Assembly (NCBI RefSeq): GCF_988243305.1 | Contig: NZ_OZ547136.1 | Reading direction: 5' to 3' (one strand) | DNA: 64,000 nt | Shown here: in pieces, positions 1 to 64,000 of the stretch | Layout of the letters: the number at the start of each line of letters is the position of its first letter | How positions within the stretch are numbered: position 1 is the stretch's first letter | Made by a program: the position numbers and the translations under genes | The notes under the pieces: model-generated | Databases searched by the model: none | What the model was told of the DNA's origin: nothing | The model's input: the letters and a program-made list of their open reading frames with translations, nothing else

Positions 1-93
1 GAAAATAGCGTCTTTCTGCATGTTCATATCGTCGCGGTTCAGACATGAAGGGCTGTGAGAGATCAGAACATGAATATTGATAAAGTTAGACAT
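1..93 (-). CDS. casC: CasC/Cas7 (Cascade backbone subunit), N-terminal 31 codons only; gene continues beyond window start
   Basis: Reverse complement of 1-93 translates [31 protein letters not shown], the recalled CasC N-terminus; ATG at 93-91 lies 12 bp downstream of the casB stop. Confidence 0.8.
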
Positions 94-105
94 AGAAAGG
101 TTTCC

Positions 106-588
106 TTACGCATTTTTGTTTGTGGTCAATACAAAATCTTCCAGAAGTTGCTGGCGTTCGCGCTTTCCCCACCAGGTCAACATCCTGGCCATTAATGGCC
201 AGTCAAGTACGGGTTCGGCGTGAGTAAGTAATCGACGTAACTGGACCATATCGGCTGTTCTGTCAGCCCGAATTAATTGAAAGATACGGCGCTCGTTAAT
301 TCTTCCACTATTGGCTAAAGCTCTTCCCAACGAGATACCTGTTGTTTGCTCCGGTTTTTTGTCCTGATGTCGGATGACATTCTTTCCTGCGCTCAGGCAA
401 AACACCATGCGCAAAAGAGCCTGCTGGTGACGTGGGTTTTCCCAACCAAAAGGTTGCACCAACCGATAAAACGCAGGGATATCGCGTAATTCATCAGGTT
501 CTGAAACACGTCTAATTTGCGCACATGCTCCATTATCCAGTTGTTGCCAGGCTCGATATAAAGCCATTGCATCAATTTCATCAGCCAT
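106..588 (-). CDS. casB: CasB/Cse2, Cascade small subunit (160 aa)
   Basis: ORF track 106..588 (-), 160 aa, the recalled length of E. coli CasB; 8-bp overlap with casA end, typical operon coupling. Confidence 0.9.
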   Translation of the reverse strand: MADEIDAMALYRAWQQLDNGACAQIRRVSEPDELRDIPAFYRLVQPFGWENPRHQQALLRMVFCLSAGKNVIRHQDKKPEQTTGISLGRALANSGRINERRIFQLIRADRTADMVQLRRLLTHAEPVLDWPLMARMLTWWGKRERQQLLEDFVLTTNKNA

Positions 589-2089
589 TTGATGGCCCTC
601 CTTGCGGTTTTAACTCCCGTAAATGTTTGTATAGCGTGGCGCGGGCAAGCGCTAATGTGCTTATTAATTTAGGATGATGTGCATAGGGAGCTACAGATTG
701 ATTAAATAGCATTTCACACAATTGATGAAGTTTGTCTCGTAAATCAGCTATTACCTCATCAGCCTGGGAAAAATTAATTTTCGCCAATACATCTGGAATT
801 AATAATTCACTCTGTCGATAGAAATGCCTTTCTGCAGTCTCATGAACAGAGACTCCGGCCCCTTTGAAGTCTTTATTTTTAAACCCTTCTGCAAAGGTAT
901 ATAACGCCTTGCGTAAGGCTGTTTTATACCCCAAACCAACAGTCACTATTTCGTTTATAACATTGCCGTATTGTTGCCACCCCTGATTAAACATCAGCAC
1001 ATCATGACGTCGTTCAAGAATAGATGCTTGATTATTACGATATCCCCCCATAATCAATTCAAGAGGACTTTGCGGCGCAATATTTCTGAATTGATTCACA
1101 ACCGCCGCCACGCGATTTCCATTTTCATTTTGAATAATCTTATCTACCACAACTCGGCTGATTTGCGTCCATGATGGTGCGGAGGTGGTGAAAGCAAGAA
1201 ATTTTTCCTCAACCTTCCCTTTCTTGACTGTTACCAGACAAGGGGAATGCGGATGGGGCCATAGTCCATTAACTGTAAAGGTAAATTTTTCCTTAAGAAA
1301 ACCGGTATAACGCAAATTGCTTTCCTGTCCACAGCAAGAACATTTACCAATCCCAATGGGATCGCATAGTTCAATATGCGCTGGTTGCCAGAATAAACCA
1401 CGGACAAACCCAATTGACGAAGCTGGCACAGATTCATTGGGCTTGATAGGCTTAATCCAGGTAGGTTGGTTTTCCGTATGTAATTCATTGGGAAATTGTT
1501 TTTGAAGACGAGGTATTGTGAGGACATTGAGTAATACCGTCGAGCGAAGATCGATCCCACATACGAAGGTGGTTATAGGTGTTCCTCCACGTAAACCGCT
1601 TTTAAAGCCACCACCAAAACCAGGTGCCTGATTCGCCTGGTTGAATAACGCAATCGCAGTGCATCCACCACATAATGCTTCACCCTGCCCCGGTTGATTG
1701 ACAAATGCACAATTCGTCGCGCCGCTTACCCCAGCCAACAGTTTTTCCATTGGAGTCACATCATTTGCTTTGACACCTTTGGTCTGCATAAAGGGATGTT
1801 CTGCGTGATTAAGGTAGAACATATCTATCCACGGCGCGATGAGTTGTTGAAACTCATCTTCAGTGAGCGGATTCATTATGCGATGTCGAAATTCAACGTC
1901 ATCTTTTGCCGGGGCGATAATTTGTCCAATGCAAACCAGCAGTGCTAAAGCGGCCAGTTCCATATCGTCACGGGGCAAACTTAATCGCCACTGATCTCTA
2001 CTGCAGTATAGCGATTGCAGATTTAGGATTTGGACTTTCCCCCCGTTTCGCGGGCGTACAGGGATCCAGTTATCAATAAGCAAATTCAT
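581..2089 (-). CDS. casA: CasA/Cse1, Cascade large subunit (502 aa)
   Basis: ORF track 581..2089 (-), 502 aa starting MNLLIDNWIPVRPRNGGKVQILNLQSL; length and position between cas3 and casB fit type I-E. Confidence 0.9.
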   Translation of the reverse strand: MNLLIDNWIPVRPRNGGKVQILNLQSLYCSRDQWRLSLPRDDMELAALALLVCIGQIIAPAKDDVEFRHRIMNPLTEDEFQQLIAPWIDMFYLNHAEHPFMQTKGVKANDVTPMEKLLAGVSGATNCAFVNQPGQGEALCGGCTAIALFNQANQAPGFGGGFKSGLRGGTPITTFVCGIDLRSTVLLNVLTIPRLQKQFPNELHTENQPTWIKPIKPNESVPASSIGFVRGLFWQPAHIELCDPIGIGKCSCCGQESNLRYTGFLKEKFTFTVNGLWPHPHSPCLVTVKKGKVEEKFLAFTTSAPSWTQISRVVVDKIIQNENGNRVAAVVNQFRNIAPQSPLELIMGGYRNNQASILERRHDVLMFNQGWQQYGNVINEIVTVGLGYKTALRKALYTFAEGFKNKDFKGAGVSVHETAERHFYRQSELLIPDVLAKINFSQADEVIADLRDKLHQLCEMLFNQSVAPYAHHPKLISTLALARATLYKHLRELKPQGGPSNG

Positions 2090-2504
2090 TTGTTCTCCTT
2101 CATATGCTCCGACATTTCTCCTGCATTTCTATACGTCGGAACACTTCCGTTATCGGTAAAAACAAAGAAAAAATACGGCGTAATTAATTCAATAATCACA
2201 TTCACTGCAAAAATATATTCATTGGTTTAATACAATTAACCTATGCATATATTAAGATGTGTTGAATTGTTTAAAGACAATAATGCATGCATTTCAAATC
2301 TGCAAGTTATTCGTTTTATTATCAAAGAAATTTTTTAGTTATAATAATTACCATAAATTTTATTACATAAAATATTCATACTGTGAATATAAAATCTCAT
2401 ACCGGGAAATTAAAAGAAGATGTACATTGTGCACCTTCCCTACTTAAGTAGGGATAAACCGTTATTGGTCTTGTTATCGTCATTGATACCAATCATTCCC
2501 GAAG
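2090..2504. promoter_or_regulatory. AT-rich cas3-casA intergenic region, expected site of the Cascade operon promoter (H-NS silenced, LeuO activated in E. coli)
   Basis: About 415 bp of strongly AT-rich, curved-looking DNA (runs such as ttattatcaaagaaattttttagttataataattaccataaattttattacataaaatattcatactgtgaatataaaat) directly upstream of casA; promoter identity is from established knowledge of the locus, exact -10/-35 not determined. Confidence 0.5.
2436..2461 (+). repeat. Solitary CRISPR-repeat-like palindrome (TTCCCTACTTAAGTAGGGATAAACCG) 44 bp downstream of cas3 stop
   Basis: Shares 5-prime TTCCC and 3-prime GGGATAAACCG with the I-E repeat GAGTTCCCCGCGCCAGCGGGGATAAACCG; central 16-bp perfect palindrome CCCTACTTAAGTAGGG replaces the repeat stem. 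Confidence 0.45.
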
Positions 2505-5171
2505 TTATTTGGGATTTGCAGGGATGACTCTGGTCATCCCTTCATCCCGAGTGTAGGTAATAACAATATTATTACCCTGCCAGATCCATCCATCCTGATT
2601 CTGTTTCCCTTCCAGCCAAAGTAACCCATCTTCATCTACTACTTCAGAAAAACTACGTTTCCAGGTGAAGGGTACATTGACGCGATTAAGTGCTAACGCC
2701 TCATACTGCTGTTCATGACTTAGGTCCTCGTAGACCTGGCCATCGAGCAGTTGTTTACCTGAAGACGTTTGTACATAAGGCAATAATGGCAGGCTCATTT
2801 CCCCATCCCTCGTTACCGCAAGAATGGTTTCATCGTTATCCTGCAAGCTATATTCTTCAGCCCACTGCAGAACCTTACGAGCCTTGAACCTTTTTTCACA
2901 CTCGGCGCTTTCAAACTTATCCATGCCTTTGATGACCCATTCTGGCTCATCCATTTCCGCATCATCGTAAATGCTATCCAGCCATTGCCGGTAGGCATCA
3001 GGGAAAAATAAGGATGCTCCATTAAGTTCCTCAATATGTTGCTGCGTCCGCCACATGACTCTAACGTTGCTATAAATATGCTCATGTCGTCCGTAACCTT
3101 CGCCATCAGGCAGCAAAATGGTGGCAAGAGGAATCTCAAAACCAACGGGGCGATATTTACGATGATGGCGATGTAAACGGCCCAATCGTTGGAAAAGCAA
3201 ATCTGCGGGACAATGCTGAGTAATTAACCAATCAAAATCAACGTCGAGTGATTGTTCCACGACCTGTGTGGCAACAAGTATTCTTCCAACATTTCGCTCC
3301 CCATTTTTCCCAAAATTACTAATAACACGATTCTCTTTTTCACGGCGATCGTTCAGCGTAAAGCGCGCATGAAACAAATCTATATCTACTTGCGTGTTAT
3401 TTAGTTCCTTTAACCGTTGGTGGCATAGTTGTGCAACATCAACCAAATTGCAGATAAGACAGACTTGTGCACCCGCATTTGCCGCTGCGATCATTCGCTC
3501 TAACATCGTAAGGTCAGGTAACATGTCAGCTAAATAAATAGGTTCTGGCTGAATCGAAAAGCGGGGCGGGAGTTGTTCTGGATGAGCTAACAGATCAAAA
3601 CGTTGCGCACCATTCACACCTCGCCAGTTAATGAGTGGATATGCGGAGTTATTTTCCTCTGGATCTGTATGCAGACCATAAGTATCCAGAAGTTTCTGTT
3701 TTTGTTTCATTGGTAGAGTTGCGGAAAGAAGAATAACACTCCCCCCCACATCAGCCTGAGCCTTGAGCACAGCCTCCAGCAAGCCGTTCATATACGTGTC
3801 GTAAGCATGAACTTCATCAACAATTAAAACACTTCGACCAATTCCCAAACCACGGATAAAGCGGTGTTTAACTGGCAATACCGATATCAACACCTGATCA
3901 ATCGTGCAAACGCCTATTTGCCCAAGAAACACTTTCTTATTGCTTTGTGACAACCATTGGCAACACTGAACCCACGCTTCTTCTTGCCCCTGCTCAGTAA
4001 ATGCGCGTGATTTTATTGATTGAAAAAGGTGGTTAAAACGTGAATTACCATGAGCAAGAATAAGATTTGGGGAGGTAAATAAACGGCTCGCGTTCGCTTC
4101 CATTCTGCTGAGCATTGCATTTGCAGTAGCTTGTGTAGGGAGGGCAAAAATAACACTATCCGCAAGTTGTTGGTCAATAAGTTTCCAGGCATAGGCCAGC
4201 GCTGTTTCGGTTTTACCTGATCCCGTAGGTGCCTCAATCACCGTCAGCCCGGGAGCTGTAGGAAGAGCATCAACCAACACCTGTAATTGTCTTGGTTGAT
4301 AGCCATTGTCCAGTAAGGCATGTACGCCGTCATAACTACGCTTATTTGATACAAGGCCACTCAACTCAAGTACCCGACACGCATCCTGTTGTCTATCCTG
4401 AAAATATTTTCTTAGCGCTTGTATGCCTGAAGGTGCATCTTCTTTGAATAGAAAGGTATCCGTTGTGGTCCAGGAACCTAACCAGTCAGCAAGCGAGCAA
4501 AAACCTGCTAACAATGATGAACAATCAGGTGGTATATCGTTTATAGATAACCCGGCTGGTGTTAAAAATAATGCTTCGAGTACAGATATCCACTCCTCAC
4601 GAGCCTGTTTATCTTGCGCAGCATAAGATGCCAGAGAAGCTGGCATTTCCCAACGCGACTTATCTTGATCCTGGGAATGTAATATAAAACCATGATGTCC
4701 TGTAACGGCCTCTACCCAAGGAAACCAGGACTCATAAGGATGAGGAGCGGCATCAAAAAAACTGAAAAAATCCCCGGGAGATTGCTCTGAAAGTGAATCC
4801 TGGTTAAACCAATACAGACCGGCTGCACCATGATTAAATTTACGGCACATTTGTGTTGATGGACCATTAAGTGATGGCGTTGCAGGATTTAATTTCAGCC
4901 AACTTTCTGCTGATTTATATTGGAATCGTATATCAAACTTTCCGATATCATGAAGGGCAATGAAAAATAACAGCCAGGCTTTCACCTTCTGTTTTGATAG
5001 CATTTCATTTCGGCAAAAAGCATTTTGTAGTACGACTGATTGATCCCACCAGCAATCTGCAACAGCTGCAACATCCAGGCAATGATAAATCAACAGATGA
5101 ATATCATTTCCTTTCGTCAGGCTTTTTGAGGATTTCCCCCAGTAATGACATATATATTTAAAAGGTTCCAT
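2505..5171 (-). CDS. cas3: Cas3 HD-nuclease/SF2 helicase (888 aa)
   Basis: ORF 888 aa; HD motif (ALHDIGKFD), Walker A (APTGSGKTE) and DEVH box (VDEVHAYD) visible in translation. Confidence 0.95.
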   Translation of the reverse strand: MEPFKYICHYWGKSSKSLTKGNDIHLLIYHCLDVAAVADCWWDQSVVLQNAFCRNEMLSKQKVKAWLLFFIALHDIGKFDIRFQYKSAESWLKLNPATPSLNGPSTQMCRKFNHGAAGLYWFNQDSLSEQSPGDFFSFFDAAPHPYESWFPWVEAVTGHHGFILHSQDQDKSRWEMPASLASYAAQDKQAREEWISVLEALFLTPAGLSINDIPPDCSSLLAGFCSLADWLGSWTTTDTFLFKEDAPSGIQALRKYFQDRQQDACRVLELSGLVSNKRSYDGVHALLDNGYQPRQLQVLVDALPTAPGLTVIEAPTGSGKTETALAYAWKLIDQQLADSVIFALPTQATANAMLSRMEANASRLFTSPNLILAHGNSRFNHLFQSIKSRAFTEQGQEEAWVQCCQWLSQSNKKVFLGQIGVCTIDQVLISVLPVKHRFIRGLGIGRSVLIVDEVHAYDTYMNGLLEAVLKAQADVGGSVILLSATLPMKQKQKLLDTYGLHTDPEENNSAYPLINWRGVNGAQRFDLLAHPEQLPPRFSIQPEPIYLADMLPDLTMLERMIAAANAGAQVCLICNLVDVAQLCHQRLKELNNTQVDIDLFHARFTLNDRREKENRVISNFGKNGERNVGRILVATQVVEQSLDVDFDWLITQHCPADLLFQRLGRLHRHHRKYRPVGFEIPLATILLPDGEGYGRHEHIYSNVRVMWRTQQHIEELNGASLFFPDAYRQWLDSIYDDAEMDEPEWVIKGMDKFESAECEKRFKARKVLQWAEEYSLQDNDETILAVTRDGEMSLPLLPYVQTSSGKQLLDGQVYEDLSHEQQYEALALNRVNVPFTWKRSFSEVVDEDGLLWLEGKQNQDGWIWQGNNIVITYTRDEGMTRVIPANPK

Positions 5172-5470
5172 TAATAGCCTCCCTGTTTTTTTAGTATTAT
5201 CGATGATATCAGTGGACTATTTTTCGATGCTGCTCATAAATATCGAATTACAGTGATATACACATGTCTTGCCTCCCTGCAAAGAAGAGACTAACATTCG
5301 AATTGCTTAGGTTCGAACGCTGGCCTCAGGTTGATAGAAATATCGCCTGGGGCTTTTGTCCATCTGGAACCTCGCGAATGCTTAACGCCAGACAGCCTCA
5401 AGCACCCAACGCCATTCTATACCTGATAATTCTTCCAGCGGCGTTCACGTTTAAAATCAGGAATGCTGCT

Positions 5471-5512
5471 CGCAAAATAAAAACGCCCCCATCATTTCTG
5501 ACAGAGGCGTTT
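5471..5512 (-). terminator. Putative rho-independent terminator downstream of cysH
   Basis: Inverted repeat aaacgcc...ggcgttt followed on the minus strand by a U-rich run (plus strand cgcaaaataaaa); located just past cysH stop. Confidence 0.4.
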
Positions 5513-5529
5513 AATTTATCCGGCAATAT

Positions 5530-6264
5530 TTACCCTTCGTGTAACCCACATTCTCTTTTTAAGCCAAAGAAACGCGTTTCTTCTTCCGCCATGCCGGGTT
5601 CCCATTTACGGGTTGTATGGGTATCACCGACCGATAAATATCCTTCATCCCATAATGGGTGATATTTCAGGCCATGTTTTTGCAGGTACTGATAAATAGT
5701 TCGGTTATCCCAGTCGATAATCGGCAGCACTTTAAATACGCCACGCTGAATTGCCAGCACCGGTAAATTGGCGCGGCTGCCGGATTGTTCACGGCGCAGG
5801 CCAGCAAACCAGGTTTGCGCATTCAGTTCTTTCAGCGCCCGGTTCATCGGTTCGACTTTGTTGATGTCATTGTACTTTTCAATGCCTTCAACGCCCTGCT
5901 CCCATAGTTTACCGTAGCGTGCTTCCTGCCAGGCGGCGCTTTCGGTAGCGCGGTACACTTTCAGGTTGAGCTTGAGTTTGTCCGTTAACTCGTCAATAAA
6001 GCGGTAGGTTTCCGGGAACAAGTAACCCGTATCGGTGAGGATCACTGGAATATCCGGGCGAATCTGATTCACCAGATGCAGGCTCACCGCCGCCTGAATG
6101 CCAAAGCTGGAAGAAAGTACATATTCACCGGGCAGATTATCCAGCGCCCAGGCAACGCGGCCTTCAGCGTCCAGTTTTTCCAGTTCGGCGTTAGTTTCCG
6201 CCAGCGCCAGAATGCGATCTACCTTCGGCAGTTCGTTCAGGGCGTTTAGATCGAGTTTGGACAT
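5530..6264 (-). CDS. cysH: Phosphoadenosine phosphosulfate (PAPS) reductase (244 aa)
   Basis: Internal Met of ORF 5530..6417 gives [23 protein letters not shown]..., 244 aa; the longer ORF start would run through the REP element, so the shorter start is used. Confidence 0.92.
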
Positions 6265-6280
6265 AAGTTCCTCACAGTTT

Positions 6281-6324
6281 GCCTTGCCTGATGCGACGCT
6301 CACGCGTCTTATCAGGCCTACAAG
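6281..6324. repeat. REP (repetitive extragenic palindromic) element between cysI and cysH
   Basis: gccttgcctgatgcgacgctcacgcgtcttatcaggcctacaag: classic REP imperfect palindrome. Confidence 0.6.
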
Positions 6325-6337
6325 ACCGGGCTGATGG

Positions 6338-8050
6338 TTAATCCCACAAATCGCGCGCCGGATCGAGCACCGGGCGAATGATGCCCGCACGCACCGTAAA
6401 GTCGCCGAAGCCTTCACCCGCTTCGCGCTCTTTCGCCCACCGCCCTATCAGTTCATCAAGCGACGCCAGGATTTCCGACTCGGTGATGTTTTCTTTATAC
6501 ATCCGTGGGATACGTGTCCCAATGCGGTTGCCGCCAAGATGCAGGTTGTAGCGACCCGGCGCTTTACCCACCAGGCCCACTTCCGCCAGCATCGCGCGAC
6601 CACAACCGTTCGGGCAGCCTGTTACACGCATCACGATATGCTCATCGCTGACACTATGTTTCGCCATTAAATTATCGATGTTGTCGATAAAAGACGGCAG
6701 GAAACGCTCCGCTTCCGCCATCGCCAGCGGGCAAGTCGGGAATGACACGCAGGCCATTGAGTTTTCACGCTGTGGCGTGACGGCATTCATTAACCCGCTC
6801 TCTTTGGCGATCTTCTCGATCTTCGCTTTCTCGCTTTCCGGTACACCCGCGATGATAAGATTCTGGTTCGCCGTAATGCGGAAATCACCTTTGTGGATCT
6901 TCGCGATCTCCAGCAGGCCAGTTTTCAGCGGACGCCCCGGATAATCAAGGATGCGTCCATTTTCGATAAACAGCGTCAGGTGCCAGTTATCATCAATACC
7001 TTTAACCCAGCCAATACGATCGCCGCGTCCGGTAAACTCATACGGACGAATCGGTTCAAATTTGATCCCCGCGCGACGCTCCACTTCCGCTTTAAACGTC
7101 TCAACCCCCACGCGCTCCAGCGTGTATTTGGTTTTGGCATTTTTACGATCGGTTCGGTTACCCCAGTCACGCTGAGTTGTCACGACGGCTTCCGCCACCG
7201 CCAGCGTATGCTCCAGCGGCAGATAACCAAACTCACTCGCCGTGCGGGCGTAGGTTTTCTTGTTGCCGTGTTCGATGGAAAGCCCACCGCCCACCAGCAG
7301 GTTAAAGCCAACCAGCTTGCCGTTTTCGGCGATTGCCACGAAGTTCATGTCGTTGGCATGCAGATCGATATCGTTCTGCGGCGGGATCACTACCGTGGTT
7401 TTGAATTTACGCGGCAAATAAGTCTGACCGAGGATCGGTTCTTCATCGGTGGTGGCGACTTTTTCCTGATCGAGCCAGATCTCCGCATACGCGCGGGTAC
7501 GTGGCAGCAGATGTTCAGAGATTTTCTTCGCCCATTCATATGCTTCCGCGTGCAACTGCGACTCGTAAGGGTTCGAGGTGCAGAGTACGTTACGGTTCAT
7601 GTCGTTAGCAGTCGCCAGCGCATCAAGACCGACCGAGTGCAGCATCTGGTGCACCGGTTTGACGTTCTTTTTCAGAATGCCGTGGAACTGGAACGTCTGG
7701 CGGTTGGTCAGGCGAATGCTGCCATAAATGGTGTTTTCACCGGCAAATTTATCGATCGCCTGCCACTGTTTGGTGGTGATCACGCCACCCGGCAGACGGC
7801 AGCGCAACAGCATCGCGTGGCGCGGCTCCAGCTTCTGTTCAGCACGTCCGGCGCGAATGTCGCGGTCATCCTGTTGATACATGCCGTGGAAGCGGATCAG
7901 CAGAAAGTTATCGCCCTTAAAGCCGCCGGTCAGACCGTCGTTTAAATCTTCCGCAATGGTGCCGCGCAGGTAGTTGCTTTCAAGCTTCATGCGCTCGGCG
8001 TCTGTCAGTTTTCCTTCGACCACTAAAGGCCCTGGATGTTTTTCGCTCAT
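6338..8050 (-). CDS. cysI: Sulfite reductase hemoprotein beta subunit (570 aa)
   Basis: 570 aa ORF, C-terminal siroheme/4Fe-4S region ([18 protein letters not shown]...TGCPNGCGR); directly downstream of cysJ with 1-bp overlap. Confidence 0.95.
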
Positions 8051-9849
8051 TAGTAGACATCTCGCTGATAACGGCGCTCTACGCGCAGCTCACTTAAAAA
8101 TTCATCCGCCGCTTCGGTGTCCATGCCACCAAATTCGGCAATCACTTCCAGAAGTGCCTGCTCAACATCTTTCGCCATGCGATTAGCGTCGCCGCAGACA
8201 TAAATGTGGGCACCGTCATTGATCCAGCGCCACAGCTCCGCGCCCTGTTCGCGCAGTTTGTCTTGTACATAAACTTTTTCTTTTTGGTCGCGCGACCAGG
8301 CAAGATCGATGCGGCTCAATACGCCTTCTTTCACGTAGCGCTGCCACTCCACCTGGTAGAGGAAATCTTCCGTAAAGTGCGGGTTGCCAAAGAACAACCA
8401 GTTTTTACCCGGCGCTTCGTCAGCGGCGCGCTGCTGCATAAAGGCGCGGAACGGCGCGATGCCGGTGCCTGGGCCAATCATAATCACCGGGGTTTCTGGG
8501 TTGGCTGGCAGGCGGAAGTTGTCGTTATGTTCGATAAATACGCGGACTTCGCCCTCTTCTTCCACGCGGTCCGCGAGGAAGCTGGAGGCACCACCGGCAC
8601 GGGCGCGGCCTTCCACGTCGTAACGCACCACACCAACGGTAACGTGCACTTCGTTCTCGACTTCCGCCTGCGAGGAGGCGATGGAATACAGGCGCGGGGT
8701 CAGCGGGCGCAACAGGTTAATCAGCGCTTCGGCATCCAGTTGCGCCGGAGAGAAACGCACCATGTCGACAATCGGCGTGGTCGCGGCGTAATGCTGTAAC
8801 TTCGCTTTATCGCCCACCAGCGGCAGCAGCGTTTCGCTGCGGGTAAGCGTGGCATAGTTCTCAACAATGTTGGCGGTGTTGACGGTCAGTTCGAAGTGCC
8901 ACTGTAGCGCTTCGTTCAGAGGCAACGTTTTGCCCTCGACGGTGACAGGTTCATCACCTTTCAGCCACAGCAGTTCGACAAGTTCTTTCACCAGTGCCGG
9001 ATCGTTCTGATACCAGACGCCCAGCGCGTCACCCGGCTGGTAACGCAGGCCCGAGTCACCTAAGTCAATTTCGATATGGCGAACGTCTTTTTCAGAGTTA
9101 CGCCCGGTAATTTTCTGGTTAACAGAGAGGCTCGCCACCAGCGGCGCGTCTTTGCTGTACGGGCTGGTGTGGATTTCATTTACCGCGCCAGTAGCGACGG
9201 ATTGCGAAGGTGCCGCGACAGGCGCACGCGATTTAAGCGCATCAACCACGCGGGCGCGCCACTCGATGGCAGCAGCCTGGTATTCAACGTCGGCATCGAC
9301 ACGGTCGAGCAGGCGTTCACCGCCCAGTTCCGCCAGCTTGCTGTCAAAATCTTTCCCGGACTGGCAGAAAAATTCATAAGAGCTATCGCCGAGGCTAAAC
9401 ACGGCAAATGCGGTGTTTTCCAGCTTCGGCGCTTTTTTGGAGAACAGGAACTTATGCAGCGCGACGGCTTCTTCCGGCGGTTCCCCTTCTCCTTGCGTTG
9501 ACGTCACCACGATAAGCAGTTTTTCGCTGGCGATTTGTTTGAATTTATAGTCGCCCGCGTTCACCAGCTTAACGTTCAGTTTTGCCGCCAATAAATCATC
9601 GCGTAACGCTTCAGCAACCCGGCGCGCATTGCCGGTTTGTGAAGCGGAGATAATAGTTATACCCGGCATTTCTGCGGCGGGCGCTGGCGTCGCTGCAAGC
9701 GCAGCTGGCTGCTGGTTGAGCACGCCCCAGAAATAGCCAGAAACCCAGGCAAGCTGGGTGGGAGTTAAATCGGTCGTGGCCGCCTGAAGGCGTGCCAGTT
9801 GCTCCGGGTTCAACGGAAGCAACGCGGAAGGTGGGACCTGTGTCGTCAT
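8050..9849 (-). CDS. cysJ: Sulfite reductase flavoprotein alpha subunit (599 aa)
   Basis: 599 aa ORF with flavodoxin-like N-terminal and FAD/NADPH reductase C-terminal regions; ends ...RYQRDVY. Confidence 0.95.
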
Positions 9850-10164
9850 GCGTCGTTATGTTCCAGTAAGCAAAGCTGTTTCTGCGCCCTGTCAGCGCCC
9901 ATAAAACAGAAGAGAAGGTAAGGTTAACGGGGTGAACGGTGTGGATTAAAGACGGGATAGCGATAACTAATAACCAAATCGACTAACCTGTTTTAGCAAT
10001 AGTCTTTAACAACAAAATAGATTAACCAACCCAATGAAAAACAAATGAATTTAGCCAATCATTAAGATAAATCAGCGATTTTGCGCAACAAAGTCGTTTT
10101 AGATAATGCGAAAAAACAGCCTTTCCGGTACTCTACGGCGGTTTTATCGTCCTGTAGAGAAATT
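9850..10164. promoter_or_regulatory. cysJIH promoter / queD upstream region (CysB-regulated cysJ promoter expected here)
   Basis: Intergenic, AT-rich, immediately upstream of cysJ on the minus strand and queD on the plus strand; specific CysB sites not resolved by eye. Confidence 0.4.
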
Positions 10165-10530
10165 ATGATGTCCACCACGTTATTTAAAGATTTCACCTTC
10201 GAAGCCGCTCACCGCTTACCACACGTCCCGGAAGGACATAAATGTGGTCGCCTGCACGGGCATTCCTTTATGGTGCGACTGGAAATTACCGGGGAAGTCG
10301 ATCCGCATACGGGCTGGATTATCGATTTCGCTGAACTGAAAGCGGCGTTTAAGCCAACTTATGAGCGCCTCGATCACCATTATCTCAATGATATTCCAGG
10401 TCTGGAAAACCCAACCAGCGAAGTTTTAGCAAAATGGATTTGGGATCAGGTTAAACCCGTTGTGCCGCTGTTAAGTGCGGTGATGGTAAAAGAAACCTGT
10501 ACTGCAGGCTGTATCTATCGCGGCGAATGA
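10165..10530 (+). CDS. queD: 6-carboxy-5,6,7,8-tetrahydropterin synthase (121 aa)
   Basis: Internal Met of ORF 10081..10530 gives [35 protein letters not shown]..., the PTPS/QueD Zn-binding motif; 121 aa. Confidence 0.9.
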
Positions 10531-10607
10531 TAAGAGTGTGTCGGCGGTCAATTTCCCTTAAGTAACGCTATGTTAGGGTGTTGTGTTCTGGATATCTGAG
10601 GCATGAC

Positions 10608-11879
10608 ATGGAAGACGACTGCGACATTATTATTATTGGTGCCGGTATTGCAGGCACCGCTTGCGCGTTACGCTGCGCGCGAGCGGGTTTATCCGTTTTG
10701 TTACTCGAACGCGCTGAAATCCCCGGCAGCAAAAATCTTTCCGGCGGGCGGTTATATACCCATGCACTCGCGGAACTCCTCCCGCAGTTTCACCTGACCG
10801 CGCCTCTTGAACGACGCATCACTCACGAAATCCTTTCCCTGTTAACGCCGGATGGCGCAACGACGTTTTCCAGCTTACAGCCCAGCGGTGAATCCTGGAG
10901 TGTATTACGTGCACGCTTCGATCCGTGGCTGGTTGCCGAAGCTGAAAAAGAAGGTGTCGAATGCATCCCTGGTGCGACGGTGGATGCGCTGTATGAAGAA
11001 AACGGCAGGGTGTGTGGTGTCATTTGTGGTGACGATATTCTCCGCGCCCGTTATGTGGTGCTGGCAGAAGGTGCCAACAGCGTCCTGGCTGAGCGTCACG
11101 GGTTAGTGACTCGTCCTGCTGGCGAAGCGATGGCGTTGGGGATCAAAGAAGTGCTGTCGCTGGAAACATCCGCTATTGAAGAACGTTTTCATCTGGAGAA
11201 TAACGAAGGCGCAGCGTTGCTGTTCAGCGGCGGGATCTGTGATGACTTACCCGGCGGCGCATTTCTTTATACTAATCAACAAACGCTCTCGTTAGGGATT
11301 GTTTGCCCGCTCTCTTCACTTACGCAAAGTCGTGTTCCGGCAAGCGAGCTGCTGGCTCGCTTTAAAACGCATCCGGCAGTGCGCCCGCTTATCAAAAACA
11401 CGGAATCACTGGAGTATGGTGCGCATCTGGTGCCAGAAGGTGGCTTACACAGTATGCCGATGCAATACGCCGGTAACGGCTGGCTGCTGGTGGGCGATGC
11501 GTTGCGCAGTTGCGTCAATACCGGAATTTCCGTGCGCGGCATGGATATGGCGCTAACTGGCGCGCAGGCGGCGGCACAAACGCTGATAAGCGCCTGCCAG
11601 CACCGCGAGCCGCAAAATCTGTTTGCGCTTTATCATCACAACGTCGAGCGCAGCCTGCTATGGGATGTTCTACAACGTTATCAGCATGTTCCGGCGCTTT
11701 TGCAACGCCCTGGATGGTACCGTGCGTGGCCTGCGTTAATGCAGGATATTTCCCGCGATTTATGGGATCAGGGTGATAAACCTGTTCCACCGCTGCGCCA
11801 GTTATTCTGGCGTCATTTACGTCGTCACGGCCTGTGGCATCTGGCGGGCGATGTTATCAGGAGTCTGCGATGTCTGTAG
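10608..11879 (+). CDS. ygcN: FAD-dependent oxidoreductase, FixC/ETF-quinone oxidoreductase-like (423 aa)
   Basis: N-terminal dinucleotide-binding fold DIIIIGAGIAGTACALRCARAGLSVLLLER; start taken at MEDDCD. Confidence 0.85.
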   Translation: MEDDCDIIIIGAGIAGTACALRCARAGLSVLLLERAEIPGSKNLSGGRLYTHALAELLPQFHLTAPLERRITHEILSLLTPDGATTFSSLQPSGESWSVLRARFDPWLVAEAEKEGVECIPGATVDALYEENGRVCGVICGDDILRARYVVLAEGANSVLAERHGLVTRPAGEAMALGIKEVLSLETSAIEERFHLENNEGAALLFSGGICDDLPGGAFLYTNQQTLSLGIVCPLSSLTQSRVPASELLARFKTHPAVRPLIKNTESLEYGAHLVPEGGLHSMPMQYAGNGWLLVGDALRSCVNTGISVRGMDMALTGAQAAAQTLISACQHREPQNLFALYHHNVERSLLWDVLQRYQHVPALLQRPGWYRAWPALMQDISRDLWDQGDKPVPPLRQLFWRHLRRHGLWHLAGDVIRSLRCL

Positions 11880-12130
11880 CCCGTAATCTCTGGCGCGTTG
11901 CCGATGCGCCGCACATTGTTCCGGCTGACTCCGTTGAGCGTCAGACGGTACAACGGTTGATTAACGCTTGTCCGGCTGGTCTTTTTTCGCTCACACCGGA
12001 AGGTGACTTACGCGTTGATTATCGCGGCTGCCTGGAGTGTGGCACCTGCCGTTTGCTGTGCGACGAATCAACACTACAACAGTGGCGCTATCCGCCTTCC
12101 GGATTCGGCATCACCTACCGTTTTGGATAA
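11870..12130 (+). CDS. ygcO: Ferredoxin-like protein, FixX-like (86 aa)
   Basis: Short ORF overlapping ygcN stop, with a cysteine cluster (CLECGTCRLLCDE); start taken at MSVARN. Confidence 0.8.
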   Translation: MSVARNLWRVADAPHIVPADSVERQTVQRLINACPAGLFSLTPEGDLRVDYRGCLECGTCRLLCDESTLQQWRYPPSGFGITYRFG

Positions 12131-12146
12131 ATAATAAGGATAATTT

Positions 12147-12722
12147 ATGCCCCTCTTACACCTGCTCCGCCAGAATCCGGTGATTGCTGCCGTTAAAGAT
12201 AATGCCAGCCTGCAACTGGCAATCGACTCTGAATGCCAGTTTATTTCCGTGTTGTACGGCAATATCTGCACCATCAGTAATATCGTTAAAAAGATTAAGA
12301 ACGCCGGAAAATATGCTTTTATTCATGTTGATTTGCTGGAAGGCGCGTCAAATAAAGAAGTGGTGATTCAGTTTTTGAAACTGGTGACTGAGGCGGACGG
12401 CATTATCAGTACCAAAGCCTCAATGCTGAAAGCAGCAAGAGCGGAAGGTTTTTTCTGTATTCATCGCCTGTTTATTGTTGATTCAATTTCGTTTCACAAC
12501 ATTGATAAGCAAGTTGCGCAATCGAATCCGGATTGTATTGAGATCCTGCCTGGCTGTATGCCCAAAGTGCTGGGCTGGGTGACGGAGAAAATCCGCCAAC
12601 CGCTGATTGCTGGCGGGCTGGTGTGCGATGAAGAAGATGCGCGTAATGCGATTAACGCAGGTGTCGTGGCGCTTTCCACCACGAATACCGGGGTCTGGAC
12701 GCTAGCGAAAAAATTGCTTTGA
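12147..12722 (+). CDS. ygcP: GlpP-like glycerol-3-phosphate-responsive antiterminator family protein (191 aa)
   Basis: 191 aa ORF starting MPLLHLLRQNPVIAAVKDN; family assignment by recalled similarity. Confidence 0.8.
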   Translation: MPLLHLLRQNPVIAAVKDNASLQLAIDSECQFISVLYGNICTISNIVKKIKNAGKYAFIHVDLLEGASNKEVVIQFLKLVTEADGIISTKASMLKAARAEGFFCIHRLFIVDSISFHNIDKQVAQSNPDCIEILPGCMPKVLGWVTEKIRQPLIAGGLVCDEEDARNAINAGVVALSTTNTGVWTLAKKLL

Positions 12723-12757
12723 CGGGATAATCGTAACGAATTGAATTTGTGTGATTT

Positions 12758-12870
12758 GTAGGCTGCACGCCACATCCGACATTCAGCGTCTGATGCGACG
12801 CTTGACGCGTCTTATCAGGCCTACAAGTCCCCAGGCCAGAACCGTAGGCAGGATCATCCGGCTGCACGTT
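12758..12870. repeat. Cluster of REP elements (BIME-like) between convergent ygcP and ygcQ
   Basis: Several REP units: gtaggctgcacgccacatccgacatt, tgatgcgacgcttgacgcgtcttatcaggcctacaag, gtaggcaggatcatccggctgcacgtt. Confidence 0.55.
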
Positions 12871-13729
12871 ATTGGCAATCTGCGTGAATGTTTGTCACCA
12901 GTGCCTCCAGCACCACTTTCCAGTCATCAACCACGCCAACATCTGCCTGTGAAAATACCGCTGCACTGGCGTCATGATTAATCGCCACCACAAACTTGCT
13001 ATTGCGTACGCCCGCCATTAACGCTGCTGCGCCGGAAGCGCCAACAACAATACACACCTCAGGTGCCAGCAGATGTCCAGAAATACCAATCACTTTTTCG
13101 GCATCAACGCCACCGTTCATCACTCGTGCCCGACTGTAGCCCACTTCGGCTCCCAGCTTTTCTGCCAGCATAGCGATTTCCTGGTTATCTGCCTCTCCGC
13201 CCTGCCCCACCACCAGCACCCGTCTGGCCTCAGCTAATGGGTCGCGGGTAACATTTTTCAGGTTTTCTATGCTAACCAGCCAGTCGGGAAGCGCACCTGG
13301 GACAATTTTCAGTTGCTGCATACCAGAGGGCAACGTGGCGTTTTTCGCTGCTCCCGCCTGACGCGCCAGGGAAAGGCATAGCGGGCGTTTTTCTGTTTGC
13401 AGCGTCGCCGTTAGCGCATTTCCCCAGTGGGATTTGCGCACGCTTACGGTTGAAATATCTAACGAAGTCACCTGGCAGATGCTTGCACCATGTAAACGCC
13501 AGGCCAGCCGGGTCGACAGTTCATCACCAAACGTTCCCGGCGGAAAGAGAACAACGTCCGCTGGCGTTCGCTGCCACTGTTCCACCAGCGCATCCAGCAC
13601 CTGTTCCGCCACTACGGGCTGAGGTTCAATCTGCCAGTGTGCCAGGGTACAACCGCTGAAATCCTGTTCTGCCAGCCAGCTCGCTATTGCGGCATTCTCC
13701 TGATTTATTGTCACAATTGCGAGATTCAT
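12869..13729 (-). CDS. ygcQ: Electron transfer flavoprotein alpha subunit, FixB-like (286 aa)
   Basis: ETF-alpha C-terminal FAD-binding region; start at MNLAIVTINQ gives an ATGA overlap with the ygcR stop. Confidence 0.85.
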   Translation of the reverse strand: MNLAIVTINQENAAIASWLAEQDFSGCTLAHWQIEPQPVVAEQVLDALVEQWQRTPADVVLFPPGTFGDELSTRLAWRLHGASICQVTSLDISTVSVRKSHWGNALTATLQTEKRPLCLSLARQAGAAKNATLPSGMQQLKIVPGALPDWLVSIENLKNVTRDPLAEARRVLVVGQGGEADNQEIAMLAEKLGAEVGYSRARVMNGGVDAEKVIGISGHLLAPEVCIVVGASGAAALMAGVRNSKFVVAINHDASAAVFSQADVGVVDDWKVVLEALVTNIHADCQ

Positions 13730-14505
13730 GGCTGCATCCTTTGGCGTAAATAGTCCTGCCATAGCTTTTGCGCTTTTTCTGCTACCGTTTGCCCATCAAT
13801 CAGCGTCGCTCCGCGTTGTTGCTCTGCTCTTGCCAGTTGCCGACACTGCATCGCTGGCGATTCGGCAGCAACAGTTTTACGGATAATTTCTGCTTTCCCC
13901 GCCGCCATTCGCTGACGCATTCCCGGTACTGGCAAGGCCACTTCACCGCACTGACGCACGGCAATCACCGCAGGCAAGCGAACCCGGCAACAGCGCAGCC
14001 CGTTTTCAGTACGCTGTTCAAGGGTGATAAACGGCGCGTCGAGAGTAAAACGCTCCACCTGGGTGAAGCAGGGCCAGCCCAGCATTTCCGCCAGCAAAAA
14101 TGGCGTTTGCCCATTCTGCCCTTCGCTGCTTTGGCAGCCGGTAATTATCAGATCCAGCGGATTCTGGTACTGCCATTCGGCAATATGGCGAGCGACAAAT
14201 TCCGGCGCAAAGCGCAGATCTGCCGCCGTCTCCAGCAATACAGCTTCCTCAAACCCATGAGCCATGAGATAGCGCAGCCAGTGCAACGCCCGTTCATCCC
14301 CCATGCTCAACGCGGTTAAAGACATCGACGTACCGTTTTTTCTCTGCGTCAACAGCAGCGCGGCGGCAGCCTGTTCATCAGCACCGAGTAAACTTCGCAG
14401 AAGCGAAACATCCGGTCCGCTATTACCCTGAGCCGCCGCCTGCCACTCTTTTTCCGCCAGCATTCCGGCATCCGGTTCGGCTTTAAACGCTAACAGAATG
14501 TTCAT
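13726..14505 (-). CDS. ygcR: Electron transfer flavoprotein beta subunit, FixA-like (259 aa)
   Basis: Start taken at MNILLAFKAEPDAG; ETF-beta-like. Confidence 0.85.
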   Translation of the reverse strand: MNILLAFKAEPDAGMLAEKEWQAAAQGNSGPDVSLLRSLLGADEQAAAALLLTQRKNGTSMSLTALSMGDERALHWLRYLMAHGFEEAVLLETAADLRFAPEFVARHIAEWQYQNPLDLIITGCQSSEGQNGQTPFLLAEMLGWPCFTQVERFTLDAPFITLEQRTENGLRCCRVRLPAVIAVRQCGEVALPVPGMRQRMAAGKAEIIRKTVAAESPAMQCRQLARAEQQRGATLIDGQTVAEKAQKLWQDYLRQRMQP

Positions 14506-15820
14506 TCGCACCTCCAACATTTCCCGCCGCCACCAGCGGGAGTGCTTTGGTTTCTGGTGCCCATAGCCAGGTCACGACAAAACCAACCAACAACACAGCC
14601 GCCAGGAGCAATAAGGTGACTTGCATTCCCCACTGCGCCAGCACCCACGGCAGCAGGCCAGTACTTACTGCCGCGCCCAACCGACTCATGGCGGTGGCAA
14701 AACCGACGCCCAGCGAGCGAATGTCAGTAGGAAAACTTTCCGCAGGCAAAATGCCCACCAGATTACTGACTGCCGAAATGGTGGTGCTGAAGAGAACAAA
14801 AAGCAGCAGCGTTAATGAACTGCCGGAAGGCAAACAAGCCATCACTACCAGCGTTGCCGCCAGCAGCAAAAAACTTCCCAGCAAAAATTTGCGATGTGCC
14901 AGCAGGTGCGTCAGAACTAATCCCAGCAGCGCACCCACAATTAACAACGCATTAAGCATCAGGCTAGCGGTCAACGCATCTTCCAGACCAATAGTCTGGG
15001 CGATAGTTGGCAGCCAGGTATAAATCACAAACCATGGGATTACGAGGCAGACAAAGAAGACGCTGTTAAACGCCGTGCGCCGCCAGTAGCGCGAAGAGAA
15101 CAAGGTTTTGATGTGTTTATGGGTCGCCGTTGCCACTTCATCGCCCAGTAAAACATGGGGACCAAAATAGCGATGCACGATAGCGTGAGCTTCTGCAAAA
15201 CGCCCCTGGCGCAGTAGCCAGCGTGGCGATTCTGGCGTTCCCCAGCGTAATAACGTAATCAACAATGCGGGCAGAGCTGCCGATGCCAGCAGCCAGCGCC
15301 AGGCCTCCGGGCTTTCGCTAATAAAGTGATATCCGGCAATACTTGCCAGCACATAGCCTACGGTCCACACCACGCTGAATGCGCCCAGCAAAATACCGCG
15401 ATGGCGGCGCGGAGAAAATTCAGCCAGCAAGGTGTGGCCTACTGAGTAATCGCCTCCCAGACCAATGCCGATCAAAATGCGCAGTCCAATAAGATGCTCT
15501 GGCGTGGTGGCAAAAAATTGTAAGAACGAAGCGAGCGTAATCAGCAAAAAGCTGAAGGTGAAGATTTTTTGCCGACCAATATGGTCGGAGATCCACCCCA
15601 AAACCAGGCTACCGATAAACAGGCCAAGTAGCGCCGAGCCGCCAATCATTCCCGCCATAAACGGCGTCAGTTGCATGGCGGGTGTAAGCTGAATAATGGC
15701 GTAACCAATGACGCCGAGAACATAACCGTCGGTCAGGTGCGCCCCGAAAGTGAGCGCAGCAATTCGACAGTGAAAACGGTTAAGCGGTAAATCATCCATT
15801 CGCACCGGTGAAGTGTTCAT
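14483..15820 (-). CDS. ygcS: MFS sugar-porter family transporter (445 aa)
   Basis: Multiple hydrophobic helices, sugar porter motifs (GRQKIF, PESPRWL); start taken at MNTSPVRMDD. Confidence 0.85.
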   Translation of the reverse strand: MNTSPVRMDDLPLNRFHCRIAALTFGAHLTDGYVLGVIGYAIIQLTPAMQLTPFMAGMIGGSALLGLFIGSLVLGWISDHIGRQKIFTFSFLLITLASFLQFFATTPEHLIGLRILIGIGLGGDYSVGHTLLAEFSPRRHRGILLGAFSVVWTVGYVLASIAGYHFISESPEAWRWLLASAALPALLITLLRWGTPESPRWLLRQGRFAEAHAIVHRYFGPHVLLGDEVATATHKHIKTLFSSRYWRRTAFNSVFFVCLVIPWFVIYTWLPTIAQTIGLEDALTASLMLNALLIVGALLGLVLTHLLAHRKFLLGSFLLLAATLVVMACLPSGSSLTLLLFVLFSTTISAVSNLVGILPAESFPTDIRSLGVGFATAMSRLGAAVSTGLLPWVLAQWGMQVTLLLLAAVLLVGFVVTWLWAPETKALPLVAAGNVGGANEHSVSV

Positions 15821-15913
15821 CTTTACCCCTTCATTGTCCGGTAATAAGAACGGCTTCTCGCCTGAGAAGCCGAAAAGGCAACGCTCCGTCATCGCGGAAC
15901 GCTGCCTGACACA

Positions 15914-17368
15914 TTATTTTTCAATCGGATAGATAGTACCCGTATTCATAATGCCGTTAGGATCGAACTGCTTTTTCAGCCCTTCCAGCAACGCCCACGC
16001 GCTGCCGTGTTCCAGCTTGCTCCAGTGAACGCGATGTTTACCAATACCGTGGTGGTGCACCATCGAACCGCCGAGGCGAATGGTTTCTTCGCAGATGATT
16101 TTGTTGAGCGGATTGTGGTACTTGTCGATTTCCTCTTCCGGCTTACAGTCAACAACGTTGTAGTCGTAAACGAAGTACATGTTGGTGCCGTTCTGGTAGC
16201 TGTGAGAGGAGTGACCGCCCAGCATGGTGATGTCGTCGGCGTGCGGGAACTCGGTACGAATACGGTTAATAACGCTTTCGTAGATTTCGTGAATGCAGCT
16301 CCAGCAGCCGGACACTTCGGTGGTAAAGCCCATGTTGCCGGTTTTGAGGATCTGCACACGTTCGGCAGCTACTTTATCCGGTCCCCAGTTCAGGTTGTTA
16401 AACCAGGTTTCGATCAGCTTGCTGTCCACTCGCTGGCATTGCGGGTAACGTGCCACGATTTCAGCAATCCCTTCGCCCGTCGCCTTCGCAATGCGAGGGT
16501 TACCTTCAGCCATAAAGATCAGCACGCATTTTCCGTCAGCAAAATGGGTGAAGTGTTGGGTGCCATCTTCAGCGTCATACAAACGAGCGATCGACGGACG
16601 ATACCCTTCCACCATGATTTCACGCAGGATGTTGAAGCCGGTTTTCATGTCTTCCAGGATATAGCCGTAGAAGAGGTTGTTTTCCGGGATGAACTTAAAG
16701 ATTTTCACAGTTACTTCAGTGATATAGCACAATGCACCTTCGTTGCCGATGATGATGTGACGAATGTCCGGGCCTGCCGCGCGGCGTGGTACGTTTTTAA
16801 TGCGTGTTACGGTGCCATCAGCCAATACTGCTTCCAGACCAACGACCATATCTTCGATTGCGCCGTAGAGTGTGGAGAACTGCCCGATACTGCGGGTTGC
16901 TACCAGGCCGCCCATCTGCGCCAGCGGCTTTGACTGCGGAGAATGCCCCGTGGTGTAACCTTTTTCACGCAACGCGTTTTCCAGCACTTCCAGCGGAACT
17001 CCGCATTGCGCCGTGGCCTGCATATTCTCAATATCAATATTAATGATTTGATTCATGGCAGAGCCGTCGAGCACCACCGAGTTTTCCACAACGGTTTCCA
17101 GCCCACCTTCGGTAGCGGAAGCACCGGTACGCGGCACACCGTTAATTTTGTGCGCATTCATAAAATTCAGCACACGGGATACTTGTTCTGTGGAACCGAG
17201 TTTTACGACCGCTGCCGGAATCGGCAAAGTATAAATGCCATGAATATCCGGAAATTTGCGAAAACGGTCAATACTGTTCTTCTTTAATACTGTTTCATCG
17301 GTAATTACGCGATCTGCACCAACAATTTCCTTTAGCTGGTCGACAATCGCTGCGCGAGATAAAGACAT
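15914..17368 (-). CDS. ygcU: FAD-linked oxidase (484 aa)
   Basis: 484 aa ORF with FAD-binding PCMH-type domain features. Confidence 0.88.
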   Translation of the reverse strand: MSLSRAAIVDQLKEIVGADRVITDETVLKKNSIDRFRKFPDIHGIYTLPIPAAVVKLGSTEQVSRVLNFMNAHKINGVPRTGASATEGGLETVVENSVVLDGSAMNQIINIDIENMQATAQCGVPLEVLENALREKGYTTGHSPQSKPLAQMGGLVATRSIGQFSTLYGAIEDMVVGLEAVLADGTVTRIKNVPRRAAGPDIRHIIIGNEGALCYITEVTVKIFKFIPENNLFYGYILEDMKTGFNILREIMVEGYRPSIARLYDAEDGTQHFTHFADGKCVLIFMAEGNPRIAKATGEGIAEIVARYPQCQRVDSKLIETWFNNLNWGPDKVAAERVQILKTGNMGFTTEVSGCWSCIHEIYESVINRIRTEFPHADDITMLGGHSSHSYQNGTNMYFVYDYNVVDCKPEEEIDKYHNPLNKIICEETIRLGGSMVHHHGIGKHRVHWSKLEHGSAWALLEGLKKQFDPNGIMNTGTIYPIEK

Positions 17369-17437
17369 AGTAATTCCTTCCTGATAATAAAAATGGAATA
17401 ATCATTAATAAGAGAAAACAGAAACCACCGTTATGGA

Positions 17438-18223
17438 TTAGCGCACTAAATAACCGCCATCAACCACTAATAAATGTCCGTTGACATAATTCGATGCCGG
17501 ACTTGCGAGGAATACGGCTGCGCCCATTAAATCCTGAGTATCGCCCCAACGGTTTGCCGGAATATGATCAAGAACGCGCTGGTTAGTTTCTGGATTACTA
17601 CGGGTCGCCAGAGTGATATCGGTAGCGTAATATCCCGGAGCAATACCATTTACCTGAATATTATATTGACCTAGTTCATCACAATAAGCTTTGGTGAACC
17701 CGGCAAGAGCATGTTTAGTGGCAGAATATGCAGGTGACCATTGTCCACCTAAGTAAGAGAATAATGAACAGATATTAATGATTTTACCGCTTTTCTGCGG
17801 GATCATAATTTTTGCAGCTTCATAGCTTAACTCGAATGCGGCGGTCAGGTTCACATCAATCATCGGGTCCCAGTCGGCACGACCGAAGTCCAGCACCTTA
17901 TTCAGCTTACAAATACCGGCATTGTTAATCAGAATATCGACGGTACCGAAACGTTCGCAACAGGCGGCGATTATCTTCTGCGGCGCGCCTTCTGCGGTGA
18001 TATCCACCTGCATGAAGTCCACCTCAACACCCTGTTTTTCAATCATTTCCTTTGTTTCGCCGTTATCTTTAACGAAGCTTGGAATAAAGATATTTGCGCC
18101 TGCTTTGGCCAGCGCCATGGCAAATGCCTGGCCTAAACCGCTATTCCCGCCGGTAACAATTGCGGTTTTACCTTTCAGGGAGAAAAAATCCATTGAGAAC
18201 GCATTGAGAGATTCGATTGACAT
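17438..18223 (-). CDS. ygcW: Short-chain dehydrogenase/reductase, KduD-like (261 aa)
   Basis: Rossmann motif TGGNSGLG and catalytic YSATK visible; start taken at MSIESLNAF. Confidence 0.85.
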   Translation of the reverse strand: MSIESLNAFSMDFFSLKGKTAIVTGGNSGLGQAFAMALAKAGANIFIPSFVKDNGETKEMIEKQGVEVDFMQVDITAEGAPQKIIAACCERFGTVDILINNAGICKLNKVLDFGRADWDPMIDVNLTAAFELSYEAAKIMIPQKSGKIINICSLFSYLGGQWSPAYSATKHALAGFTKAYCDELGQYNIQVNGIAPGYYATDITLATRSNPETNQRVLDHIPANRWGDTQDLMGAAVFLASPASNYVNGHLLVVDGGYLVR

Positions 18224-18541
18224 AGTTAGCTCCAATTTCCGTAAGGCAAAAAAAAAGAAAGGTAACTTCCCCCGCGAGAGGGAAGTTACCTTTCTCATTA
18301 TCTCTGGTAACTGGAGATAATTTTTATCATAAGGGCATAATCGCTAATGTGATCGTAATCACAGTGTGATATTCGAATTGTCAAATAATTTTAAAAAGCA
18401 GAAGCGTGATTACTCTCACACAACACCACTACTTTCCATGTTATTTCTTATTGCAATTACTAGAGACCTGAGAAAAGTAATCCACCTGAAAGGGCGGCTT
18501 ACTTTTCTCTTTTTTTTGTCTATTACAAATGGGAATACGAT

Positions 18542-19819
18542 ATGCAACACAACTCATATCGCCGTTGGATAACCCTCGCGATAATTAGTTTTAGCGGCGG
18601 CGTTAGTTTCGACCTGGCTTATTTACGTTATATTTATCAAATTCCCATGGCGAAATTTATGGGATTCAGCAATACCGAGATAGGTTTAATAATGAGTACC
18701 TTTGGTATTGCGGCTATTATTCTTTATGCCCCCAGCGGCGTTATTGCCGATAAATTTTCACACCGCAAAATGATTACTTCCGCGATGATCATTACCGGAT
18801 TACTGGGTCTGTTAATGGCAACATATCCACCGCTGTGGGTAATGCTCTGTATTCAGGTCGCCTTTGCGATAACGACGATTTTAATGCTGTGGTCGGTGTC
18901 GATTAAAGCCGCCTCGTTGCTGGGCGATCATAGCGAGCAAGGGAAAATTATGGGCTGGATGGAAGGGCTGCGCGGCGTCGGTGTAATGTCGCTGGCGGTG
19001 TTTACCATGTGGGTCTTTTCTCGCTTTGCACCGGATGACAGCGCCAGCCTGAAAACGGTCATTATTATCTATAGTGTGGTTTACATTCTGCTGGGCATTT
19101 TGTGTTGGTTTTTTGTTAGCGATAACAACAACCTGCGCAATACCAATAACGAAGAAAAACAGTCATTCCAGCTTAGCGACATCCTGGCTGTTTTGCGCAT
19201 CAGCACCACCTGGTATTGCAGCATGGTGATTTTTGGTGTCTTCACCATCTACGCCATTCTGAGTTACTCCACCAACTATCTGACCGAAATGTACGGCATG
19301 TCGCTGGTGGCGGCGAGCTACATGGGGATTGTGATCAACAAAATCTTCCGCGCACTGTGCGGCCCACTTGGTGGCATTATCACCACCTACAGCAAAGTGA
19401 AATCCCCTACCCGCGTGATCCAAATCCTTTCCGTACTCGGCTTGCTGGCGTTAACTGCCCTGCTCGTCACGAACTCTAACCCGCAATCGGTCGCGATGGG
19501 GATTGGCCTGATTTTACTGCTGGGATTCACCTGTTACGCCTCACGCGGGCTGTACTGGGCCTGCCCTGGCGAAGCGAGAACACCGTCTTACATTATGGGC
19601 ACCACGGTAGGTATTTGTTCGGTGATTGGATTCCTGCCGGATGTCTTCGTTTACCCGATTATCGGCTACTGGCAAGACACCCTGCCCGCTGCAGAAGCCT
19701 ACCGCAATATGTGGCTGATGGGCATGGCGGCGCTTGCCATGGTGATCGTCTTTACCTTTTTGCTGTTCCAAAAAATTCGTACTGCTGATAGCGCCCCTGC
19801 TATGGCTAGCAGCAAGTAA
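18542..19819 (+). CDS. yqcE: MFS transporter (425 aa)
   Basis: 425 aa strongly hydrophobic multi-helix ORF. Confidence 0.85.
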   Translation: MQHNSYRRWITLAIISFSGGVSFDLAYLRYIYQIPMAKFMGFSNTEIGLIMSTFGIAAIILYAPSGVIADKFSHRKMITSAMIITGLLGLLMATYPPLWVMLCIQVAFAITTILMLWSVSIKAASLLGDHSEQGKIMGWMEGLRGVGVMSLAVFTMWVFSRFAPDDSASLKTVIIIYSVVYILLGILCWFFVSDNNNLRNTNNEEKQSFQLSDILAVLRISTTWYCSMVIFGVFTIYAILSYSTNYLTEMYGMSLVAASYMGIVINKIFRALCGPLGGIITTYSKVKSPTRVIQILSVLGLLALTALLVTNSNPQSVAMGIGLILLLGFTCYASRGLYWACPGEARTPSYIMGTTVGICSVIGFLPDVFVYPIIGYWQDTLPAAEAYRNMWLMGMAALAMVIVFTFLLFQKIRTADSAPAMASSK

Positions 19820-19845
19820 GTCCAGAAAATTACAGGAGAAAAATC

Positions 19846-21324
19846 ATGTCGAAAAAATACATCATAGGGATTGATGGCGGAAGTCAGAGCACAAAAGTGG
19901 TGATGTATGATCTGGAAGGTAATGTGGTTTGCGAAGGCAAAGGCTTATTGCAGCCGATGCACACGCCAGATGCCGATACCGCAGAACATCCTGACGACGA
20001 TTTATGGGCATCATTATGTTTTGCCGGTCACGATTTGATGAGTCAGTTTGCCGGGAATAAAGAAGATATTGTCGGTATTGGTCTGGGATCCATCCGTTGC
20101 TGCCGTGCGTTATTGAAAGCCGATGGCACGCCAGCTGCGCCGTTGATTAGCTGGCAGGATGCACGCGTTACACGCCCTTACGAACATACGAATCCTGACG
20201 TGGCATATGTCACCTCTTTTTCAGGTTATCTGACGCATCGCTTAACCGGCGAGTTTAAAGACAATATCGCCAACTATTTTGGTCAGTGGCCGGTGGATTA
20301 TAAGACCTGGGCATGGAGTGAAGATGCCGCAGTCATGGAGAAGTTTAATATCCCCCGTCATATGCTGTTTGATGTGCAAATGCCGGGCACTGTTCTTGGG
20401 CATATCACTCCTCAAGCCGCGCTGGCGACACATTTCCCAGCTGGGCTGCCGGTTGTTTGTACCACCAGTGATAAACCGGTAGAAGCACTGGGAGCCGGGT
20501 TACTGGATGATGAAACTGCGGTAATTTCTCTTGGCACTTACATCGCGTTGATGATGAACGGCAAAGCACTGCCGAAAGATCCGGTGGCGTACTGGCCGAT
20601 TATGTCTTCTATTCCGCAAACATTGCTGTATGAAGGTTACGGTATTCGCAAAGGCATGTGGACGGTGAGCTGGCTACGCGACATGTTAGGCGAGTCGTTA
20701 ATTCAGGATGCCAAAGCACAGGATCTTTCACCGGAAGATTTGCTCAACAAAAAAGCGTCTTGTGTGCCGCCAGGCTGTAATGGTCTGATGACGGTGCTGG
20801 ACTGGCTGACCAATCCGTGGGAACCGTACAAACGCGGGATTATGATTGGCTTTGATTCCAGCATGGATTACGCATGGATATATCGTTCGATACTGGAAAG
20901 CGTGGCGCTGACGCTGAAGAACAATTACGACAATATGTGTAATGAAATGAATCACTTTGCAAAGCATGTGATCATTACTGGCGGCGGTTCGAACAGCGAT
21001 CTGTTTATGCAGATTTTTGCCGACGTGTTCAACCTTCCGGCACGCCGTAACGCCATTAATGGTTGTGCAAGCCTGGGGGCAGCGATTAATACGGCGGTAG
21101 GTCTGGGGCTATACCCGGATTACGCAACGGCTGTCGACAAAATGGTTCGCGTGAAAGATATCTTTATGCCTGTTGAGAACAATGCCAAACGCTACGACGC
21201 GATGAATAAAGGCATTTTCAAGGAGTTAACCAAACATACTGATGTAATCCTGAAAAAATCGTATGAAGTGATGCATGGGGAATTGGGGAATGCGGATTCG
21301 ATCCAGAGCTGGTCGAATGCGTAA
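19846..21324 (+). CDS. ygcE: FGGY-family carbohydrate kinase (492 aa)
   Basis: N-terminal IGIDGGSQSTKVVMYD actin-fold kinase motif. Confidence 0.9.
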   Translation: MSKKYIIGIDGGSQSTKVVMYDLEGNVVCEGKGLLQPMHTPDADTAEHPDDDLWASLCFAGHDLMSQFAGNKEDIVGIGLGSIRCCRALLKADGTPAAPLISWQDARVTRPYEHTNPDVAYVTSFSGYLTHRLTGEFKDNIANYFGQWPVDYKTWAWSEDAAVMEKFNIPRHMLFDVQMPGTVLGHITPQAALATHFPAGLPVVCTTSDKPVEALGAGLLDDETAVISLGTYIALMMNGKALPKDPVAYWPIMSSIPQTLLYEGYGIRKGMWTVSWLRDMLGESLIQDAKAQDLSPEDLLNKKASCVPPGCNGLMTVLDWLTNPWEPYKRGIMIGFDSSMDYAWIYRSILESVALTLKNNYDNMCNEMNHFAKHVIITGGGSNSDLFMQIFADVFNLPARRNAINGCASLGAAINTAVGLGLYPDYATAVDKMVRVKDIFMPVENNAKRYDAMNKGIFKELTKHTDVILKKSYEVMHGELGNADSIQSWSNA

Positions 21325-21370
21325 GTGAGGAAGGCCGGGCGGGAAACTGCCCGGCCTGAACATACCTGAA

Positions 21371-21508
21371 TGGTTATCCCCGCTGACGTGGGGAACATAA
21401 GTTCGACAACTTAAAAAATGATAACAAGTCCGGTTTATCCCCGCTGATGCAGGGAACATAATAAAAACTTTAACTAGTTCGGTTTATCCCTGTTGTTACA
21501 AGGAATAT
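21371..21508 (-). CRISPR. Degenerate CRISPR remnant: 3 decayed type I-E repeats with 32-bp and 20-bp spacers
   Basis: Plus-strand repeats tggttatccccgctgacgtggggaacat (21371-21398), cggtttatccccgctgatgcagggaacat (21431-21459), cggtttatccctgttgttacaaggaatat (21480-21508). Confidence 0.6.
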
Positions 21509-21962
21509 TAACTACACTCGATGTCCTTAGAATAAAAGACAACGCAAACCGTACTTTATCAATTTTCATTTAAAGTATGAACTGGATATCTTTATTCATA
21601 AGAACTATTCATCAACAGCCTATAGAGACGGTTATGTAAAACCACTCATTAGCCTCAAAACAAAGACAAATTTCCAGATTTATTACTTAATCAATGAATA
21701 ATAAGCTTAAAAAACAATCTATTATCCTAAAGAAAAAATTAACAAACATCAATTCAATATTAAAAAAATAATATATGATAATTTCTTAATGATTTAAGTA
21801 TCATACAACTAACACTTTAATTAAATTTGATTTTTTGTATCGATAATTGTGAACTTATCATATATGGAGAGCTATTTTGAACATGAGGTGTTACGTGGAT
21901 ATATTGCTTAATACGAGTACTGCTAATATAAAAACTTGAGAAAGAGATAACGGGTTATATGG

Positions 21963-22418
21963 TGGTTTATCCCCGCTGGCGCGGGGAACTCCGTCAGTGT
22001 GCCAGTTGCTACTGTTTCCCATACGGTTTATCCCCGCTGACGCGGGGAACTCATCAGTGATATCCAACATTGCGGAGCTAAACGCGGTTTATCCCCGCTG
22101 GCGCGGGGAACTCTATAAATGTGCCATATACGGCGTTTGTTGCCTCGGTTTATCCCCGCTGGCGCGGGGAACTCCTCCCGGTGATGCGGGTTATGTGGCC
22201 TGCCGCCGGTTTATCCCCGCTGGCGCGGGGAACTCTTCGCCGCGTCAACAATTCGGACCTGTAAATCCGGTTTATCCCCGCTGGCGCGGGGAACTCATCC
22301 GGCGAACGCGCTACAGAGTACAGTTCACCGGTTTATCCCCGCTGGCGCGGGGAACTCGGAAACCGCCCCGGCGGTGGTTAGCTGTTTGCCGGTTTATCCC
22401 CGCTGGCGCGGGGAACTC
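21963..22418 (-). CRISPR. Type I-E CRISPR array, 8 repeats (29 bp) and 7 spacers (32 bp each)
   Basis: Plus-strand repeat cggtttatccccgctggcgcggggaactc at 21963, 22024, 22085, 22146, 22207, 22268, 22329, 22390; reverse complement is the canonical E. coli repeat, so crRNA is from the minus strand. Repeat at 21963 starts with t, repeat at 22024 has gctgAcgc. Confidence 0.95.
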
Positions 22419-22560
22419 TCTAAACATAACCTATTATTAATTAATAATTTTTTAAGCCAGTCACAATCTACCAACTTTATAGTATCACACAAACAACACA
22501 TCCATTATGTTAAAGAGCACTTAATCCATTGATTGAAAAGCTAAATATTTAAAGTAATCC
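22419..22560 (-). promoter_or_regulatory. Putative CRISPR leader (AT-rich) adjacent to the newest repeat
   Basis: AT-rich sequence tctaaacataacctattattaattaataattttttaagcc... upstream of the first repeat in the direction of transcription; degenerate repeats lie at the opposite end. Confidence 0.5.
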
Positions 22561-22757
22561 TATACCGACTAAAATCTACCAAACTTTACCGCAATAATTT
22601 TCACTCCAGCGAAAAATTAATGCCGCAGAATTTGTAGAGAATGCTAATGATTAGCCCTGGATGGGTAAAATGGAGGAGTTTTCAGAGGCGACAAACAATA
22701 TAAATGAGTAGAAATCTTTACAGGTTCCACCCATTTATAACGCTTATAAATGTTTAA

Positions 22758-23429
22758 TCAGGCAATATTTAGATATTTATGTGTTTGCATCGACAAACGC
22801 CAATTACGAGCAATGCAGGTTTCAATGCACAATCGTGTGGCATCATCCTTTTGGCTAATCGGCTGCAGTGCAATGACTCGCGGTTTATCATCGGTCAGCG
22901 TCGCCAAAAGTTCATCCAGTGCTTCAATATCACGTACGCGTCCCACTGGATGCTTGATTTCGTTGGCTCGCTCCAGTGCCTGTGACAACACTTCATAGCC
23001 GCCGCGCATGTTCAGCTTTGGCGATACGGTAACCCAGGTATTCGGTGTGCAGCGTACCTCATGAGTACCACTGGTTTCGATCTGGCAGCTAAAACCGTTC
23101 TTTTCGAGCAGGTCAGTCAGTGGCAGCAAATCATGAATGCAAGGCTCACCACCCGTAATCACCACATGCCGCGCGGTGTATCCCTGGCGACCAATGACAG
23201 CCAGCAAGTCTTCACTGCTCGCCGCCCCCCACTTATCACTCTCTTTGGTCTTCGCCAGAATGCTGAAAAGGGAGACTTCCCGATCCTCAAGCTTTTCCCA
23301 GGTGTGTTTGGTGTCGCACCAGGCACAGCCAACCGGGCATCCCTGTAAACGAATAAAAATGGCGGGGACGCCGGTAAAGTAACCCTCACCTTGCAGGGTC
23401 TGGAACATCTCGTTAATCGGGTACTGCAT
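22758..23429 (-). CDS. queE: 7-carboxy-7-deazaguanine synthase, radical SAM (223 aa)
   Basis: 223 aa ORF with the cysteine cluster QGCPVGCAWCDTKHTW. Confidence 0.92.
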   Translation of the reverse strand: MQYPINEMFQTLQGEGYFTGVPAIFIRLQGCPVGCAWCDTKHTWEKLEDREVSLFSILAKTKESDKWGAASSEDLLAVIGRQGYTARHVVITGGEPCIHDLLPLTDLLEKNGFSCQIETSGTHEVRCTPNTWVTVSPKLNMRGGYEVLSQALERANEIKHPVGRVRDIEALDELLATLTDDKPRVIALQPISQKDDATRLCIETCIARNWRLSMQTHKYLNIA

Positions 23430-23601
23430 AGCATTCTCTGTGAAGTGGATAATTGTTAATTATTGCAGATCCTGCCACAACAATCATGTCTTATTAACAT
23501 TCTGTTACAGGCAGTTTTAAGGCAAAAAGTGGATTAGATCATAAAGAATAAAATGAAGCAGAGTATTATGTTTTAAGGAATTAATTAAAAGGGATTTAAA
23601 C

Positions 23602-24204
23602 ATGCTCAGAATATTCATCGTAATTATATTTATTTTCAATTTATCAGGCTGTGGATATAACGATATTCAAACCTATGATGAGCAGGTTAACGCCTCCTGG
23701 TCTGAGGTATTGAATCAATATCAACGTCGCGCCGATCTTATTCCTAATCTTGTCGCCAGCATTAAAGGTTATTCCAGCCATGAACGAGATGTACTGGAAG
23801 CCGTAACATTGGCTCGTAGCCAGGCTAATCGCGCCAGTAGCGATCTTCAGCAAACTCCGGGCGATGAACAAAAATTACAAGCCTGGCAACAGGCTCAAGC
23901 GCAGGTGACTCGCACTCTCGGTCAGTTAACGATAATTAGTGAGCGTTACCCTGAGTTAAAATCTCAGGAACTCTATCAAAATTTAATGGTACAGCTTGAA
24001 GGAAGTGAAAATCGGATTGCCGTTGCGCGAGGAAGATATATTAAAGCCATTGAACAATATAATGTCACTATCCGCAAATTCCCCGCTGTGTTAACCGCAA
24101 AGGTCATGGATTACACACCAAAGAAAAATTATTTGCCGGATGATGTCGCCGCAGTAAGTAAAGCCCCAACAATAGATTTTAGCCAGAATGCTAATGCTCA
24201 TTAA
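23602..24204 (+). CDS. LemA-family protein, predicted lipoprotein (200 aa)
   Basis: N-terminal signal with lipobox NLSGC (Cys17), followed by a LemA-like helical domain; first gene of a 4-gene operon. Confidence 0.8.
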   Translation: MLRIFIVIIFIFNLSGCGYNDIQTYDEQVNASWSEVLNQYQRRADLIPNLVASIKGYSSHERDVLEAVTLARSQANRASSDLQQTPGDEQKLQAWQQAQAQVTRTLGQLTIISERYPELKSQELYQNLMVQLEGSENRIAVARGRYIKAIEQYNVTIRKFPAVLTAKVMDYTPKKNYLPDDVAAVSKAPTIDFSQNANAH

Positions 24205-24217
24205 GCGGGGAAGTTCT

Positions 24218-25111
24218 ATGCGAAATTTTATCTTCCTTATGGCTTTCTTCTGTTCATCTGTGTTTGCCACACAAATTCCAGTACCTGAATCACCCAAGTA
24301 TGTGAATGACTTAACCGGCACATTAACAAACAGCGAAGTAAACACCCTGACCAACCAGATTAAAGCCCTGACGCAAAAAAACTACGCACAGTTGGTCGTG
24401 TTAGTGGTTGAAACAACTGGCGATGAAACCATCGAGCAGTACGCAACGCGGGTATTCGATAGCTGGAAACCGGGTGATAAAGACCACGATGATGGCGTTC
24501 TACTGTTAGTCGCCTGGCAGGATCATACCGTGCGTATTGAAATCGGTTACGGACTGGAAGGTATTATTACGGATGCACAGTCCGGGAAAATTATTCGCAA
24601 CAGTATTATTCCGGCATTTAAAAAAGGGGACCTGGCTGGTGGTTTGCAAAAGGGAATCAGCGATATTGAAAGTCGTCTGACGGGGAATAATTTAGCAACG
24701 ATAACACCGACCGATCACCCTTTGCCTTTTAGCGGTTGGTGGGCTTTGTTAGTCTGGGCGATAGTACTGACGTTTATTTCTGCCAGAGGATATATCAAAA
24801 CGCTGGGAGTAATTTGCTTCGCAGCTATTGTACTGGCCTTTGTTTTACCTATAGCAGGCTTCAGCGGAAGCTGGGGAGTACTCGCAACATTACTCTGCTT
24901 CGCCACACCGTTCCTGGCTGTCGCCATCGCTTTTACCCCCTTCGGCAAAAAGGTTCGGGATTCGATGCGTGATGCCAACCAGCCATCACGCCATACAAGA
25001 AGCAATTCTTCCTCCCACTATTCATCATCGTCATCCTCTTCATTCAACAATGACAATTTCAGCGGTGGTGGCGGTTCATCTGGTGGCGGTGGCGCTTCCG
25101 GGCGCTGGTAA
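24218..25111 (+). CDS. TPM-domain (YgcG-like) membrane protein, paralog 1 (297 aa)
   Basis: Signal peptide MRNFIFLMAFFCSSVFA, TPM-like core (GVLLLVAWQDHTVRIEIGYGLEG), 3 predicted TM helices, tail ...FSGGGGSSGGGGASGRW; 13-bp gap after lemA stop. Confidence 0.8.
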   Translation: MRNFIFLMAFFCSSVFATQIPVPESPKYVNDLTGTLTNSEVNTLTNQIKALTQKNYAQLVVLVVETTGDETIEQYATRVFDSWKPGDKDHDDGVLLLVAWQDHTVRIEIGYGLEGIITDAQSGKIIRNSIIPAFKKGDLAGGLQKGISDIESRLTGNNLATITPTDHPLPFSGWWALLVWAIVLTFISARGYIKTLGVICFAAIVLAFVLPIAGFSGSWGVLATLLCFATPFLAVAIAFTPFGKKVRDSMRDANQPSRHTRSNSSSHYSSSSSSSFNNDNFSGGGGSSGGGGASGRW

Positions 25112-25125
25112 CAAAAGGAATTGAT

Positions 25126-26274
25126 ATGCGTATTTTTCTCTTACTTCTGATGCTATGCGGTTTTCAGGTATTCGCTGAACAATTGCCTTCAGTAACTGAC
25201 TTAACCGGGACATTAACGACAGAAGAACAAACTGCTTTAACTCAACAATTACAGACTCTCGAGCAGCAAAACCACTTCCAGGTGGCCGTGTTGGTCACGC
25301 CGACCACAGGGGGCAAAAACATTAAACTTGCAGCCTCGCAGAGATACGGGGTATATCACTGGAAACCCGTTGGAGAGAAGCGATATGGCGAAGGTATCTT
25401 AATTCTCGTCGTATGGCCGGAAGGGCTGGCGTCAATGAAGATTGGACATGGACTGGAACAGATGTTGCCGCCGGAACAAGCTTCGCAAATTGTTCGTTAC
25501 CATATGCAGCCAGAATTCGAAAAAAACAATCTCTTTGCTGGATTAACGGGCGGAATTGAAAGCATCGCACAGTTTACCCATATCAAAGCGAACCTTAGCC
25601 CTTTGGATGCTTTAGCCAATCATCTGTTTGCTAATCCGCAACGTTCGCTGCCTTGTCTTGCCTGGACACTGCTGATGATCGTTGCCATCGTTGTCCTCTG
25701 GCGATTTGCCAGCCGCCCAGGGCGTGGCATATGGATGATATCGATGATTACCCCTATGGTCTGGTTTTTCTCCTTTCAGGACGATGTCATCATTCGGCGG
25801 GTATCGGTCGTTTGTTTTAGTTTATTGTTAGCAACAACCTGCAAGCAGCGTCTCGCGGTAGTTTTTAATATGTGCCGCGTATTTCCTATGATGCTGACCC
25901 CAAAAAATAAAAACGCTAAAGTGAAAAAACAAAAGAAGACTCCGCAGGTTCGTGAATCAGGACGAAATTCATTGTTTGTCGTGATGCTGATAATTATTGT
26001 GGGATGGTGCCTGGTGTTCGCCAGTAATAAAGATATTGCATTCATCTCAACAATTATTGGGTTAATTGATCATTTTATCGGCCCAATAACCATTGCTGGC
26101 ATCGTTCTGCTGATCATTGTGGCCAAATTTACTGGCAATCTTAAGCTGGGATCAGGAGAAAAAAGCAACAGGAAAACGGGGAATCGTAATGCTCATTCTC
26201 GCTCTTCGTCGAGAAATTCTTTCCGCGGTGGTGGCGGTTCTTCAGGAGGCGGCGGTTCATCCGGCCGTTGGTGA
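25126..26274 (+). CDS. TPM-domain (YgcG-like) membrane protein, paralog 2, diverged (382 aa)
   Basis: Signal peptide MRIFLLLLMLCGFQVFA, diverged TPM core (GILILVVWPEGLASMKIGHGLE), lysine-rich segment KNKNAKVKKQKK, TM helices, tail RGGGGSSGGGGSSGRW. Confidence 0.75.
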   Translation: MRIFLLLLMLCGFQVFAEQLPSVTDLTGTLTTEEQTALTQQLQTLEQQNHFQVAVLVTPTTGGKNIKLAASQRYGVYHWKPVGEKRYGEGILILVVWPEGLASMKIGHGLEQMLPPEQASQIVRYHMQPEFEKNNLFAGLTGGIESIAQFTHIKANLSPLDALANHLFANPQRSLPCLAWTLLMIVAIVVLWRFASRPGRGIWMISMITPMVWFFSFQDDVIIRRVSVVCFSLLLATTCKQRLAVVFNMCRVFPMMLTPKNKNAKVKKQKKTPQVRESGRNSLFVVMLIIIVGWCLVFASNKDIAFISTIIGLIDHFIGPITIAGIVLLIIVAKFTGNLKLGSGEKSNRKTGNRNAHSRSSSRNSFRGGGGSSGGGGSSGRW

Positions 26275-26279
26275 TCGTA

Positions 26280-27185
26280 ATGCGCTTAATCTTTATTCTA
26301 CTTGCTTTGTGGAGCCTTCCCGGGCTTGCCCAGCAAATTGCTGTGCCGGAGCTGCGCCAACAAGTGACTGATATTACTGGTACGTTAAGCACGTCTGAAC
26401 AGCAATCGCTAACGCAGCAGCTGCAGGATATTACACATAAAACACGGGCGCAGGTCGCTGTATTAGTAGTGCCGTCCACCGGAGACGATTCCATTGAACA
26501 ATATGCAGCACGCGTTTTTGATAGCTGGAAACTGGGAGATAAGCAGAGAAACGATGGTATTTTACTTCTGGTTGCCTGGGAGGAGCATGCTGTTCGTATT
26601 GAGGTTGGCTACGGGCTGGAAGGGGTGGTTACCGACCTGCAAGCGGCGAAGATTATCAGAGATATTTTGATCCCTGCCTTCAAAAGTGATGACCTGATGG
26701 GTGGATTAACACTGGCAAGCGAAAATATCGGCGCGCTTCTGTTGAATGGTGAATTATCGGAAGACAGGGGGGATTATTACAGTATCAATCCCTTTATTCC
26801 ATTATCGCTTGCTGTAATTATATTGCTGGCGGTACTTTCATATTTTATTGTTTTTACCGATCCGTCGAATTTACCCTGGATCACTCTCACTGGCGCCATT
26901 TACGGGATGGTATTCCTCTATGTTGCCGAGCCAGGACCATGGACCAATTTAATCGTTGCCTGCGGTATGCTCACGCCTTTTGCCATCGTACCACTGCTTA
27001 TTTTTTGGCTTATCGTTAATAAAAAGCTACGCGCTAAATACAAGAAGCTCGGTAAAGAAAGAGCTTCAAGAAAAGGTTCTTCTTCATCCTCTTCCGGTGG
27101 CGGCTCAAGTGGCGGAGGCTCAGGCGGTGGCTTTAGCGGCGGGGGCGGTTCTTCTGGCGGTGGCGGCGCGTCCGGTCGCTGGTAA
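26280..27185 (+). CDS. ygcG: TPM-domain membrane protein, paralog 3 (301 aa), probable counterpart of K-12 ygcG
   Basis: Signal peptide MRLIFILLALWSLPGLA, TPM core (GILLLVAWEEHAVRIEVGYGLEG), TM helices, tail GGGGSSGGGGASGRW; last gene before the terminator hairpin and eno, the position ygcG holds in K-12. Confidence 0.75.
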   Translation: MRLIFILLALWSLPGLAQQIAVPELRQQVTDITGTLSTSEQQSLTQQLQDITHKTRAQVAVLVVPSTGDDSIEQYAARVFDSWKLGDKQRNDGILLLVAWEEHAVRIEVGYGLEGVVTDLQAAKIIRDILIPAFKSDDLMGGLTLASENIGALLLNGELSEDRGDYYSINPFIPLSLAVIILLAVLSYFIVFTDPSNLPWITLTGAIYGMVFLYVAEPGPWTNLIVACGMLTPFAIVPLLIFWLIVNKKLRAKYKKLGKERASRKGSSSSSSGGGSSGGGSGGGFSGGGGSSGGGGASGRW

Positions 27186-27203
27186 CTCAACCATAAAAAA
27201 TGC

Positions 27204-27217
27204 CAGCCCGAAGGCTG
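27204..27217. repeat. Target-site duplication (left copy) of IS4 insertion, CAGCCCGAAGGCTG
   Basis: Identical 14-bp sequence directly flanks both IS4 ends (also 28644-28657); the true duplication may be 13 bp given the palindromic target. Confidence 0.8.
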
Positions 27218-28643
27218 TAATGCCGATCAGTTAAGGATCAGTTGACCGATCCAGTGGCTGTGTAAGAATCCGGAAACGCTCACTTGTTTCCGGATTTTTT
27301 TATGCACATTGGACAGGCTCTTGATCTGGTATCCCGTTACGATTCTCTGCGTAACCCACTGACTTCTCTGGGGGATTACCTCGACCCCGAACTCATCTCT
27401 CGTTGCCTTGCCGAATCAGGTACTGTAACGCTACGCAAGCGCCGTCTTCCCCTCGAAATGATGGTCTGGTGTATTGTTGGCATGGCGCTTGAGCGTAAAG
27501 AACCTCTTCACCAGATTGTGAATCGCCTGGACATCATGCTGCCGGGCAATCGCCCCTTCGTTGCCCCCAGTGCCGTTATTCAGGCCCGCCAGCGCCTGGG
27601 AAGTGAGGCTGTCCGCCGCGTGTTCACGAAAACAGCGCAGCTCTGGCATAACGCCACGCCGCATCCGCACTGGTGCGGCCTGACCCTGCTGGCCATCGAT
27701 GGTGTGTTCTGGCGCACACCGGATACACCAGAGAACGATGCAGCCTTCCCCCGCCAGACACATGCCGGGAACCCGGCGCTCTACCCGCAGGTCAAAATGG
27801 TCTGCCAGATGGAACTGACCAGCCATCTGCTGACGGCTGCAGCCTTCGGCACGATGAAGAACAGCGAAAATGAGCTTGCTGAGCAACTTATAGAACAAAC
27901 CGGCGATAACACTCTGACGTTAATGGATAAAGGTTATTACTCACTGGGACTGTTAAATGCCTGGAGCCTGGCGGGAGAACACCGCCACTGGATGATACCT
28001 CTCAGAAAGGGAGCGCAATATGAAGAGATCAGAAAACTGGGTAAAGGCGATCATCTGGTGAAGCTGAAAACCAGCCCGCAGGCACGAAAAAAGTGGCCGG
28101 GACTGGGAAATGAAGTGACAGCCCGCCTGCTGACCGTGACGCGCAAAGGAAAAGTCTGCCATCTGCTGACGTCGATGACGGACGCCATGCGCTTCCCCGG
28201 AGGAGAAATGGCGGATCTGTACAGTCATCGCTGGGAAATCGAACTGGGATACAGGGAGATAAAACAGACGATGCAACTGAGCAGGCTGACGCTGAGAAGT
28301 AAAAAACCGGAGCTTGTGGAGCAAGAGCTGTGGGGTGTCTTACTGGCTTATAATCTGGTGAGATATCAGATGATTAAAATGGCGGAACATCTGAAAGGTT
28401 ACTGGCCGAATCAACTGAGTTTCTCAGAATCATGTGGAATGGTGATGAGAATGCTGATGACATTGCAGGGCGCTTCACCGGGACGTATACCGGAGCTGAT
28501 GCGCGATCTTGCAAGTATGGGACAACTTGTGAAATTACCGACAAGAAGGGAAAGGGCCTTCCCGAGAGTGGTAAAGGAGAGGCCCTGGAAATACCCCACA
28601 GCCCCGAAAAAGAGCCAGTCAGTTGCTTAACTGACTGGCATTA
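27218..28643 (+). mobile_element. Insertion sequence IS4, complete (1426 bp)
   Basis: Imperfect terminal inverted repeats TAATGCCGATCAGTTAAGG (27218-27236) and TAATGCCAGTCAGTTAAGC (reverse complement of 28625-28643); single 442-aa transposase ORF; 1426 bp matches the recalled IS4 size; flanking direct repeats. Confidence 0.9.
27302..28630 (+). CDS. insG: IS4 transposase (442 aa from [14 protein letters not shown])
   Basis: ORF track 27284..28630; recognised as IS4-family transposase sequence. Confidence 0.88.
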
Positions 28644-28657
28644 CAGCCCGAAGGCTG
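28644..28657. repeat. Target-site duplication (right copy) of IS4 insertion, CAGCCCGAAGGCTG
   Basis: Matches 27204-27217; rejoining the flanks rebuilds a palindromic hairpin aaaaaatgccagcc-cgaa-ggctggcattttt. Confidence 0.8.
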
Positions 28658-28684
28658 GCATTTTTAAATCAGATAAAGTCAGAC

Positions 28685-29998
<1,314 letters not shown>

Positions 29999-30069
29999 TC
30001 ACTAGTTAAACTGAAACTCCAGACAAACAACGCGTACCCAGGGTACGCGTTGCCGTTCTAACTTTTTTC

Positions 30070-31722
<1,653 letters not shown>

Positions 31723-31934
31723 TTAGGTTGAAAAGACGATGGAATAACCAGGACGGGAAAGCAGTATACCCGAACATGACCTGTGCCACAAACTTTCATT
31801 ATCCCTCCTCTTCGCCAGCGCACTATTGAAATCAGGAGTGAGAAAATAGCCCCTTTGGGGTAAATGTTTTTGACGCAAATCAAGCGCTTGTCATTTAAAA
31901 AATGACACAAATCGCGCTTGACCACGTAATTCCC

Positions 31935-32726
31935 TTAGAGATCAATTTCCTGCCGTTTTACCTGTTGCCAGACTTCTTCCATTGTTTCGAGGTCAACACC
32001 TGTCATTTCCAGTCCACGCGCGGCAACAATACGCTCCACTTCGCGAAAACGACGCTCGAATTTTTCGTTCGCTTTTTGCAATGCGATTTCCGCTTTTGTC
32101 CCTAAATGACGAGCCAGATTGACCGTGGCAAACAGCAGGTCGCCCATTTCCTCCTCCAGTTTAGCCTGGTCGATAACAGCCTGCCGTGCCTCGTACATCA
32201 CCTCGTCGATCTCTTCGTAGACTTTATCGACTACCGGACCAAGCGTCGTCCAGTCAAAACCAACGTTGGCGCAACGTTTCTGGATTTTTTGCGCACGCAT
32301 TAAAGCCGGTAAACTACGAGGAATATCGTCCAGCGCCGAATGCTGCGCTTTCTGCGCGCGCTCTTCGGTTTTGATTTGCTCCCAACGGGCAAGCACTTCA
32401 CTACTGTTTTCGGCAGAACTGTCAGCAAAAACATGCGGATGGCGACGTTCTAATTTATCGCTGATCGCGGCGCATATATCATTAAAGTCAAAGCGCCCTT
32501 CTTCCTGAGCCATTTGTGCGTAAAACACCACCTGGAACAGCAGATCGCCCAGTTCACCGCGAAGATCGTCAAAATCTTCACGGGCGATGGCGTCCAGCAC
32601 CTCGTAGGTTTCTTCAAGGGTGTAAGGCGCAATGGTGGCAAATGTCTGCTCTTTATCCCACGGGCAGCCGTTTTCCGGATCGCGCAGGCGCTGCATGATG
32701 GTGAGCAAACGGTCGATTTGATTCAT
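31935..32726 (-). CDS. mazG: Nucleoside triphosphate pyrophosphohydrolase MazG (263 aa)
   Basis: 263 aa ORF downstream of mazF in the relA-mazEFG arrangement. Confidence 0.92.
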   Translation of the reverse strand: MNQIDRLLTIMQRLRDPENGCPWDKEQTFATIAPYTLEETYEVLDAIAREDFDDLRGELGDLLFQVVFYAQMAQEEGRFDFNDICAAISDKLERRHPHVFADSSAENSSEVLARWEQIKTEERAQKAQHSALDDIPRSLPALMRAQKIQKRCANVGFDWTTLGPVVDKVYEEIDEVMYEARQAVIDQAKLEEEMGDLLFATVNLARHLGTKAEIALQKANEKFERRFREVERIVAARGLEMTGVDLETMEEVWQQVKRQEIDL

Positions 32727-32797
32727 TAGAATGTCCTGAAAATTGCGGGTCTGTCAGGTGGAAACCTGTGACCAGAATAGAAGTGAGTTAGTAACAC

Positions 32798-33133
32798 CTA
32801 CCCAATCAGCACGTTAATTTTGGCTTTAATGAGCTGTAATTCCTCTGGGGCAACCGTTCCTTTCTTCGTTGCTCCTCTTGCCCGCCAGGCGATACTTTTT
32901 ACCTGATCAGCTAACGCTACGCCATCACGTTCCTGACCGGATAAAACAACTTCGAACGGATATCCTTTTGATTGCGTTGTACAAGGAACACACAGACACA
33001 TACCTGTTTTGTTGTTGTACATGAACGGACTCAGGACAACAGCCGGACGATGTCCGGCTTGCTCGCTACCTTTTGTCGGGTCAAAATCAACCCAAATCAG
33101 ATCGCCCATATCGGGTACGTATCGGCTTACCAT
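32798..33133 (-). CDS. mazF: MazF toxin, ACA-specific mRNA interferase (111 aa)
   Basis: 111 aa [39 protein letters not shown]...; overlaps mazE by 1 bp. Confidence 0.93.
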   Translation of the reverse strand: MVSRYVPDMGDLIWVDFDPTKGSEQAGHRPAVVLSPFMYNNKTGMCLCVPCTTQSKGYPFEVVLSGQERDGVALADQVKSIAWRARGATKKGTVAPEELQLIKAKINVLIG

Positions 33134-33381
33134 TACCAGACTTCCTTATCTTTCGGCTCCCCCCAGTCGATATTCTCGTGGAGGTTTTCCGGCGTGATGT
33201 CGTTGACCAGTTCAGCAAGCGTAAATACGGGCTCTTTACGCACTGGCTCAATAATTAATTTGCCATCCACCAGGTCAATCTTCACTTCATCATCAATATT
33301 CAGATTGAGCGCCTGCATTAACGTAGCCGGGATCCGCACCGCCGGTGAATTTCCCCAACGCTTTACGCTACTGTGGATCAT
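33133..33381 (-). CDS. mazE: MazE antitoxin (82 aa)
   Basis: 82 aa [31 protein letters not shown]... (AbrB/SpoVT-like fold). Confidence 0.93.
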
Positions 33382-33458
33382 AACCCTTTCCTCAAACCGC
33401 TATCATATGTAGATACAGTATATATCAATCTACATTGTAGATACGAGCTAATTTCGGC
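33382..33458 (-). promoter_or_regulatory. mazEF promoter/operator region with alternating palindrome
   Basis: Sequence tatcatatgtagatacagtatatatcaatctacattgtagatac contains inverted repeats (atgtagat / atctacat) directly upstream of mazE. Confidence 0.45.
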
Positions 33459-35693
33459 CTAACTCCCGTGCAACCGACGCGCGTCGATAACGTCTGGCAC
33501 CTGATTGAGTTTACCCAGCACGCGGCCCAGCACTTGCAGATTGTAAATCTCAATGGTCATGTCGATAGTCGCCAGTTGCTGTTTAGTGTCGCTACGGCTG
33601 GCAACGCCAAGCACGTTCACCTTCTCGTTGGCAAGAATGGTCGTGATATCACGCAATAATCCACTGCGATCATTGGCCATCACCCGGACCACCAGCGAAT
33701 ATCCGGCGGAGTAGCTCTCACCCCATACCGCGTCAACAATGCGTTCTGGCGCATGGGAGCGCAGTTCCGCCAGTTGTTCGCAATCGGCGCGGTGTACTGA
33801 AATACCGCGTCCCTGGGTAATGAAGCCGACAATCTCATCTCCAGGAATCGGCTGACAGCAGCGCGCGATGTGGTGCATCAGGTTGCCGACACCTTCTACC
33901 ACCACACGACCGTTATCTTTACTGCGGTTTTGCGGCGTATAGCTTTTTTGCTGAAGTTGCTTCAGCGCGGCGGCATCCTGCTCTTCGGCACTCGGCTTAT
34001 TAAATTGCGATTGCAGGAAGTTCACCATCTGATTGAGACGGATATCCCCGCCACCAATTGCCGCCAGCAACTCGTCGACATCATTGAAGTTGTAACGCGG
34101 CAGCAGATGTTTTTCTGCTTCTTTCAGGCTGATCCCCAGATGTTCCAGCTCGTCGTCAAGGATTTGCCGCCCAGCCAGAATGTTTTTGTCACGGTCCTGT
34201 TTACGGAACCAGGCGTGAATTTTCGAACGCCCACGGCTGGTTGTGACGTAACCGAGGTTTGGGTTTAACCAGTCACGGCTGGGGTTCGGCTGTTTCTGGG
34301 TGATAATTTCAATCTGGTCGCCCATCTGCAGCTGGTAGGTGAACGGCACAATGCGCCCGCCAATTTTTGCCCCGATGCAGCGGTGTCCGACATCACTGTG
34401 GATGTGGTAAGCGAAGTCCAGCGGTGTTGATCCCGCAGGCAAATCAACGACATCACCTTTCGGCGTAAAGACGTACACCCGGTCGTCAAAGACCTGGCTA
34501 CGTACTTCGTCGAGCATTTCGCCGGAATCAGCCATCTCTTCCTGCCACGCAATCAGTTTACGCAGCCAGGCAATCCGGTCTTCATGTCCCGAACGTGCGC
34601 CGCCAGCTGCCGCGCCCTCTTTATATTTCCAGTGCGCAGCAACACCCAACTCTGCATCTTCATGCATCTGTTTAGTGCGGATTTGGATCTCAACGGTTTT
34701 GCCACCTGGTCCCAGAACCACGGTATGAATAGACTGATAACCGTTTGGTTTCGGGTTAGCGACGTAATCGTCAAACTCATCCGGCAGGTGGCGATAGTGA
34801 GTGTGCACTATCCCCAGTGCGGCATAACAATCCTGTAAACGCTCGGCGACAATACGTACCGCACGCACATCAAACAGCTCATCGAAGGCGAGGTTCTTTT
34901 TCTGCATTTTGCGCCAGATGCTGTAGATGTGTTTCGGACGACCATACACTTCAGCTTTAACGCCTTCAGCTTTCATCTCAGCGCGCAGATGGCCGACAAA
35001 CTCTTCGATATAGTGTTCGCGGTCGAGACGGCGTTCATGCAGCAGTTTTGCGATGCGTTTGTATTCGGTCGGGTGGAGATAACGGAAGCAGTAATCTTCC
35101 AGCTCCCATTTCAGTTGTCCAATCCCAAGACGGTTCGCCAACGGCGCGTAGATATTGGTGCACTCTTTTGCCGCCAGTACGCGTTCATCTTCCGGCGCGT
35201 CTTTTACTTCGCGCAGATGAGCAATACGCTCTGCCAGTTTGATGACCACGCAGCGAAAATCATCGACCATCGCCAATAACATCCGGCGAACGTTATCGAC
35301 CTGTTCGGAGGAAACAGAATCGGTATGCGTCGCTTTCAGCTGGCGGATCGCCGCCATATCACGCACGCCGTGAATAAGGTTAACGACCGACTTACCGACG
35401 CTCTCACGCAGCACATCTTCGCTGACTACGTTGGCATCCGCCAGAGGGAACAGCAGCGCCGCCCGCAGCGTGTCAATGTCCATACTTAATGTCGAGAGGA
35501 TCTCCACCATCTCAACACCACGCCACAATAACAGACTGGCATCCGGATGCCCCTGCGTCTGTTGCAGACAATACGCCCAGGTTTCGGCTAAGCACTCACA
35601 CGACTTCTGGCTGGTAATACCCAGACTTGCGATCCATTTTTCCGGATCAAATTCACCAGCCTTATTGATATGTGCACTTCTTACCGCAACCAT
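33459..35693 (-). CDS. relA: GTP pyrophosphokinase, (p)ppGpp synthetase I (744 aa)
   Basis: 744 aa ORF with RelA/SpoT synthetase domain, TGS and ACT regions. Confidence 0.97.
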   Translation of the reverse strand: MVAVRSAHINKAGEFDPEKWIASLGITSQKSCECLAETWAYCLQQTQGHPDASLLLWRGVEMVEILSTLSMDIDTLRAALLFPLADANVVSEDVLRESVGKSVVNLIHGVRDMAAIRQLKATHTDSVSSEQVDNVRRMLLAMVDDFRCVVIKLAERIAHLREVKDAPEDERVLAAKECTNIYAPLANRLGIGQLKWELEDYCFRYLHPTEYKRIAKLLHERRLDREHYIEEFVGHLRAEMKAEGVKAEVYGRPKHIYSIWRKMQKKNLAFDELFDVRAVRIVAERLQDCYAALGIVHTHYRHLPDEFDDYVANPKPNGYQSIHTVVLGPGGKTVEIQIRTKQMHEDAELGVAAHWKYKEGAAAGGARSGHEDRIAWLRKLIAWQEEMADSGEMLDEVRSQVFDDRVYVFTPKGDVVDLPAGSTPLDFAYHIHSDVGHRCIGAKIGGRIVPFTYQLQMGDQIEIITQKQPNPSRDWLNPNLGYVTTSRGRSKIHAWFRKQDRDKNILAGRQILDDELEHLGISLKEAEKHLLPRYNFNDVDELLAAIGGGDIRLNQMVNFLQSQFNKPSAEEQDAAALKQLQQKSYTPQNRSKDNGRVVVEGVGNLMHHIARCCQPIPGDEIVGFITQGRGISVHRADCEQLAELRSHAPERIVDAVWGESYSAGYSLVVRVMANDRSGLLRDITTILANEKVNVLGVASRSDTKQQLATIDMTIEIYNLQVLGRVLGKLNQVPDVIDARRLHGS

Positions 35694-35740
35694 CGTCCTC
35701 TCCTTTAGGGACCAGACCTGCCGAAATCGGCAAATCGTAA

Positions 35741-37042
35741 CTATTTAACGCGCGAGAAAAGTACCATCGATTCCAGATGTCCCGTGTGTGGGAACATATC
35801 CAGCATCGCCAGTCGCGCAATGGTATATCCTGCTTTTAATAACGCTTCGCTATCCCGAGCCAGCGTTGCAGGGTTACAGGATACATAAACTATACGAATA
35901 GGTTCCAGTTTTATAATTTGCTGCATAACACCTGCGGCACCTGCTCGCGCGGGGTCCAGCAACACTTTATCGAAGCCGTTTTTCGCCCACGGCTGCTTTG
36001 TGACATCTTCTTCAAGATTTTCGTGATAAAACGTCACATTGTGTAAGTCATTAAGACGCGCATTCTGCTGGCCTTTTTCCACCAGCGCCGGAACACCTTC
36101 TACACCCACCACACTGGCAGCTTGTGTCGCCAATGGCAGTGTAAAGTTGCCCATACCGCAGAACAGATCCAGTACGCGATCTTCAGGTTGCACATCCAGC
36201 CATTCCAACGCACACGCTACCATTTTTTGGTTCACACCCGCATTGACCTGAATAAAATCGCGCGGGCTAAAAGTTAAGCGCAACCCGTTTGAGTCATACC
36301 AGGGCATCTCACCAGCGACGGTTTCGAGTATCTCACTATCGGGGGCGAGATACAGATCCAGGCCTTCAGAATGCGAAAAGCGTTCCAGTTTTTCGCGATC
36401 TGCCGAACTTAGCGGTGCGGTATGGCGCAAAATCATCAGCGTGCCGCTGGTTGCCTGTACCAGTTCAACATGACCAAGATGGCGCATAGCTTGTAAGCTG
36501 CCCAGGCATGCCCTGACTTTGGGCAGCAATGCTTCAAGTTGGGGCACTAAAATGGGGCATTGTTTAACGTCGACAATGTCACTGGAGCCCGCTTTGCGAA
36601 AGCCCATCTGAAGTTGCTGTGTTTTCGGTAAGTAGTTCAAACTTAAACGCGCGCGACGGCGATAGCCCCAGGGAACATCGGCGATCACTTCAGAGACCTC
36701 GTGTTTCATTAATCGGGCGAGTGCCGCACTTTTGCTTCGCTGCTGTAAATCCTCGCTGGCGTGTTGTTGCTGACAGCCGCCGCATACGCCAAAATGAGGG
36801 CAGCGTGGCGTTTCGCGTTCCGGGCTATCGCTTAACCGGCGCACGACTTTAGCGCGGGCGTATTGTTTTTTATCTTCAGTAACAGTAACTTCCGCGTTTT
36901 CCTGTGGCAATAATCCAGGAATAAATAACGCTTTGCCGTTATGTCGTGCCACGCCCTGACCAAAAGAGTCGAGGTCGTTGACTGAAACAGTTATGATCTG
37001 ACGCGTCGTCGTGCGTCGTTTTGCAGAGTAGAATTGCGCCAT
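35741..37042 (-). CDS. rlmD: 23S rRNA (uracil1939-C5)-methyltransferase (433 aa)
   Basis: 433 aa ORF; TRAM-like N-terminus and 4Fe-4S cysteines ([11 protein letters not shown]), SAM-MTase C-terminus. Confidence 0.92.
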
Positions 37043-37098
37043 TGGCGAGACTTTCTCAATTTAACAGTGTGACCTTAATTGTCCCATAACGGAACTCC

Positions 37099-39855
37099 AT
37101 GACCAACTACAGCCTGCGCGCACGCATGATGATTCTGATCCTGGCACCGACCGTCCTTATTGGTTTATTGCTGAGTATCTTTTTCGTTGTGCATCGCTAT
37201 AACGATTTGCAGCGTCAACTGGAAGATGCCGGAGCCAGCATTATTGAGCCGCTTGCAGTTTCTACTGAATATGGCATGAGCCTGCAAAATCGCGAATCTA
37301 TCGGTCAGTTAATAAGCGTACTGCATCGTCGCCATTCCGATATTGTTCGCGCGATTTCGGTTTATGATGAAAATAACCGACTCTTTGTCACCTCCAATTT
37401 TCATCTTGATCCCTCATCAATGCAGCTCGGCAGCAACGTGCCGTTTCCTCGCCAGCTCACTGTCACTCGTGACGGCGATATTATGATCCTCCGCACACCG
37501 ATTATTTCTGAGAGTTACTCCCCCGACGAATCGCCCAGTAGCGATGCCAAAAATAGTCAAAATATGTTGGGATATATTGCGCTTGAGCTGGATCTTAAAT
37601 CGGTTCGCTTGCAGCAATATAAAGAGATCTTTATTTCCAGCGTGATGATGCTGTTTTGTATCGGTATTGCGCTTATTTTTGGCTGGCGCTTAATGCGCGA
37701 TGTAACCGGTCCGATTCGCAATATGGTGAATACCGTCGACCGCATCCGTCGCGGGCAACTCGACAGCCGGGTGGAAGGATTTATGCTCGGCGAGCTGGAT
37801 ATGCTGAAAAACGGTATCAACTCGATGGCAATGTCGCTGGCTGCTTATCACGAAGAGATGCAGCACAATATCGACCAGGCGACGTCCGATCTGCGTGAAA
37901 CGCTGGAGCAGATGGAAATTCAGAACGTTGAGTTGGATCTGGCGAAAAAGCGTGCCCAGGAAGCGGCGCGTATTAAATCCGAGTTTCTGGCAAATATGTC
38001 ACACGAGCTGCGTACACCACTGAATGGTGTTATTGGCTTTACTCGCCTGACGCTGAAAACAGAATTAACACCAACGCAGCGCGATCACCTGAATACGATT
38101 GAACGTTCGGCAAATAATTTGCTGGCAATTATTAATGATGTTCTCGACTTCTCGAAACTGGAAGCAGGTAAGCTGATTCTGGAAAGTATTCCATTCCCAC
38201 TACGCAGCACGCTGGATGAAGTCGTTACCCTGCTGGCACATTCTTCTCACGATAAAGGGCTGGAACTGACGCTCAATATTAAGAGCGACGTGCCCGATAA
38301 CGTAATTGGCGACCCACTGCGATTACAGCAAATCATCACTAACCTGGTAGGGAATGCAATTAAATTCACCGAGAATGGCAACATTGATATTCTGGTAGAA
38401 AAACGTGCGCTGAGTAATACCAAAGTGCAGATTGAAGTGCAGATTCGGGATACCGGCATTGGTATTCCTGAACGCGATCAATCGCGCTTATTCCAGGCCT
38501 TCCGACAGGCTGATGCCAGTATTTCCCGCCGTCATGGTGGCACCGGGCTGGGGCTGGTGATTACACAAAAACTGGTTAATGAAATGGGCGGCGATATTTC
38601 GTTCCATAGCCAGCCGAATCGCGGTTCAACTTTCTGGTTCCACATTAATCTCGATCTGAACCCGAACATTATTATCGAAGGGCCATCCACCCAGTGCCTA
38701 GCCGGCAAGCGCCTGGCCTATGTCGAACCAAACTCCGCAGCAGCGCAATGCACGCTGGATATTTTAAGTGAAACGCCGCTGGAAGTGGTTTATAGCCCAA
38801 CGTTCTCCGCGCTGCCTCCCGCGCATTACGACATGATGTTGTTAGGCATCGCGGTGACCTTCCGCGAGCCGCTAACAATGCAACATGAGCGATTAGCGAA
38901 AGCGGTATCGATGACCGATTTTCTGATGCTGGCACTTCCTTGCCATGCACAAGTCAATGCTGAAAAACTTAAGCAAGATGGTATCGGCGCGTGTCTGCTG
39001 AAACCATTAACACCTACGCGCCTGTTACCTGCCCTGACGGAATTTTGTCATCACAAACAAAACACGCTTTTGCCTGTAACCGATGAAAGTAAGCTGGCAA
39101 TGACAGTCATGGCGGTTGATGACAACCCCGCTAACCTGAAACTTATCGGCGCATTGCTGGAAGATATGGTGCAACATGTGGAACTTTGCGATAGCGGGCA
39201 TCAGGCGGTTGAACGGGCGAAACAAATGCCGTTCGATTTGATCTTAATGGATATTCAAATGCCGGACATGGACGGCATTCGGGCCTGCGAGCTCATCCAC
39301 CAGCTCCCCCATCAGCAACAAACGCCAGTTATCGCGGTAACGGCGCATGCAATGGCCGGGCAAAAAGAGAAGCTGCTTGGCGCAGGGATGAGCGATTATC
39401 TGGCGAAACCGATTGAAGAAGAGCGATTGCATAATTTGTTGTTGCGCTACAAGCCTGGCAGCGGTATTTCCTCTCGCGTCGTGACGCCCGAAGTCAACGA
39501 AATTGTGGTGAACCCGAATGCGACCCTCGACTGGCAACTGGCACTACGCCAGGCAGCAGGAAAAACCGATTTAGCGCGCGATATGCTGCAAATGTTACTC
39601 GATTTCCTGCCTGAAGTTCGCAACAAAGTTGAGGAACAGCTGGTTGGAGAAAACCCGGAAGGCCTGGTTGATTTGATTCATAAACTGCATGGCAGTTGCG
39701 GCTATAGCGGTGTGCCGCGTATGAAGAATCTCTGCCAACTGATCGAACAACAGCTACGTAGCGGTACTAAAGAAGAAGATTTGGAGCCGGAGCTGCTGGA
39801 ACTGTTAGACGAGATGGATAATGTAGCGCGCGAAGCCAGCAAAATTCTCGGGTAA
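37099..39855 (+). CDS. barA: Hybrid sensor histidine kinase BarA (918 aa)
   Basis: 918 aa; TM/HAMP N-terminus, H-box ([11 protein letters not shown]), receiver domain ([14 protein letters not shown]), C-terminal HPt. Confidence 0.95.
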
Positions 39856-39987
39856 CGGACGTCTTGTCGAGTCAAAATAGGTTCCGTCCAATGCCAATGC
39901 TGGGAGCAGCACAGACAGTCCCCTCGCCCCTCCGGGGAGAGGGCGAGGGGGAAAACCGGCCCCGTAAACCACTTCGTCAGTAATCTC

Positions 39988-40022
39988 AAACCGACTTCTT
40001 ATGAAGCCGGTTTTGGTTTTCT
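39988..40022 (+). terminator. Putative rho-independent terminator downstream of barA
   Basis: Hairpin aaaccgacttc-ttat-gaagccggttt followed by ttggttttct; preceded by a GC-rich palindrome (cccctcgcccctccggggagagggcgagggg) at about 39925-39956. Confidence 0.45.
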
Positions 40023-40025
40023 GTC

Positions 40026-41366
40026 TTAACGCACCATGCACGGGCGCTTGTTATCAAACGTCCAGCCAGGAATCAGATACTGCATTCCCATCGCATCGTC
40101 TCGCGCACCAAGCCCATGTTTCTGATACAGCTCGTGGGCTTTCATCACCTGATCCATATCGATTTCTACACCCAATCCTGGTTTTTGCGGCACCTGTACC
40201 AGCCCGCCTTTGATCTCAAACGGTTCTTTGGTCAGACGCTGATTGCCTTCCTGCCAGATCCAGTGCGTATCAATAGCAGTAATTTTACCCGGTGCGGCTG
40301 CGGCAACGTGGGTAAACATCGCCAGGGAGATATCGAAGTGGTTGTTAGAGTGTGAACCCCAGGTCAGGCCAAATTCATGGCACATTTGCGCCACACGTAC
40401 CGAACCTTGCATCGTCCAGAAATGCGGATCCGCCAGCGGGATATCAACGGATTGCAGGGAGAGCGTATGGCCCATCTGCCGCCAGTCGGTGGCGATCATA
40501 TTGGTTGCGGTCGGCAGGCCAGTCGCGCGACGGAACTCTGCCATCACTTCACGCCCGGAGAAACCTTGCTCCGCACCACACGGATCTTCTGCATAAGCCA
40601 GCGACCCTTTCAGGTATTTACCAATTTTAATCGCTTCGTTCAGCGACCAGGCACCGTTAGGATCGAGGGTAATACGCGCCTGTGGGAAGCGTTGCGCCAG
40701 TGCCACAATAGATTCTGCTTCTTCTTCTCCGGCCAGTACACCGCCCTTCAGTTTGAAATCGTTGAAGCCATATTTTTCATACGCCGCTTCCGCCAGGCGC
40801 ACCACCGCATCCGGCGTCATCGCTTCTTCGTGACGCAGGCGATACCAGTCACATTTATCATCCGGCTGGCTTTGATACGGCAGCGGTGTGGCTTTGCGAT
40901 TACCGACGAAGAACAGATAACCGAGCATTTCGACTTCGCTACGCTGTTGACCATCGCCCAGCAGCGATGCCACGTTAACCCCCAGATGCTGCCCCAGCAG
41001 ATCCAGCATTGCCGCTTCTATCCCGGTAACCACATGAATAGTGGTCCGCAAATCAAATGTCTGCAAACCGCGCCCGCCGGCATCACGATCGGCAAATGTA
41101 TTACGCACCAGCGTCAGAACGTTTTTGTATTCACCCAGCGTTTTACCCACCACCAGCGGAATCGCATCTTCCAGCGTTTTACGGATTTTCTCGCCGCCGG
41201 GAATTTCCCCTACGCCGGTGTGACCAGAATTATCTTTGATAATCACAATATTACGCGTGAAGAACGGTGCGTGTGCACCACTCAGATTCATCAGCATACT
41301 GTCATGGCCCGCCACCGGGATGACCTGCATTTCAGTAACAACAGGCGTCGTAAATTGAGAACTCAT
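40026..41366 (-). CDS. gudD: Glucarate dehydratase (446 aa)
   Basis: Enolase-superfamily member, start taken at [25 protein letters not shown]. Confidence 0.92.
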
Positions 41367-41386
41367 ATTTATGTCCTTTTTCAAAA

Positions 41387-42727
41387 TCAATGACGGCCGA
41401 AAACGGGACGTTTACGGTCATAGGTCCAGCCGGGGATCAGGTACTGCATCGGGCCCGCGTCGTTACGCGCACCGCCAGGCAGACGTTTATAGGCCTCATG
41501 CGCCTTTTGTACCTGCTCCCAGTCCAGTTCCACGCCCAGACCGGGCGCATCAGGAACGGCAATTTTTCCGTTTTTAATCTCCAGCGGATTTTTGGTCAGG
41601 CGACAATCTCCCTCCTGCCAAATCCAGTGGGTATCGATAGCGGTAGGATTACCCGGTGCCGCCGCACCCACATGGGTAAACATCGCCAGAGAGATATCGA
41701 AGTGATTATTGGAATGGCAGCCCCAGGTCAGCCCCCAGTCGTCGCAAAGCTGCGCCACGCGGACTGCACCGGAAAGCGTCCAGAAATGCGGATCGGCAAG
41801 TGGAATATCCACCGCATTGAGCATTACCGCATGGCCCATTTCGCGCCAGTTGGTGGCAATCATGTTGGTCGCGACGGGCAGGCCGGTCGCCCGTCGAAAC
41901 TCCGCCATCACTTCACGACCGGAGAAACCCTGCTCAGCGCCGCATGGATCTTCAGCATAGGTGAGAACATCATTCAGCCCTTTGCACAGAGAAATTGCTT
42001 CATCAAGCAGCCATGCACCGTTGGGATCAACGGTAATCCGCGCATCCGGGAAGCGTTTCTTCAATGCACGAACAGTGTCGATTTCTTGCTCGCCAGGTAA
42101 CACGCCGCCCTTAAGTTTGAAATCTTTAAAGCCGTAGCGATCCTGTGAGGCTTCCGCCAGACGCACAACGGCTTCGCTGTTCATCGCTTTCTGATGGCGC
42201 AACTGATACCACTCATGGTTGCCCGGCGTATTTTCCAGATAAGGAAGATCGGTTTTGGTCCGATCACCGATATAAAACAGATAACCGAGGACGGTAATAG
42301 CCTCGCGTTGCTTGCCTGGCCCCAACAGTTCGCAGACCGGAACATTCAGCGCCTTACCTAGCAGGTCAAGCAAGGCGGCTTCCAGCGCCGCCACGGCATT
42401 AACGCGCAATTCAAAAGTCCAGGCACCTTTGCCGAAGGTATCAAAATCGGCTGCCTGATTACCTTTATGCACCTGCTGAACCACTTTATTCAGGCGCGCA
42501 ACTTCCTGGCCCAACACCATCGGAATAGCATCGACCAGTGTCTGATAAATCACCTCTCCGCCTGGCGCTTCACCAATGCCGGTATGCCCGGCGTTATCGG
42601 TGAGTACCACAATATTGCGAGTGAAATATGCGTTATGCGCCCCACCAATATTAAGCAACATGCTATCGTGCCCGGCGACCGGAATGACTTTCATATCAGT
42701 AATAACAGGACTGGATTGTGTCGTCAT
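41387..42727 (-). CDS. gudX: Glucarate dehydratase-related protein (446 aa), paralog of gudD
   Basis: [24 protein letters not shown]..., highly similar to the downstream gudD product. Confidence 0.92.
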
Positions 42728-42728
42728 C

Positions 42729-44081
42729 TTATTGCCCCGCGACAGGTTTCAGCTCGATACGCTTGATATCGCCCACCAGCACCAGGTAGCTCAGTACCGC
42801 GATTAAGGCATGAACACCAACATAAATCAGCGCCCCATTAAACGAGCCAGTCGTGCCAACGATATAACCAATTGCGATTGGCGTGACGATGCCAGAAATG
42901 TTACCGAACATGTTGAACAGGCCACCGGAAAGACCGCTGATCTCTTTTGGCGCGGTATCTGCCATTACTGCCCAACCCAGCGCCCCGATGCCCTTACCGA
43001 AGAAGGCCAGCGCCATAAAGCCGATGATCATCCACTCAACGTTGACGTAGTTGCAGAACACCATCACCATCGACAGCAACATGCCCATTACGATCGGTGT
43101 TTTACGCGCAATGTTCAGCGATCCCGTGCGGCGCATCAGCCAGTCGGAAATAATCCCACCCAGCACACCGCCGATAAAACCGCAAACCGCCGGAACGGAA
43201 GCCACAAAGCCCGCTTTCAGAATCGACATCCCGCGTGCCTGCACCAGATAAACCGGGAACCAGGTAATAAAGAAGTAAGTCAGGGCGTTGATACAGTACT
43301 GACCGATATAAACGCCGATCATCATCCGTGACCCGAGCAGCTGTTTGATCTGCCCCCACTTCACACTGAACGGTACTTTAACTTTGGTGTTTTGCTGATC
43401 CATATTGATCAGCGCGCCACCCGCGGCGATATACTCCAGCTCTTTCTGATTTACCCCCGGATGTTGATTTGGCTCGTGGATGACTTTCAACCAGATAAAG
43501 CTGATGACAATGCCCAGACCGCCCATAAAGAAGAAGACGTGTGACCAGCCCACTTCATGCGTCAGCCAGCCCATAATCGGCGCGAAGATCACCGTTGCGA
43601 AGTATTGAGCGGAGTTAAAAATCGACACCGCCGTTCCCCTTTCCTGCGCCGGAAACCAGGCCGCTACAATGCGACTGTTACCGGGGAAAGATGGCGCTTC
43701 AGCAAGCCCGACCAGGAAGCGCAGCGTAAACAGGGCAACGATAATGCCGAATCCACTAAAAATATCGACGAAGCCTTGCAGCAAGGTAAACATCGACCAG
43801 ATAAAGATCGACCAGAAGTAGACGCGTTTTGAACCAAAACGGTCCAGCAACCAGCCACCAGGGATCTGCCCGATAACATAAGCCCATGAGAAAGCAGAGA
43901 ACACATAGCCCATTCCCACAGGATCAAGGCCGATATCTTTGGCCATTTCCGAACCGGCGATAGAGAGCGTAGCGCGGTCGCCGTAGTTGAAGGATGTGAC
44001 GATAAACAACATCACCACTATCCAGTAACGAGCATTCGTGCGTTTTTCCACACTGCTCGCAGCCTGACTTAAAGAACTCAT
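42729..44081 (-). CDS. gudP: Glucarate/galactarate MFS transporter (450 aa)
   Basis: 450 aa hydrophobic MFS ORF heading the gudPXD operon. Confidence 0.92.
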
Positions 44082-44515
44082 TGTTGCACTCCTGAAAATT
44101 CGCGTTAGCCACGCTCACTCTGGACTGCGACATCGCCAGGAAATCAGAGGTGACGTAGGGTGTTTTTTGCCGTTTTTATAGGTCGTTCGCCGAATGCGGC
44201 GCGTGTTTATATCTGGCAATAGCAGTATAAAAAGCGCGCCATAGCGGCTCACCGTGCAACAACACAACATTAATGCGTTCAATGAGGCCCGATTTTGGCA
44301 TTAGCCCTGGACGGTGGAATCCACTTCACGGAAATGAAAACAAAAACAAGAAAGGAAGGGTTAAAACGAAGAAATAAAGAAGAGTATGAAATGGATCGCT
44401 TGACTCCAGGCAAACGCCAGTAAAAATCCACGCTATGAAGCAGTTTTTACTGGCATTTGCCTGAAAAGATTCGATTCAGCACCGCTAAAACGGCATTTCC
44501 CGCTCGCTGAACGTA

Positions 44516-44965
44516 TCAGGACAACAGCGTGCCCCAATGTTCGACCCACGGATTTGATTCCGTTTCCGGTTCCGGGTTCTCACTGGCGTCAATCAACAGC
44601 ATTTCTCCCACCCGCTGAGCGCTCTGTTCCTGCAACAAGGCATCGAACTGTTTGCCGCCATTGCAGAAATTCACATAACTACTGTCGCCGAGCGCAATCA
44701 CGCCATAACGCAGATTCGGCTGGAAGCCCAGACTATCTTTGATTCCCTGAAAGAGCGGCACAATGCTATCAGGAAGGTCGCCCTGCCCGGTCGTGGACGT
44801 AACCACCAGAACATACTTATCCTGATAGGGCAGCCAGTCGCTTAATTCAGGATCTTCAAATACCGTTGCTTTGTGGCCCTGCGCGGTCAGAATTGCTTCC
44901 GCTTCTTCCGCCACTAACAGCGAATTTCCGTACATGGTGCCCACAAAAATACCAATTTCCGCCAT
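44516..44965 (-). CDS. yqcA: Flavodoxin-like protein (149 aa)
   Basis: [26 protein letters not shown]..., short-chain flavodoxin fold. Confidence 0.9.
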
Positions 44966-44982
44966 ACCGTTTTCTCCCTGGA

Positions 44983-45765
44983 TTAGGAACTTATCTCTCC
45001 ATCCTGACCCGATGGCGCACTGAACTCAACCCTTTCATTTTCAGGAAGCAGACCCCGCCAGCCAAATTGTGATAACGCCTGCATCCAGGTGTCGTCCAGG
45101 CCCGCGTGAATAGTCAGCGGCTCGCCAGTAAAAGGATGCGTCAATGACAACTGACTGGCATGCAACATTAACCGCTGAAGGCCAAAATGTTCAGCACCGC
45201 TGCGATTCTGGCGTAAATCACCATGTTTGCTGTCGCCAATAATCGGGTGGCGCAAATGGGCAAGATGGCGACGGAGCTGGTGCTTACGTCCGGTTTTCGG
45301 CTCCAGTTCCACCAGGCCGTAGCGCGTGGTCGGGTAACGTCCGGTCGCTACCGGCATTTCTACGGTCGCCAGACCGCGATAATGCGTCACTGCTGGCTGT
45401 GGGCCTTTATCTTCGCGGGCAAATTTATCAGCGATTTTGTCCAGTTCTTCCACCAGTGGATAATCCAGAACTGCTTCTTCCATCAACCAGCCGCGCACAA
45501 TCGCATGGTAACGTTTCTGGATTTGGTGCTGCTCAAACTGTTGTGCCAGCAGCCGTCCGGCCTCGCTGGATAATCCCATCAACAACACACCAGAAGTTGG
45601 TCGGTCCAGACGATGAGCAGTAAACACATGCTGGCCTATCTGGTCACGCACGGTTTGCATGACCACTACTTTCTCGTCGCGATCCAGCCAGCTGCGGTGA
45701 ACCAGCCAGCCGGAGGGTTTATTTACCGCAACCAGCCATTCATCCTGATAGAGTATTTCCAGCAT
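44983..45765 (-). CDS. truC: tRNA pseudouridine(65) synthase (260 aa)
   Basis: RluA-family catalytic motif ([13 protein letters not shown]). Confidence 0.9.
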
Positions 45766-46094
45766 TAGCTCGCATCATCCGCAAAAAGAGCATCCAGTTT
45801 TTCCAGCTCAGCCAGAATAAGCGCGCGTTGCGGGTAGTCCGTCGCCAGCGCCATTTCATAATAGGGTGCAACGGCAAAAGCGCCCGGTAACGGCTGGTTG
45901 TTATCTAACAAATCGTGCATTCGCGGAATAAGCACCCACTGCAACCACTCCAGTGGTTCCATGGTGTCCATAAAGAACGGTTGGGTACTGTTAAATTGAT
46001 GCGGCTGGGGTTCATCGTTTCGCCAGTGCTGATGTTCACGCAGTAACGCTTCAAGCGCCTGCAACTGGAGACGAACGCGGTCATGAGTGGTCAT
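45765..46094 (-). CDS. yqcC: DUF446-family protein (109 aa)
   Basis: 109 aa ORF overlapping truC start by 1 bp. Confidence 0.85.
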   Translation of the reverse strand: MTTHDRVRLQLQALEALLREHQHWRNDEPQPHQFNSTQPFFMDTMEPLEWLQWVLIPRMHDLLDNNQPLPGAFAVAPYYEMALATDYPQRALILAELEKLDALFADDAS

Positions 46095-46140
46095 AAAGCA
46101 ACCTCAATAAGAAAAACTGCCGCGAAGGATAGCAGGAATA

Positions 46141-46505
46141 AAAAAAGGGAGCACTGTATTCACAGTGCTCCCGGTTCGTTTCGCAGCATTCCAGCTACTT
46201 TTGTTGCTCCCTGCTCATCCTTGACAACTTTTCCTCTGGCCTTGCGGCCAATCGTTCATCCTGAACTATTGCTTCCTGCTCACACCACCCCGATGTGATA
46301 CTTCATCCTGAAGTGTCCCTGGCCTTCCTGACCCACCGAATCATCCTGACCGGTTCTCATTCTCCATCCTGGAGGTGTCCTTTAACGCGTCCTGCGTCAT
46401 CCTCTTCGCTTCATCCAGAAGCCTTTCCCTGAAACACCATCCTGGTGTGTCCTTCAGAAGTGTCATCATCCTGATGTTCACTTCGTTGTCTGACTCCCTG
46501 TCGAC
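46141..46505 (-). ncRNA. csrB: CsrB small RNA (CsrA-sequestering), about 365 nt
   Basis: Minus strand begins GUCGACAGGGAGUCAGACAACGAAG... and carries about 18 CAGGA(U/A)G-type GGA motifs (plus-strand catcctg/ttcctg/tccctg); ends in terminator hairpin gggagcactg-tattca-cagtgctccc plus U-run. Confidence 0.85.
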
Positions 46506-46678
46506 GAAGATAGAATCGTCTTTTTCGCGAAGTCTTACAAGGCGCTTACAGACAATGCCTTAAGGAAAATTTCATATGAAAGTTAAGAATTGACAAGCAA
46601 TATATTGATTTTAAATGAAAATAACGATTCTTATCTTTTTAAGTATTCGCTTATTTCCTGGCGATCTCCTACAGAGTC

Positions 46679-46696
46679 TGTAAGAGATCTCTCACA
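46679..46696. promoter_or_regulatory. 18-bp perfect palindrome TGTAAGAGATCTCTCACA, UvrY response-regulator binding site upstream of csrB
   Basis: Perfect inverted repeat centred about 182 bp upstream of the inferred csrB 5-prime end, between syd stop and the csrB promoter. Confidence 0.6.
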
Positions 46697-46715
46697 ACCA
46701 GATGGGGTATTTGGA

Positions 46716-47261
46716 TTACAGAAGAGGCTTAAGTTGATTAAGGAATTCCGCAAGATTTGAGGCTAAATGCGTCCGTTTACGTGTTCCCAGCGTCTCTTTG
46801 CACACTTCACCGGAGAGATTACACACCGAGATGACCTCTAACTCTTCTTCCAGCGTCGCGATAAATAGCGTGGGCGGCAATTTTAGCCTTTTCTGAGTCA
46901 CCAGATGACCAATCAGATTTTCCTGCACCCGACGGAAGTCGTCTTCACTCCAGGTTTGCAGCAATGTCAGTTTGATATCGCCAAACTGCGCGTGCATATC
47001 CCCGGCAAACTGAGTCGTATAAAAGGTATGAATTGTGGGTTGTATCACAAGATCAAAAGCGCGTTCAACCGCGTTTACATTTTGTTCCCCGGTAAACGGC
47101 TGGGGTTGCCAGTATACGGCATCTTCGGTGGTTGAAATAATGCACGGTGAAGGAACGCCGTACAGTTCCTCACTCAACGGCCAGCTTTTATGCTCTTCAT
47201 GCCACGCATCGCAGTAGCGTGCAGTAAAATCTTTCAGGGCTTGTGCGGTCAAATCGTCCAC
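46716..47261 (-). CDS. syd: SecY-interacting protein Syd (181 aa)
   Basis: 181 aa [26 protein letters not shown].... Confidence 0.9.
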
Positions 47262-47328
47262 TAATTTCTCTCTTCACTTAAACCAGATACACTTGTCGTT
47301 TAGTTTATCTGGTTTATGACGGTGAAAC

Positions 47329-48177
47329 ATGTCTTCTTATGCAAACCATCAGGCACTTGCGGGCCTGACTCTTGGAAAATCAACCGATTACCGGGATACC
47401 TATGACGCCAGCCTGCTACAAGGCGTTCCGCGTAGTCTGAATCGCGATCCGCTGGATCTGAAAGCGGATAACCTGCCTTTTCACGGTACGGATATCTGGA
47501 CGCTGTATGAACTTTCCTGGCTGAATGCGAAAGGTTTGCCGCAGGTCGCCGTCGGTCATGTTGAACTTGATTACACCAGCGCAAATCTGATTGAATCGAA
47601 GAGTTTTAAGCTCTATCTCAACAGTTTTAACCAGACGCGTTTTAATAACTGGGATGAGGTGCGCCAGACGCTGGAGCGCGACTTAAGCACTTGCGCTCAG
47701 GGTAAGGTTAGCGTGGCGTTATATCGTCTTGATGAACTGGAAGGCCAACCGATAGGTCATTTCAATGGCACTTGCATTGATGACCAGGATATCACTATCG
47801 ATAACTATGAATTCACTACTGACTATCTGGAGAATGCCACCAGTGGCGAAAAAGTAGTAGAAGAGACGCTCGTCAGCCACCTGCTGAAATCAAATTGCCT
47901 GATCACCCATCAACCAGATTGGGGATCGATCCAAATTCAGTATCGTGGACGCCAAATTGACAGAGAAAAACTGCTGCGTTACCTGGTTTCTTTCCGTCAT
48001 CACAACGAGTTCCACGAACAGTGCGTGGAACGCATCTTTAATGACCTGTTACGCTTCTGCCAGCCAGAGAAATTGAGCGTTTACGCACGTTATACCCGTC
48101 GTGGCGGTCTGGACATTAACCCGTGGCGCAGTAATAGCGATTTTGTCCCATCGACCACAAGACTGGTTCGGCAATAA
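47329..48177 (+). CDS. queF: NADPH-dependent 7-cyano-7-deazaguanine (preQ0) reductase (282 aa)
   Basis: 282 aa two-domain QueF type. Confidence 0.92.
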
Positions 48178-48288
48178 ATTTTTTCTCAATTTTGCGTGCT
48201 GGATTCACGCAGAAGGTTGTGAAAGGTCATCAGGCAGGGCTATTGTAATCAAAGGGAATGACGATATTCGTCCCATAAGGAGTTTTTC

Positions 48289-49653
48289 TTGATTACACAT
48301 ATTAGCCCGCTTGGCTCCATGGATATGTTGTCGCAGCTGGAAGTGGATATGCTTAAACGCACCGCCAGCAGCGACCTCTATCAACTGTTTCGCAACTGTT
48401 CACTTGCCGTACTGAACTCCGGTAGTTTGACCGATAACAGCAAAGAATTGCTGTCTCGTTTTGAAAATTTCGATATTAACGTCCTGCGCCGTGAACGCGG
48501 CGTAAAGCTGGAACTGATTAATCCCCCGGAAGAGGCTTTTGTCGATGGGCGAATTATTCGCGCTTTGCAGGCCAACTTGTTCGCGGTTCTGCGCGACATT
48601 CTCTTCGTTTACGGGCAAATCCATAACACCGTTCGTTTTCCCAACCTGAATCTCGACAACTCCGTCCACATCACTAACCTGGTCTTTTCCATCTTGCGTA
48701 ACGCTCGCGCGCTGCATGTTGGTGAAGCGCCAAATATGGTGGTCTGCTGGGGCGGGCACTCAATTAACGAAAACGAGTATTTGTATGCCCGTCGCGTCGG
48801 GAATCAACTGGGCCTGCGTGAGCTGAATATCTGCACCGGCTGTGGTCCGGGAGCGATGGAAGCGCCGATGAAAGGCGCTGCGGTCGGACACGCACAGCAG
48901 CGTTACAAAGACAGTCGTTTTATTGGTATGACAGAGCCGTCGATTATCGCCGCTGAACCGCCTAACCCGCTGGTCAACGAATTGATCATCATGCCGGATA
49001 TCGAAAAACGTCTGGAAGCGTTTGTGCGTATCGCTCACGGTATCATTATCTTCCCTGGCGGTGTGGGTACGGCAGAAGAGTTGCTGTATTTGCTGGGAAT
49101 TTTAATGAACCCGGCCAACAAAGATCAGGTTTTACCATTGATCCTCACCGGCCCGAAAGAGAGCGCCGACTACTTCCGCGTACTGGACGAGTTTGTCGTG
49201 CATACGCTGGGTGAAAACGCGCGCCGCCATTACCGCATCATCATTGATGACGCCGCTGAAGTCGCTCGTCAGATGAAAAAATCGATGCCGCTGGTGAAAG
49301 AAAATCGCCGCGACACAGGCGATGCTTACAGCTTTAACTGGTCAATGCGCATTGCGCCAGATTTGCAAATGCCGTTTGAGCCGTCTCACGAGAACATGGC
49401 TAATCTGAAGCTTTACCCGGATCAACCTGTTGAAGTGCTGGCTGCCGACCTGCGCCGTGCGTTCTCCGGTATTGTGGCGGGTAACGTAAAAGAAGTCGGT
49501 ATTCGCGCCATTGAAGAGTTTGGTCCTTACAAAATCAACGGCGATAAAGAGATTATGCGTCGTATGGACGACCTGCTACAGGGTTTTGTTGCCCAGCATC
49601 GTATGAAGTTGCCAGGCTCAGCCTACATCCCTTGCTACGAAATCTGCACGTAA
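48289..49653 (+). CDS. ppnN: Nucleotide 5-prime-monophosphate nucleosidase PpnN (454 aa), TTG start
   Basis: LOG-family motif ([10 protein letters not shown]); TTG start at 48289 preceded by taaggag. Confidence 0.9.
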
Positions 49654-49662
49654 TCTCCCTCC

Positions 49663-49697
49663 CCCGGTGACGTTTGTTGCCGGGTTTTCTCGTTTTT
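49663..49697 (+). terminator. Putative rho-independent terminator downstream of ppnN
   Basis: cccggtgacgtttgttgccggg hairpin followed by ttttctcgttttt. Confidence 0.5.
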
Positions 49698-50208
49698 GGT
49701 CACATACCCATCAATTTATTTCATTTGTTATATGAATGTTTCTTACCACCCTCACGCGATAAATATCATTACAGTTAATATGTCATACAATTTATGTTGT
49801 AACGCAAACGTTTCCCTATTTTCATAAACCACATTTTATCGCTATGAAAAAGAAATTATCGCCATGATTAACTAAAAGTATTGATTTTTTCAGTTCAACC
49901 TACATATATTGCGCGCCCCGGAAGAAGTCAGATGTCGTTTAATGGGCAAATATTGCCCTTAAATTCTCTTTTACTTTTGATTTACAGAGTAAAGCGTTGG
50001 GATAATCTATCTTCCAAGTAGATTATTGTATTTGAGATCAAGATCACTGATAGATACATAACTTGTGTGTATCTTTCCGCCCTCAAATTATTACGGCGGT
50101 AAATGATTAAGCCATCGCCGATAGACAGATTTCATTTTTACGGTCAGGCACCTTCCCGGGCTGAACTGGCTAAAAGCTGAATTATTTGCATTCCTCCAGG
50201 AGAAATAG

Positions 50209-51498
50209 ATGGAAACGACTCAAACCAGCACGATTGCGTCGAAAGACTCTCGTAGTGCCTGGCGCAAGACAGACACCATGTGGATGCTGGGCCTTTACGG
50301 CACGGCAATCGGCGCGGGCGTGCTGTTCCTGCCAATCAACGCCGGTGTTGGCGGTATGATCCCGCTGATCATCATGGCTATCCTTGCGTTCCCGATGACA
50401 TTTTTTGCTCACCGCGGTCTGACTCGCTTCGTACTGTCTGGTAAAAACCCGGGCGAAGACATCACCGAGGTTGTAGAAGAACACTTTGGTATTGGCGCAG
50501 GTAAACTGATTACCCTGCTCTACTTCTTCGCTATCTACCCGATCCTGCTGGTTTATAGCGTGGCAATCACCAATACAGTTGAAAGCTTCATGTCTCACCA
50601 GCTGGGTATGACACCACCGCCGCGTGCGATTCTGTCGCTGATCCTGATCGTGGGTATGATGACCATCGTTCGCTTCGGTGAGCAGATGATCGTTAAAGCG
50701 ATGAGTATTCTGGTATTCCCGTTTGTTGGCGTACTGATGCTGCTGGCTCTGTACCTGATCCCGCAGTGGAACGGCGCAGCACTGGAAACGCTGTCTCTGG
50801 ACACTGCATCGGCAACCGGAAACGGTCTGTGGATGACCCTGTGGCTGGCAATTCCGGTAATGGTGTTCTCGTTCAACCACTCTCCAATCATCTCTTCTTT
50901 CGCTGTTGCGAAGCGTGAAGAGTACGGCGATATGGCAGAACAGAAATGCTCGAAGATCCTGGCATTCGCACACATCATGATGGTGCTGACCGTAATGTTC
51001 TTCGTATTCAGCTGCGTACTGAGCCTGACTCCGGCAGACCTGGCTGCGGCTAAAGAGCAGAACATCTCGATTCTGTCTTACCTGGCTAACCACTTTAACG
51101 CACCGGTTATCGCGTGGATGGCACCGATTATCGCGATTATCGCTATCACCAAATCCTTCCTCGGCCACTACCTGGGCGCACGTGAAGGCTTCAACGGTAT
51201 GGTGATTAAATCTCTGCGTGGTAAAGGTAAGTCTATCGAAATCAACAAGCTGAACCGTATCACTGCGCTGTTCATGCTGGTAACGACCTGGATTGTTGCC
51301 ACCCTGAACCCGAGCATCCTGGGTATGATTGAAACCCTGGGCGGCCCAATCATCGCGATGATCCTGTTCCTGATGCCGATGTACGCAATTCAGAAAGTAC
51401 CGGCAATGCGTAAGTACAGCGGTCACATCAGCAACGTATTCGTTGTCGTGATGGGTCTGATTGCAATCTCCGCAATCTTCTACTCTCTGTTCAGCTAA
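50209..51498 (+). CDS. sdaC: Serine:H+ symporter (429 aa)
   Basis: 429 aa hydrophobic HAAAP-family transporter, followed by sdaB. Confidence 0.95.
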
Positions 51499-51555
51499 GT
51501 CCTTTCGCGCCGCTTTCGGGCGGCGCTTCCTCCGTTTTAACGCGATGTATTTCCT

Positions 51556-53789
<2,234 letters not shown>

Positions 53790-53843
53790 CGGCGTGCCGG
53801 ATACGCCGCAAACGTCGCATCCGGCATTATCACATCAGCGCAT

Positions 53844-54992
53844 TTACCAGGCGGTATGGTAAAGCTCTACAATATCCTCAAGCGTTGCTTCACGCGGGTT
53901 GCCACCGGTACAAACATCATCCAGTGCCGCCTGCGCCAGTGCCGGAATGTCTTCCTTGCGTACACCAACATCACGCAAATGTGGCGGAATACCGACATCA
54001 CGGTTGAGAGCAAACACCGCTTCAACAGCGGCATTACGCGCCTCTTCCAGGCTCATACCTTCCACTTTCACGCCCATAACGCGCGCAATATCGCGGTACT
54101 TCTCACCGGTAAAGTCAGCGTTATAGCGCATGACATGCGGTAACAGGATGGCGTTCGCAACACCGTGTGGCGTGTTGTAAAACGCGCCCAGTGGATGCGC
54201 CATACCATGCACCAACCCTAACCCAACATTCGAGAATCCCATACCCGCAACATACTGCCCGAGCGCCATTTCTTCTCCGGCATCCTTATCACCAGCAACC
54301 GATCCTCGCAGCGCCCCAGCAATGATTTCAATCGCTTTAATGTGCAGCGCATCGGTTAGCGCCCACGCGCCACGGGTAATATACCCCTCAATAGCATGAG
54401 TGAGCGCATCGACACCCGTCGCGGCTTTCAGCGCTGGAGGCATACCATCCATCATGTCAGCGTCAATAAACGCCACCTGCGGGATATCATGCGGATCAAC
54501 GCAAACAAACTTGCGCCGTTTCTCTTCGTCAGTAATCACGTAGTTAATGGTCACTTCTGCCGCAGTGCCTGCTGTGGTGGGGATTGCCAGAATCGGTACA
54601 CTGGGTTTATTGGTCGGGGAAAGCCCTTCCAGGCTACGCACATCGGCAAACTCCGGGTTGTTGCTGATAATGCCAATCGCTTTACAAGTATCCTGTGGAG
54701 AACCACCACCAATAGCGATCAGGTAATCCGCGCCGCTATTCTGGAATACACCGAGCCCTTCTTTGACGACAGTAATTGTTGGGTTGGGCACTACGCCGTC
54801 GTAAATCGCCCATGCCAGCCCTGCAGCATCCATCTTATCGGTCACTTTTGCCACCACGCCGCATTGCACCAGCGTTTTATCGGTGACGATCAGCGCCTTC
54901 TGATAACCACGGCGTTTCACCTCATCGGTTAAAGCTCCAACAGCACCCCGACCAAACCATGCCGTTTCGTTCAGAATCATTCTGTTAGCCAT
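53844..54992 (-). CDS. fucO: L-1,2-propanediol oxidoreductase / lactaldehyde reductase (382 aa)
   Basis: Iron-containing alcohol dehydrogenase family; start taken at second Met (MANRMILNETAWFGRG). Confidence 0.93.
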   Translation of the reverse strand: MANRMILNETAWFGRGAVGALTDEVKRRGYQKALIVTDKTLVQCGVVAKVTDKMDAAGLAWAIYDGVVPNPTITVVKEGLGVFQNSGADYLIAIGGGSPQDTCKAIGIISNNPEFADVRSLEGLSPTNKPSVPILAIPTTAGTAAEVTINYVITDEEKRRKFVCVDPHDIPQVAFIDADMMDGMPPALKAATGVDALTHAIEGYITRGAWALTDALHIKAIEIIAGALRGSVAGDKDAGEEMALGQYVAGMGFSNVGLGLVHGMAHPLGAFYNTPHGVANAILLPHVMRYNADFTGEKYRDIARVMGVKVEGMSLEEARNAAVEAVFALNRDVGIPPHLRDVGVRKEDIPALAQAALDDVCTGGNPREATLEDIVELYHTAW

Positions 54993-55019
54993 CATCCTTC
55001 TCCTTGTTGCTTTACGAAA

Positions 55020-55667
55020 TTACTCTTCAATCCGTAACCCGTAGGTTTTGAATTTCTCCAGCACTACGGCAATCTCTTCATCGCTCAGCACTGGCACCGG
55101 GTCCGTAATCGCCAGGGTCGTCAGGTAAAGTTGCGCCAGCACTTCAACTTCATGCGCCAGCCATAACGCTTTTTCCAGATTCACCTCACAAGCGATAAGC
55201 CCATGATGTTGTAACAAAGTTGCCTTACGATTTTTGAGAGCCAGCGCAACATGTTCAGAAAGTTCGCGTGTTCCAAAGGTCGCATAAGGCGCGCAAGGAA
55301 TAGAATTACCGCCAGCCGCCGCAATCATGTAGTGAATAGCGGGGATCGGTCGGTTAAGAATGGAAACTGCTGTGCAATGAACGGCATGATTGTGAACAAC
55401 CGCGTTGGCATCCGGTCTGCTTTGATAGGCCGCCATATGGAAACGCCATTCGCTTGAGGGGAGTTTTCCTTCCTCATGTTTACCGTTGCCATCAATAAAG
55501 ACAATATGCGACTCCGTCAGTTTTTCATATGGAATACCTGTAGGCGTAATCAGCATCCCATCCTGATAACGTACACTGACGTTACCCGCTGTCCCCTGGT
55601 TCAGTCCCAGGCGGGTCATTTCCAGGCAAGTGTCAATAATCTGACGAGCAAGTTTATTTCGTTCCAT
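55020..55667 (-). CDS. fucA: L-fuculose-phosphate aldolase (215 aa)
   Basis: 215 aa class II aldolase ORF MERNKLARQIIDTCLEMTRLGLNQGTAGNVSVR.... Confidence 0.93.
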   Translation of the reverse strand: MERNKLARQIIDTCLEMTRLGLNQGTAGNVSVRYQDGMLITPTGIPYEKLTESHIVFIDGNGKHEEGKLPSSEWRFHMAAYQSRPDANAVVHNHAVHCTAVSILNRPIPAIHYMIAAAGGNSIPCAPYATFGTRELSEHVALALKNRKATLLQHHGLIACEVNLEKALWLAHEVEVLAQLYLTTLAITDPVPVLSDEEIAVVLEKFKTYGLRIEE

Positions 55668-56213
55668 TAGCTACCTCTCTCTGATTCAAAACAGGGCAAT
55701 AATGTTGTTCCTTTCACACTATTGAATTAGCCGTTTAATTACCCACCATCTTCTTCCTGATTAACAAGAAAGAAATTCACAAGCTTATATTTTGTGACCT
55801 GGTTCAACTAATCACAGTAAATAACTGCAAGTTCTCTTTTTATAACCCTATTAAAAATGACCGCTCTTAAAAATATTTATCAAAACGGTCATTTTTCCAT
55901 TCCCTCTCGCCAGAAATGCCCGTTTTCGGCACAAACAATTAATACGGTCATCGGGTTTGTGTTTTTTATGATTTATTTTCTGAAACGGGCATGAAATTTC
56001 GATTATTAAAGTGATGGTAGTCACATAAAGTCACCTCCCAGCTAATAAGTGTGACCGCCGTCATATTACAGAGCGTTTTTTATTTGAAAATGAATCCATG
56101 AGTTCATTTCTGACAGGCAAATATTCACTGATATGAAGCCCGAACTCGCTGGTTTTGCACTTTTGAAAACATAACCGATTACGTGCTTAAGCTTCTGAAC
56201 CTAAGAGGATGCT
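55668..56213. promoter_or_regulatory. Divergent fucAO / fucPIKUR promoter region
   Basis: 546-bp AT-rich intergenic region between divergent fucA and fucP; FucR/CRP sites expected from the known regulon but not individually resolved. Confidence 0.45.
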
Positions 56214-57530
56214 ATGGGAAACACATCAATACAAACGCAGAGTTACCGTGCGGTAGATAAAGATGCAGGGCAAAGCAGAAGTTACATTATTCCATTCGCG
56301 CTGCTGTGCTCACTGTTTTTTCTTTGGGCGGTAGCCAATAACCTTAACGACATTTTATTACCTCAATTCCAGCAGGCTTTTACGCTGACAAATTTCCAGG
56401 CTGGCCTGATCCAATCGGCCTTTTACTTTGGTTATTTCATTATCCCAATCCCTGCCGGGATATTGATGAAAAAACTCAGTTATAAAGCAGGGATTATTAC
56501 CGGATTATTTTTATATGCCTTGGGCGCTGCATTATTCTGGCCCGCTGCAGAAATAATGAACTACACCTTATTTTTAGTTGGCCTATTTATTATTGCAGCC
56601 GGATTAGGTTGTCTGGAAACTGCCGCAAACCCTTTTGTTACGGTATTAGGGCCGGAAAGCAGTGGTCACTTCCGCTTAAATCTTGCGCAAACATTTAACT
56701 CATTTGGCGCAATTATCGCGGTTGTCTTTGGGCAAAGTCTTATTTTGTCTAACGTGCCACATCAATCGCAAGACGTTCTCGATAAGATGTCTCCAGAGCA
56801 ATTGAGTGCGTATAAACACAGCCTGGTATTATCGGTACAGACACCTTATATGATCATCGTGGCTATCGTGTTACTGGTCGCCCTGCTGATCATGCTGACG
56901 AAATTCCCGGCATTGCAGAGTGATAATCACAGTGACGCCAAACAAGGAGCGTTCTCCGCATCGCTTTCTCGTCTGGCGCGTATTCGTCACTGGCGCTGGG
57001 CGGTATTAGCGCAATTCTGCTATGTCGGCGCACAAACGGCCTGCTGGAGCTATTTGATTCGCTACGCTGTAGAAGAAATTCCAGGTATGACTGCAGGCTT
57101 TGCCGCTAACTATTTAACCGGAACCATGGTGTGCTTCTTTATTGGTCGTTTCACCGGTACCTGGCTCATCAGTCGCTTCGCACCACACAAAGTCCTGGCC
57201 GCCTACGCATTAATCGCTATGGCACTGTGCCTGATCTCAGCCTTCGCTGGCGGTCATGTGGGCTTAATAGCCCTGACTTTATGCAGTGCCTTTATGTCGA
57301 TTCAGTACCCAACAATCTTCTCGCTGGGCATTAAAAATCTCGGCCAGGACACCAAATACGGTTCGTCCTTCATCGTTATGACCATCATTGGCGGCGGTAT
57401 TGTCACTCCGGTCATGGGGTTTGTCAGTGACGCGGCGGGCAACATCCCCACTGCTGAACTGATCCCCGCACTCTGCTTCGCGGTCATCTTTATCTTTGCC
57501 CGTTTCCGTTCTCAAACGGCAACTAACTGA
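56214..57530 (+). CDS. fucP: L-fucose:H+ symporter (438 aa)
   Basis: 438 aa MFS ORF. Confidence 0.95.
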   Translation: MGNTSIQTQSYRAVDKDAGQSRSYIIPFALLCSLFFLWAVANNLNDILLPQFQQAFTLTNFQAGLIQSAFYFGYFIIPIPAGILMKKLSYKAGIITGLFLYALGAALFWPAAEIMNYTLFLVGLFIIAAGLGCLETAANPFVTVLGPESSGHFRLNLAQTFNSFGAIIAVVFGQSLILSNVPHQSQDVLDKMSPEQLSAYKHSLVLSVQTPYMIIVAIVLLVALLIMLTKFPALQSDNHSDAKQGAFSASLSRLARIRHWRWAVLAQFCYVGAQTACWSYLIRYAVEEIPGMTAGFAANYLTGTMVCFFIGRFTGTWLISRFAPHKVLAAYALIAMALCLISAFAGGHVGLIALTLCSAFMSIQYPTIFSLGIKNLGQDTKYGSSFIVMTIIGGGIVTPVMGFVSDAAGNIPTAELIPALCFAVIFIFARFRSQTATN

Positions 57531-57562
57531 ACATATTTTCCGAATAAAGTGAGGAATCTGTA

Positions 57563-59338
57563 ATGAAAAAAATCAGCTTACCGAAAATTGGTATCCGCCC
57601 GGTTATTGACGGTCGTCGCATGGGTGTTCGTGAGTCGCTTGAAGAACAAACAATGAATATGGCGAAAGCTACGGCCGCACTGCTGACCGAGAAACTGCGC
57701 CATGCCTGCGGAGCTACCGTCGAGTGTGTCATTTCCGATACCTGTATCGCGGGTATGGCTGAAGCCGCTGCTTGCGAAGAAAAATTCAGCAGCCAGAATG
57801 TAGGCCTCACCATTACGGTAACGCCTTGCTGGTGCTATGGCAGTGAAACCATCGACATGGATCCAACCCGCCCGAAAGCCATTTGGGGCTTTAACGGCAC
57901 TGAACGTCCCGGCGCTGTTTACCTGGCAGCGGCTCTGGCAGCTCACAGCCAGAAAGGTATCCCGGCATTCTCCATTTACGGTCATGACGTTCAGGATGCC
58001 GATGACACATCGATTCCTGCTGATGTTGAAGAAAAACTGCTGCGCTTTGCCCGCGCCGGTTTGGCCGTCGCCAGCATGAAAGGTAAAAGCTATCTGTCGC
58101 TGGGCGGCGTTTCGATGGGTATCGCCGGTTCTATTGTTGATCACAACTTCTTTGAATCCTGGCTGGGAATGAAAGTCCAGGCGGTGGATATGACCGAACT
58201 GCGTCGCCGTATCGATCAGAAGATTTACGACGAAGCCGAACTGGAAATGGCGCTGGCCTGGGCTGATAAAAACTTCCGCTATGGCGAAGATGAAAATAAC
58301 AAACAGTATCAACGCAATGCCGAGCAAAGCCGCGCAGTTCTGCGCGAAAGTTTACTGATGGCAATGTGTATCCGCGACATGATGCAAGGCAACAGCAAAC
58401 TGGCCGATATTGGTCGCGTGGAAGAATCACTTGGCTACAACGCCATCGCTGCGGGCTTCCAGGGACAACGCCACTGGACCGATCAATATCCCAATGGTGA
58501 CACCGCCGAAGCGATCCTCAACAGTTCATTTGACTGGAATGGCGTGCGCGAACCCTTTGTCGTGGCGACCGAAAACGACAGTCTTAACGGCGTGGCAATG
58601 CTAATGGGCCACCAGCTCACCGGTACCGCTCAGGTATTTGCCGATGTGCGTACCTACTGGTCACCAGAAGCAATTGAACGTGTAACGGGGCATAAACTGG
58701 ATGGACTGGCAGAACACGGCATCATCCATTTGATCAACTCCGGTTCTGCTGCGCTGGACGGTTCCTGTAAACAACGCGACAGCGAAGGTAACCCGACGAT
58801 GAAGCCACACTGGGAAATCTCTCAGCAAGAGGCTGACGCTTGCCTCGCCGCTACCGAATGGTGCCCGGCGATCCACGAATACTTCCGTGGCGGCGGTTAC
58901 TCTTCCCGCTTCCTTACCGAAGGCGGCGTCCCGTTCACCATGACCCGTGTCAATATCATCAAAGGCCTGGGACCGGTACTGCAAATCGCGGAAGGCTGGA
59001 GCGTGGAATTGCCGAAGGATGTGCATGACATCCTCAACAAACGCACCAACTCAACCTGGCCAACCACCTGGTTTGCACCGCGCCTCACCGGTAAAGGGCC
59101 GTTTACGGATGTGTACTCGGTAATGGCGAACTGGGGCGCTAACCACGGGGTTCTGACCATCGGCCACGTTGGCGCAGACTTTATCACTCTCGCCTCCATG
59201 CTGCGTATCCCGGTATGTATGCACAACGTTGAAGAGACCAAAGTGTATCGTCCTTCTGCCTGGGCTGCGCACGGCATGGATATTGAAGGCCAGGATTACC
59301 GCGCTTGCCAGAACTACGGGCCGTTGTACAAGCGTTAA
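57563..59338 (+). CDS. fucI: L-fucose isomerase (591 aa)
   Basis: 591 aa [33 protein letters not shown].... Confidence 0.95.
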
Positions 59339-59416
59339 TACATTACTCCCTGATGTGATGCCCGGTCGCTCCGGCTACCGGGCCTGAACAAGCAAGAGTG
59401 GTTAGCCGGATAAGCA

Positions 59417-60865
59417 ATGTTATCCGGCTATATTGCAGGAGCGATTATGAAACAAGAAGTTATCCTGGTACTCGACTGTGGCGCGACCAATGTCAGGGCC
59501 ATCGCGGTTAATCGGCAGGGAAAAATTGTTACCCGCGCCTCAACGCCTAATGCCAGCGATATCGCGATGGAAAACAACACCTGGCACCAGTGGTCTTTAG
59601 ACGCCATTTTGCAACGCTTTGCTGATTGCTGTCGGCAAATCAATAGTGAACTGACTGAATGCCACATCCGCGGTATCGCCGTCACCACCTTTGGTGTGGA
59701 TGGCGCTCTGGTAGATAAGCAAGGCAATCTGCTCTATCCGATCATTAGCTGGAAATGTCCGCGAACAGCAGCGGTAATGGACAATATTGAACGGTTGATC
59801 TCCGCACAGCAGTTGCAGGCTATTTCTGGAGTCGGAGCCTTTAGTTTCAATACGTTATATAAGTTGGTGTGGTTGAAAGAAAATCATCCACAACTGCTGG
59901 AACGCGCGCACGCCTGGCTCTTTATTTCGTCGCTGATTAACCACCGTTTAACCGGCGAATTCACTACTGATATCACGATGGCCGGAACCAGCCAGATGCT
60001 GGATATCCAGCAACGCGATTTCAGTCCGCAAATTTTACAAGCCACCGGTATTCCACGCCGACTCTTCCCTCGTCTGGTGGAAGCGGGTGAACAGATTGGT
60101 ACGCTACAGAACAGCGCCGCAGGAATGCTCGGCTTACCCGTTGGCATACCGGTGATTTCCGCAGGTCACGATACCCAGTTCGCCCTTTTTGGCGCTGGTG
60201 CCGACCAAAATGAACCCGTGCTCTCTTCCGGTACATGGGAAATTTTAATGGTCCGTAGCACCCAGGTTGATACTTCGCTGTTAAGTCAGTACGCCGGTTC
60301 GACCTGCGAACTGGATAGTCAGGCAGGGTTGTATAACCCAGGTATGCAATGGCTGGCATCCGGCGTGCTGGAATGGGTGAGAAAACTGTTCTGGACGGCT
60401 GAAACTCCCTGGCAAATGTTGATTGAAGAGGCTCGTCTGATCGCGCCTGGCGCGGATGGCGTGAAAATGCAGTGTGATTTATTGTCGTGTCAGAACGCTG
60501 GCTGGCAAGGAGTGACGCTTAATACCACGCGGGGGCATTTCTATCGCGCGGCGCTGGAAGGGTTAACTGCGCAATTACAGCACAATCTACAGATGCTGGA
60601 AAAAATCGGGCACTTTAAAGCCTCTGAATTATTGTTAGTCGGTGGAGGAAGTCGCAACACATTGTGGAATCAGATTAAAGCCAATATGCTTGATATTCCG
60701 GTAAAAGTTCTCGACGACGCAGAAACGACCGTCGCAGGAGCTGCGCTGTTCGGTTGGTATGGCGTAGGGGAATTTAACAGCCCGGAAGAAGCCCGCGCGC
60801 AGATTCATTATCAGTACCGTTATTTCTACCCGCAAACTGAACCTGAATTTATAGAGGAAGTGTGA
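59417..60865 (+). CDS. fucK: L-fuculokinase (482 aa; alternative start at 59447 gives 472 aa)
   Basis: FGGY kinase; conserved core begins [21 protein letters not shown]. Confidence 0.9.
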
Positions 60866-60866
60866 A

Positions 60867-61289
60867 ATGCTGAAAACAATTTCGCCGTTAATTTCTCCCG
60901 AACTATTGAAAGTGCTGGCAGAGATGGGACATGGAGATGAAATTATTTTTTCCGATGCTCACTTTCCCGCCCATTCGATGGGACCGCAGGTGATCCGCGC
61001 TGATGGCCTGTTGGTGAGCGACTTGCTCCAGGCGATAATCCCGTTATTTGAACTGGACAGTTATGCACCGCCGCTGGTGATGATGGCGGCGGTAGAAGGT
61101 GACACTCTCGATCCTGAAGTAGAACGACGTTACCGTAATGCGCTTTCACTACAAGCCCCGTGTCCTGACATCATCCGCATCAATCGTTTTGCGTTTTATG
61201 AACGGGCGCAAAAAGCCTTTGCGATCGTTATCACAGGCGAACGAGCGAAGTACGGGAATATTCTTTTAAAAAAAGGGGTAACACCGTAA
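60867..61289 (+). CDS. fucU: L-fucose mutarotase (140 aa)
   Basis: 140 aa RbsD/FucU-family ORF. Confidence 0.92.
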
Positions 61290-61346
61290 TCTCATACCGG
61301 TACGCCCGCATGACGCGGGCGGTTATCGAATGATGGGGTGAAAAAT

Positions 61347-62078
61347 ATGAAAGCGGCACGCCAGCAAGCGATAGTCGACCTGCTGCTGAACCATACCAGC
61401 CTGACCACGGAAGCTCTCTCTGAACAGCTAAAGGTCAGTAAAGAAACCATTCGTCGCGATCTCAATGAATTACAGACGCAGGGTAAAATTCTGCGCAATC
61501 ATGGGCGCGCTAAATATATCCACCGTCAAAATCAAGACAGTGGCGATCCCTTTCACATCCGGCTGAAAAGCCATTATGCGCATAAAGCAGATATCGCGCG
61601 CGAGGCGCTCGCGTGGATTGAAGAAGGGATGGTGATAGCCTTAGACGCCAGTTCAACCTGCTGGTATCTGGCACGCCAGTTGCCTGACATCAACATCCAG
61701 GTCTTCACCAATAGCCATCCGATTTGCCATGAACTCGGTAAACGTGAACGCATTCAACTGATCAGTTCCGGCGGCACACTTGAGCGCAAATATGGCTGTT
61801 ACGTCAATCCCTCGCTGATTTCCCAACTTAAATCGCTGGAAATCGATCTGTTTATTTTTTCTTGTGAAGGGATCGATAGCAGCGGTGCACTGTGGGACTC
61901 CAATGCCATCAACGCTGATTACAAATCAATGCTATTAAAACGTGCCGCGCAATCGTTGTTATTGATTGATAAAAGTAAATTTAATCGTTCAGGGGAAGCC
62001 CGCATCGGGCATCTGGATGAGGTCACGCACATTATTTCTGATGAGCGCCAGGTTGCGGCTTCTTTGGTAACAGCCTGA
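61347..62078 (+). CDS. fucR: DeoR-family transcriptional activator of the fucose regulon (243 aa)
   Basis: N-terminal HTH, DeoR C-terminal sugar-binding domain; start taken at MKAARQQAIVDLLL. Confidence 0.9.
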   Translation: MKAARQQAIVDLLLNHTSLTTEALSEQLKVSKETIRRDLNELQTQGKILRNHGRAKYIHRQNQDSGDPFHIRLKSHYAHKADIAREALAWIEEGMVIALDASSTCWYLARQLPDINIQVFTNSHPICHELGKRERIQLISSGGTLERKYGCYVNPSLISQLKSLEIDLFIFSCEGIDSSGALWDSNAINADYKSMLLKRAAQSLLLIDKSKFNRSGEARIGHLDEVTHIISDERQVAASLVTA

Positions 62079-62121
62079 CGGAAAGGGTAGCAGGCCGGAG
62101 ACGACGCCCCGGCCTTGCCTG

Positions 62122-63222
62122 TTATCGCTCGTCGCGACGACCACCAACCGCAGCCCAGATACGGCGGACGTGCACCGTCACTTCTTCGCGATCGTGATAT
62201 AACTGCCGCGCCTGGATCTGAGCATTTATGCCATGTTCATCAAGCTGTGCCTGAATATACGCCAGATTGTGTGACACTTCTTCGTAGCGTTTTTTCATCG
62301 GCAGTTTGAGGTTGAAAATGGTTTCACGGCACCAGCCATTAACCAGCCACTGCGCCATCAATGCCGCAACTTTCGCCGGTTTTTCAACCATATCGCATAC
62401 CATCCAGGAGATATTGCTGCGTGTCGGACGGAATTTGAAACCGTCTTCCCTCAGCCACGTCACCTGTCCGGTATCCATCAGACTTTGCGCCATCGGGCCG
62501 TTGTCGACGGAATAAACCCACATGTTGCGCTTCACCAGTTGGTAGGTCCAGCCGCCTGGGCAAGCGCCTAAATCCACCGCCCACATCCCGTTCGCCAGGC
62601 GTTCATCCCACTCATCCGCAGGAATAAACACATGAAATGCCTCTTCCAGTTTGAGCGTGGAACGACTCGGCGCATCTGCCGGAAATTTCAGGCGCGGAAT
62701 GCCCATATAGAACGGCGAATTATTGTTGCTGTATGAGTAACCGGTATAGCAGCAGCCTGGTGCAATAAAGAATACATGCACAACCGGACGCTTCGGCGTT
62801 TCATAGTTCGCCAGCACCCCAGCATCGCGCAAGGCAGCGCGTAGCGGCACGGTGAATTTACGGCAGAATTTCAGCAACTCTTTGCTTTCGTTGGTATCGG
62901 CAACTTCAACACGCAGTTCACCGCCCTTCTCTACTACACCCTGTAACATGCCGACAATGGGGGTAATACGATCTTCTGGCGGCAAATGCTGCAGGAGTTC
63001 CCCCACCACAAACCACTGGCGGGCAAAAATTAATGAACTGAACGGCAGCTCACGGATTAACTTATCGCCATCATCAGGTTGATAACATTCATAAATGACA
63101 TAACCCGCATTCTCTTTCACGCGGGCAAAACCGAAAATTTCCCGCTGGCCGGCTTTATCGGTAATTTCTGCGGCGCACTCTTTTTCAAAGCCCGGACGGC
63201 ACAGCAATACAACCTTACTCAT
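62122..63222 (-). CDS. rlmM: 23S rRNA 2-prime-O-ribose C2498 methyltransferase (366 aa)
   Basis: 366 aa [28 protein letters not shown].... Confidence 0.9.
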
Positions 63223-63610
63223 GACTTACGCCCTTGCGCTTTAAACGGATAGCACCAACTAACATTAACGCCCAGCCCGCGAGGAAGCTCACGCCGCCAA
63301 CCGGTGTGACAAATGCCCACAAACGCAGATGGGACAGCGCCAGGCAATAAAGGCTGCCGCTGAACAGCACCGTGCCTAACGCGAGGAAAACGCTACTCCA
63401 GTAAAACCAGATACTGATGCGACGCTGCATTGCCACCGCCAGACCTAAGATCGCCAGCGTGTGGAACGCCTGGTATTCGAGACCGGTCTGGATCCAGCCC
63501 ATCTCAACGGCCCCCATGGTTTTACTTAACACATGCGCGCCAAAAGCGCCCAGAGCCACAAAAATGAAGCCGCTAATGGCGGCAAAAATCAGCATAAAAC
63601 GGCTGGTCAT
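63215..63610 (-). CDS. ygdD: DUF423 inner-membrane protein (131 aa)
   Basis: 131 aa hydrophobic ORF overlapping rlmM start by 8 bp. Confidence 0.85.
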
Positions 63611-63628
63611 GGTCGTACCCTACGTAAA

Positions 63629-64000
63629 TTATTGTTCATAACGAAAGCGGAATTTTTCTTGTTCAGCAGCGGCTTTCGCCAGGATCCATTGGCGAAAGGC
63701 GGCTATTTTACCCAGTTCTGCCTGGCTGTCATGACAAACCAGATAAAAAGCGTTTTTACTGACCAGAACATCATTAAACGGGCAAACAAGACGTCCGGCC
63801 TCAATTTCAGATTGCGCCATCACGTTATTTGCCAGCGCCACTCCCTGCCCGTGGATAGCCGCTTGCAGCACCATGGCGCTATGGCTAAAAATTGGCCCTT
63901 GCTGAACGTTGATATGATTTAACCCCAACTGTCGGGTATATGTCTGCCAGTCACGACGCGACGCATCATGTAATAACGTATGTTTAGCCAGATCTTCCGG
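63629..64000 (-). CDS. gcvA: LysR-family regulator GcvA, C-terminal portion only (gene start lies beyond window end)
   Basis: Minus-strand ORF ending ...AAFRQWILAKAAAEQEKFRFRYEQ at 63629; the track's 99-aa ORF is only the tail of a reading frame open to the window edge. Confidence 0.8.
   Translation of the reverse strand, partial: PEDLAKHTLLHDASRRDWQTYTRQLGLNHINVQQGPIFSHSAMVLQAAIHGQGVALANNVMAQSEIEAGRLVCPFNDVLVSKNAFYLVCHDSQAELGKIAAFRQWILAKAAAEQEKFRFRYEQ

Follow-up and report, generated by a model that had tools for sequence, protein, structure and literature searches.

The front half of a K-12-type Escherichia coli type I-E CRISPR-Cas locus, with a predicted mini-array between cas3 and casA

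The first 5,171 positions of the window, by which we mean the whole 64,000-nucleotide stretch of DNA analysed, can be assigned with high confidence from sequence comparison to the front half of a chromosomal, K-12-type E. coli type I-E CRISPR-Cas locus, the downstream half of which is very probably intact in the source genome. The locus occupies the usual site, between iap and cysH, and its identity is already known: this is the textbook E. coli type I-E system, an assignment that is correct but ordinary.

Results

Layout and identity of the cas genes

All cas genes in the window (cas3, casA, casB and the start of casC) lie on the minus strand, and ORF calls in the window gave no frameshifts or internal stops (Table 1). 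An earlier note on this DNA had described these genes as intact, and we agree: the ORFs lie where the note placed them, match their HMMs over the full length and have the lengths of their K-12 counterparts. The note's "canonical overlaps" hold for casA and casB, which share 8 nt (ATGGCTGA, 581-588) in the sole overlap of the operon, but not for casB and casC, separated by a 12-nt gap (94-105), nor for cas3 and casA, with 415 nt between them.

Table 1. Features of the cas locus and of related elements in the window
Feature	Position	Strand	Evidence
casC (cas7e), first 31 codons only, ATG at 93, leaves window	1..93	-	ORF, HMM
casB (cse2/cas11e), 160 aa, intact	106..588	-	ORF, HMM, Pfam
casA (cse1/cas8e), 502 aa, intact, overlaps casB	581..2089	-	ORF, HMM, Pfam, PDB match
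cas3-casA intergenic region, 415 nt, ~32% GC	2090..2504	.	base composition
Predicted target of mini-array guide, AAG PAM (2304-2306) plus protospacer	2304..2323	+	pattern search
Degenerate mini-array, creR-like: psiR1 2433-2461, psi-spacer 2462-2492 (31 nt), psiR2 2493-2521	2433..2521	+	fold, repeat comparison
cas3, 888 aa, HD nuclease fused to SF2 helicase, intact	2505..5171	-	ORF, HMM, Pfam, motifs
Relic of hok/sok (sokX region) in the cas3-cysH interval	5251..5407	-	Rfam RF01794
Terminator-like hairpin after cysH	5481..5512	-	hairpin scan
Pair of degenerate repeats, with 5 and with 7 mismatches	21370..21459	-	repeat comparison
Second CRISPR array, in the ygcE-queE locus, with eight 29-nt repeats and 7 spacers	21963..22418	-	repeat search

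Each product could be identified directly. Cas3 aligned to NF007248 over profile positions 1-877 of 878 (1609.8 bits) and contained the Pfam domains Cas3_HD, DEAD and Cas3-like_C_2, the fusion of HD nuclease and SF2 helicase expected of a type I-E system. The HD, Walker A and DEVH motifs claimed for it previously were located at residues 74-75, 317-321 (GSGKT) and 452-455, together with SAT at 483 and QRLGRLHR at 661. CasA, the large subunit Cse1/Cas8e that is the signature of the subtype, matched NF007247 over all of its 502 positions (E=1e-271) and TIGR02547 (E=3e-160), and its residues 1-502 matched the CasA chain of E. coli Cascade (PDB 4qyz_A) full-length. CasB was recovered as Cse2/Cas11e by TIGR02548 (E=3e-15; 56.7 bits against a cutoff of 28.5) and by PF09485, and the 31-residue fragment of CasC matched positions 1-29 of TIGR01869 (E=4.7e-11), with which Pfam concurs.

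Comparison with K-12 and with the alternative cassette

The closest known system is that of K-12 MG1655 (cas3-casABCDE-cas1-cas2, b2761-b2754; structures 4QYZ, 4TVX and 5H9F). It has in common with the locus studied here the iap...cysH site, gene order, gene lengths, the 8-nt casA/casB overlap, the cas3-casA spacer of ~415 nt, the leader and the 29-nt repeat. The region aligned collinearly to K-12, with 96.8% identity at the DNA level and proteins of the same lengths, and we counted 31 substitutions in Cas3, 10 in CasA and 2 in CasB, the 31 N-terminal residues of CasC being identical. One difference lies in the cas-adjacent array, which in the nearest relatives of the window carries a loop variant of the repeat (...GCGTCAGCG...) in 34-36 copies. 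Synonymous divergence from K-12 was uneven along the operon (dS of 0.19 for cas3, 0.07 for casA and 0.02 for casB), which indicates a recombinant mosaic. Ratios of dN/dS were low (0.095 for cas3, 0.13 for casA and, based on just four differences, 0.28 for casB) and hence are consistent with purifying selection on the cas genes in the window.

A second type I-E cassette occurs in E. coli at the same locus, with the same gene order and flanking genes. In this alternative cassette (variant 2; FDAARGOS_1288, for example) Cas3 has 899, CasA 520 and CasB 178 residues, and its cas genes are too divergent from those of the window for detection by megablast. Its cas3-casA gap is only ~97 nt long and lacks the mini-array, and an intact hok adjoins its cas3. 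Judged by its sequence, the locus in the window carries the K-12-type cassette and not this alternative.

The sequence between cas3 and cysH scored 104.3 bits against Rfam RF01794 (gathering score 59), and K-12 annotates sokX at the corresponding site. No Hok-like ORF was found between cas3 and cysH; the element is not a hok/sok type I toxin-antitoxin system but, like K-12 sokX, a relic of one. Window positions 5263-5529 match the variant-2 locus at 100% identity, and the similarity stops exactly where the intact hok of that locus starts. The relic marks the point at which the two alternative cas cassettes of E. coli join the shared flank. A terminator-like hairpin follows cysH, implying that cas3 has its own promoter within 5172-5480; cas3 is a transcription unit apart from casABCDE-cas1-cas2, a point on which the earlier note was silent. 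An ORF at 5264-5662 was set aside as probably spurious, as it lies in AT-rich intergenic sequence and overlaps cysH on the opposite strand.

CRISPR arrays in the window

The earlier note, which placed the cas-adjacent array beyond position 1, was silent on a second array inside the window (21963-22418); the cas-adjacent array itself was seen only in relatives. The second array has the 61-nt period of a type I-E CRISPR array and repeats of the same family as the cas-adjacent one, and its K-12-like leader ends in ...GGTTATGTTTAGA at 22419 and above. The two degenerate repeats ~0.5 kb from it are a decayed small array.

The cas3-casA spacer

In K-12, the cas3-casA spacer holds the Pcas(8e) promoter, controlled by H-NS, LeuO and CRP, and a divergent anti-Pcas promoter (PMC10011333, PMC7074321). 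Since the AT-rich spacer of the window is almost identical to that of K-12, expression is most likely H-NS-silenced and modulated by LeuO and CRP in the same way. A simple sigma-70 scan returned plus-strand promoter-like hexamers at 2293-2348, no strong minus-strand match for Pcas, and fewer promoter-like sites than in shuffled controls; the scan carries no weight for or against the K-12 promoter map. Two plus-strand ORFs (2030-2230 and 2259-2447) are probably spurious readings of AT-rich intergenic sequence and were set aside.

Completeness and activity of the system

The working of the system is established for the E. coli type I-E model. Cascade would form from CasA, CasB, CasC, CasD, CasE and a 61-nt crRNA, CasA would read an AAG-type PAM, and the crRNA would form an R-loop with the target. 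Cas3 would then be recruited, to nick the displaced strand with its HD nuclease and to reel in and degrade the DNA with its SF2 helicase (Walker A, DEVH), while Cas1 and Cas2 would add new spacers beside the leader.

Position 1 being the window edge, we infer the left extension of the locus from relatives. Exact-protein look-up placed the Cas3 of the window on many public contigs, the two closest of which differ from window positions 1-15171 by one base (L014; the mismatch, at 7848, lies outside positions 1-5171) and by three bases (L005). Both contigs encode full-length CasC (363 aa), CasD (224), CasE (199), Cas1 (305) and Cas2 (94) with no internal stops, and both have a leader identical to that of K-12 and a cas-adjacent array of 34-36 repeats beside iap. 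The order seen in these near-identical relatives supports the placement of the rest of casC, casD, casE, cas1, cas2 and the cas-adjacent array beyond position 1, downstream on the minus strand. Because L014 and L005 carry all downstream genes and the array, the system is very probably complete in the source genome; the earlier note had called it probably complete, and it is these relatives that uphold the call. Two complete E. coli genomes, each one base from window positions 1-5600, also have full operons and arrays. Since they diverge by ~1.1% over 17.6 kb, these genomes are, by this measure, not the strain of the window. A search of the species-representative genomes for exact 150-nt matches returned none. 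Outside the cas cassette, divergence between the window and the best-matching complete E. coli genomes is 1-2%, and for positions 5600-30000 no complete genome matched at full coverage above ~98%, the closest identity being 99.1% at 93% coverage. Among 5,426 complete E. coli genomes, 1,117 carry the front half of the locus at ≥80% coverage and 1,146 carry the back half. The similarity of these counts, which are totals only and do not pair the halves genome by genome, is in line with completeness.

The interference genes could be intact in the window and the system nonetheless degraded beyond it, if cas1 or cas2 had become a pseudogene, an IS had entered casC-casE or the array had been lost. 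Such a locus could not adapt, or could not form Cascade. Such decay does occur in E. coli: contig L008 encodes a Cas3 identical to that of the window yet has a premature stop (a nonsense codon) in cas1, IS1, IS3 and IS903 insertions interrupt cas genes in several complete genomes with the K-12-type system, and cas1 is flagged as a pseudogene in the variant-2 genome FDAARGOS_1288. Against this stand the five full-length downstream genes and long array of L014 and L005, the complete gene sets at 9 of the 10 places shown for this Cas3 allele, and the low dN/dS of the in-window genes, which disfavours relaxed selection. We consider degradation very improbable for the source genome.

A complete locus might still not work as immunity, if it were permanently silenced and survived through inertia or because it serves some other role, its arrays altered by deletion or recombination alone. 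This reading is unlikely but carries more weight than degradation. Between L005 and L014 the arrays differ at internal spacers and not at leader-proximal ones, so that they bear no sign of recent acquisition, and a promoter region that is AT-rich and resembles that of K-12 implies silencing by H-NS, as in that strain (PMC10011333). Yet cas3 and casA are under apparent purifying selection, catalytic motifs are conserved and leaders intact, and in K-12 de-repression yields a fully functional system (literature including PMC10011333). We favour a complete system of the K-12 type, most likely silenced as in K-12.

A predicted mini-array between cas3 and casA

The cas3-casA spacer also contains a degenerate, creR-like mini-array, with the cas3 stop codon falling within the psiR2 loop. 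The element occurs in 1,122 genomes. Its units psiR1 and psiR2 each fold as a 7-bp stem with a tetraloop, at the positions found in the canonical repeat, and the pair lies inside the cas locus, outside the arrays and with spacer-length separation, as expected of a regulatory mini-array. A pattern search with the psi-spacer returned a site that matches its positions 1-5, 7-8, 10-11 and 13-17 (14 paired positions), a pattern that occurs nowhere else in the window and for which chance predicts 0 matches. This predicted target lies 215-234 nt upstream of the casA ATG and overlaps the plus-strand hexamers described above. It represents a seed-proximal partial match to a PAM-flanked site near the promoter of the effector cas genes; any overlap with the mapped Pcas or H-NS site rests on PMC10120712. 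That the palindrome is a mere cas3 terminator or a chance match is unlikely, because the full 8-nt handle (ATAAACCG) is kept and the stem restored by paired changes, and because a second hairpin lies exactly one spacer length away and the PAM-flanked seed match is unique.

An element of this kind was predicted computationally for E. coli type I-E (Shmakov et al. 2023, PMC10120712); mini-arrays have been tested experimentally in P. aeruginosa I-F1 and S. enterica I-E, and the E. coli element has been predicted only (PMC10120712; bioRxiv 10.1101/2023.03.10.532045). The likeness to the regulatory mini-arrays and CreR of these reports extends to two repeat-like units around a ~31-nt spacer between cas3 and cas8e, an orientation opposite to cas3, a better-conserved repeat that retains the 5' handle, and a seed-biased partial match with an AAG PAM upstream of casA. 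Compared with the CreR of S. enterica I-E, which matches over 15 consecutive nucleotides, the match in the window is shorter and interrupted (14 paired positions, with a mismatch at position 9).

In K-12 an anti-Pcas transcript of 150-200 nt is reported on the strand of the mini-array, with no role assigned to it since 2010 (PMC7074321). We tentatively suggest, as a possibility we rate below an even chance, that this transcript may be the precursor of the mini-array. CasE would cut it to a ~60-nt cr-like RNA starting with AUAAACCG-UUAUUGG, which would guide Cascade to the AAG-flanked target, over the candidate anti-Pcas hexamers and upstream of Pcas. Cascade expression in the model E. coli I-E system, and synthesis of the guide itself, would thus come under negative feedback. 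In the literature searched we found neither a link between anti-Pcas and the mini-array nor experimental proof in E. coli. Cascade autorepression through a mini-array on the opposite strand is a possible extra layer of regulation.

Discussion

Beyond annotation the finding matters little; its value is for curation, recording a K-12-type cassette that is very probably complete, of a system that some one in five complete E. coli genomes possess. The genome backbone is otherwise like that of strains with the alternative cassette, and the locus illustrates cassette swapping, with the junction inside a hok/sok locus. It also keeps a predicted self-regulatory mini-array, the function of which would be cheap to test in E. 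coli.

The cas genes in the window form a type I-E operon

Four collinear minus-strand reading frames fill positions 1-5171. An earlier note had described them as intact cas3, casA and casB followed by the start of casC, and the open reading frames and a search of curated models confirmed this description: Cas3 matched NF007248 (1609.8 bits; profile positions 1-877 of 878), CasA matched NF007247 (E = 1e-271; 502 of 502 profile positions), CasB matched TIGR02548 (56.7 bits) and the 31-residue CasC fragment matched TIGR01869 (E = 4.7e-11; first 29 profile positions), in agreement with Pfam. CasA also aligned end to end with a crystallised E. coli Cascade subunit (4qyz_A), and the closest solved structures to Cas3 were the Thermobaculum and Thermobifida enzymes. 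All three motifs previously claimed for Cas3 were found (HD, residues 74-75; Walker A GSGKT, 317-321; DEVH, 452-455), together with SAT at 483 and QRLGRLHR at 661. The type I-E reading stands with minor corrections: cas3 is a separate unit, a second array lies within the window, and the proposed "canonical overlaps" hold only for casA/casB (8 nt, ATGGCTGA), the sole overlap in the operon segment, whereas casB and casC are 12 nt apart and cas3 and casA are separated by a 415-nt spacer of ~32% GC. GC content is 41-47% in the cas genes versus ~55% in the neighbouring cysHIJ.

Features of the cas region and CRISPR arrays (window coordinates unless a relative is named)
Feature	Position	Strand	Description
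casC/cas7e start	ATG at 93	minus	ORF, 31 codons, then off window edge
casB/cse2	588..106	minus	ORF, 160 aa
casA/cse1	2089..581	minus	ORF, 502 aa
Promoter-like hexamers	2293-2348	+	two pairs, overlapping predicted mini-array target
Predicted mini-array target	2304-2323	+	AAG-flanked, casA promoter region
psiR1	2433-2461	+	ACCTTCCCTACTTAAGTAGGGATAAACCG
psi-spacer	2462-2492	+	31 nt
psiR2	2493-2521	+	more decayed than psiR1; hairpin CCCGAA-GTTA-TTTGGG
cas3	5171..2505	minus	ORF, 888 aa
cas3-cysH gap	5172-5529		
sok region	5251-5407	minus	Rfam, 104 bits
Terminator-like hairpin for cysH	5512..5481	minus	
Two decayed repeats	21370-21459	minus	0.5 kb from in-window array
Second CRISPR array	21963-22418	minus	between ygcE and queE; 8 repeats, 7 spacers
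Cas-adjacent arrays of relatives	L005 18758-20921; L014 18758-20799		left of window edge

The sequence is Escherichia coli and the locus is a textbook, already known E. coli type I-E system. In this model system, CasE cleaves each repeat at the hairpin base, and Cascade (CasA1-B2-C6-D1-E1 plus crRNA) reads an AAG-type PAM through CasA before R-loop formation. Once recruited, Cas3 makes a nick through its HD domain and uses its helicase to unwind and degrade the DNA, with Cas1 and Cas2 inserting new spacers at the leader.

The K-12 MG1655 locus is collinear with the region (96.8% identity) with identical gene lengths; substitutions number 31 in Cas3, 10 in CasA and 2 in CasB, and the CasC fragment has none. 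Judging by dN/dS values of 0.095 (cas3), 0.13 (casA) and 0.28 (casB, from only four differences), these three genes appear to be under purifying selection. Synonymous divergence from K-12 is uneven, dropping steeply from cas3 (dS = 0.188) to casA (0.070) to casB (0.019), with no differences in the casC start, which indicates recombination breakpoints inside the operon and marks it as a recombinant mosaic. Positions 1-5600 matched somewhere in 5,425 of 5,426 complete E. coli genomes, mostly via the cysH end, but at least 80% of this stretch was covered in only 1,117.

Close relatives carry a complete system

It is very likely that the source genome's type I-E system is complete. The earlier note had thought so, and although the window itself cannot show it, the full gene sets of two near-identical contigs support this view. 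Over positions 1-15171, L014 (GCA_958430705.1) has one mismatch, at 7848, outside the cas region, and L005 (GCA_024369815.1) has three; both are essentially of one lineage with the window. Each encodes CasC (363 aa), CasD (224 aa), CasE (199 aa), Cas1 (305 aa) and Cas2 (94 aa) with 1-4 substitutions relative to K-12 and no internal stops in any of the five genes, followed by a 105-nt leader same as that of K-12 and 34-36 repeats. The L005 array extends to iap, and the L014 contig stops just past the array. Two complete genomes one base different from the window in the cas region also have the whole operon, and their arrays hold 7 and 19 repeats; they diverge by ~1.1% over 17.6 kb. An exact 150-nt search of the species-representative genomes found no match. 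At coverage of at least 80%, 1,146 complete genomes have the back half and 1,117 have the front half, counts that are totals and do not pair the halves genome by genome.

The identical Cas3 protein is widespread (697 index blocks by exact-protein look-up). One further contig encoding it (L008) bears a single-base nonsense mutation in cas1 (17449-18366, ...RRSV*QLRG...), therefore adaptation-defective versions of this allele circulate. Both this mutation and the IS insertions seen in cas genes of complete E. coli genomes count against completeness in the source genome.

The in-window array shares the 29-nt repeat of the cas-adjacent system, has a 61-nt period and has a K-12-like leader ending ...GGTTATGTTTAGA, so the window in any case includes crRNA templates for this Cascade. 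Its repeat is of the GCGCCAGCG form, whereas the cas-adjacent arrays of L005 and L014 carry a variant with T in the loop (GCGTCAGCG). Those two arrays have 31 spacers in common and differ only internally or distally, a pattern that points to deletion or recombination rather than to newly gained spacers.

A cassette junction lies in a toxin-antitoxin locus

A second, very different I-E cassette occupies the same site in many E. coli; the window carries the K-12-type cassette. In FDAARGOS_1288, an example of the alternative, Cas3, CasA and CasB are 899, 520 and 178 aa long; cas3 is ~97 nt away from casA and has an intact hok next to it. Window positions 5263-5529 are 100% identical to this alternative locus up to the start of its hok, placing the right-hand junction in the hok start codon region, near 5262, and therefore the swap point inside a toxin-antitoxin locus. 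No Hok-like ORF was found in the cas3-cysH gap (5172-5529), and K-12 has sokX annotated at the corresponding position; the K-12-type cassette keeps only a hok leader/sok relic.

The backbone right of cas is collinear with FDAARGOS_1288, including its IS4, LemA and TPM genes. Right of queE (23602-28630), ORFs correspond in order to LemA, three TPM-domain genes and the IS4 transposase (27284-28630) of that strain, the group standing just before eno. A segment of ~690 nt between mazG and relA (about 32767-33459), presumably mazEF from K-12 gene order, is missing from FDAARGOS_1288.

A mini-array opposite cas3 is predicted to target the casA promoter region

On the strand opposite cas3 we found a CRISPR-repeat-like palindrome, 43 nt past the end of that gene's reading frame, the first of two degenerate repeats around a psi-spacer. 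psiR1 keeps the full 8-nt 5' handle (ATAAACCG) and its stem is preserved by paired changes; the psiR2 loop includes the stop codon of cas3. Both fold like the canonical repeat, with the same dot-bracket (7-bp stem and tetraloop, positions 5-22). Within the first 17 psi-spacer nucleotides, the target matches positions 1-5, 7-8, 10-11 and 13-17; in I-E Cascade, the guide bases at positions 6 and 12 flip out and stay unpaired. This seed match lies 110 nt upstream of the mini-array on the same strand, and the AAG plus seed pattern occurs nowhere else in the 64-kb window, against a chance expectation of zero. All twelve retrieved K-12-type loci other than K-12 share one identical version of the element; in K-12 itself, psi-spacer positions 12 and 27 and target position 17 are different. 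With 1,122 complete genomes carrying it, the element is about as frequent as the K-12-type cassette.

A mini-array of this kind had been reported before: Shmakov et al. 2023 described and computationally predicted the E. coli I-E element between cas3 and cas8e, transcribed opposite cas3, with an AAG-flanked target overlapping an H-NS site upstream of Pcas (PMC10120712). A literature search found no experimental test in E. coli. In Salmonella, a Cas-regulating cr-like RNA (CreR) of the I-E system represses its PcasA using E. coli Cascade; that preprint makes no mention of anti-Pcas (bioRxiv 10.1101/2023.03.10.532045).

In K-12, cas3, casABCDE-cas1-cas2 and the arrays each have separate promoters; these are silenced by H-NS, Pcas8e is activated by LeuO and repressed by CRP, and a divergent "anti-Pcas" promoter yields a 150-200-nt transcript overlapping the cas3 3' end (PMC10011333, PMC7074321). 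The hexamer pairs over the predicted target could be this promoter. A transcript of that length starting there would span the mini-array, and the anti-Pcas RNA may be its precursor. Only a handful of positions in the cas3-casA spacer differ from K-12, and from this near-sameness we infer that the window locus would be regulated as in K-12.

Follow-up and report, generated by a model that had tools for sequence, protein, structure and literature searches.

What is a sequence resembling a CRISPR repeat doing between cas3 and casA, on the strand opposite to the cas genes? The question arises in a 64,000-nucleotide stretch of DNA from contig NZ_OZ547136.1 (hereafter the window), whose cas locus is of the K-12-type Escherichia coli type I-E. 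Work on type I-E CRISPR takes E. coli K-12 as its reference organism. A first-pass annotation, made from the letters alone, had singled out the motif TTCCCTACTTAAGTAGGGATAAACCG at positions 2436–2461 of the plus strand and described it as an orphan mimic of the I-E repeat, possibly a fossil repeat or a structured element in an antisense transcript. Our analysis supports this interpretation in part, as it missed a second repeat, a spacer and a target. Taken together, these parts suggest that the motif is the first unit, PsiR1, of a degenerate two-repeat mini-CRISPR, that is, a CreR-type crRNA-like gene opposite cas3 and casA that would serve Cascade autorepression; we give this reading a probability of roughly 0.65.

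Sequence, position and strand of the motif are exactly as first written. It sits 44–69 nt past the stop codon of cas3, inside the 415-bp gap that separates this gene from casA, and hence in the regulatory region to which it had been assigned. It had also been described as crRNA sense and antisense to the cas operon, and this holds: the genuine array, from which we took the canonical I-E repeat GAGTTCCCCGCGCCAGCGGGGATAAACCG, has its crRNA sense on the minus strand, and the motif lies on the strand opposite the cas genes. The window strain is not K-12 itself: positions 2080–2540 match strain Z1323HEC0462 at 100% identity and MG1655 at 98.3%. On the upstream side of cas3, the sok RNA adjoins the gene (hok/sok, 5251–5407). 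The features of the locus are collected in Table 1.

Table 1. Genes and predicted elements of the cas3–casA region and the reference array in the window
Feature	Position	Strand	Basis
casA/cse1	581–2089	−	Open reading frame; RefSeq annotation of identical loci
Promoter-like hexamer pairs, candidate anti-Pcas promoter	2293–2348	+	Consensus scan; overlap or abut the target
AAG PAM of the predicted target	2304–2306	+	Invariant in 10 strains
Predicted protospacer	2307–2337	+	Matched part 2307–2323
PsiR1, first degenerate repeat, ACCTTCCCTACTTAAGTAGGGATAAACCG	2433–2461	+	Repeat match, fold, invariance in 10 E. coli strains
Predicted 8-nt 5′ handle, ATAAACCG	2454–2461	+	Matches the handle part of the genuine repeat exactly
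Predicted mature crRNA-like RNA, 60 nt	2454–2513	+	Inferred from the two hairpin positions and the known Cas6e cleavage site
PsiS, 31-nt spacer-like sequence, TTATTGGTCTTGTTATCGTCATTGATACCAA	2462–2492	+	Lies between in-register units
PsiR2, second degenerate repeat, TCATTCCCGAAGTTATTTGGGATTTGCAG	2493–2521	+	TTCCC-N10-GGGAT match; repeat-like fold
cas3	2505–5171	−	Open reading frame; homologs and Pfam domains; RefSeq annotation of identical loci
Genuine CRISPR array, 8 repeats, source of the canonical repeat	21963–22418	− (crRNA sense)	Found in the window

In an ungapped alignment, PsiR1 was identical to the I-E repeat at 19 of 29 positions, and two unrelated sites in the window score just as high. 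Plain repeat identity hence does not discriminate, and we dropped it as a criterion in favor of a structure-aware pattern. From this it follows that the signal in PsiR1 lies in the register of its hairpin and in its exact handle. The exact 11-nt 3′ part of PsiR1, GGGATAAACCG, occurs 10 times in the 64-kb window where 0.01 copies are expected; nine of these belong to true arrays and the tenth is PsiR1. Similarly, the pattern TTCCC-N10-GGGAT was found 12 times against an expectation of 0.04, with ten occurrences in arrays and the other two at 2436 and 2496, both on the plus strand. These counts exclude a chance origin of the motif and, together with the exact handle and the hairpin register, bear out the proposed derivation from the I-E repeat. 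Going by the established biology of Cas6e/CasE, cleavage of a plus-strand RNA would be expected after G2453.

The motif is, however, neither an orphan nor a mere mimic. A second repeat-like unit, TTCCCGAAGTTATTTGGGAT, occupies positions 2496–2515 of the plus strand within PsiR2, 60 nt downstream of the first, and the spacer enclosed by the two units has an AAG-flanked partial target with a perfect seed match. Two in-register units 60 nt apart are found in the 64 kb only here and in the true arrays. PsiR2 has retained the hairpin and lost the handle part. The stop codon of cas3 (2505–2507) falls in the loop region of this unit, whose 3′ half codes for the C-terminal residues NPK of Cas3; cas3 is convergent with the mini-array, and its final 17 nt lie within PsiR2. 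A further conserved hairpin follows after PsiR2, inside cas3.

The genuine repeat, PsiR1 and PsiR2 all fold into the identical structure ....(((((((....)))))))......., a hairpin of seven base pairs closed by a tetraloop, with energies of −15.1, −10.3 and −8.5 kcal/mol, respectively. The stem sequences first given, CCCCGCG/CGCGGGG in the case of the repeat, were slightly off: the repeat has the stem (U)CCCCGC/GCGGGG(A) with the loop GCCA and pairs running from U5-A22 to C11-G16, and PsiR1 has the stem (U)CCCUAC/GUAGGG(A) with the loop UUAA. We aligned the stems of the repeat with those of PsiR1 and PsiR2 from E. coli and from two related loci described below (L086 and L085). In this alignment 97.6% of the stem cells were paired, and when the 3′ partners were shifted by 1 to 3 columns, only 24–62% remained paired. 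Three upper stem pairs vary on both sides, C-G being replaced by U-A, G-U or U-G, G-C by A-U and C-G by A-U, and the three bottom C-G pairs as well as A22/T23 are invariant across the aligned units. Altogether, PsiR1 and PsiR2 carry five pair changes, and pairing is kept in all five. Cas6e reads the base of the stem and the nucleotides at the scissile site, and it cleaves at the 3′ base of the stem. The pattern of stem conservation seen in the alignment fits selection for Cas6e recognition.

PsiS was compared with every site in the window that lies behind an interference-proficient PAM, 6542 in all. The best match was at 2307 on the plus strand, within the intergenic region that also holds PsiS, 155 nt upstream of it and some 215 nt upstream of the start codon of casA. 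Here, the target TTATTCGTTTTATTATC (2307–2323) pairs against TTATTGGTCTTGTTATC of PsiS. The seed matches at 7 of 7 positions (1–5, 7 and 8). Of the first 18 positions 15 are informative, and 14 of these agree, compared with 11 of 15 for the runner-up. A score of 14 was reached neither in 5000 dinucleotide-shuffled intergenic regions nor with 5000 shuffled spacers. Within the 17-nt duplex 14 of 17 positions match; of the three that do not, spacer positions 6, 9 and 12, the first and the last are bases that Cascade flips out and leaves unpaired. Past position 17 of 31 there is essentially no complementarity between PsiS and the target. Judged by what is known of Cascade, such a partial match would permit binding without cleavage by Cas3.

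The RNA predicted to emerge from the mini-array would consist of the 8-nt 5′ handle, the 31-nt PsiS and a 21-nt hairpin handle at the 3′ end. A perfect TATAAT lies at 2340–2345 of the plus strand, between the target and PsiR1. In this AT-rich region, the plus-strand hits of the consensus scan did not rise above the level of shuffled sequence, and we regard them as promoter candidates only.

We further asked how the element varies in E. coli. The cas3–casA intergenic region was found in 1133 of 5426 complete E. coli genomes, from which we chose 10 strains that span the range of identity. Of 461 aligned columns, 20 were variable, and none of these fell into PsiR1, the PAM or positions 1–11 of the spacer and the target; in the 10 strains there is hence no variation in handle, PAM or seed. 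The variants seen in the element are confined to spacer positions 12 and 28, target position 17 and, in a single instance, the closing U5 of PsiR2. Three of them, target position 17 and spacer positions 12 and 28, are linked and define the haplotype of K-12 and its relatives, in which 14 of 17 positions remain paired. One strain has an IS1 within the spacer, along with a casA pseudogene. Together with the two-sided pair changes that keep the hairpins, the invariance of handle, PAM and seed renders a fossil repeat unlikely for E. coli.

Does the arrangement recur beyond E. coli? We scanned at least 83 diverse I-E loci with the hairpin-plus-handle pattern; the matches listed are mostly distant and include few Escherichia or Salmonella, and close relatives were obtained by an exact-protein look-up. 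Single units on the strand opposite cas3, approximately 45–240 nt from its stop codon, occurred in 10 of the 83 loci listed, and in an eleventh of these the unit was likewise opposite cas3, located farther away. In each of these 11 loci among the matches listed, a hairpin-bearing second unit follows about 31–33 nt after the first. Targets were then searched in 12 loci (the 11 listed and the window) over 450 nt upstream and without imposing a PAM. The best upstream seed match was on the same strand and flanked by AAG in all 12, and each of these listed loci, like the window, has its own spacer–target pair. In 8 of the 12 (again the listed matches and the window) the match was equalled by at most 1 of 300 shuffles, and in three of the 12, L006, L030 and L049, the target was individually non-significant against the shuffles. 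Among the matches listed, the distance from the target to the cas8e start codon was 185–240 nt in 9 of 11 loci, whereas the distance from the target to the mini-array varied from 38 to 126 nt. This spacing suggests that the target is placed relative to the cas8e promoter.

Among the closer relatives, two loci carry the element. L086, a metagenomic contig with a Cas3 that is 62% identical, carries in matching place and orientation the unit GTGTTCCCTACACATGTGGGGATAAACCG, another spacer, TAGTTCTCTTTCTACTT..., and, across the cas3 stop codon, the same PsiR2. Its AAG-flanked target TAGTTATCTCTGTACTT has mismatches at positions 6, 10, 12 and 18. L085 is Salmonella-like and has the closest Cas3 relative (72% identical). 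PsiR2 is conserved there as in L086, but the mini-array has decayed, with a bulged stem and a 1-nt deletion in the handle, and the target was absent in every register tried. This copy has the appearance of a real fossil, unlike the element in the window. Only three Cas3 proteins end in NPK, and their genes all run into a PsiR2. No element was present in Atlantibacter (L087), where the gap between cas3 and cse1 measures 31 bp, and no repeat-like sequence in the 97-bp gap of E. coli O157:H7 (L088), which has the other E. coli I-E variant. The first-pass annotation had named conservation in related loci as the check on its proposal; this check does not refute it, since E. coli strains retain the element and related I-E loci have it as well. 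Anatomy, statistics, conservation in E. coli and the recurrence with co-varying spacer–target pairs elsewhere were all computed in this work.

How do other readings cope with these data? A chance resemblance in AT-rich intergenic DNA could point to the two unrelated sites in the window with the same 19/29 identity; against the expected 0.01 and 0.04 occurrences per window, the second unit, the target and the conservation it is already refuted, and we regard it as negligible. It is also very improbable that the palindrome functions on the minus strand, as a cas3 terminator or an mRNA-stabilizing 3′ hairpin with only incidental likeness to a repeat. Being a perfect 16-bp palindrome located 47 nt past the cas3 stop codon, it would form a hairpin in the cas3 mRNA as well, but a U-tract is absent on both strands, a terminator scan found no terminator-like site on either strand of 2000–2700, and handle, second unit and target would stay unexplained. 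A search of 2280–2560 against Rfam 15 gave only noise (E above 0.4), with nothing at the gathering thresholds. In another reading, the element is a structured segment of the anti-Pcas RNA and affects cas3 itself without Cascade guidance, be it by pairing with the 3′ end of the cas3 mRNA, by interference from convergent transcription or by an effect on cas3 termination or translation. Such a role was proposed by the discoverers of anti-Pcas, as summarized in PMC10011333, the transcript would cover the stop and last codons of cas3, and a further conserved hairpin lies inside cas3 beyond PsiR2. That the element is plausibly part of an antisense transcript, as first proposed, agrees with the literature on this RNA (PMC7074321, PMC10011333). 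As it leaves the handle, the repeat-register hairpins, the CRISPR-like spacing, the PAM-flanked target and the recurrence all unexplained, we consider a purely antisense function rather improbable; it could, however, coexist with a CreR as a second effect.

The element might also be a decaying, functionless remnant of a mini-array or of an ectopic repeat insertion, with a purely historical resemblance to the repeat. Both repeats are degenerate, the copy in the sister lineage L085 is visibly decayed and has no target, an IS1 sits inside the spacer of one strain, the K-12 locus is silenced by H-NS (PMC7074321, PMC10011333), and Shmakov et al. (10.1101/2023.03.03.530964) describe a sporadic origin of such repeats. 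Decay should nevertheless break hairpins, yet all five pair changes in PsiR1 and PsiR2 keep the pairing. Moreover, the handle is exact, the AAG-flanked target with its perfect seed match exceeds anything seen in 5000 shuffles, variation in the region spares the functional parts, and independent loci share the design with different spacer–target pairs. We hence consider a remnant unlikely.

Some further candidates were tried and rejected. A CreTA toxin–antitoxin module would require a toxin partner, and the spacer does not match hok/sok. A small plus-strand open reading frame over the target was considered as a toxin; it is frameshifted by a 1-nt indel between strains, lacks a Shine-Dalgarno sequence and is absent in L086. 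A functional orphan CRISPR array is at odds with repeats that reach at most 19/29 identity to the consensus and with a single spacer common to all 10 strains. Finally, a degenerate array at 21370–21508, examined as a second regulator, has two spacers and showed no convincing PAM-flanked target in the window.

The CreR-type mini-array, which we prefer, has close counterparts in the literature. Shmakov et al. (10.1101/2023.03.03.530964; NAR 51:8150) report two-repeat mini-arrays between cas3 and cas8 in about 19% of bacterial I-E loci, transcribed opposite cas3 and with partial AAG-flanked targets at the cas8 promoter. The window element agrees with them in its location between cas3 and cas8e/casA, in its sense opposite cas3, in a seed-side repeat that is better conserved than the degraded distal one, and in a seed-proximal partial match behind AAG in which mismatches at every sixth position are tolerated. 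According to the same text, repeats were filtered by BLASTN for at least 16 matching bases; the contiguous match of PsiR1 is 11 nt. In 'the E. coli I-E locus' mentioned there, the target overlaps an H-NS site just upstream of Pcas. This example presumably is the K-12-type locus, because the gap of the O157:H7 variant leaves no room for a mini-array. It is very probable that the element has already been predicted for the E. coli I-E locus by Shmakov et al., whose text makes no mention of anti-Pcas.

Experimental precedent comes from Salmonella, where Liu et al. (10.1101/2023.03.10.532045) found PcasA to be repressed by the I-E CreR together with E. coli Cascade, and the repression to be relieved by overexpression of crRNA or by AcrIE8. 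Like the Salmonella CreR, the window element is a PsiR1–PsiS–PsiR2 unit in the cas locus, with two spaced repeats in a cas intergenic region, the handle part on PsiR1 and the hairpin part on PsiR2, and it has a partial, seed-proximal AAG-flanked target upstream of casA in the cas3–casA region, incomplete PAM-distal pairing and no linked toxin gene. Its recurrence in related loci, where spacer and target co-vary, is likewise in line with CreR. The two differ in that the Salmonella guide pairs over 15 consecutive nucleotides about 140 bp upstream of casA, and the window guide discontinuously at 14 of 17 positions about 215 bp upstream. In addition, the function of the Salmonella CreR was shown in E. 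coli cells, whereas the window element, with PsiR2 lying over the cas3 stop codon, is a prediction from sequence. Haloarchaeal I-B CreTA, with its antitoxin RNA CreA, similarly combines a degenerate repeat–spacer–repeat RNA, partial complementarity and Cascade as repressor; CreTA has a Cascade-repressed toxin, and for the window element no toxin partner was found. A 2026 preprint describes phage mimics of the Salmonella I-E CreR. Searching phages and plasmids by BLAST for such 'Cracr'-like mimics of 2425–2525 gave only noise, and the exact handle-plus-seed pattern had 0 matches in viral contigs.

A transcript that might carry the element has been described as well. Anti-Pcas (Pul et al. 2010, via PMC7074321 and PMC10011333) is a promoter between cas3 and casA, located opposite Pcas on the other strand. 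The RNA made from it has 150–200 nt, overlaps the cas3 transcript, is repressed by H-NS and was predicted to be highly structured; reviews of 2020 and 2023 list its role as unknown (PMC7074321, PMC10011333). We tentatively equate this RNA with the precursor of the mini-array. That E. coli K-12 makes a native CreR from its anti-Pcas RNA is to our mind possible, at slightly less than even odds.

How could such an element act? A plus-strand transcript from the cas3–casA intergenic region, probably the anti-Pcas RNA of 150–200 nt, would cross PsiR1, PsiS and PsiR2. Cas6e might recognize both hairpins and cut at their 3′ bases to give an RNA of about 60 nt, in which the handle AUAAACCG precedes a 31-nt guide and the hairpin at the 3′ end; Cascade would take up this RNA. 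Loaded with this RNA, Cascade could then bind the AAG-flanked site at 2304–2323. As the PAM-proximal pairing covers 17 nt, the R-loop would remain incomplete and Cas3 unlicensed, and Cascade would act as a repressor rather than as a nuclease. The result would be a negative feedback by Cascade on its own, divergent promoter region and probably also on the promoter of the mini-array itself. Repression would be lifted when Cascade is titrated away by a large supply of ordinary crRNAs or by anti-CRISPRs. In this scheme transcription is taken from the literature, and processing by Cas6e, loading of Cascade, binding and repression are inferred.

Several observations count against the CreR-type reading. 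The mismatch at position 9 is, unlike those at positions 6 and 12, not silent, and the haplotype differences at target position 17 and spacer position 12 are without clear compensation. The three individually non-significant targets among the 12 loci count here as well, as does the distance of about 215 nt that separates the target from the casA ATG. The upper stem and loop of PsiR1 are unlike those of the repeat, and we have to assume that Cas6e tolerates them. With H-NS silencing the locus in laboratory K-12, the loop would operate only upon derepression. Moreover, Liu et al. hosted the Salmonella CreR in MG1655 and do not mention a native CreR.

The principle of such a loop is already known, as autorepression has been predicted for the E. 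coli I-E system and demonstrated for Salmonella I-E as well as for I-B, I-F and V-A. Our contribution hence is confirmation and detail rather than discovery, and the link between anti-Pcas and the mini-array is the only, modestly new point. If the reading is true, however, an autorepression loop run by Cascade is built into the textbook type I-E system and has escaped experimental notice, and the anti-Pcas transcript gains a function. The level of Cascade after derepression would then be set by feedback too, beyond H-NS, LeuO and CRP, and after release from H-NS silencing the loop would act as a sensor of crRNA load and of anti-CRISPRs. With the distal repeat located in the cas3 stop codon and the clade-specific NPK tail, convergent transcription would physically couple expression of the cas3 3′ end to the regulator. 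Many engineered strains in which a constitutive promoter replaces cas3 and Pcas would have deleted the element, and experiments that rely on the native promoter in Δhns strains would be of another kind than experiments in promoter-replacement strains without it.

The predicted target of the mini-array was compared among eleven type I-E loci (L006, L023, L030, L033, L045, L049, L052, L063, L064, L073 and the metagenomic locus L086). An AAG PAM flanked the predicted target in all of them, with the PAM not imposed in the search, and in 9/11 loci the start codon of cas8e lay 185–240 nt downstream of the target. The distance between target and mini-array was variable, ranging from 38 to 126 nt.

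Within E. coli, three linked substitutions separate two haplotypes, one at target position 17 (2323) and two at spacer positions 12 (2473) and 28 (2489), and K-12 belongs to the second of these. Both haplotypes have the same number of paired spacer–target positions, namely 14 of 17. Strain H9Ecoli (L094) is an example of locus dismantling, as an IS1 element is inserted within its mini-array spacer, at the equivalent of window position ~2486, and its casA is a pseudogene.

The target is also crossed by a small ORF (see table), which was present in the window strain alone; T2331 is missing in the nine other strains examined, and these instead have a 28-aa hydrophobic ORF starting at ATG 2283 (MHAFQICKLFVLLSKKLLVIIITINFIT). 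We found neither a Shine-Dalgarno sequence for the small ORF nor conservation in L086, and it is therefore probably an accident of AT-rich DNA.

Coordinates of features in and around the CRISPR locus and of an RNA gene elsewhere in the window
Feature	Position	Strand	Details
ORF, 62 aa	2259-2447	+	from target region to TAA stop in loop of degenerate repeat PsiR1
Hairpin, perfect 8-bp	2522-2541	+	GGGATGAC-TCTG-GTCATCCC; directly 3' of degenerate repeat PsiR2
sok antitoxin RNA	5251-5407	-	Rfam RF01794, 104 bits
Degenerate array, three repeats	21370-21508	-	spacers 20 nt and 32 nt
CsrB sRNA gene	46137-46496	-	Rfam RF00018, 383 bits

The degenerate three-repeat array lies about 450 bp from the genuine one. 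Its unit ATATTCCTTGTAACAACAGGGATAAACCG (21480-21508) closely resembles PsiR1, having preserved the full hairpin via compensatory changes and retained the exact handle-encoding bases. For both of its spacers, no convincing PAM-flanked target was found within the window. Directly upstream of cas3, sok RNA makes a toxin–antitoxin neighbour of the CRISPR locus, where a Hok/Gef ORF is annotated in related genomes; the mini-array spacer did not match this sok/hok locus. The CsrB sRNA gene is an ordinary one and bears no relation to the mini-array.

The hairpin next to PsiR2 falls within the cas3 codons for GMTRVIP, and pairing of the equivalent sequence was also seen in L086 and in the Salmonella-like locus L085. 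This hairpin may be where the antisense RNA ends at its 3' side; alternatively, it could simply reflect the conserved GM...IP protein motif. All Cas3 proteins of the clade in which PsiR2 overlaps the stop codon (window 2505-2521; proteins P0002 and P0003) end in NPK, whereas other close Cas3 homologues stop at the IP motif or shortly after it, and their tails are unrelated. Hence, the degenerate repeat PsiR2 appears to supply the last Cas3 codons.

Follow-up and report, generated by a model that had tools for sequence, protein, structure and literature searches.

How is a type I-E cas operon controlled from the short gap that separates cas3 from casA? We addressed this question for a locus at the start of the window, by which we mean the whole 64-kb stretch of DNA that was analysed. 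The first 12 kb of the window carry casB, casA and cas3, followed by cysH, cysI and cysJ, all of which lie on the minus strand. On that strand, cas3 ends with its stop codon at 2505-2507 and casA begins with its start codon at 2089-2087, which leaves a gap of 415 bp that corresponds exactly to positions 2090-2504. A 601-nt query around this block matched an E. coli chromosome with 100% identity, and the genes are annotated there as a type I-E system. The block and its neighbours are as follows.

106-588, minus strand: casB, from the open reading frames
581-2089, minus strand: casA, from the open reading frames and annotation
2095-2100, minus strand: AAGGAG, the Shine-Dalgarno sequence of casA, 5 nt ahead of its ATG (2089-2087), read from the sequence
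2090-2504, no strand: cas3-casA intergenic spacer of 415 bp, homologue of the K-12 spacer, from the open reading frames, the RefSeq annotation of the identical record, GC content and sequence identity
2150-2430, no strand: AT-rich core with 23% GC, presumed H-NS binding platform, from its composition and, for H-NS binding, from the K-12 literature
2505-5171, minus strand: cas3, 888 aa, from the open reading frames and annotation

The base composition of the block was clearly unusual. Its GC content was 29.6%, compared to 43.8% for casA, 44.0% for cas3 and 50.0% for the whole window, in agreement with the claim of an earlier note on this DNA that the gap is far more AT-rich than the flanking coding DNA. 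An equal or higher AT content was found in only 0.47% of all 415-bp windows. The AT-richness was concentrated in the core at 2150-2430 (23.1% GC), and both ends were of ordinary composition (44% GC at 2090-2150 and 41% at 2430-2504). We counted nine runs of at least four A or four T in the block. The earlier note had also described these A/T tracts as phased, which our tests did not bear out: the power of AA/TT at periods of 10-11.5 bp was equalled in 52% of dinucleotide-preserving shuffles, and a Rayleigh-type circular test on the tract centres was equalled by 20% of random placements, so that both values were within chance. The H-NS consensus TCGATAAATT was not enriched in the block either, with a single match at 2350-2359 that carried two mismatches.

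The note had read the block as the H-NS-repressed, LeuO-activated Cascade promoter (Pcas) of E. coli and had proposed an alignment to the characterised Pcas region as a check. This alignment, to the spacer of K-12 MG1655, gave 98.2% identity over 441 nt, and K-12 primer sequences also matched the window. The two regions share their position, their flanking genes, the palindrome of LeuO site II, the candidate for site I and the candidate SlyA site. They differ at eight places in the spacer, including a 1-nt insertion at 2331-2332, and the spacer is 414 bp long in K-12 versus 415 bp here. In K-12, Pcas is silenced by H-NS and this silencing is relieved by LeuO (Pul et al. 2010; Westra et al. 2010; Fragel et al. 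2019; PMC12968389), and casA/cas3 appears as an H-NS-bound "promoter island" in ChIP data (PMC3661553). Control of the cas promoter by H-NS, LeuO, CRP, SlyA and LrhA is described in reviews and primary papers. The high identity to K-12 and the presence of the landmarks of that region thus uphold the H-NS/LeuO reading of the block. The AT-rich block is real. Its homology to a characterised region supports reading it as an H-NS/LeuO-controlled promoter, from which it would follow that the cas operon is silent in the present strain. As such, this finding repeats what textbooks already say about the regulation of the E. coli Cascade operon and contributes nothing beyond that.

The positions of the regulatory elements in the block were then assigned as listed here.

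2184-2195, minus strand: candidate SlyA site TTATTGAATTAA, whose sequence and distance agree with PMC5797941
2215-2233, no strand: candidate LeuO/LrhA site I, ATATTCA-TTGGT-TTAATAC, assigned tentatively from motif and published position
2277-2282, minus strand: candidate Pcas -10 element TATTGT, our own reading of the sequence
2300-2305, minus strand: candidate Pcas -35 element TTGCAG, with a 17-nt spacer to the -10 element, our own reading of the sequence
2340-2345, plus strand: candidate -10 element TATAAT of an antisense promoter (anti-Pcas), from the sequence and an overlapping plus-strand promoter-like match at 2319-2348
2372-2390, no strand: core of LeuO site IIa (LeuO/LrhA site II), a 19-bp palindrome that fits the published description

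Site II was recognized as a perfect 7-5-7 palindrome, ATATTCA-TACTG-TGAATAT, the only one of its kind in the block and in agreement with the LeuO site IIa core described at the cas promoter (PMC6698644). The related motif ATATTCA-N5-TNAATA occurred in the 64 kb only at 2215 and 2372 (0.02 occurrences expected). Published work places the two LeuO/LrhA sites at -116 to -101 and at +40 to +55 relative to the Pcas start (PMC12968389), and because of these positions we place the transcription start of Pcas on the minus strand near 2271 (±2), inside the block. The mutations of the LrhA study lie at -116, -114, -102 and -101 in site II and at +40, +42, +54 and +55 in site I (PMC12968389); if the start is set at 2270-2272, all eight fall in the half-sites of these two motifs. 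The TTGCAG-17-TATTGT pair has weak hexamers and scored below the threshold of a promoter scan, and it lies at the position implied by the published sites (PMC12968389). In K-12, the candidate SlyA site was described as lying 100 bp upstream of casA (PMC5797941). For the CRP site, the published position of -281 to -259 did not fit any single reference point, and this site is left without coordinates.

These sites bear on another explanation, in which the block would be AT-rich only because its DNA was acquired horizontally, as a "promoter island" devoid of specific regulatory architecture. Consistent with such an origin, the GC content is 44% in the cas genes versus 50% in the window, the region is listed with those promoter islands of K-12 that have been linked to foreign genes (PMC3661553), and the promoter-like hexamer pairs of the block (two, versus 3.0 expected from shuffles of the same AT-rich DNA) do not exceed what its composition predicts. 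Yet the paired LeuO/LrhA sites are unique, and the mutations and footprints published for the homologous sites of K-12 show a defined architecture (PMC6698644; PMC12968389). An explanation by composition is already contradicted by these K-12 experiments, unless their results fail to transfer to the present strain, and is very unlikely.

The block holds a further element, on the strand opposite to the cas genes. At 2433-2521 on the plus strand, we found a degenerate two-repeat mini-CRISPR that is antisense to cas and consists of two pseudo-repeats (psiR1 and psiR2) on either side of a spacer-like segment (psiS).

2433-2461, plus strand: psiR1, ACCTTCCCTACTTAAGTAGGGATAAACCG, a degenerate repeat (20/29 match) with the exact repeat 3' end GGGATAAACCG and the 7-bp stem retained
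2462-2492, plus strand: psiS, a 31-nt spacer-like segment between psiR1 and psiR2
2493-2521, plus strand: psiR2, TCATTCCCGAAGTTATTTGGGATTTGCAG, a 15/29 repeat match with the same hairpin geometry, overlapping the cas3 stop codon at 2505-2507
2520-2541, plus strand: a 9-bp hairpin just after psiR2, possible 3' end of an antisense transcript, from RNA folding

The reference for this comparison was the cognate array of the identical strain, which is made of 61-nt units with the repeat GAGTTCCCCGCGTCAGCGGGGATAAACCG and lies on the cas strand. psiR1 was the best repeat match in the window outside the arrays, at 20 of 29 positions. It contains the crRNA 5' handle ATAAACCG with all 8 nt matching, and GGGATAAACCG was limited in the window to psiR1 and the true arrays. 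The two pseudo-repeats lie on the same strand at a distance of 60 nt, versus 61 nt for the canonical unit, and psiS measures 31 nt versus 32 nt for a canonical spacer. Both share the fold of the repeat, in which a 7-bp stem with a 4-nt loop is preceded by 4 and followed by 7 unpaired nt. Base pairing is complete in the two stems of psiR1 and psiR2 (14 of 14 pairs), and in five of these pairs both partners have changed; in shifted registers, only 32-57% of the stem positions pair. An in-register 7-bp stem together with an identity of at least 15/29 was found at 5 of 125,342 positions outside the true arrays, and psiR1 and psiR2 are among these five. The fold of the 121 nt at 2425-2545 had a z-score of -4.87. 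A search of Rfam returned noise-level snoRNA matches only, and the hairpin at 2520-2541 does not have the T-run of a classical terminator. A canonical adaptive CRISPR array can be rejected for this element, given repeats that match at 20/29 and 15/29, only two units, and true arrays elsewhere. By these sequence features, the architecture of the mini-array is that of the CreR or regulatory mini-array class.

A candidate antisense promoter at a perfect TATAAT (2340-2345) would drive this mini-array. A second plus-strand promoter-like match was found at 2293-2322, and the predicted anti-Pcas start is near 2352 or near 2329. An anti-Pcas transcript of 150-200 nt that comes from just downstream of cas3 and overlaps it, with no function assigned, was reported previously (Pul et al. 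2010, as recorded in a review). From a candidate start near 2352 to the end of the hairpin at 2541, the predicted transcript measures ~190 nt, which agrees with the published size. The anti-Pcas RNA of 2010 is thus probably the precursor of the mini-array. The text of Shmakov et al. 2023 does not mention anti-Pcas or link it with the mini-array.

A regulatory guide should have a target, and psiS has a candidate in the same block.

2304-2306, plus strand: AAG PAM of the predicted psiS target, from the sequence match
2307-2323, plus strand: protospacer-like target of psiS, matched at positions 1-5, 7, 8, 10, 11 and 13-17

The mismatches between psiS and this target fall at positions 6, 9 and 12. 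In type I-E Cascade, every sixth base of the crRNA is unpaired. Counting only the positions that pair, 14 of 15 are matched here and 13 of 14 in K-12. For type I-F1, non-pairing of every sixth base is stated by Shmakov et al. 2023. The site at 2304-2323 was the best non-self match of psiS in the window and, of 128,000 positions, the only one at which a full seed match adjoins a valid PAM; none of 5000 composition-preserving shuffles of psiS scored as high within the intergenic spacer. The PAM overlaps the putative -35 hexamer of Pcas, the paired stretch spans about -36 to -52 from the proposed start and, on the plus strand, the target overlaps the -35 region of the TATAAT promoter as well as the -10 element of the match at 2293-2322. 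Cascade bound at this target would sit over the -35 regions of Pcas and anti-Pcas alike and would thereby be expected to repress its own operon.

We then looked at the conservation of these elements in seven strains that span the diversity of the intergenic spacer. psiR1, psiR2, the PAM and protospacer positions 1-16 were invariant in these strains, and 5.2% of the remaining spacer sites were variable, which gives a probability of 0.016 for finding no variable site in the 77 conserved nt. The only polymorphisms of psiS in the seven strains fell at position 12, which does not pair, and at position 28, which lies beyond the match. Compared to K-12, psiS carries G and C here at these two positions versus A and A there, protospacer position 17 is C here and T in K-12, and the 1-nt insertion mentioned above falls between the target and TATAAT.

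Of 5426 complete E. coli genomes, 1133 contain the intergenic spacer, in each case between cas3 and casA, and the region was 95-100% identical among these 1133 genomes. Since the spacer-bearing genomes are nearly identical and the relatives do not have the spacer, there is no informative divergence for a test of covariation between spacer and target. The E. coli I-E locus of the O157:H7 type has a cas3-casA gap of 97 bp with 45% GC, in which we detected no repeat-like match. A CasA scan of 100,044 species genomes gave three Methylococcaceae loci as the closest relatives outside E. coli (32-36% identity); in the two loci examined, cas3 and casA either overlap or are 61 bp apart. The AT-rich spacer with its mini-array is thus specific to the K-12-type cas lineage. 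A phage- or plasmid-borne mimic of the guide (of the Cracr type) was also sought. When phage and plasmid collections were searched by BLAST with the mini-array, only chance matches came up; a first pattern scan of viral contigs for guide mimics gave one chance match in a coding region, and a second scan gave 17 loci, none of which had a spacer matching psiS or its target.

The degeneracy of the mini-CRISPR raises the possibility that it is an inert, decaying relic of an inverted array and that the block acts through H-NS, LeuO, LrhA, CRP and SlyA on Pcas only. Several observations are compatible with decay. psiR2 matches the repeat at only 15 of 29 positions and lies partly in the cas3 coding sequence, which could account for its conservation; psiS is 1 nt short; and stand-alone repeats arise sporadically in I-E loci, as stated by Shmakov et al. 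2023. In the literature that we searched, we found no experiment on the E. coli mini-array. Moreover, IS1 insertions in two strains separate the mini-array from its presumed promoter or target, but casA is already a pseudogene in both of these strains. Under decay alone, one would expect neither the two hairpins to persist across five double substitutions nor the 8-nt 5' handle to stay exact, and the promoter site matched by the full seed next to a PAM, which shuffled spacers never reproduced, would be hard to explain. We consider the relic a serious possibility, although a doubtful one.

The plus-strand transcript could also be a conventional antisense RNA, acting on the 3' end of the cas3 mRNA or on read-through from cas3 to casA rather than as a guide for Cascade. 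The predicted transcript does cover the end of cas3, namely its final ~12 codons with the stop codon, and the published account stresses the overlap with the cas3 transcript and the folded structure of the RNA. Such a role would leave unexplained why the hairpins resemble the repeat, why they are spaced by 60 nt, why the crRNA handle is exact and why the promoter holds a PAM-flanked match, and we regard it as unlikely.

A further alternative would be an addiction module similar to CreTA, in which the product of a 35-codon plus-strand open reading frame at 2420-2527 would be a small hydrophobic toxin, and Cas6e would destroy the toxin mRNA by cutting it within psiR1 and psiR2. The frame spans the mini-array and includes a hydrophobic stretch (best 15-residue Kyte-Doolittle mean, 2.22), but prolines interrupt this segment, no convincing ribosome-binding site precedes the frame, and its product has no Pfam match. 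Moreover, K-12 strains lacking casE or the entire cas operon are routinely viable, which counts against a toxin of this kind. The type I-E element of Salmonella was, in addition, classed as stand-alone by Liu et al. 2023. This frame, the only toxin candidate seen, is unlikely to encode a toxin given that it has neither a ribosome-binding site nor a family match, and an addiction module here is hardly credible.

We thus favour the reading in which the block is a K-12-type Pcas region that combines a layer of H-NS/LeuO control with a layer of self-repression through the mini-CRISPR, and we give this combined reading a probability of roughly 85%. The first layer, H-NS and LysR-type regulators, is established for K-12 and is extended to the present strain on the strength of 98% identity. 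The second layer, a guide that the mini-CRISPR would make, is predicted in the literature for E. coli.

In the first layer, the AT-rich core would serve as an H-NS platform that silences the sigma-70 promoter Pcas of casABCDE12. LeuO and LrhA, acting at 2215-2233 and 2372-2390 on either side of Pcas, would relieve this silencing, and SlyA and CRP would also act on the promoter. In the second layer, the divergent anti-Pcas promoter would transcribe the plus strand through the mini-CRISPR at 2433-2521, and Cas6e would cut both hairpins to give a crRNA-like RNA of ~60 nt (2454-2513). Once loaded in Cascade, this guide would pair over ~14 bp at 2304-2323, a match that may allow binding and would be too short for cleavage by Cas3. 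The bound site would cover the -35 regions of Pcas and anti-Pcas. When silencing by H-NS is lifted, Cascade would then repress its own operon and probably also the promoter of the guide itself. We infer each of these steps, from anti-Pcas transcription and processing by Cas6e to 60 nt to loading into Cascade and repression without cleavage. What the present analysis establishes is the anatomy of the sequence with its statistics, its conservation and its agreement with the published site positions.

In its strongest form, the second layer would make the anti-Pcas RNA a working CreR precursor, with Cascade sitting on back-to-back -35 elements in a double negative feedback, and with an H-NS/LeuO switch and a crRNA-sensing loop interlocked within ~130 bp. 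We propose this form only tentatively and at rather less than even odds. LeuO/LrhA site II lies ~20-40 nt into the predicted CreR leader, and if the CreR reading is true, LeuO could both lift the silencing and block synthesis of the repressing guide. It would also mean that K-12, the main model for type I-E systems, carries a self-regulatory guide RNA, as predicted. The orphan anti-Pcas transcript could then be explained, and Cascade levels could be affected in the hns or LeuO-overexpressing strains used in the field.

Both parts of the combined reading, the H-NS-silenced Cascade promoter and, as a prediction, the mini-CRISPR, are already in the literature. The value of the present analysis is to prompt a simple experiment on a mini-array that was already predicted in print, rather than a discovery. 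The interpretation offered in the earlier note was incomplete, as it left out the mini-CRISPR on the antisense strand of the block and the target that this element has there.

Among the closest known systems is the element predicted by Shmakov et al. 2023 (Fig. 4B), an E. coli I-E regulatory mini-array between cas3 and cas8e that is antisense to cas3. According to that study, it has two degenerate units, the better repeat by the seed, and an AAG PAM, and its target is on an H-NS site just upstream of Pcas with a start region at LeuO/CRP sites. The description agrees with our own, independent findings at the present locus, and from it we infer that the two are the same locus.

A similar element was tested experimentally in Salmonella enterica, in contrast to the E. 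coli element, which is known here from its sequence. In that type I-E system, CreR represses the casA promoter via E. coli Cascade, and this repression is lifted by an excess of crRNA or by an anti-CRISPR protein (Liu et al. 2023). Like the element described here, the Salmonella CreR is a degenerate mini-CRISPR upstream of casA, with a psiR1 that contains the 5' handle, a psiR2 with a hairpin and a partial (~15 nt), AAG-flanked match to the casA promoter region. Its psiS starts with TAG, compared to TTA here, and the target and the cas lineage also differ. The I-B CreTA of Haloarcula hispanica and the I-F1 mini-array of Pseudomonas aeruginosa likewise use degenerate guides with partial complementarity to turn Cascade into a repressor. 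CreTA differs in having a toxin gene under the repressed promoter, and the E. coli block contains no credible toxin.

On the side of H-NS control, promoter islands and H-NS/LeuO loci such as bgl and leuO resemble the cas block in being AT-rich, in their horizontally acquired context, in their occupancy by H-NS and in the antagonism of LeuO. Unlike bgl, leuO and the promoter islands, the cas block is predicted to encode, in addition, an RNA guide for the very complex that it regulates.

Relative to K-12, the 415-bp AT-rich gap between cas3 and casA carries one extra T, at window positions 2331-2332 (AAATTTTTTAG here, AAACTTTTAG in K-12). This T falls between the predicted target, the protospacer at 2307-2323, and the candidate -10 element TATAAT at 2340-2345, and shifts the spacing by 1 nt in any plus-strand promoter located there. 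In two other E. coli strains, LR-06 and ETEC6, the same gap is interrupted by IS1, and casA contains an internal stop codon in both of these IS1-bearing strains. The insertion points have the following window equivalents:

About 2326-2334: IS1 between the protospacer and TATAAT, with a 9-bp duplication, agaaacttt.
About 2411-2419: IS1 between the LeuO palindrome and psiR1, the first degenerate repeat of the mini-array, with the duplication taaaagaag.

The mini-array itself is entirely covered by a small ORF:

2420-2527, plus strand: ORF of 35 codons, MYIVHLPYLSRDKPLLVLLSSLIPIIPEVIWDLQG.

Its mRNA would be cleaved through processing by Cas6e, the enzyme that cuts type I-E repeat hairpins. We found neither a Pfam match nor a clear ribosome-binding site for this ORF, and it is probably spurious.

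The region at 4900-5300, comprising the start of cas3 and the spacer upstream of it, is likewise AT-rich (36-39% GC in 200-nt windows); at the cas3 promoter, it may form an additional stretch sensitive to H-NS. The organization differs in the other I-E variant of E. coli, that of O157:H7 strain 3384, in which the cas3-casA gap is merely 97 bp long with 45% GC and a Hok/Gef toxin gene is annotated between cysH and cas3. In the coordinates of that strain's locus, these features are as follows:

8527-8623: cas3-casA gap.
11515-11667: Hok/Gef toxin gene.

At the equivalent place in the window (5172-5530), no intact hok ORF was found.

A second CRISPR locus was observed on the minus strand of the window, in two parts lying about 460 bp apart:

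21963-22420, minus strand: array with an AT-rich leader and eight repeats, the unit length being 61 nt.
About 21368-21506, minus strand: a short array whose three repeats are degenerate; the spacer of the first is only ~23 nt long.

Nowhere is the window more AT-rich than in the low-GC block around this locus, which reaches a minimum of 25% GC at 21451 and corresponds to the ygcE/queE 'promoter island' of K-12, which is listed there as H-NS-bound.

Degenerate I-E-like repeats also form a small array on a phage or prophage contig, IMGVR_UViG_2639762749_000010 (8540-8780, minus strand), where two copies of GTTCCTCGTGAAACGGGGATAAACCG are followed by GTTCCCCGTTTTACGGGGTTGAACC-type units, separated by short spacers. 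None of these spacers matched the window's predicted target. This array is similar to the 'Cracr' arrays that a recent preprint describes on phages.

Follow-up and report, generated by a model that had tools for sequence, protein, structure and literature searches.

A putatively leader-controlled cassette of YgcW, YgcU, YgcE and YgcP in the Escherichia coli ygc locus and its probable quaternary-ammonium substrate

Introduction

Which compound does the ygcNOP/ygcQRSUW/yqcE–ygcE locus of Escherichia coli handle, and which of its genes carry the function? The locus, a known cluster whose function is unexplained, occupies positions 10608–21324 of the window (the whole stretch of 64,000 nucleotides that was analysed), where its open reading frames are 99.5% identical to the RefSeq annotation of the same locus. 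An initial annotation had described an uncharacterised catabolic island with a FixABCX-like electron-transfer module that suggested action on a polyol or sugar acid, an interpretation that is partly supported here. The cluster is indeed uncharacterised, in that no function-assigning paper was found in the literature searched. The word 'island' finds no support in its base composition, which is mosaic (43–56% GC), and Citrobacter, Klebsiella and Enterobacter carry the cluster at the same queD–cysJI site. The ygc cluster turns out to be a cassette common to several bacterial phyla, and its substrate, judging from the genes with which it is associated, is probably a hydroxylated quaternary-ammonium compound and not a plain sugar alcohol.

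Results and discussion

Gene content of the locus

All ten genes named in the initial annotation are in place, and Pfam agrees with every domain family assigned to them. On the plus strand, ygcN (10608–11879) encodes a FixC-like FAD oxidoreductase with an ETF-QO ubiquinone-binding domain (Pfam DAO, 6.6e-17; ETFQO_UQ-bd, 30.6 bits, cutoff 27.7), which scores 368–384 bits against the FixC-type subfamilies of NCBIfam, under their cutoffs. The start of ygcO (11870–12130) overlaps the ygcN stop by 10 nt, and its product is a FixX-like ferredoxin (Pfam Fer4; NCBIfam FixX, 84 bits, cutoff 166) with the cysteine pattern C-P...CxxCxxCxxxC in its translation; it is followed by ygcP (12147–12722), a candidate RNA-binding antiterminator of the GlpP family (G3P_antiterm) that matches PF04309 over its full length (1.4e-62). 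The minus-strand unit comprises, in the order of transcription, ygcW (17438–18223), an SDR oxidoreductase near the KduD and gluconate-5-dehydrogenase types (adh_short, 5.3e-53; 350 bits against the NCBIfam KduD model, cutoff 369); ygcU (15914–17368), an AGPS-like FAD-linked enzyme (Pfam FAD_binding_4 and FAD-oxidase_C); ygcS (14483–15820), an MFS transporter of the sugar-porter/aromatic-acid symporter type (Pfam Sugar_tr, 6.9e-54), for which every match to an NCBIfam subfamily is under cutoff; and the ETF beta-type and alpha-type subunits ygcR (13726–14505; Pfam ETF, 1.8e-16) and ygcQ (12869–13729; Pfam ETF_alpha, 1e-17), the ygcQ start overlapping the ygcR stop by 4 nt. The ETF/FixCX-like module is real (Pfam ETF alpha/beta, ETFQO_UQ-bd and Fer4), and its ETF genes are packed tightly into the same operon as ygcW and ygcU.

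Divergently from ygcW, across a spacer of 318 bp, the plus strand carries yqcE (18542–19819), an MFS transporter of the anion:cation symporter type (MFS_1, 2.2e-26) that scores 67.9 bits against the D-galactonate-transporter subfamily of NCBIfam (cutoff 395), and ygcE (19846–21324), an FGGY-family kinase (FGGY_N and FGGY_C). A GC-rich hairpin without a U-run, ggccgggcgggaaactgcccggcc (21333–21356, plus strand), lies 3' of the ygcE stop and marks the end of the unit. YgcE reached no NCBIfam equivalog; among solved structures, LsrK (1e-29) and glycerol kinases come nearest to it, and with respect to the substrate residues of GlpK it retains R83, W103 and D245 whereas E84 is replaced by Cys, a pattern that is uninformative on the YgcE substrate.

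The REP elements that had been proposed to separate the units are confined to one place among the spacers inspected. The convergent ygcP/ygcQ spacer contains REP/BIME palindromes at approximately 12758–12868, including the sequence ctgatgcgacgcttgacgcgtcttatcaggcctac, an inverted repeat (12753–12763 and 12819–12829) and a weak match to the REP-derived naRNA4 (12749–12821); the ygcS/ygcU, ygcU/ygcW and ygcW/yqcE spacers hold no such palindromes.

Core and accessory genes

Comparison of 83 loci, 46 of them Enterobacterales-like and 37 others, revealed that the conserved core consists of the SDR YgcW, the flavoenzyme YgcU, the FGGY kinase YgcE and YgcP. The combination of YgcW, YgcU and YgcE occurs in nearly all of the loci, ygcU being invariably adjacent to ygcW, and across phyla the identities are 63–80% for YgcW, 65–76% for YgcU and 43–58% for YgcE. 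The ETF pair and FixCX are accessory and not central to the system: the ETF genes do not adjoin ygcU in 11 of the 46 Enterobacterales-like loci and in 10–13 of the 37 others, ygcR and ygcQ are missing beside ygcU in Erwinia, Pantoea, some Serratia and aerobic Bacilli, and the versions without ETF are flanked by unrelated genes. Both ygcN and ygcO, as well as ygcS, are found in Enterobacterales loci only.

A shared leader RNA in front of both divergent operons

The two divergent operons open with the same leader of about 65 nt, in which an intrinsic terminator competes with an upstream helix. In the ygcW leader (18247–18315, minus strand), the antiterminator helix P1 is formed by 18306–18312 with 18284–18290, the terminator stem spans 18255–18296 (a 19-bp stem with a T-run in the terminator scan) and the U-tract lies at 18247–18254. 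In the yqcE leader (18452–18517, plus strand), P1 pairs 18456–18461 with 18476–18481, the terminator arms are 18470–18480 and 18499–18509, and the U-tract is at 18510–18517. Folding gave minimum free energies of −42.3 kcal/mol (z −6.1) and −27.3 kcal/mol (z −4.2) for the ygcW and yqcE leaders, and the covariance model (CM) detected them with 74.7 bits (E 2e-13) and 70.2 bits (E 1.9e-12), respectively, as the only two copies within the 64-kb window. On its own, P1 is a weak helix (−6.7 and −1.4 kcal/mol) compared with the terminators (−31.0 and −20.7 kcal/mol).

About 115 copies occur in 84 related loci, and covariation supports both helices. The outer stem of the terminator is 99.1% paired and P1 is 94.7% paired, each with double changes in four pairs, and alignment column 30 covaries with each of the two positions with which it can alternatively pair. 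None of 500 shuffles matched the observed percentage of paired cells, the double-changed cells or the covariation score, and the pairing collapsed in slid-register controls. RNAalifold folded full-length leaders into the terminator and leaders cut before the 3' arm into P1. A search of Rfam 15 returned no matching family, and the leader is a previously undescribed RNA. The yqcE copy is unannotated; 5063 of 5426 E. coli genomes carry it once each, and in 4967 genomes its identity is 99% or more, compared with 95–99% for the whole cluster in most genomes. The leader ranges from Enterobacterales to Bacillota, Desulfobacterota and Actinomycetota, and in Photobacterium it precedes a homologue that is 58% identical to YqcE.

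The distribution of the leader follows that of ygcP, with both present in 53 loci, ygcP only in two, the leader only in eight and neither in 20. The relatives of YgcP in the PDB are Listeria GlpP (3kts, 1.2e-27) and 1vkf, and G3P-bound GlpP disrupts terminators in the 5' UTRs of glpD, glpFK and glpTQ (PMC9604022). YgcP, already proposed to be an antiterminator in the initial annotation, appears to act as one on both leaders, presumably through direct contact with the RNA, and by analogy with GlpP and glycerol-3-phosphate it would do so in a ligand-dependent manner. Since both divergent operons share the conditional-terminator leader, co-regulation is predicted for two of the three transcription units of the cluster, one of which, the ygcW/ygcU operon, includes the ETF genes.

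The divergent spacer also contains the promoters. The −10 element of the ygcW promoter, TATGAT, ends at 18326, and the CRP site tgtgatcgtaatcaca (18348–18363) overlaps its −35 element; a CRP ChIP site from ETEC, TGTGATTACGATCACA, has been assigned to ygcW/yqcE (PMC4287617). A second CRP-like site, cgtgattactctcaca (18405–18420), is located in front of the yqcE promoter, is kept as gtgagaataatcacg in other Enterobacteriaceae and, from its sequence, may likewise be bound by CRP. The yqcE–ygcE unit appears among Crp-activated units (PMC8085971).

YgcU resembles alkyl-DHAP synthase

The best solved relative of YgcU is alkyl-DHAP synthase (AGPS), with E-values of 1.6e-39 for the single sequence and 1.1e-55 with a profile, and not a polyol or sugar-acid oxidase. 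R262, Y398 and H438–440 of YgcU align with R419, Y578 and HHH615–617 of AGPS, which we take from the AGPS literature to be the catalytic residues, and these columns are invariant in YgcU. The motif HHHG[IV]G occurs in 80 of 82 YgcU orthologues and in none of 14 GlcD-like paralogues. However, YgcU lacks the approximately 160–180 N-terminal residues of AGPS and is therefore not an AGPS orthologue; its AlphaFold model is of low confidence (pLDDT 64.7). In anaerobes and Enterobacteriaceae, EtfB–EtfA lie directly 3' of YgcU, and in many cases the stop codon of one gene overlaps the start codon of the next, an arrangement that favours a net redox reaction of YgcU and conflicts with the redox-neutral chemistry of AGPS. 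In the 2026 literature ygcU is still labelled merely as a 'FAD-binding oxidoreductase'.

Quaternary-ammonium context and proposed pathway

Outside Enterobacterales the leader is found directly 5' of BCCT genes, OpuC-type ABC operons and MttB genes, which suggests a quaternary-ammonium substrate; a polyol or sugar acid, as had been envisaged, is probably the wrong class. BCCT or OpuAC is present in 20 of the 37 non-enterobacterial loci versus none of the 46 enterobacterial loci. The binding protein is closest to binders of ergothioneine, choline and carnitine, and for the MttB homologue the nearest match is glycine-betaine methyltransferase. A full MttB/corrinoid/pterin methyltransferase set lies upstream of ygcW–ygcU in Desulfobacula, and one locus (L072) carries a BetI-type regulator. 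The most likely substrate is a small glycerol-type or diol-type compound bearing a trimethylammonium (betaine-type) group, although the E. coli substrate could differ from that of other phyla because the E. coli cluster has MFS carriers and not the BCCT or OpuC types.

We propose an inducible catabolic cassette of a transporter, YgcE, YgcW and YgcU with YgcP as the regulator. Both operons would be started by CRP-dependent promoters in the divergent spacer, and each transcript would meet the leader terminator just 5' of the first start codon. YgcP loaded with a phosphorylated pathway intermediate may hold the weak helix P1 (AGUUACY with RGUAACU), which would sequester the terminator's 5' arm and allow RNA polymerase to read through. 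Uptake in E. coli would be through YqcE and/or YgcS, and other phyla would import the substrate with BCCT or OpuC-type ABC systems. A terminal CH2OH of the substrate would then be phosphorylated by YgcE, YgcW would oxidize the neighbouring secondary alcohol to a DHAP-like ketone phosphate, and YgcU would act at C1 of the latter to free the substituent together with DHAP (or a closely related derivative). Electrons from reduced YgcU, or from its GlcD-like paralogue, may pass to YgcRQ, the dedicated ETF, from which YgcNO would carry them on to quinone in Enterobacterales. We regard this complete scheme of regulation, pathway and substrate as probable, with modest confidence.

Alternative explanations

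A pathway for a plain polyol or sugar acid, with MFS import, the kinase YgcE, the dehydrogenases YgcW and YgcU, electron flow through YgcRQ and YgcNO to quinone and YgcP as an inducer-sensing antiterminator, is a less likely alternative. It agrees with the E. coli carriers, which are of MFS type only (sugar-porter and galactonate-transporter types), with the scores of YgcW slightly under the KduD and gluconate-5-dehydrogenase cutoffs, with the quinone-binding domain of YgcN and with the U–EtfB–EtfA order, which fits a dehydrogenase–ETF complex such as LctBCD. However, the W–U–E–P cassette and its leader occur in BCCT, OpuC-type and MttB regulons of at least five other lineages, and YgcW and YgcU are 65–80% identical between those versions and that of E. 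coli, a similarity that speaks for a shared core chemistry. Moreover, the active-site motifs of YgcU are AGPS-type and not GlcD-type, many lineages can dispense with ETF and FixCX, and no version contains the aldolase or isomerase that a C4–C6 polyol route would normally need. The quaternary-amine context would also fit a reductive, respiration-like role, in which YgcNO and YgcRQ feed low-potential electrons to YgcU for the anaerobic reductive cleavage or reduction of a quaternary-ammonium ketone phosphate, as FixABCX serves the carnitine pathway. The other FixABCX-type sets of E. coli go with anaerobic reductive pathways, the carnitine system also has a BCCT carrier, FixC and FixX are the closest relatives of YgcN and YgcO, and the ETF is found mainly in anaerobes and facultative anaerobes. 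This role nevertheless seems unlikely, as W–U–E–P is kept without a linked ETF in aerobic Bacilli and in Erwinia/Pantoea, activation by CRP is a usual feature of operons for the catabolism of carbon sources, and in strict anaerobes a GlcD/LctD-like oxidase comes after the ETF pair, in the usual EtfB–EtfA–dehydrogenase order of oxidative (confurcating) lactate dehydrogenase modules.

The invariable adjacency across phyla of a FAD_binding_4 enzyme and an SDR raises the further idea of a two-step epimerase resembling DprE1 (FAD) and DprE2 (SDR), in which YgcU would convert a secondary alcohol group on the phosphorylated substrate into a ketone, YgcW would reduce this ketone with the opposite stereochemistry and the product would enter an existing pathway encoded elsewhere. 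Electrons from the oxidative half-reaction would go to the ETF, and a cluster without downstream enzymes would be accounted for. We consider it quite improbable: YgcU is nearest to AGPS, including its specific catalytic residues, DprE1 is not among the solved-structure matches listed for YgcU, reducing power would be dissipated without gain, and the quaternary-amine transport and methyltransferase context is left unexplained. It is very hard to credit that E. coli retains the cluster as a cryptic or decaying remnant that no longer has a function. No phenotype or function has been reported in the literature searched, and the ETF genes evolve faster than the other genes of the cluster (dN/dS of 0.13 for ygcQ and 0.18 for ygcR), but all ten open reading frames are intact and dN/dS against a divergent Escherichia is 0.01–0.18, indicating purifying selection. 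At least 80% of the cluster is found in about 5060 of 5426 complete E. coli genomes, mostly at 95–99% identity, and the near-identity of the leader in 4967 genomes likewise points to maintenance.

Gene content, prevalence and selection

The cluster formed by ygcNOP, ygcQRSUW and yqcE–ygcE (10608–21324) was matched by megablast in 5,425 of 5,426 complete E. coli genomes, with at least 80% of the region covered in 5,060, and in most genomes the whole cluster is only 95–99% identical. The gene order in the best-matching record is queD, ygcN–ygcO–ygcP, ygcQ–ygcR–ygcS–ygcU–ygcW, yqcE–ygcE, a CRISPR locus and queE. The open reading frames are all intact as delimited in the initial annotation, and each of its family calls is borne out by Pfam: a FixC-like FAD protein that includes an ETF-QO quinone domain, a small ferredoxin, G3P_antiterm, ETF alpha, ETF beta, two MFS carriers, a FAD_binding_4 plus FAD-oxidase_C protein, an SDR and an FGGY kinase. 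The gene cluster itself is already annotated and is not new. All ten encoded proteins score below the cutoffs of the characterised NCBIfam equivalogs, a full-text literature search found only genome-wide screens and no functional study of the ygc genes, and a 2026 paper still names ygcU merely 'FAD-binding oxidoreductase'. Among E. coli gene blocks still without a function, that of the ygc genes is one of the larger.

In comparison with a divergent Escherichia, dN/dS is 0.01–0.05 for ygcW, ygcU, ygcE, ygcP, yqcE, ygcS and ygcN and 0.11–0.18 for ygcO, ygcQ and ygcR; these ratios, together with the prevalence, rule out a decaying cluster. The description of the region as an island does not hold, as its composition is a mosaic of 43–56% GC that is not island-like; Citrobacter, Klebsiella and Enterobacter also have the cluster at this queD–cysJI site. 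REP elements had been said to separate the units, which is true of the ygcP–ygcQ spacer, where REP/BIME imperfect palindromes of the GCCKGATGCGRCG...CGYCTTATCMGGCCTAC type are found, whereas the other spacers were negative. An exact copy of the REP consensus (GCCTGATGCGACGCTCACGCGTCTTATCAGGCCTAC) lies outside the cluster at 6286–6321, in the cysH/cysI region. Directly after ygcE there are three degenerate CRISPR repeats (21366–21510), followed by an AT-rich stretch and an intact type I-E-like array (21960–22420; repeat cggtttatccccgctggcgcggggaac). Within the operon, the ygcU–ygcS spacer carries a 9-bp GC-rich hairpin (CGGCTTCTC-AGGC-GAGAAGCCG; 15851–15872, minus strand), for which a role as an internal attenuator or in RNA stability is possible.

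Divergent control region and leader RNAs

The 318-bp spacer between ygcW and yqcE contains two kinds of signal, namely CRP sites and leader terminators. A near-perfect CRP site (tgtgatcgtaatcaca; 18348–18363) overlaps the -35 element of a promoter-like site for ygcW, and CRP was detected there by ChIP in ETEC (PMC4287617). A second CRP-like site (cgtgattactctcaca; 18405–18420) faces yqcE and is conserved among other Enterobacteriaceae; yqcE–ygcE is listed as Crp-activated (PMC8085971). The leaders of ygcW (18247–18315, minus strand) and yqcE (18452–18517, plus strand) are two versions of one element, each with an intrinsic-terminator-like hairpin followed by 8–9 U immediately 5' of the ribosome-binding site. 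The ygcW terminator (18255–18296, minus strand) has a 19-bp stem within a 97-nt leader with an MFE of -42.3 kcal/mol (z -6.1), and the arms of the yqcE terminator are at 18470–18480 and 18499–18509 (MFE -27.3 kcal/mol, z -4.2). The consensus is 5'-(C)AGUUACUAGAG-N3-5-GAGAAAAGUAACUUCC-loop-GGAAG-N-GCUUUUCUC-U7-9, the 5' part reading AGUUACUAGAG-N3-5-GAGAAAAGUAAC...

About 115 leader copies were found by a pattern scan of 84 related loci, and 68 distinct copies were aligned. The outer terminator stem is 99.1% paired in this alignment, with compensatory changes in four of its eight pairs; the corresponding values for the upstream antiterminator helix P1 (AGUUACY with RGUAACU) are 94.7% and four of seven. 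For both helices, none of 500 column shuffles matched the observed paired-cell percentage, number of double-changed cells or covariation score, and the covariation signal was lost when the partners were slid by 1–3 columns. P1 and the terminator have nucleotides in common, and at alignment column 30 a change of A to G occurs alongside U to C in both alternative partners (columns 10 and 64), as mutually exclusive structures predict. RNAalifold folds full-length leaders into the terminator and leaders cut before its 3' arm into P1. Since P1 alone is weak in the window (-6.7 and -1.4 kcal/mol versus -31.0 and -20.7 kcal/mol for the terminators), termination should be the default and a factor should be needed to hold P1.

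A covariance model built from the alignment recovers exactly two leader copies in the 64-kb window, with 74.7 and 70.2 bits; no leader was found 5' of ygcN or the ygcNOP operon. By blastn, 5,063 E. coli genomes have a single copy each of the yqcE leader, which is unannotated and, in 4,967 of them, at least 99% identical. A scan of 10000–22000 against Rfam 15 gave no family for the leaders at E up to 1, only chance-level matches to rliE (0.89) and, on a REP element, to naRNA4 (0.32). What is new here, as judged against Rfam 15, is a leader RNA of defined sequence with alternative structures: a conserved, covarying element that is predicted to act by protein-dependent antitermination.

Metagenome scans with the leader pattern mostly returned E. 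coli itself. Marine phage-like contigs with many small ORFs (L086, L096, L099, L114, L115, L128, L148, L149 and L157) carry ATTACTAGAGGGCACGAGAAAAGTAAT followed by a T-run (for example L128, 9677–9720), which resembles the 5' half of the leader. These look-alikes are not recovered by the covariance model at E 1e-5 and are probably fortuitous, one phage lineage having turned up in several samples.

YgcP as the predicted antiterminator

YgcP matches the G3P_antiterm family (PF04309) with an E-value of 1.4e-62 over residues 12–184, corresponding to profile positions 1–173 of 173, and GlpP in the PDB (3kts) with 1.2e-27. In a survey of 83 loci, 53 contain both the leader and a ygcP homologue, two contain ygcP alone, eight contain the leader alone and 20 contain neither; one of the two ygcP-alone loci is a regex miss recovered by the covariance model, and the leader-alone loci are mostly cut contigs. 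Neither component is present in Desulfobacterales, SAR324 and Alkalihalobacillus, where GntR or sigma-54-type regulators are found instead.

In Bacillus subtilis, GlpP with glycerol-3-phosphate disrupts terminators in the 5'-UTRs of glpD, glpFK and glpTQ (PMC9604022). This precedent, the co-occurrence of ygcP with the leader and the membership of YgcP in the GlpP family suggest that YgcP, presumably with the reaction product of the kinase YgcE bound, would contact the leader and stabilise P1, allowing read-through of both operons. The two systems resemble each other in a full-length regulator from the same Pfam family, in intrinsic terminators in the 5'-UTRs that head the regulated operons, in a kinase able to make a phosphorylated inducer and in catabolite control on top (CRP here and CcpA there). 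They differ in that the host here is Gram-negative, in that the predicted targets are ygcWUSRQ and yqcE–ygcE instead of glpFK, glpD and glpTQ, and in that the ligand of YgcP is presumably other than glycerol-3-phosphate itself. We infer that this leader is paired with a GlpP-family protein in Gram-negative bacteria, which is a further novelty, and we propose that leader and regulator moved between phyla together.

In Geosporobacter and two Clostridia MAGs, the operon has an extra internal leader copy, placed after ygcE and before ygcU, as a second checkpoint beyond the kinase gene (L063, 9849–9911; L064, 9827–9912; L068, 8714–8797).

Core and accessory parts across phyla

Eighty loci, one genome per species, were compared by ORF calling and blastp. 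The genes ygcW (63–80% identity), ygcU (65–76%) and ygcE (43–58%) occur together almost everywhere, usually with ygcP (50–61%), and the YgcU of E. coli is 71–73% identical to that of Sporomusa, Alkalihalobacillus, Desulfobacula and Photobacterium. The ETF genes ygcR/ygcQ directly follow ygcU in anaerobes and Enterobacteriaceae but are absent beside it in Erwinia, Pantoea, Izhakiella, some Serratia, Halobacillus, Virgibacillus and Thalassobacillus, and among the loci compared ygcN/ygcO and ygcS are confined to Enterobacterales. Where Enterobacterales lack the ETF genes, unrelated genes (LysR, DUF1254/DUF1214, GGDEF, moeAB) flank the cluster. On the basis of these ETF-less versions with unrelated flanks, the three enzymes YgcE, YgcW and YgcU together with a transporter appear to be sufficient to reach central metabolism; neither an aldolase nor an isomerase was found in any cassette version compared. 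This cross-phylum cassette with core and accessory parts is also new here.

Within Escherichia, ygcQ/ygcR (12869–14505) evolve several-fold faster than the core enzymes: against two related loci (L007 and L006) they show 88–92% amino-acid identity and a dN/dS of 0.13–0.27, compared with 98–99% and 0.01–0.03 for ygcU/ygcW. In comparisons of E. coli with Citrobacter or Klebsiella, identity is only about 56–63% for YgcQ but 93–94% for YgcU. Two contigs seem to be mislabelled taxonomically through contamination or mis-binning: one labelled 'Planctomycetota MAG' (L005) encodes a YgcU 100% identical to that of E. coli, and one labelled 'Chryseobacterium sp. 18061' (L028) bears a complete Enterobacteriaceae-type ygc cluster with a YgcU of 88% identity.

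YgcU and its partner enzymes

The best solved relatives of YgcU are the alkyl-DHAP synthases (AGPS), with E-values of 1.6e-39 for the single sequence and 1.1e-55 for a family profile, followed by glycolate oxidase (4.2e-36) and then LctD (3.1e-22 and 1.1e-25). Both FAD domains of AGPS (PDB entries 4bby and 2uuu) are common to YgcU. The columns aligned to AGPS Arg419, Tyr578 (a position fixed by the Y578F structure 4bca) and His615–617 are invariant in YgcU as R262, Y398 and H438–440, YgcU residues W322, W328, W356 and Y391 are invariant as well, and the motif HHHG[IV]G is found in 80 of 82 YgcU orthologues. In AGPS, these Arg, Tyr and His residues act on C1 of DHAP via a flavin N5 adduct, exchanging the C1 substituent. 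YgcU, however, is a cytosolic bacterial protein of 484 residues, compared with 584–658 in AGPS; the alignment begins only at AGPS residue ~158–180, so that the N-terminal region of AGPS is missing, and residues 274–342 are unaligned. Because these regions are unmatched, YgcU is no orthologue of AGPS, and lipid binding is not expected of it; the extra regions of AGPS serve its lipid tunnel. The linkage of ygcU with kinase and SDR genes, and in many cases with ETF genes, also sets YgcU apart from AGPS and suggests catabolism of a small polar DHAP derivative, possibly with net redox turnover. An AlphaFold2 model of YgcU from an 11-sequence alignment (pLDDT 64.7) was too poor for inspection of the pocket.

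The kinase YgcE consists of FGGY_N and FGGY_C domains and was assigned to none of the specificity groups scored (xylulokinase, 143 versus a cutoff of 380; LsrK, 141 versus 528; GlpK, 102 versus 590). In the alignment to GlpK, R83, W103 and D245 (the catalytic Asp) are kept and E84 is replaced by Cys, a pattern that is uninformative on specificity. The ETF subunits match ETF_alpha (1e-17) and ETF (1.8e-16) in Pfam, with every NCBIfam equivalog below its cutoff. YgcN scores 30.6 against a cutoff of 27.7 for ETFQO_UQ-bd and 368–384 bits against cutoffs of 466–610 for FixC subfamily models, and YgcO scores 84 against 166 for FixX, with its Cys motif present.

The electron-transfer part resembles two known arrangements. 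As in LctBCD of Acetobacterium woodii (PDB entry 7qh2), a FAD_binding_4 dehydrogenase gene lies beside EtfB–EtfA, and in anaerobes the order EtfB–EtfA–oxidase is repeated by ygcR–ygcQ followed by a second FAD oxidase, here termed X. Unlike in LctBCD, the LctD-like partner is this paralogue X, which has GlcD-type motifs and the HHH motif in none of 14 sequences, whereas YgcU is of AGPS type; X is missing in E. coli, which has the FixCX-like YgcNO instead. With E. coli FixABCX and YdiQRST the cluster has in common a paralogous four-gene electron-transfer set of ETF beta, ETF alpha and, putatively, FixC-type and FixX-type proteins. In contrast to FixABCX, YgcN, YgcO, YgcQ and YgcR all fall below the FixABCX equivalog cutoffs, YgcNO and YgcRQ are split over two convergent operons, and the set is attached to a kinase/SDR/AGPS-like core and not to acyl-CoA enzymes.

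Transporters and substrate class

In non-enterobacterial versions the transporters belong to the betaine/choline/carnitine group. BCCT genes (1e-115 to 1e-134) accompany the core in Sporomusa, Halobacillus, SAR324, Geosporobacter, Dethiosulfatibacter and Clostridia MAGs, and OpuAC-type ABC systems do so in Virgibacillus and Bacillota MAGs; one or the other is found at 20 of 37 non-enterobacterial loci and at none of 46 enterobacterial loci. The leader lies immediately 5' of BCCT genes (L003, L064 twice, L065 and L068 twice), of OpuAC ABC operons (L130 and L139) and of an operon encoding MttB, a PanB-like protein and OpuAC (L073 and L123), which indicates that these transporters are regulon members and not chance neighbours. 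The OpuAC-type binding protein is nearest to solved ergothioneine, choline and carnitine binders, the MttB homologue is nearest to glycine-betaine methyltransferase, and an actinomycete version of the cassette has a BetI-type regulator. The predicted substrate class is hydroxylated trimethylammonium compounds.

The carriers of E. coli are two MFS proteins instead, and Photobacterium has a BCCT gene as well as a 58%-identical YqcE homologue behind a leader. From the high similarity of YgcW and YgcU across the versions, we infer that all of them probably carry out the same core chemistry; the E. coli substrate is probably the same as or close to that of the other phyla and is possibly zwitterionic. 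The second leader of Dethiosulfatibacter aminovorans is followed by a BCCT gene broken into two ORFs of 378 and 137 aa (L065, 15681–17236), by either a frameshift or a sequencing error.

Proposed pathway and alternatives

The simplest scheme consistent with the three-enzyme core has four steps, in which a compound R-CH2-CHOH-CH2OH would be phosphorylated by YgcE, YgcW would form R-CH2-CO-CH2-OP and YgcU would release DHAP and R. The tight U–EtfB–EtfA linkage argues for reduction of YgcU or X, followed by reoxidation by ETF, in some lineages at least; for E. coli, the predicted onward path of the electrons is then via YgcNO to quinone. Turnover of YgcU may be either redox-neutral or oxidative. 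Phosphorylation by an FGGY kinase followed by flavin oxidation, with electrons delivered to the respiratory chain, is the logic of the erythritol (EryA kinase and EryB FAD dehydrogenase) and glycerol (GlpK and GlpD) routes. The ygc cluster has this kinase-first logic in common with them but differs in that YgcU is of VAO/AGPS type and not of GlpD/DAO type, in the lack of isomerases, in a regulator that is a predicted RNA-binding antiterminator and in a transporter context that points to betaine-type substrates. The novelties are variants of protein-dependent antitermination and of kinase-first catabolism.

In its specific form, the proposal is that the ygcW–ygcU–ygcE core provides a novel route for cleaving glycerol-linked quaternary-ammonium head groups by reverse AGPS chemistry, which we put forward tentatively and consider improbable as it stands. 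The leading candidate substrate would be the glyceryl ether of homoserine betaine (or of hydroxymethyl-trimethyl-beta-alanine) from the deacylated betaine lipids DGTS and DGTA. YgcE and YgcW would turn its glyceryl moiety into an alkyl-DHAP analogue, on which YgcU would run alkyl-DHAP-synthase chemistry backwards to give DHAP and a betaine alcohol, and a new protein-dependent riboregulator, YgcP with the leader, would govern a regulon that spread across phyla with the enzymes. A literature search found no published pathway for cleavage of glycerol-linked betaine head groups. Glycerophosphocholine was ranked low as a substrate by reasoning, as simple phosphodiesterases already cleave it.

The initial annotation had suggested oxidation of a polyol or sugar acid through an ETF-quinone pathway. 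This model uses the same architecture, but it leaves the BCCT/OpuC/MttB regulon and the AGPS-type site of YgcU unexplained, and we regard it as rather doubtful. Quite improbable, in our estimate, is a reductive role like that of cai/fix. Both the FixABCX paralogy and the quaternary-amine theme would fit such a role, but aerobes with ETF-less versions and activation by CRP would not. The substrate of the cai system is likewise a quaternary ammonium compound, and its carrier is of the BCCT type. The adjacency of ygcW and ygcU could also be accounted for by a DprE1/DprE2-like epimerase pair, a highly improbable reading that does not explain the relation to AGPS. That the cluster is a cryptic remnant in E. 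coli is almost certainly wrong, being excluded by selection and prevalence.

Two further predictions are new here, the substrate class and the chemistry of YgcU. To our knowledge, AGPS-type flavin chemistry is known only from ether-lipid synthesis; should YgcU indeed remove a C1 substituent from a DHAP derivative, this chemistry would gain a new role in catabolism and could have a bearing on the turnover of betaine lipids and related osmolytes in the gut and the ocean. Testable handles are now the candidate RNA target of YgcP, the minimal set YgcE, YgcW and YgcU, the predicted substrate class and the predicted product DHAP.

The released betaine alcohol may be degraded differently among the versions. 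In Alkalihalobacillus, this would be by an aspartase-like lyase with a betaine-aldehyde-type dehydrogenase and an ADH. The seven-gene operon of Alkalihalobacillus oceani (L002, 1932–11443), which has neither ygcP nor the leader, encodes in order an aspartase-like lyase, a betaine-aldehyde-dehydrogenase-like enzyme, a Zn-ADH, BCCT, YgcW, YgcE and YgcU, beside a sigma-54 activator and an OpuAC-type protein, and suggests a route from the released betaine alcohol to fumarate and trimethylamine. In anaerobes, MttB methyltransferase systems, or else ETF together with a GlcD-like oxidase, may serve instead; Desulfobacula has a complete MttB/corrinoid/pterin methyltransferase set immediately upstream of ygcW–ygcU. 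In a Bacillota MAG (L073, 6997–13948) and in L123, the leader-controlled transporter operon additionally encodes MttB-family methyltransferase, PanB-family and proline-racemase-family proteins.

Follow-up and report, generated by a model that had tools for sequence, protein, structure and literature searches.

The split CRISPR-II locus of Escherichia coli: description of the degenerate CRISPR2.2 mini-array, its AT-rich separator and CRISPR2.3

Introduction

The names CRISPR2.2 and CRISPR2.3 for parts of the CRISPR-II locus of Escherichia coli are said to go back to Diez-Villasenor et al. 2010. The locus consists either of one array (CRISPR2.2-3) or of CRISPR2.2 and CRISPR2.3 with 0.5 kb between them (Almendros et al. 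2014, PMC3903273; also PMC3737337). Leaders are named for CRISPR2.1 and CRISPR2.3 only (Almendros et al. 2014, PMC3903273). CRISPR2.2 is defined by three type-2 (I-E) repeats and two invariable spacers (PMC4489801). The CRISPR-II locus is also treated by Touchon and Rocha 2010 (PMC2886076). The E. coli CRISPR literature has known the feature described below since 2010, and its detection is no news.

Two further kinds of element are close to it. The mini-array between cas3 and casA of the E. coli I-E system is predicted to target an AAG-flanked site at an H-NS site upstream of Pcas (Shmakov et al. 2023, 10.1101/2023.03.03.530964). Its Salmonella counterpart, CreR, represses PcasA via E. coli Cascade (Liu et al. 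2023, 10.1101/2023.03.10.532045). The second kind are the promoter islands of E. coli K-12 (Shavkunov 2009, PMC2731890; Panyukov and Ozoline 2013, PMC3661553). Every island is bound in vivo by both RNA polymerase and H-NS and yields abortive oligonucleotides but hardly any long RNA; 75 of the 78 adjoin horizontally acquired (foreign) genes (Panyukov and Ozoline 2013, PMC3661553). The table of 78 islands includes 2901670-2902016, listed with ygcE(+)/queE(-) (Panyukov and Ozoline 2013, PMC3661553, Table S1), and the cas3-casA intergenic region is in the same list (PMC3661553).

Described here is the CRISPR-II locus of one E. coli chromosome, contained in a stretch of 64,000 nucleotides (hereafter the window), with its layout, conservation, probable history and relation to these systems.

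Results

The feature is the known CRISPR2.2 mini-array with its separator and CRISPR2.3. The ygcE–queE interval is 1,433 bp long in the window and holds the split CRISPR-II locus of E. coli, in the order ygcE, trailer, terminal repeat Ra, CRISPR2.2, AT-rich separator, CRISPR2.3, leader 2.3, queE. The left flank is ygcE (19846..21324, plus strand), a 492-aa ORF for an FGGY-family sugar kinase, named after the RefSeq annotation of three syntenic loci. The right flank is queE, or ygcF (22758..23429, minus strand), a 223-aa ORF named queE in syntenic loci. The trailer, 45 bp from the ygcE stop to the anchor repeat (21325..21369), contains the GC-rich hairpin GGCCGGGCGGGAAACTGCCCGGCC; its sequence is kept in E. 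albertii and E. whittamii, and 8 of its 45 sites segregate within E. coli.

The mini-array lies on the minus strand. Ra (21370..21398), the 'anchor' repeat at which the whole CRISPR-II locus ends, has 7/29 mismatches to the consensus. Spacer 1 (21399..21430) is 32 nt long, 31% GC and invariant, with 0/32 sites segregating in eight strains. Rb (21431..21459), the middle repeat, has 5/29 mismatches, with hairpin and 8-nt 5' handle ATAAACCG intact. Spacer 2 (21460..21479) is 20 nt long, 15% GC and likewise invariant (0/20 sites). Rc (21480..21508) is the most degenerate repeat, with 10/29 mismatches and the handle ATAAACCG intact. The separator (21509..21962) is a non-coding tract of 454 bp, 26.4% GC against 50.0% for the whole window, neither leader-like nor array-like. 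CRISPR2.3 (21963..22418, minus strand), delimited by repeat search and profile, is an intact array of 8 near-perfect repeats and 7 spacers of 32 nt. Leader 2.3 (22419..22757, minus strand), the true leader of CRISPR2.3, is AT-rich, 339 bp long and extends up to the queE stop; its conserved core is 22419-22538, and it has 92% identity with its E. albertii counterpart.

Nine matches to the I-E repeat within 3 mismatches are present in the window (0.00 expected), and the repeat profile finds exactly 3+8 copies within the intergenic region. The plus strand carries the repeat as the reverse complement of GAGTTCCCCGCGCCAGCGGGGATAAACCG, and leader 2.3, the true one, is at 22419-22757, so the arrays are read on the minus strand; the separator is therefore upstream of Rc on the transcribed strand. 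The layout given in the initial annotation (three degenerate repeats, spacers of 32 and 20 nt, an AT-rich tract, an intact array) is borne out by the sequence, its start at 21371 being one base inside Ra. Its placement of the tract in leader position for the degenerate array also agrees with the minus-strand reading, the tract being AT-rich and upstream of Rc. Automatic annotation by PGAP labels only the intact array as 'CRISPR' in several syntenic loci.

All characters of the split CRISPR-II form are present: position between ygcE and queE (ygcF), three repeats with two fixed spacers, a separator of ~0.5 kb and leader 2.3. The mini-array and tract occur in 4123 of 5426 complete E. coli genomes (at least 80% coverage), always on the chromosome and essentially in single copy, and the block is missing from many E. 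coli lineages. The separator haplotype of the window is rare; identity of at least 99% to it is found in 11 of the 5426 genomes, and it diverges by 8.4% from the K-12 type.

Discussion

The initial annotation proposed two origins, a fossil leader with its fossil array, or a former single array split by deletion or recombination. The second fits better, continuous arrays with the same Ra being found elsewhere; its deletion part does not hold, as it is an AT-rich non-array segment that splits the array. The outgroups sampled were E. albertii, E. whittamii and a Citrobacter. In tract-less E. coli (loci L003 and L094) Ra (...GGGGATAACCAT, then TCAGGTATGTTCAGG) runs directly into ordinary spacers, repeats and leader 2.3. 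Three assemblies of E. albertii have an unbroken array between Ra and leader 2.3, two of them with 5-6 repeats and spacers of normal GC. In E. whittamii Ra directly abuts leader 2.3, with no tract. Citrobacter sedlakii has a bare spacer of 103 bp between ygcE and queE. The same Ra end adjoins ygcE in L003, E. albertii and E. whittamii.

Ra itself is of mixed type. Its 3' end is degenerate (ATAACCAT, one A short), and this 3' ATAACCAT is the ancestral state. Its 5' end is ATG in split strains, as in Rb (ATA in Rc), and GAG or GGG in outgroups and fused strains; the 5' ATG is common to the Rb/Rc type, which makes Ra a hybrid. As the 5' end differs between the split and the fused or outgroup forms, Ra looks like a recombinant repeat. 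A single ancestral array is favoured because outgroups and tract-less E. coli are continuous to the same Ra and because Ra looks recombinant. It is rather probable that a former single array was split by an AT-rich non-array segment, leaving a leaderless remnant. The starting form would have been a single array from leader 2.3 to Ra, as still present in E. albertii. On the E. coli lineage an AT-rich non-array segment would have lodged near the old trailer end, its placement probably due to recombination at repeats; the inserted segment may have been the tract alone or the tract together with Rc-sp2-Rb-sp1.

The polarity of this change deserves caution. Against a split by gain, repeat-repeat deletions occur, NCTC86 having lost exactly one unit, and an IS1-associated deletion is present in one further locus (L095). 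It is possible that recombination between repeats removed the block separately from the outgroups and from the tract-less E. coli. The best match of Rb is an old trailer-end repeat variant of K-12 CRISPR-I, and this likeness to a native E. coli repeat variant argues that the repeats at least are not foreign. Spacer 2 is identical in register to the first 17 nt of spacer 1 at 12/17 positions (p=0.002), and derived bases are common to Rb and Rc; for these reasons Rc-sp2 looks like an old, truncated and diverged tandem duplicate of Rb-sp1 and not like an acquired unit.

Whatever its origin, the mini-array varies little. Mean pairwise divergence among nine diverse E. coli is 10.5% at 4-fold sites of ygcE, 6.6% at 4-fold sites of queE, 6.2% in the trailer, 4.9% in the tract, 4.3% in leader 2.3 and 1.1% in the mini-array, the lowest of the segments compared. 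Segregating sites number 2/110 in the block sp1-Rb-sp2-Rc, against 58/219 at ygcE 4-fold sites (Fisher p=2e-9), 22/99 at queE 4-fold sites (p=3e-6) and 62/454 in the tract (p=9e-5). Identity of at least 99% to K-12 over the block is found in 3964 of 4155 carriers, and over an equal-length central piece of the tract in 2271 only; ~1,400 carriers are too diverged in that central piece for megablast detection.

For Ra, Rb and Rc alike, the predicted fold keeps the register of the consensus hairpin. Rb has an intact hairpin, as does Ra in most strains; the Ra of the window has one stem mismatch. Rc carries 5 substitutions in 14 stem positions, yet 7/7 pairs are kept by paired changes (p=0.006). 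To call the mini-array decayed is misleading: degenerate as it is when set against the consensus, it hardly varies among E. coli strains. Far from decaying, it is the best-conserved part of the locus, is under constraint and keeps its handles and, through paired substitutions, its RNA hairpins, while the low diversity of these 110 nt could have causes other than functional selection.

One such cause would be that the mini-array and tract are an inert, functionless relic, with low diversity left by mutation-rate or recombination history or by past hitch-hiking. The locus is indeed a mosaic, the window differing from one compared locus (L090) by 2.7% at ygcE 4-fold sites and by 16.2% at queE 4-fold sites; the final 450 nt of ygcE likewise show reduced 4-fold diversity (7/61 sites), and the block has been lost in many lineages with no obvious consequence. 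The dip in diversity is however sharply local, with 2/110 segregating sites in the block and 18/124 in the immediately adjoining 124 nt (Fisher p=6e-4), it holds over ~4,100 genomes, and the paired, hairpin-keeping substitutions in Rc are unexpected under neutral decay. An inert relic is a possible explanation, on balance unlikely. If the conservation is not functional, the locus is a caution that degenerate does not mean decaying.

The separator has a second identity. Its K-12 ortholog is 2,903,559-2,904,012. The offset between v2 and v3 K-12 coordinates is ~+1,977, and the gene labels of neighbouring islands confine it to 1,947-2,038. With this offset the island listed with ygcE and queE falls at ~2,903,647-2,903,993, within the K-12 ortholog of the separator. 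The separator is the ortholog of a published K-12 promoter island, a class that rests on the K-12 literature, the copy of this strain being 8.4% diverged. The same DNA has been catalogued independently as an H-NS/RNA-polymerase promoter island, and no link between the two literatures was found. A promoter scan of 21250-22800 gives 7 sites against 4.2 +/- 1.8 in composition-matched shuffles, the original island definition having used PlatProm instead. The consensus promoter scan yields a single weak site on the minus strand. Small ORFs of 20, 20 and 31 aa in the separator are intact in 8/8 strains compared and lie in its low-diversity parts; none longer survives, and no Shine-Dalgarno sequence is present upstream of the 31-aa ORF, the sole ORF inspected.

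A maintained function has a model in the same window. A second degenerate mini-array, which surfaced from a weak Rb-like match, is present in the cas3-casA intergenic region (2433-2521, plus strand) and consists of psiR1 (2433-2461), psiS (2462-2492) and psiR2 (2493-2521), all on the plus strand. As a positive control, a scan with the psi-spacer recovers the AAG-flanked site at window position 2307, with 13/14 scored seed-proximal positions matching. CRISPR2.2 may similarly be a maintained crRNA-like regulatory mini-array of the CreA/CreR type, processed by Cas6e and guiding Cascade as a repressor to a partly matching chromosomal site. Transcription of such a mini-array would start in tract promoters or read through from CRISPR2.3.

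This regulatory function is in keeping with an almost invariant block between variable flanks and with three hairpins in register, that of Rc through paired changes (p=0.006); the psi-repeats of the cas3-casA mini-array keep their hairpins likewise (p=0.013, 0.004). To mature, two crRNA-like RNAs would require exactly the handles kept by Rc and Rb and the hairpins kept by Rb and Ra. One such element of the E. coli I-E system is already known, and CreR of Salmonella is functional with Cascade of E. coli. The scan of the 64-kb window, cas3-casA region and tract included, nevertheless gives no PAM-flanked seed match for either spacer; AAG-flanked seed runs of the CRISPR2.2 spacers are no longer than those of shuffled spacers, the best sites having 7/14 and 9/14 positions. 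The array is ~17 kb from the cas operon (window ~1-5171), spacer 2 has just 20 nt, and the block is unchanged in BL21/C43, published as without cas genes. A regulatory mini-array of this kind is considered doubtful. The fuller proposal of a selected, leaderless second CreR/CreA-type element outside the cas operon, with the H-NS-silenced tract as a conditional promoter region and fixed spacers that would guide Cascade to a putative chromosomal target, is decidedly doubtful. As a whole, a crRNA-like function of CRISPR2.2 is compatible with the conservation pattern, with no target found in the 64-kb window, and the constrained mini-array may still yield crRNA-like RNAs. If the conservation reflects function, the best-studied CRISPR system would hold an overlooked regulatory guide.

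Spacer 1 has no protospacer in the phage collection (best E 0.3). Spacer 1 and the psi-spacer of the cas3-casA mini-array have a 9-mer in common (shuffling p=0.008); since K-12 has it broken, this is probably a coincidence.

The relation of the separator to leaders was assessed with 11 I-E leaders aligned at the leader-repeat junction. These were taken from E. coli CRISPR-I (K-12), CRISPR2.3, E. albertii, E. whittamii, Klebsiella spallanzanii, Escherichia sp. ESNIH1, Pseudocitrobacter, two Phytobacter, Pluralibacter and an uncultured enterobacterium. Enterobacterial I-E leaders have a common architecture, GTTGGTAGAT followed by AAAAAA and by TTTAGA at the junction with the repeat, within ~60-110 nt beside the repeat. 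Leader-versus-leader anchored alignments give z = 3-22, with few exceptions; the Rc-proximal 100 nt of the separator against leaders gives z = -0.6 to 1.6, like the negative control. The separator has no TTTAGA junction, GTTGGTAGAT box or A-run. A leader profile HMM was built from eight leaders, with the E. coli 2.3 family held out. Its single significant match in the 64 kb is leader 2.3 at 22419-22538(-) (E=8.4e-10, 34.4 bits), and its best score within the separator is -0.9 bits, at chance level. Local alignment of the separator with leader 2.3 in both orientations also gives chance-level scores. The power of the HMM, estimated by simulated decay of leader 2.3, falls from 95% when 17% of positions are substituted to 69% at 25%, the average for the three repeats, and to 43% at 35%, the level reached by Rc.

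It is very unlikely that CRISPR2.2 was once an independent array and the separator the decayed remnant of its leader and promoter. Alignment with I-E leaders (those of other E. coli had been proposed in the initial annotation) reveals no kinship of the tract: neither the z values for the 11 leaders nor the profile, which finds the held-out leader 2.3, detect any similarity to known I-E leaders, and this outcome, named there as the refuting one, speaks against the fossil leader and fossil array suggested there. Detection power is only 43% at Rc-level decay, and a leader decayed by more than ~35% would escape the test. On the transcribed strand the separator immediately precedes Rc, and like leaders it is AT-rich; Rc, which would be the leader-proximal repeat, is however the most degenerate, the reverse of real arrays. 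The K-12 ortholog binds RNA polymerase and has many promoter-like sites according to the literature. Against this origin, the separator, at 454 bp, exceeds leader 2.3 (339 bp) in length and greatly exceeds the CRISPR-I leader (~105 bp). A derived 5' AT is common to all three repeats, so one descends from another, a point in favour of this origin; the second unit, however, looks like a tandem duplication and not like an acquisition. The separator is also missing in every E. albertii and E. whittamii locus examined.

Under the favoured split of a single array, the separator, having none of the I-E leader hallmarks, would offer no integration site for Cas1-Cas2/IHF, and for this reason CRISPR2.2 would never gain spacers. 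No strain-to-strain spacer differences are found beside the separator, and the spacer content is identical in all split-form strains sampled. That the separator is not a recognisable leader gives a simple reason for the absent spacer gain in CRISPR2.2.

Searches for other identities of the separator are negative: a decayed array is ruled out, the repeat profile showing no cryptic decayed repeats and no 61-nt periodicity; the plasmid collection gives no relative, its three matches all being mislabelled chromosomes of 4.8-4.9 Mb; and IMG/VR gives none, the one contig from an exact-pattern scan being the same chromosomal locus beside a Mu-like prophage. The separator has no match in the phage collection and bears neither IS-like ends nor terminal inverted repeats. 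Over 21200-22900 the Rfam scan gives nothing meaningful, and the terminator scan gives no terminator. When the block is compared by BLAST with the remainder of the window and with the CRISPR-I/cas regions of this strain and K-12, only the repeats match.

Comparison with known systems

The separator is like leader 2.1, leader 2.3 and the leaders of Klebsiella, Phytobacter, Pluralibacter and Pseudocitrobacter in its upstream position and AT-richness, and unlike them in that the shared architecture is absent. I-E leaders support polarised acquisition, whereas the array beside the separator gains no spacers.

As in IS-interrupted arrays (e.g. CRISPR2 of E. coli ATCC 8739, PMC2886076), non-array DNA splits the array. 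The difference is that the separator lacks a transposase and terminal inverted repeats, does not recur elsewhere and has become fixed in most of the species.

The K-12 ortholog of the separator is like other promoter islands in its extreme AT content, reported binding of RNA polymerase and H-NS and little productive transcription. Most promoter islands flank horizontally acquired genes, whereas the separator is inside a CRISPR locus and has no attached gene.

With the regulatory mini-arrays, including CreR, CRISPR2.2 has in common degenerate repeats around a spacer that keep the upstream handle and the downstream hairpin, a fixed spacer and strong conservation between strains. Those mini-arrays lie within the cas operon and partly match an AAG-flanked site at the cas promoter, whereas CRISPR2.2 is neither within nor beside the cas operon (17 kb off), has three repeats and has no PAM-flanked partial target in the 64-kb window.

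Compared with the published CRISPR2.2 and CRISPR2.3, the locus shows no structural difference; the window is distinguished by its rare separator haplotype.

Variation of the CRISPR-II locus

The ygcE-queE locus is a recombination mosaic, as observed when window positions 19846-23429 were compared with eight loci from other genomes (L001, L086, L088-L093). At 4-fold sites, the window differs from FDAARGOS_1276 by 2.7% in ygcE and by 16.2% in queE. The AT-rich tract separating CRISPR2.2 from CRISPR2.3 (21509-21962) is of a rare haplotype, found at an identity of at least 99% in only 11 of 5426 genomes; the K-12-type tract differs from it by 8.4%.

Deletions and insertions are present at CRISPR-II and in the adjacent ygcE. 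In NCTC86, a single repeat-spacer unit of 61 nt (aligned to window 21390-21450) has been cleanly excised, so that spacer 1 of the CRISPR2.2 mini-array is gone and a hybrid repeat remains; this unit was lost by recombination between the first two repeats, Ra and Rb. In E. coli 13E0780 (L095, 2245-3060), IS1 stands in place of ygcE, the mini-array and most of the tract, of which only the last ~60 nt remain; here an IS-associated deletion extends into the CRISPR-II locus. In L102 (IMG/VR UViG_2531839665_000019), a Mu-like prophage (7156-11476) with genes for a MuA-type transposase, a MuB-type ATPase and a CI-type repressor interrupts ygcE, with an insertion site equivalent to window position ~21088, and for this reason a chromosomal ygcE-queE locus is found in a viral collection.

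Some genomes are devoid of any CRISPR-II, their queE-ygcE interval consisting of ~100-110 bp of unrelated intergenic DNA. Such intervals occur in E. coli SCPM-O-B-8794 (L006, 6670-6800) and in Citrobacter sedlakii (L099, 5480-5582), whose YgcE shares at least 90% identity with its E. coli counterpart. In Pseudocitrobacter, Phytobacter and an uncultured enterobacterium (L058, L060, L075, L078), queE is followed immediately downstream by I-E arrays whose leaders are recognisably related; the array position beside queE is therefore widespread in Enterobacteriaceae.

Small open reading frames

Three small ORFs are located in the tract: two of 20 aa on the plus strand (21577-21639 and 21877-21939) and one of 31 aa on the minus strand (21569-21474). 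All are unbroken in each of the eight strains compared and fall in low-diversity parts of the tract. No Shine-Dalgarno sequence was detected upstream of the 31-aa ORF, the only one inspected for it. An old sRNA prediction, HB_171, is placed in the ygcE-queE intergenic region (cited in PMC2731890).

The cas3-casA mini-array

A second, degenerate mini-array, psiR1 - 31-nt spacer - psiR2, occupies window 2433-2521 (plus strand) in the cas3-casA intergenic region, antisense relative to the cas genes. Its psi-spacer and CRISPR2.2 spacer 1 have the 9-mer CTTGTTATC in common (at 2470-2478 and 21399-21407, respectively), close to the handle-proximal end in both (p = 0.008, shuffling). The shared 9-mer is probably a coincidence, since the match is interrupted in K-12, which reads CTTATTATC. 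The candidate target of the psi-spacer, an AAG-flanked partial match near 2304-2323, lies 155 nt downstream, within the same intergenic region. K-12 also possesses the cas3-casA mini-array. It corresponds to a member of the class of regulatory mini-arrays, which includes Salmonella CreR and is already published for the I-E systems of E. coli and Salmonella (Shmakov et al., 2023, 10.1101/2023.03.03.530964; Liu et al., 2023, 10.1101/2023.03.10.532045).

Follow-up and report, generated by a model that had tools for sequence, protein, structure and literature searches.

In Escherichia coli strains with a type I-E system, the CRISPR2.3 array and its leader are found between ygcE and ygcF (PMC3903273, PMC3737337). 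The ygcE-ygcF locus as a whole has been defined as CRISPR-II, in which CRISPR2.2 and CRISPR2.3 lie 0.5 kb apart (PMC3903273), and a review of the K-12 system names the same locus CRISPR-2 (PMC10011333). Transcription of CRISPR-2 in K-12 depends on H-NS, its likely start being situated some 95 nt upstream of the first repeat, and under laboratory conditions H-NS keeps the type I-E system of E. coli silent (PMC10011333). A passage of PMC3737337, citing Yosef et al., states that the first 40–60 bp of leader 2.3 are needed for expansion of the array. The array CRISPR2.1 (CRISPR-I), located next to cas2, shares its repeat family and type I-E machinery with the array described here; it differs in sitting at iap-cas2, outside the DNA analyzed, and in having a different leader sequence. 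The leaders of CRISPR2.1 and CRISPR2.3 both start with TCTAAA and, as read by eye, both carry ACCAAC at the same offset, about 52–57 nt from the repeat.

Genomic setting of the array

The window, which is the whole stretch of 64,000 nucleotides analyzed, is a piece of E. coli chromosome. Of 5,426 complete genomes, 5,425 have a match to the first 22 kb. This part, which flanks the array, was most similar to that of Z1323HEC0462 (NZ_CP148331), the closest genome, with 99.2% identity, and of NY1601 (NZ_CM135959.1), with 99.1% identity, while the next best strain reached about 97.3%. K-12 MG1655 is collinear with positions 1–22355, from casC to CRISPR-II, at 96% identity. According to the annotation of the closest genome, the gene order is casC-casB-casA-cas3-cysHIJ-queD-ygcNOP-ygcQRSUW-yqcE-ygcE-array-queE. 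The array (21963–22418, with the crRNA sense on the minus strand) is flanked on its low-coordinate side by ygcE (19846–21324, plus strand, placed by the closest-genome annotation and by comparison with K-12), and on the other side by queE (ygcF; 22758–23429, minus strand), which lies upstream of the leader and on the same strand as the array. The array thus occupies the ygcE-ygcF position, and the orthologous feature is annotated in RefSeq as CRISPR.

Three cas genes are intact in the window, all on the minus strand: cas3 (2505–5171, 888 aa), casA (cse1; 581–2089, 502 aa) and casB (cse2; 106–588, 160 aa). The encoded proteins are 96.5%, 98.0% and 98.8% identical in amino acids to those of K-12, respectively, and the scores of all three exceed the NCBIfam equivalog cutoffs for type I-E by a wide margin. 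Given this protein identity of 96.5–98.8%, the three genes belong to the K-12-type cas variant. Only the first 31 codons (93 nt) of casC (cas7e; 1–93, minus strand) are contained in the window, as the gene runs beyond its edge; casD, casE, cas1, cas2 and CRISPR2.1 lie beyond the window start and are present in the closest relative. An earlier sequence-only reading of this DNA had placed the array about 17 kb from the cas genes and separated from them by cysHIJ, queD and ygc genes, which agrees with the gene order above and with a distance of 16.8 kb between the start of cas3 (5171) and the first repeat.

Taken with the repeat, leader and spacer data given below, this setting leads us to assign the array, with a probability of about 0.95, to the known type I-E CRISPR-II (CRISPR2.3) locus of E. 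coli, K-12-like both in its anatomy and in its inferred working. The locus is thus already known and ordinary, and it is among the most studied of CRISPR arrays. The sequence-only reading had not given it the name CRISPR-II or CRISPR2.3.

A second, decayed set of repeats was found just past the ygcE stop codon, 454 nt before the first repeat of the array. This remnant of CRISPR2.2 (21370–21508, minus strand) consists of three decayed repeats with 5–10 mismatches to the array repeat, at 21370–21398 (7 mismatches), 21431–21459 (5) and 21480–21508 (10), together with a spacer-like unit of 32 nt and another unit of 20 nt. The same remnant is present in K-12, NY1601 and EA2 about 0.5 kb before CRISPR2.3, with a spacing of 502–503 nt as in the window, and the CRISPR2.2/CRISPR2.3 arrangement has been described (PMC3903273). 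It was absent from the sequence-only reading.

Structure of the array

The repeat scan identified eight copies of the 29-nt repeat CGGTTTATCCCCGCTGGCGCGGGGAACTC (plus strand) within 21963–22418, following one another at a period of exactly 61 nt and starting at 21963, 22024, 22085, 22146, 22207, 22268, 22329 and 22390. We numbered the repeats R1 to R8 and the spacers S1 to S7 from low to high coordinate, i.e. from the leader-distal end. R1 and R2 each have one mismatch to CGGTTTATCCCCGCTGGCGCGGGGAACTC, and the remaining six repeats have none. The number of matches expected by chance was 0.00 in 100 dinucleotide-preserving shuffles, and no further copy with three or fewer mismatches was found elsewhere in the window. 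The seven spacers are each 32 nt long, or 33 nt when the PAM-derived base is counted, and are mutually unrelated; none of them recurs in the rest of the window at up to eight mismatches. Both the count of eight repeats and seven uniform 32-nt spacers and the seven spacer sequences listed by the sequence-only reading were recovered here without change.

Read on the minus strand, the array repeat is GAGTTCCCCGCGCCAGCGGGGATAAACCG, a "type 2" repeat of E. coli type I-E arrays and the repeat of K-12 as well. In crRNA sense, the repeat was predicted to fold into a hairpin with a 7-bp stem and a 4-nt loop (−15.1 kcal/mol, z = −3.6), which corresponds to the partly palindromic hairpin typical of Cas6e substrates. 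Compared with CRISPR-2 of K-12 MG1655, the array has the same locus, flanking genes, 29-nt repeat core and 61-nt period, the same terminal repeat (TGGTTTATCC...AACTC) and a near-identical leader, with the CRISPR2.2 remnant likewise 0.5 kb off and the cas genes equally distant. The two arrays differ in their contents. K-12 CRISPR2.3 contains six spacers and the window seven, none of which is common to both, and the internal repeats of the window end in AACTC (the "CRISPR-T" form), whereas those of K-12 CRISPR2.3 end in AACAC.

The two repeats with a mismatch are the ones farthest from the leader. R1 (21963–21991, minus strand), the terminal leader-distal repeat beginning with TGGTTTATCC, carries T instead of C at its first plus-strand base (21963), and R2 (22024–22052, minus strand) carries a G to A change at repeat position 16 (22039), giving the variant GCTGACGCG. 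In other repeats, the first plus-strand base of the 29 nt is derived from the PAM and lies outside the 28-nt duplicon (PMC3737337, PMC10011333). Since R1 has no neighbouring spacer on that side, its T is flanking sequence and not a mutated repeat base. The TGGTTTATCC terminal repeat is also present in K-12, strain 135, EA2 and the closest relative Z1323HEC0462, and its conservation in the first three means that the T is no decay mutation of the window array. The A of R2 is situated in the hairpin loop, and both variants leave the fold and the stem unchanged. The R2 variant is also the R2 of strain 135 and the standard repeat of some CRISPR2.1 arrays, and it is a variant common among E. coli repeats. 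The sequence-only reading had connected the leader-distal position of the two variant repeats with the age polarity of the array. Their position and the polarity stand, but both features are inherited and do not reflect decay within the array.

Copies of the spacers in other arrays and their sources

All spacers are given here with their plus-strand coordinates, the crRNA sense being the minus strand. The two leader-distal spacers are known from other CRISPR arrays. S1 (21992–22023), the oldest spacer, is present with one mismatch in CRISPR-II of strain 135, as direct inspection showed, and BLAST added three further genomes; it is found together with S2 in four CRISPR arrays at 95–97% identity. 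Exact copies of S2 (22053–22084) are present in about 295 of the 5,426 complete genomes of E. coli, and every annotation listed for these copies is CRISPR; the two copies inspected, in strain 135 (one mismatch) and 64A:C (exact), are both in CRISPR-II. CRISPR-II of strain 135 (NZ_CP080260) has the same R1-S1-R2-S2 segment as the window, with one substitution per spacer and with both variant repeats, but after S2 continues with three unrelated spacers. The sole match in PLSDB was rejected as a plasmid source, being a mislabelled chromosome with S2 inside its CRISPR-II array.

S3 (22114–22145) has an exact copy only in Z1323HEC0462, whose CRISPR-II retains it as the sole spacer between two repeats (R1-S3-R). 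A variant of S3 with four transitions is present in CRISPR2.1 of strain 63-2, and matches of 27/30 were found by BLAST in arrays of 16 further genomes. A protospacer for S3 (28/32 with an AAG PAM) was found in a J-like tail-tip gene of an HK97-like prophage in JNE151685. Because this sole prophage match has a mismatch at seed position 2, S3 is not expected to block that phage. S5 (22236–22267) matches the same prophage at 30/32, again with an AAG PAM, 4.7 kb from the S3 site and on the same strand. This prophage (seen in NZ_AP027258.1, 2191000–2225000) had no close relative in INPHARED at the sensitivity used.

S6 (22297–22328) matches exactly (32/32), with an AAG PAM, within a gene annotated "phage tail protein" in contractile-tail prophages of SE11, E24377A and others, where the neighbouring genes encode baseplate, sheath and tube proteins. 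By our own estimate from the identity bands, about 10 genomes contain the protospacer, as does one IMG/VR contig; the INPHARED phage search returned only 26/29 matches for S6 (E ~0.9). SE11 has the S6 protospacer in its prophage and also has spacer S7 in its own CRISPR2.1.

S4 (22175–22206) is unique to the window; a relative in CRISPR2.3 of EA2 differs by four transitions and a 1-nt shift of register. Among the 5,426 complete genomes, no exact copy of S4 was found, and neither S5 nor S6 was found as a spacer in any other array. S7 (22358–22389), the leader-proximal and newest spacer, is identical to a spacer in the middle of CRISPR2.1 in about 104 genomes (inspected in AR_452, SE11 and PM7), and a variant with one mismatch is present in CRISPR-II of strain 06-00048. 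The neighbouring spacers and the repeat subtypes of S7 differ across all three contexts, and none of the 5,426 complete genomes has S7 at the array position that it has in the window.

The sequence-only reading had proposed a BLAST comparison of the spacers, which gave prophage matches for S3, S5 and S6 and none for S1, S2, S4 and S7. For these four, no source was found in INPHARED, PLSDB or IMG/VR, or outside CRISPR arrays in the complete E. coli genomes. Pattern scans were also carried out, in which the five flipped-out crRNA positions were set to N. They gave no match for S1, S2, S3, S4 and S7 in IMG/VR, for S7+CTT and S4 in the GTDB representative genomes, or for S7+CTT and S2+CTT in JGI metagenomes, and S6+CTT, used as positive control, recovered one IMG/VR contig. 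As judged from these alignments, an origin from a mobile element with the type I-E PAM is found for three of the seven spacers (S3, S5 and S6), all of them traced to tail regions of E. coli prophages, which shows that temperate phages of E. coli are the source of at least part of the spacers, taken beside an AAG PAM.

Turnover of the array and traces of adaptation

Although the flanks are so similar, the arrays of the closest strains have little in common. CRISPR2.3 contains seven spacers in the window, one in Z1323HEC0462 and six in NY1601, and only S3 is common to any of them (the window and Z1323HEC0462); the six spacers of NY1601 are all different from those of the window. The wholly different array of NY1601 points to fast turnover in this lineage, by acquisition, deletion or replacement, and by this comparison the turnover is unusually fast relative to the divergence of the flanks (99.1–99.2% identity). 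The window spacer set is found in no complete RefSeq E. coli genome, and could therefore be used as a strain marker.

Several spacers seem to have been gained more than once. The counterparts of S3 and S4 in other strains are about 12% different, with all differences being transitions, while the flanks differ by at most 4%, which makes their independent acquisition, from diverged phages at one and the same PAM-defined site, likelier than mutation in place. Since the neighbours and repeat subtypes of S7 differ in its three contexts, one of which has a 1-nt variant, independent acquisition is favoured for S7 as well, and its origin by recombination between arrays appears the less favoured explanation. 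Together, the counterparts of S3, S4 and S7 in other strains suggest that the same protospacer sites have been sampled repeatedly in the wild.

We tentatively speculate that S4 to S7 are the trace of natural, fairly recent and possibly primed adaptation by the normally silent type I-E system of E. coli, although we regard this as rather improbable at present. In its favour, the genomes with 99% identical flanks have a single spacer or an array of unrelated spacers between them. Among 5,426 complete genomes, no further array contains S4, S5 or S6, none has S7 where the window has it, and none includes S4 to S7 in CRISPR2.3. S5 and S6 also trace back to prophages of E. coli, at sites that have the correct AAG PAM. 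In addition, S3 and S5 lie on one prophage and on the same strand, the pattern expected from primed adaptation. The three prophage-derived spacers with a correct PAM, two of which (S3 and S5) come from one phage and one strand, add a small piece of evidence on natural acquisition of phage spacers by the E. coli type I-E system; the array as a whole has slight significance beyond annotation.

Proposed working and present state of the system

By analogy with K-12 (PMC10011333), a weak promoter in the leader, sensitive to H-NS, would drive minus-strand transcription of the array, and Cas6e (CasE) would cut each repeat hairpin to release 61-nt crRNAs. The crRNAs would then be loaded into Cascade (CasA-E), which would find matching DNA flanked by AAG and recruit Cas3, leading to degradation of the target. 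New 33-nt spacers would be inserted by Cas1-Cas2 together with IHF at the junction between the leader and R8 (PMC10011333); given insertion at this junction, S7 would be the latest acquisition. Since H-NS silences the system in laboratory E. coli, that of the window may or may not be active in immunity at present.

The most serious alternative is that the array is a genuine CRISPR-II but now an inert relic, which, whether or not it is transcribed, confers no immunity, gains no spacers and changes by recombination or deletion only. We consider this unlikely, yet it survives better than any other alternative and has several points in its favour. Expression of the type I-E cas genes is silenced by H-NS in normal growth, most spacers of E. 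coli lack a match among known phages (PMC10011333), and CRISPR-II persists even in strains that lack cas genes (PMC3903273). In the window itself, four of the seven spacers have no source in the collections searched, spacer loss is what distinguishes the closest genome, and NY1601, at 99.1% flank identity, has a wholly different array, which fits replacement by recombination. Against a relic, cas3, casA and casB are intact and the leader is conserved. Moreover, the leader-ward spacers S4, S5 and S6 are in no other array searched, and S5 and S6 were traced to prophages with AAG; unique leader-ward spacers with such sources are what acquisition at the leader end would leave. A K-12-like type I-E array remains our preferred reading.

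Orientation of the array and its leader

Four independent lines of evidence support the minus strand as the crRNA sense, with the leader on the high-coordinate side, as the sequence-only reading had proposed from the repeat orientation. First, on the plus strand the repeat reads as the reverse complement of GAGTTCCCCGCGCCAGCGGGGATAAACCG, the crRNA-sense repeat of type I-E. Second, the AT-rich region (GC 0.28) on the minus strand from the queE stop to R8 (22419–22757) matches the CRISPR2.3 leader of K-12, from which it differs at one position in the first 115 nt and at nine in 200 nt; the integration signals and Pcrispr2 are expected in this leader 2.3. Third, the protospacers of S3, S5 and S6 each have CTT on the high-coordinate side, which is a 5′-AAG-3′ PAM on the other strand, and by our own arithmetic random flanks would give AAG in 3/3 cases with a probability of about (1/64)^3. 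Fourth, the spacers common to other strains, S1 and S2, are at the low-coordinate end. A C directly follows the 3′ end of every spacer on the plus strand (7/7), and such a C is the complement of the G that the spacer brings along from the AAG PAM (PMC10011333, PMC3737337). No promoter on the minus strand of the leader was detected by a scan for the sigma-70 consensus at the stringency used, and the promoter is therefore placed by homology to K-12 only.

Transcription of the plus strand, with a functional leader in the AT-rich stretch of 454 nt between the CRISPR2.2 remnant and CRISPR2.3 (21509–21962), is very improbable. The stretch has a GC content of 26% and plus-strand sigma-70-like matches at 21877–21905 and 21936–21963, but the total of seven matches in the promoter scan is not clearly above that of shuffles (4.7 ± 1.9), and the stretch has no significant similarity to leader 2.3. 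The repeat on the plus strand is in the wrong sense compared with K-12, the PAM-derived base and the PAMs of 3/3 protospacers are on the high-coordinate side, the flank on that side is the conserved leader 2.3, and the shared spacers are at the low-coordinate end. We also considered the stretch as a decayed copy of leader 2.3, and rejected this as well, since its best local alignment score was 27 compared with 23 ± 2.8 for shuffles (maximum 37).

That the feature is no CRISPR at all, but a REP/BIME-like interspersed repeat or a chance tandem array, is refuted by the agreement of period, repeat, hairpin, leader, locus and cas neighbours with CRISPR-II of K-12 and has next to no probability left, although the array region was missing from the output of Tandem Repeats Finder, which is explained by the spacers being unrelated to one another, and an Rfam search at the gathering threshold gave no CRISPR family match, whereas RefSeq calls the ortholog CRISPR.

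Other features in the window

An IS4 copy of 1,426 bp (27218–28643) lies between the last TPM/YgcG-like gene and eno, and is absent in both the closest relative and K-12. Its transposase ORF (27284–28630, 448 aa) has the Nterm_IS4 and DDE_Tnp_1 domains, and its ends are the inverted repeats TAATGCC...GTTAAG. An overlap of 14 nt in the alignment at the junction suggests a target-site duplication, in hairpin-like sequence just downstream of eno. Downstream of queE, a region of about 3.6 kb (23602–27185) contains a LemA gene followed by three genes with TPM domains (YgcG-like), where K-12 has yqcG-ygcG only. The second gene of this group (24188–25111) is intact in the window, whereas the annotation of the closest relative gives it as a truncated pseudogene.

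Two small RNA features were also observed, both on the minus strand. Between cas3 and cysH, a full-length match to the Rfam family "sok" (RF01794, 104 bits) was found at 5251–5407; K-12 annotates sokX at the corresponding place on the opposite (plus) strand, and no Hok-like ORF was recognized by eye among the six small ORFs listed at 5251–5407. A full-length CsrB sRNA (Rfam RF00018, 383 bits) is located at 46137–46496, as expected at this position of the E. coli map.
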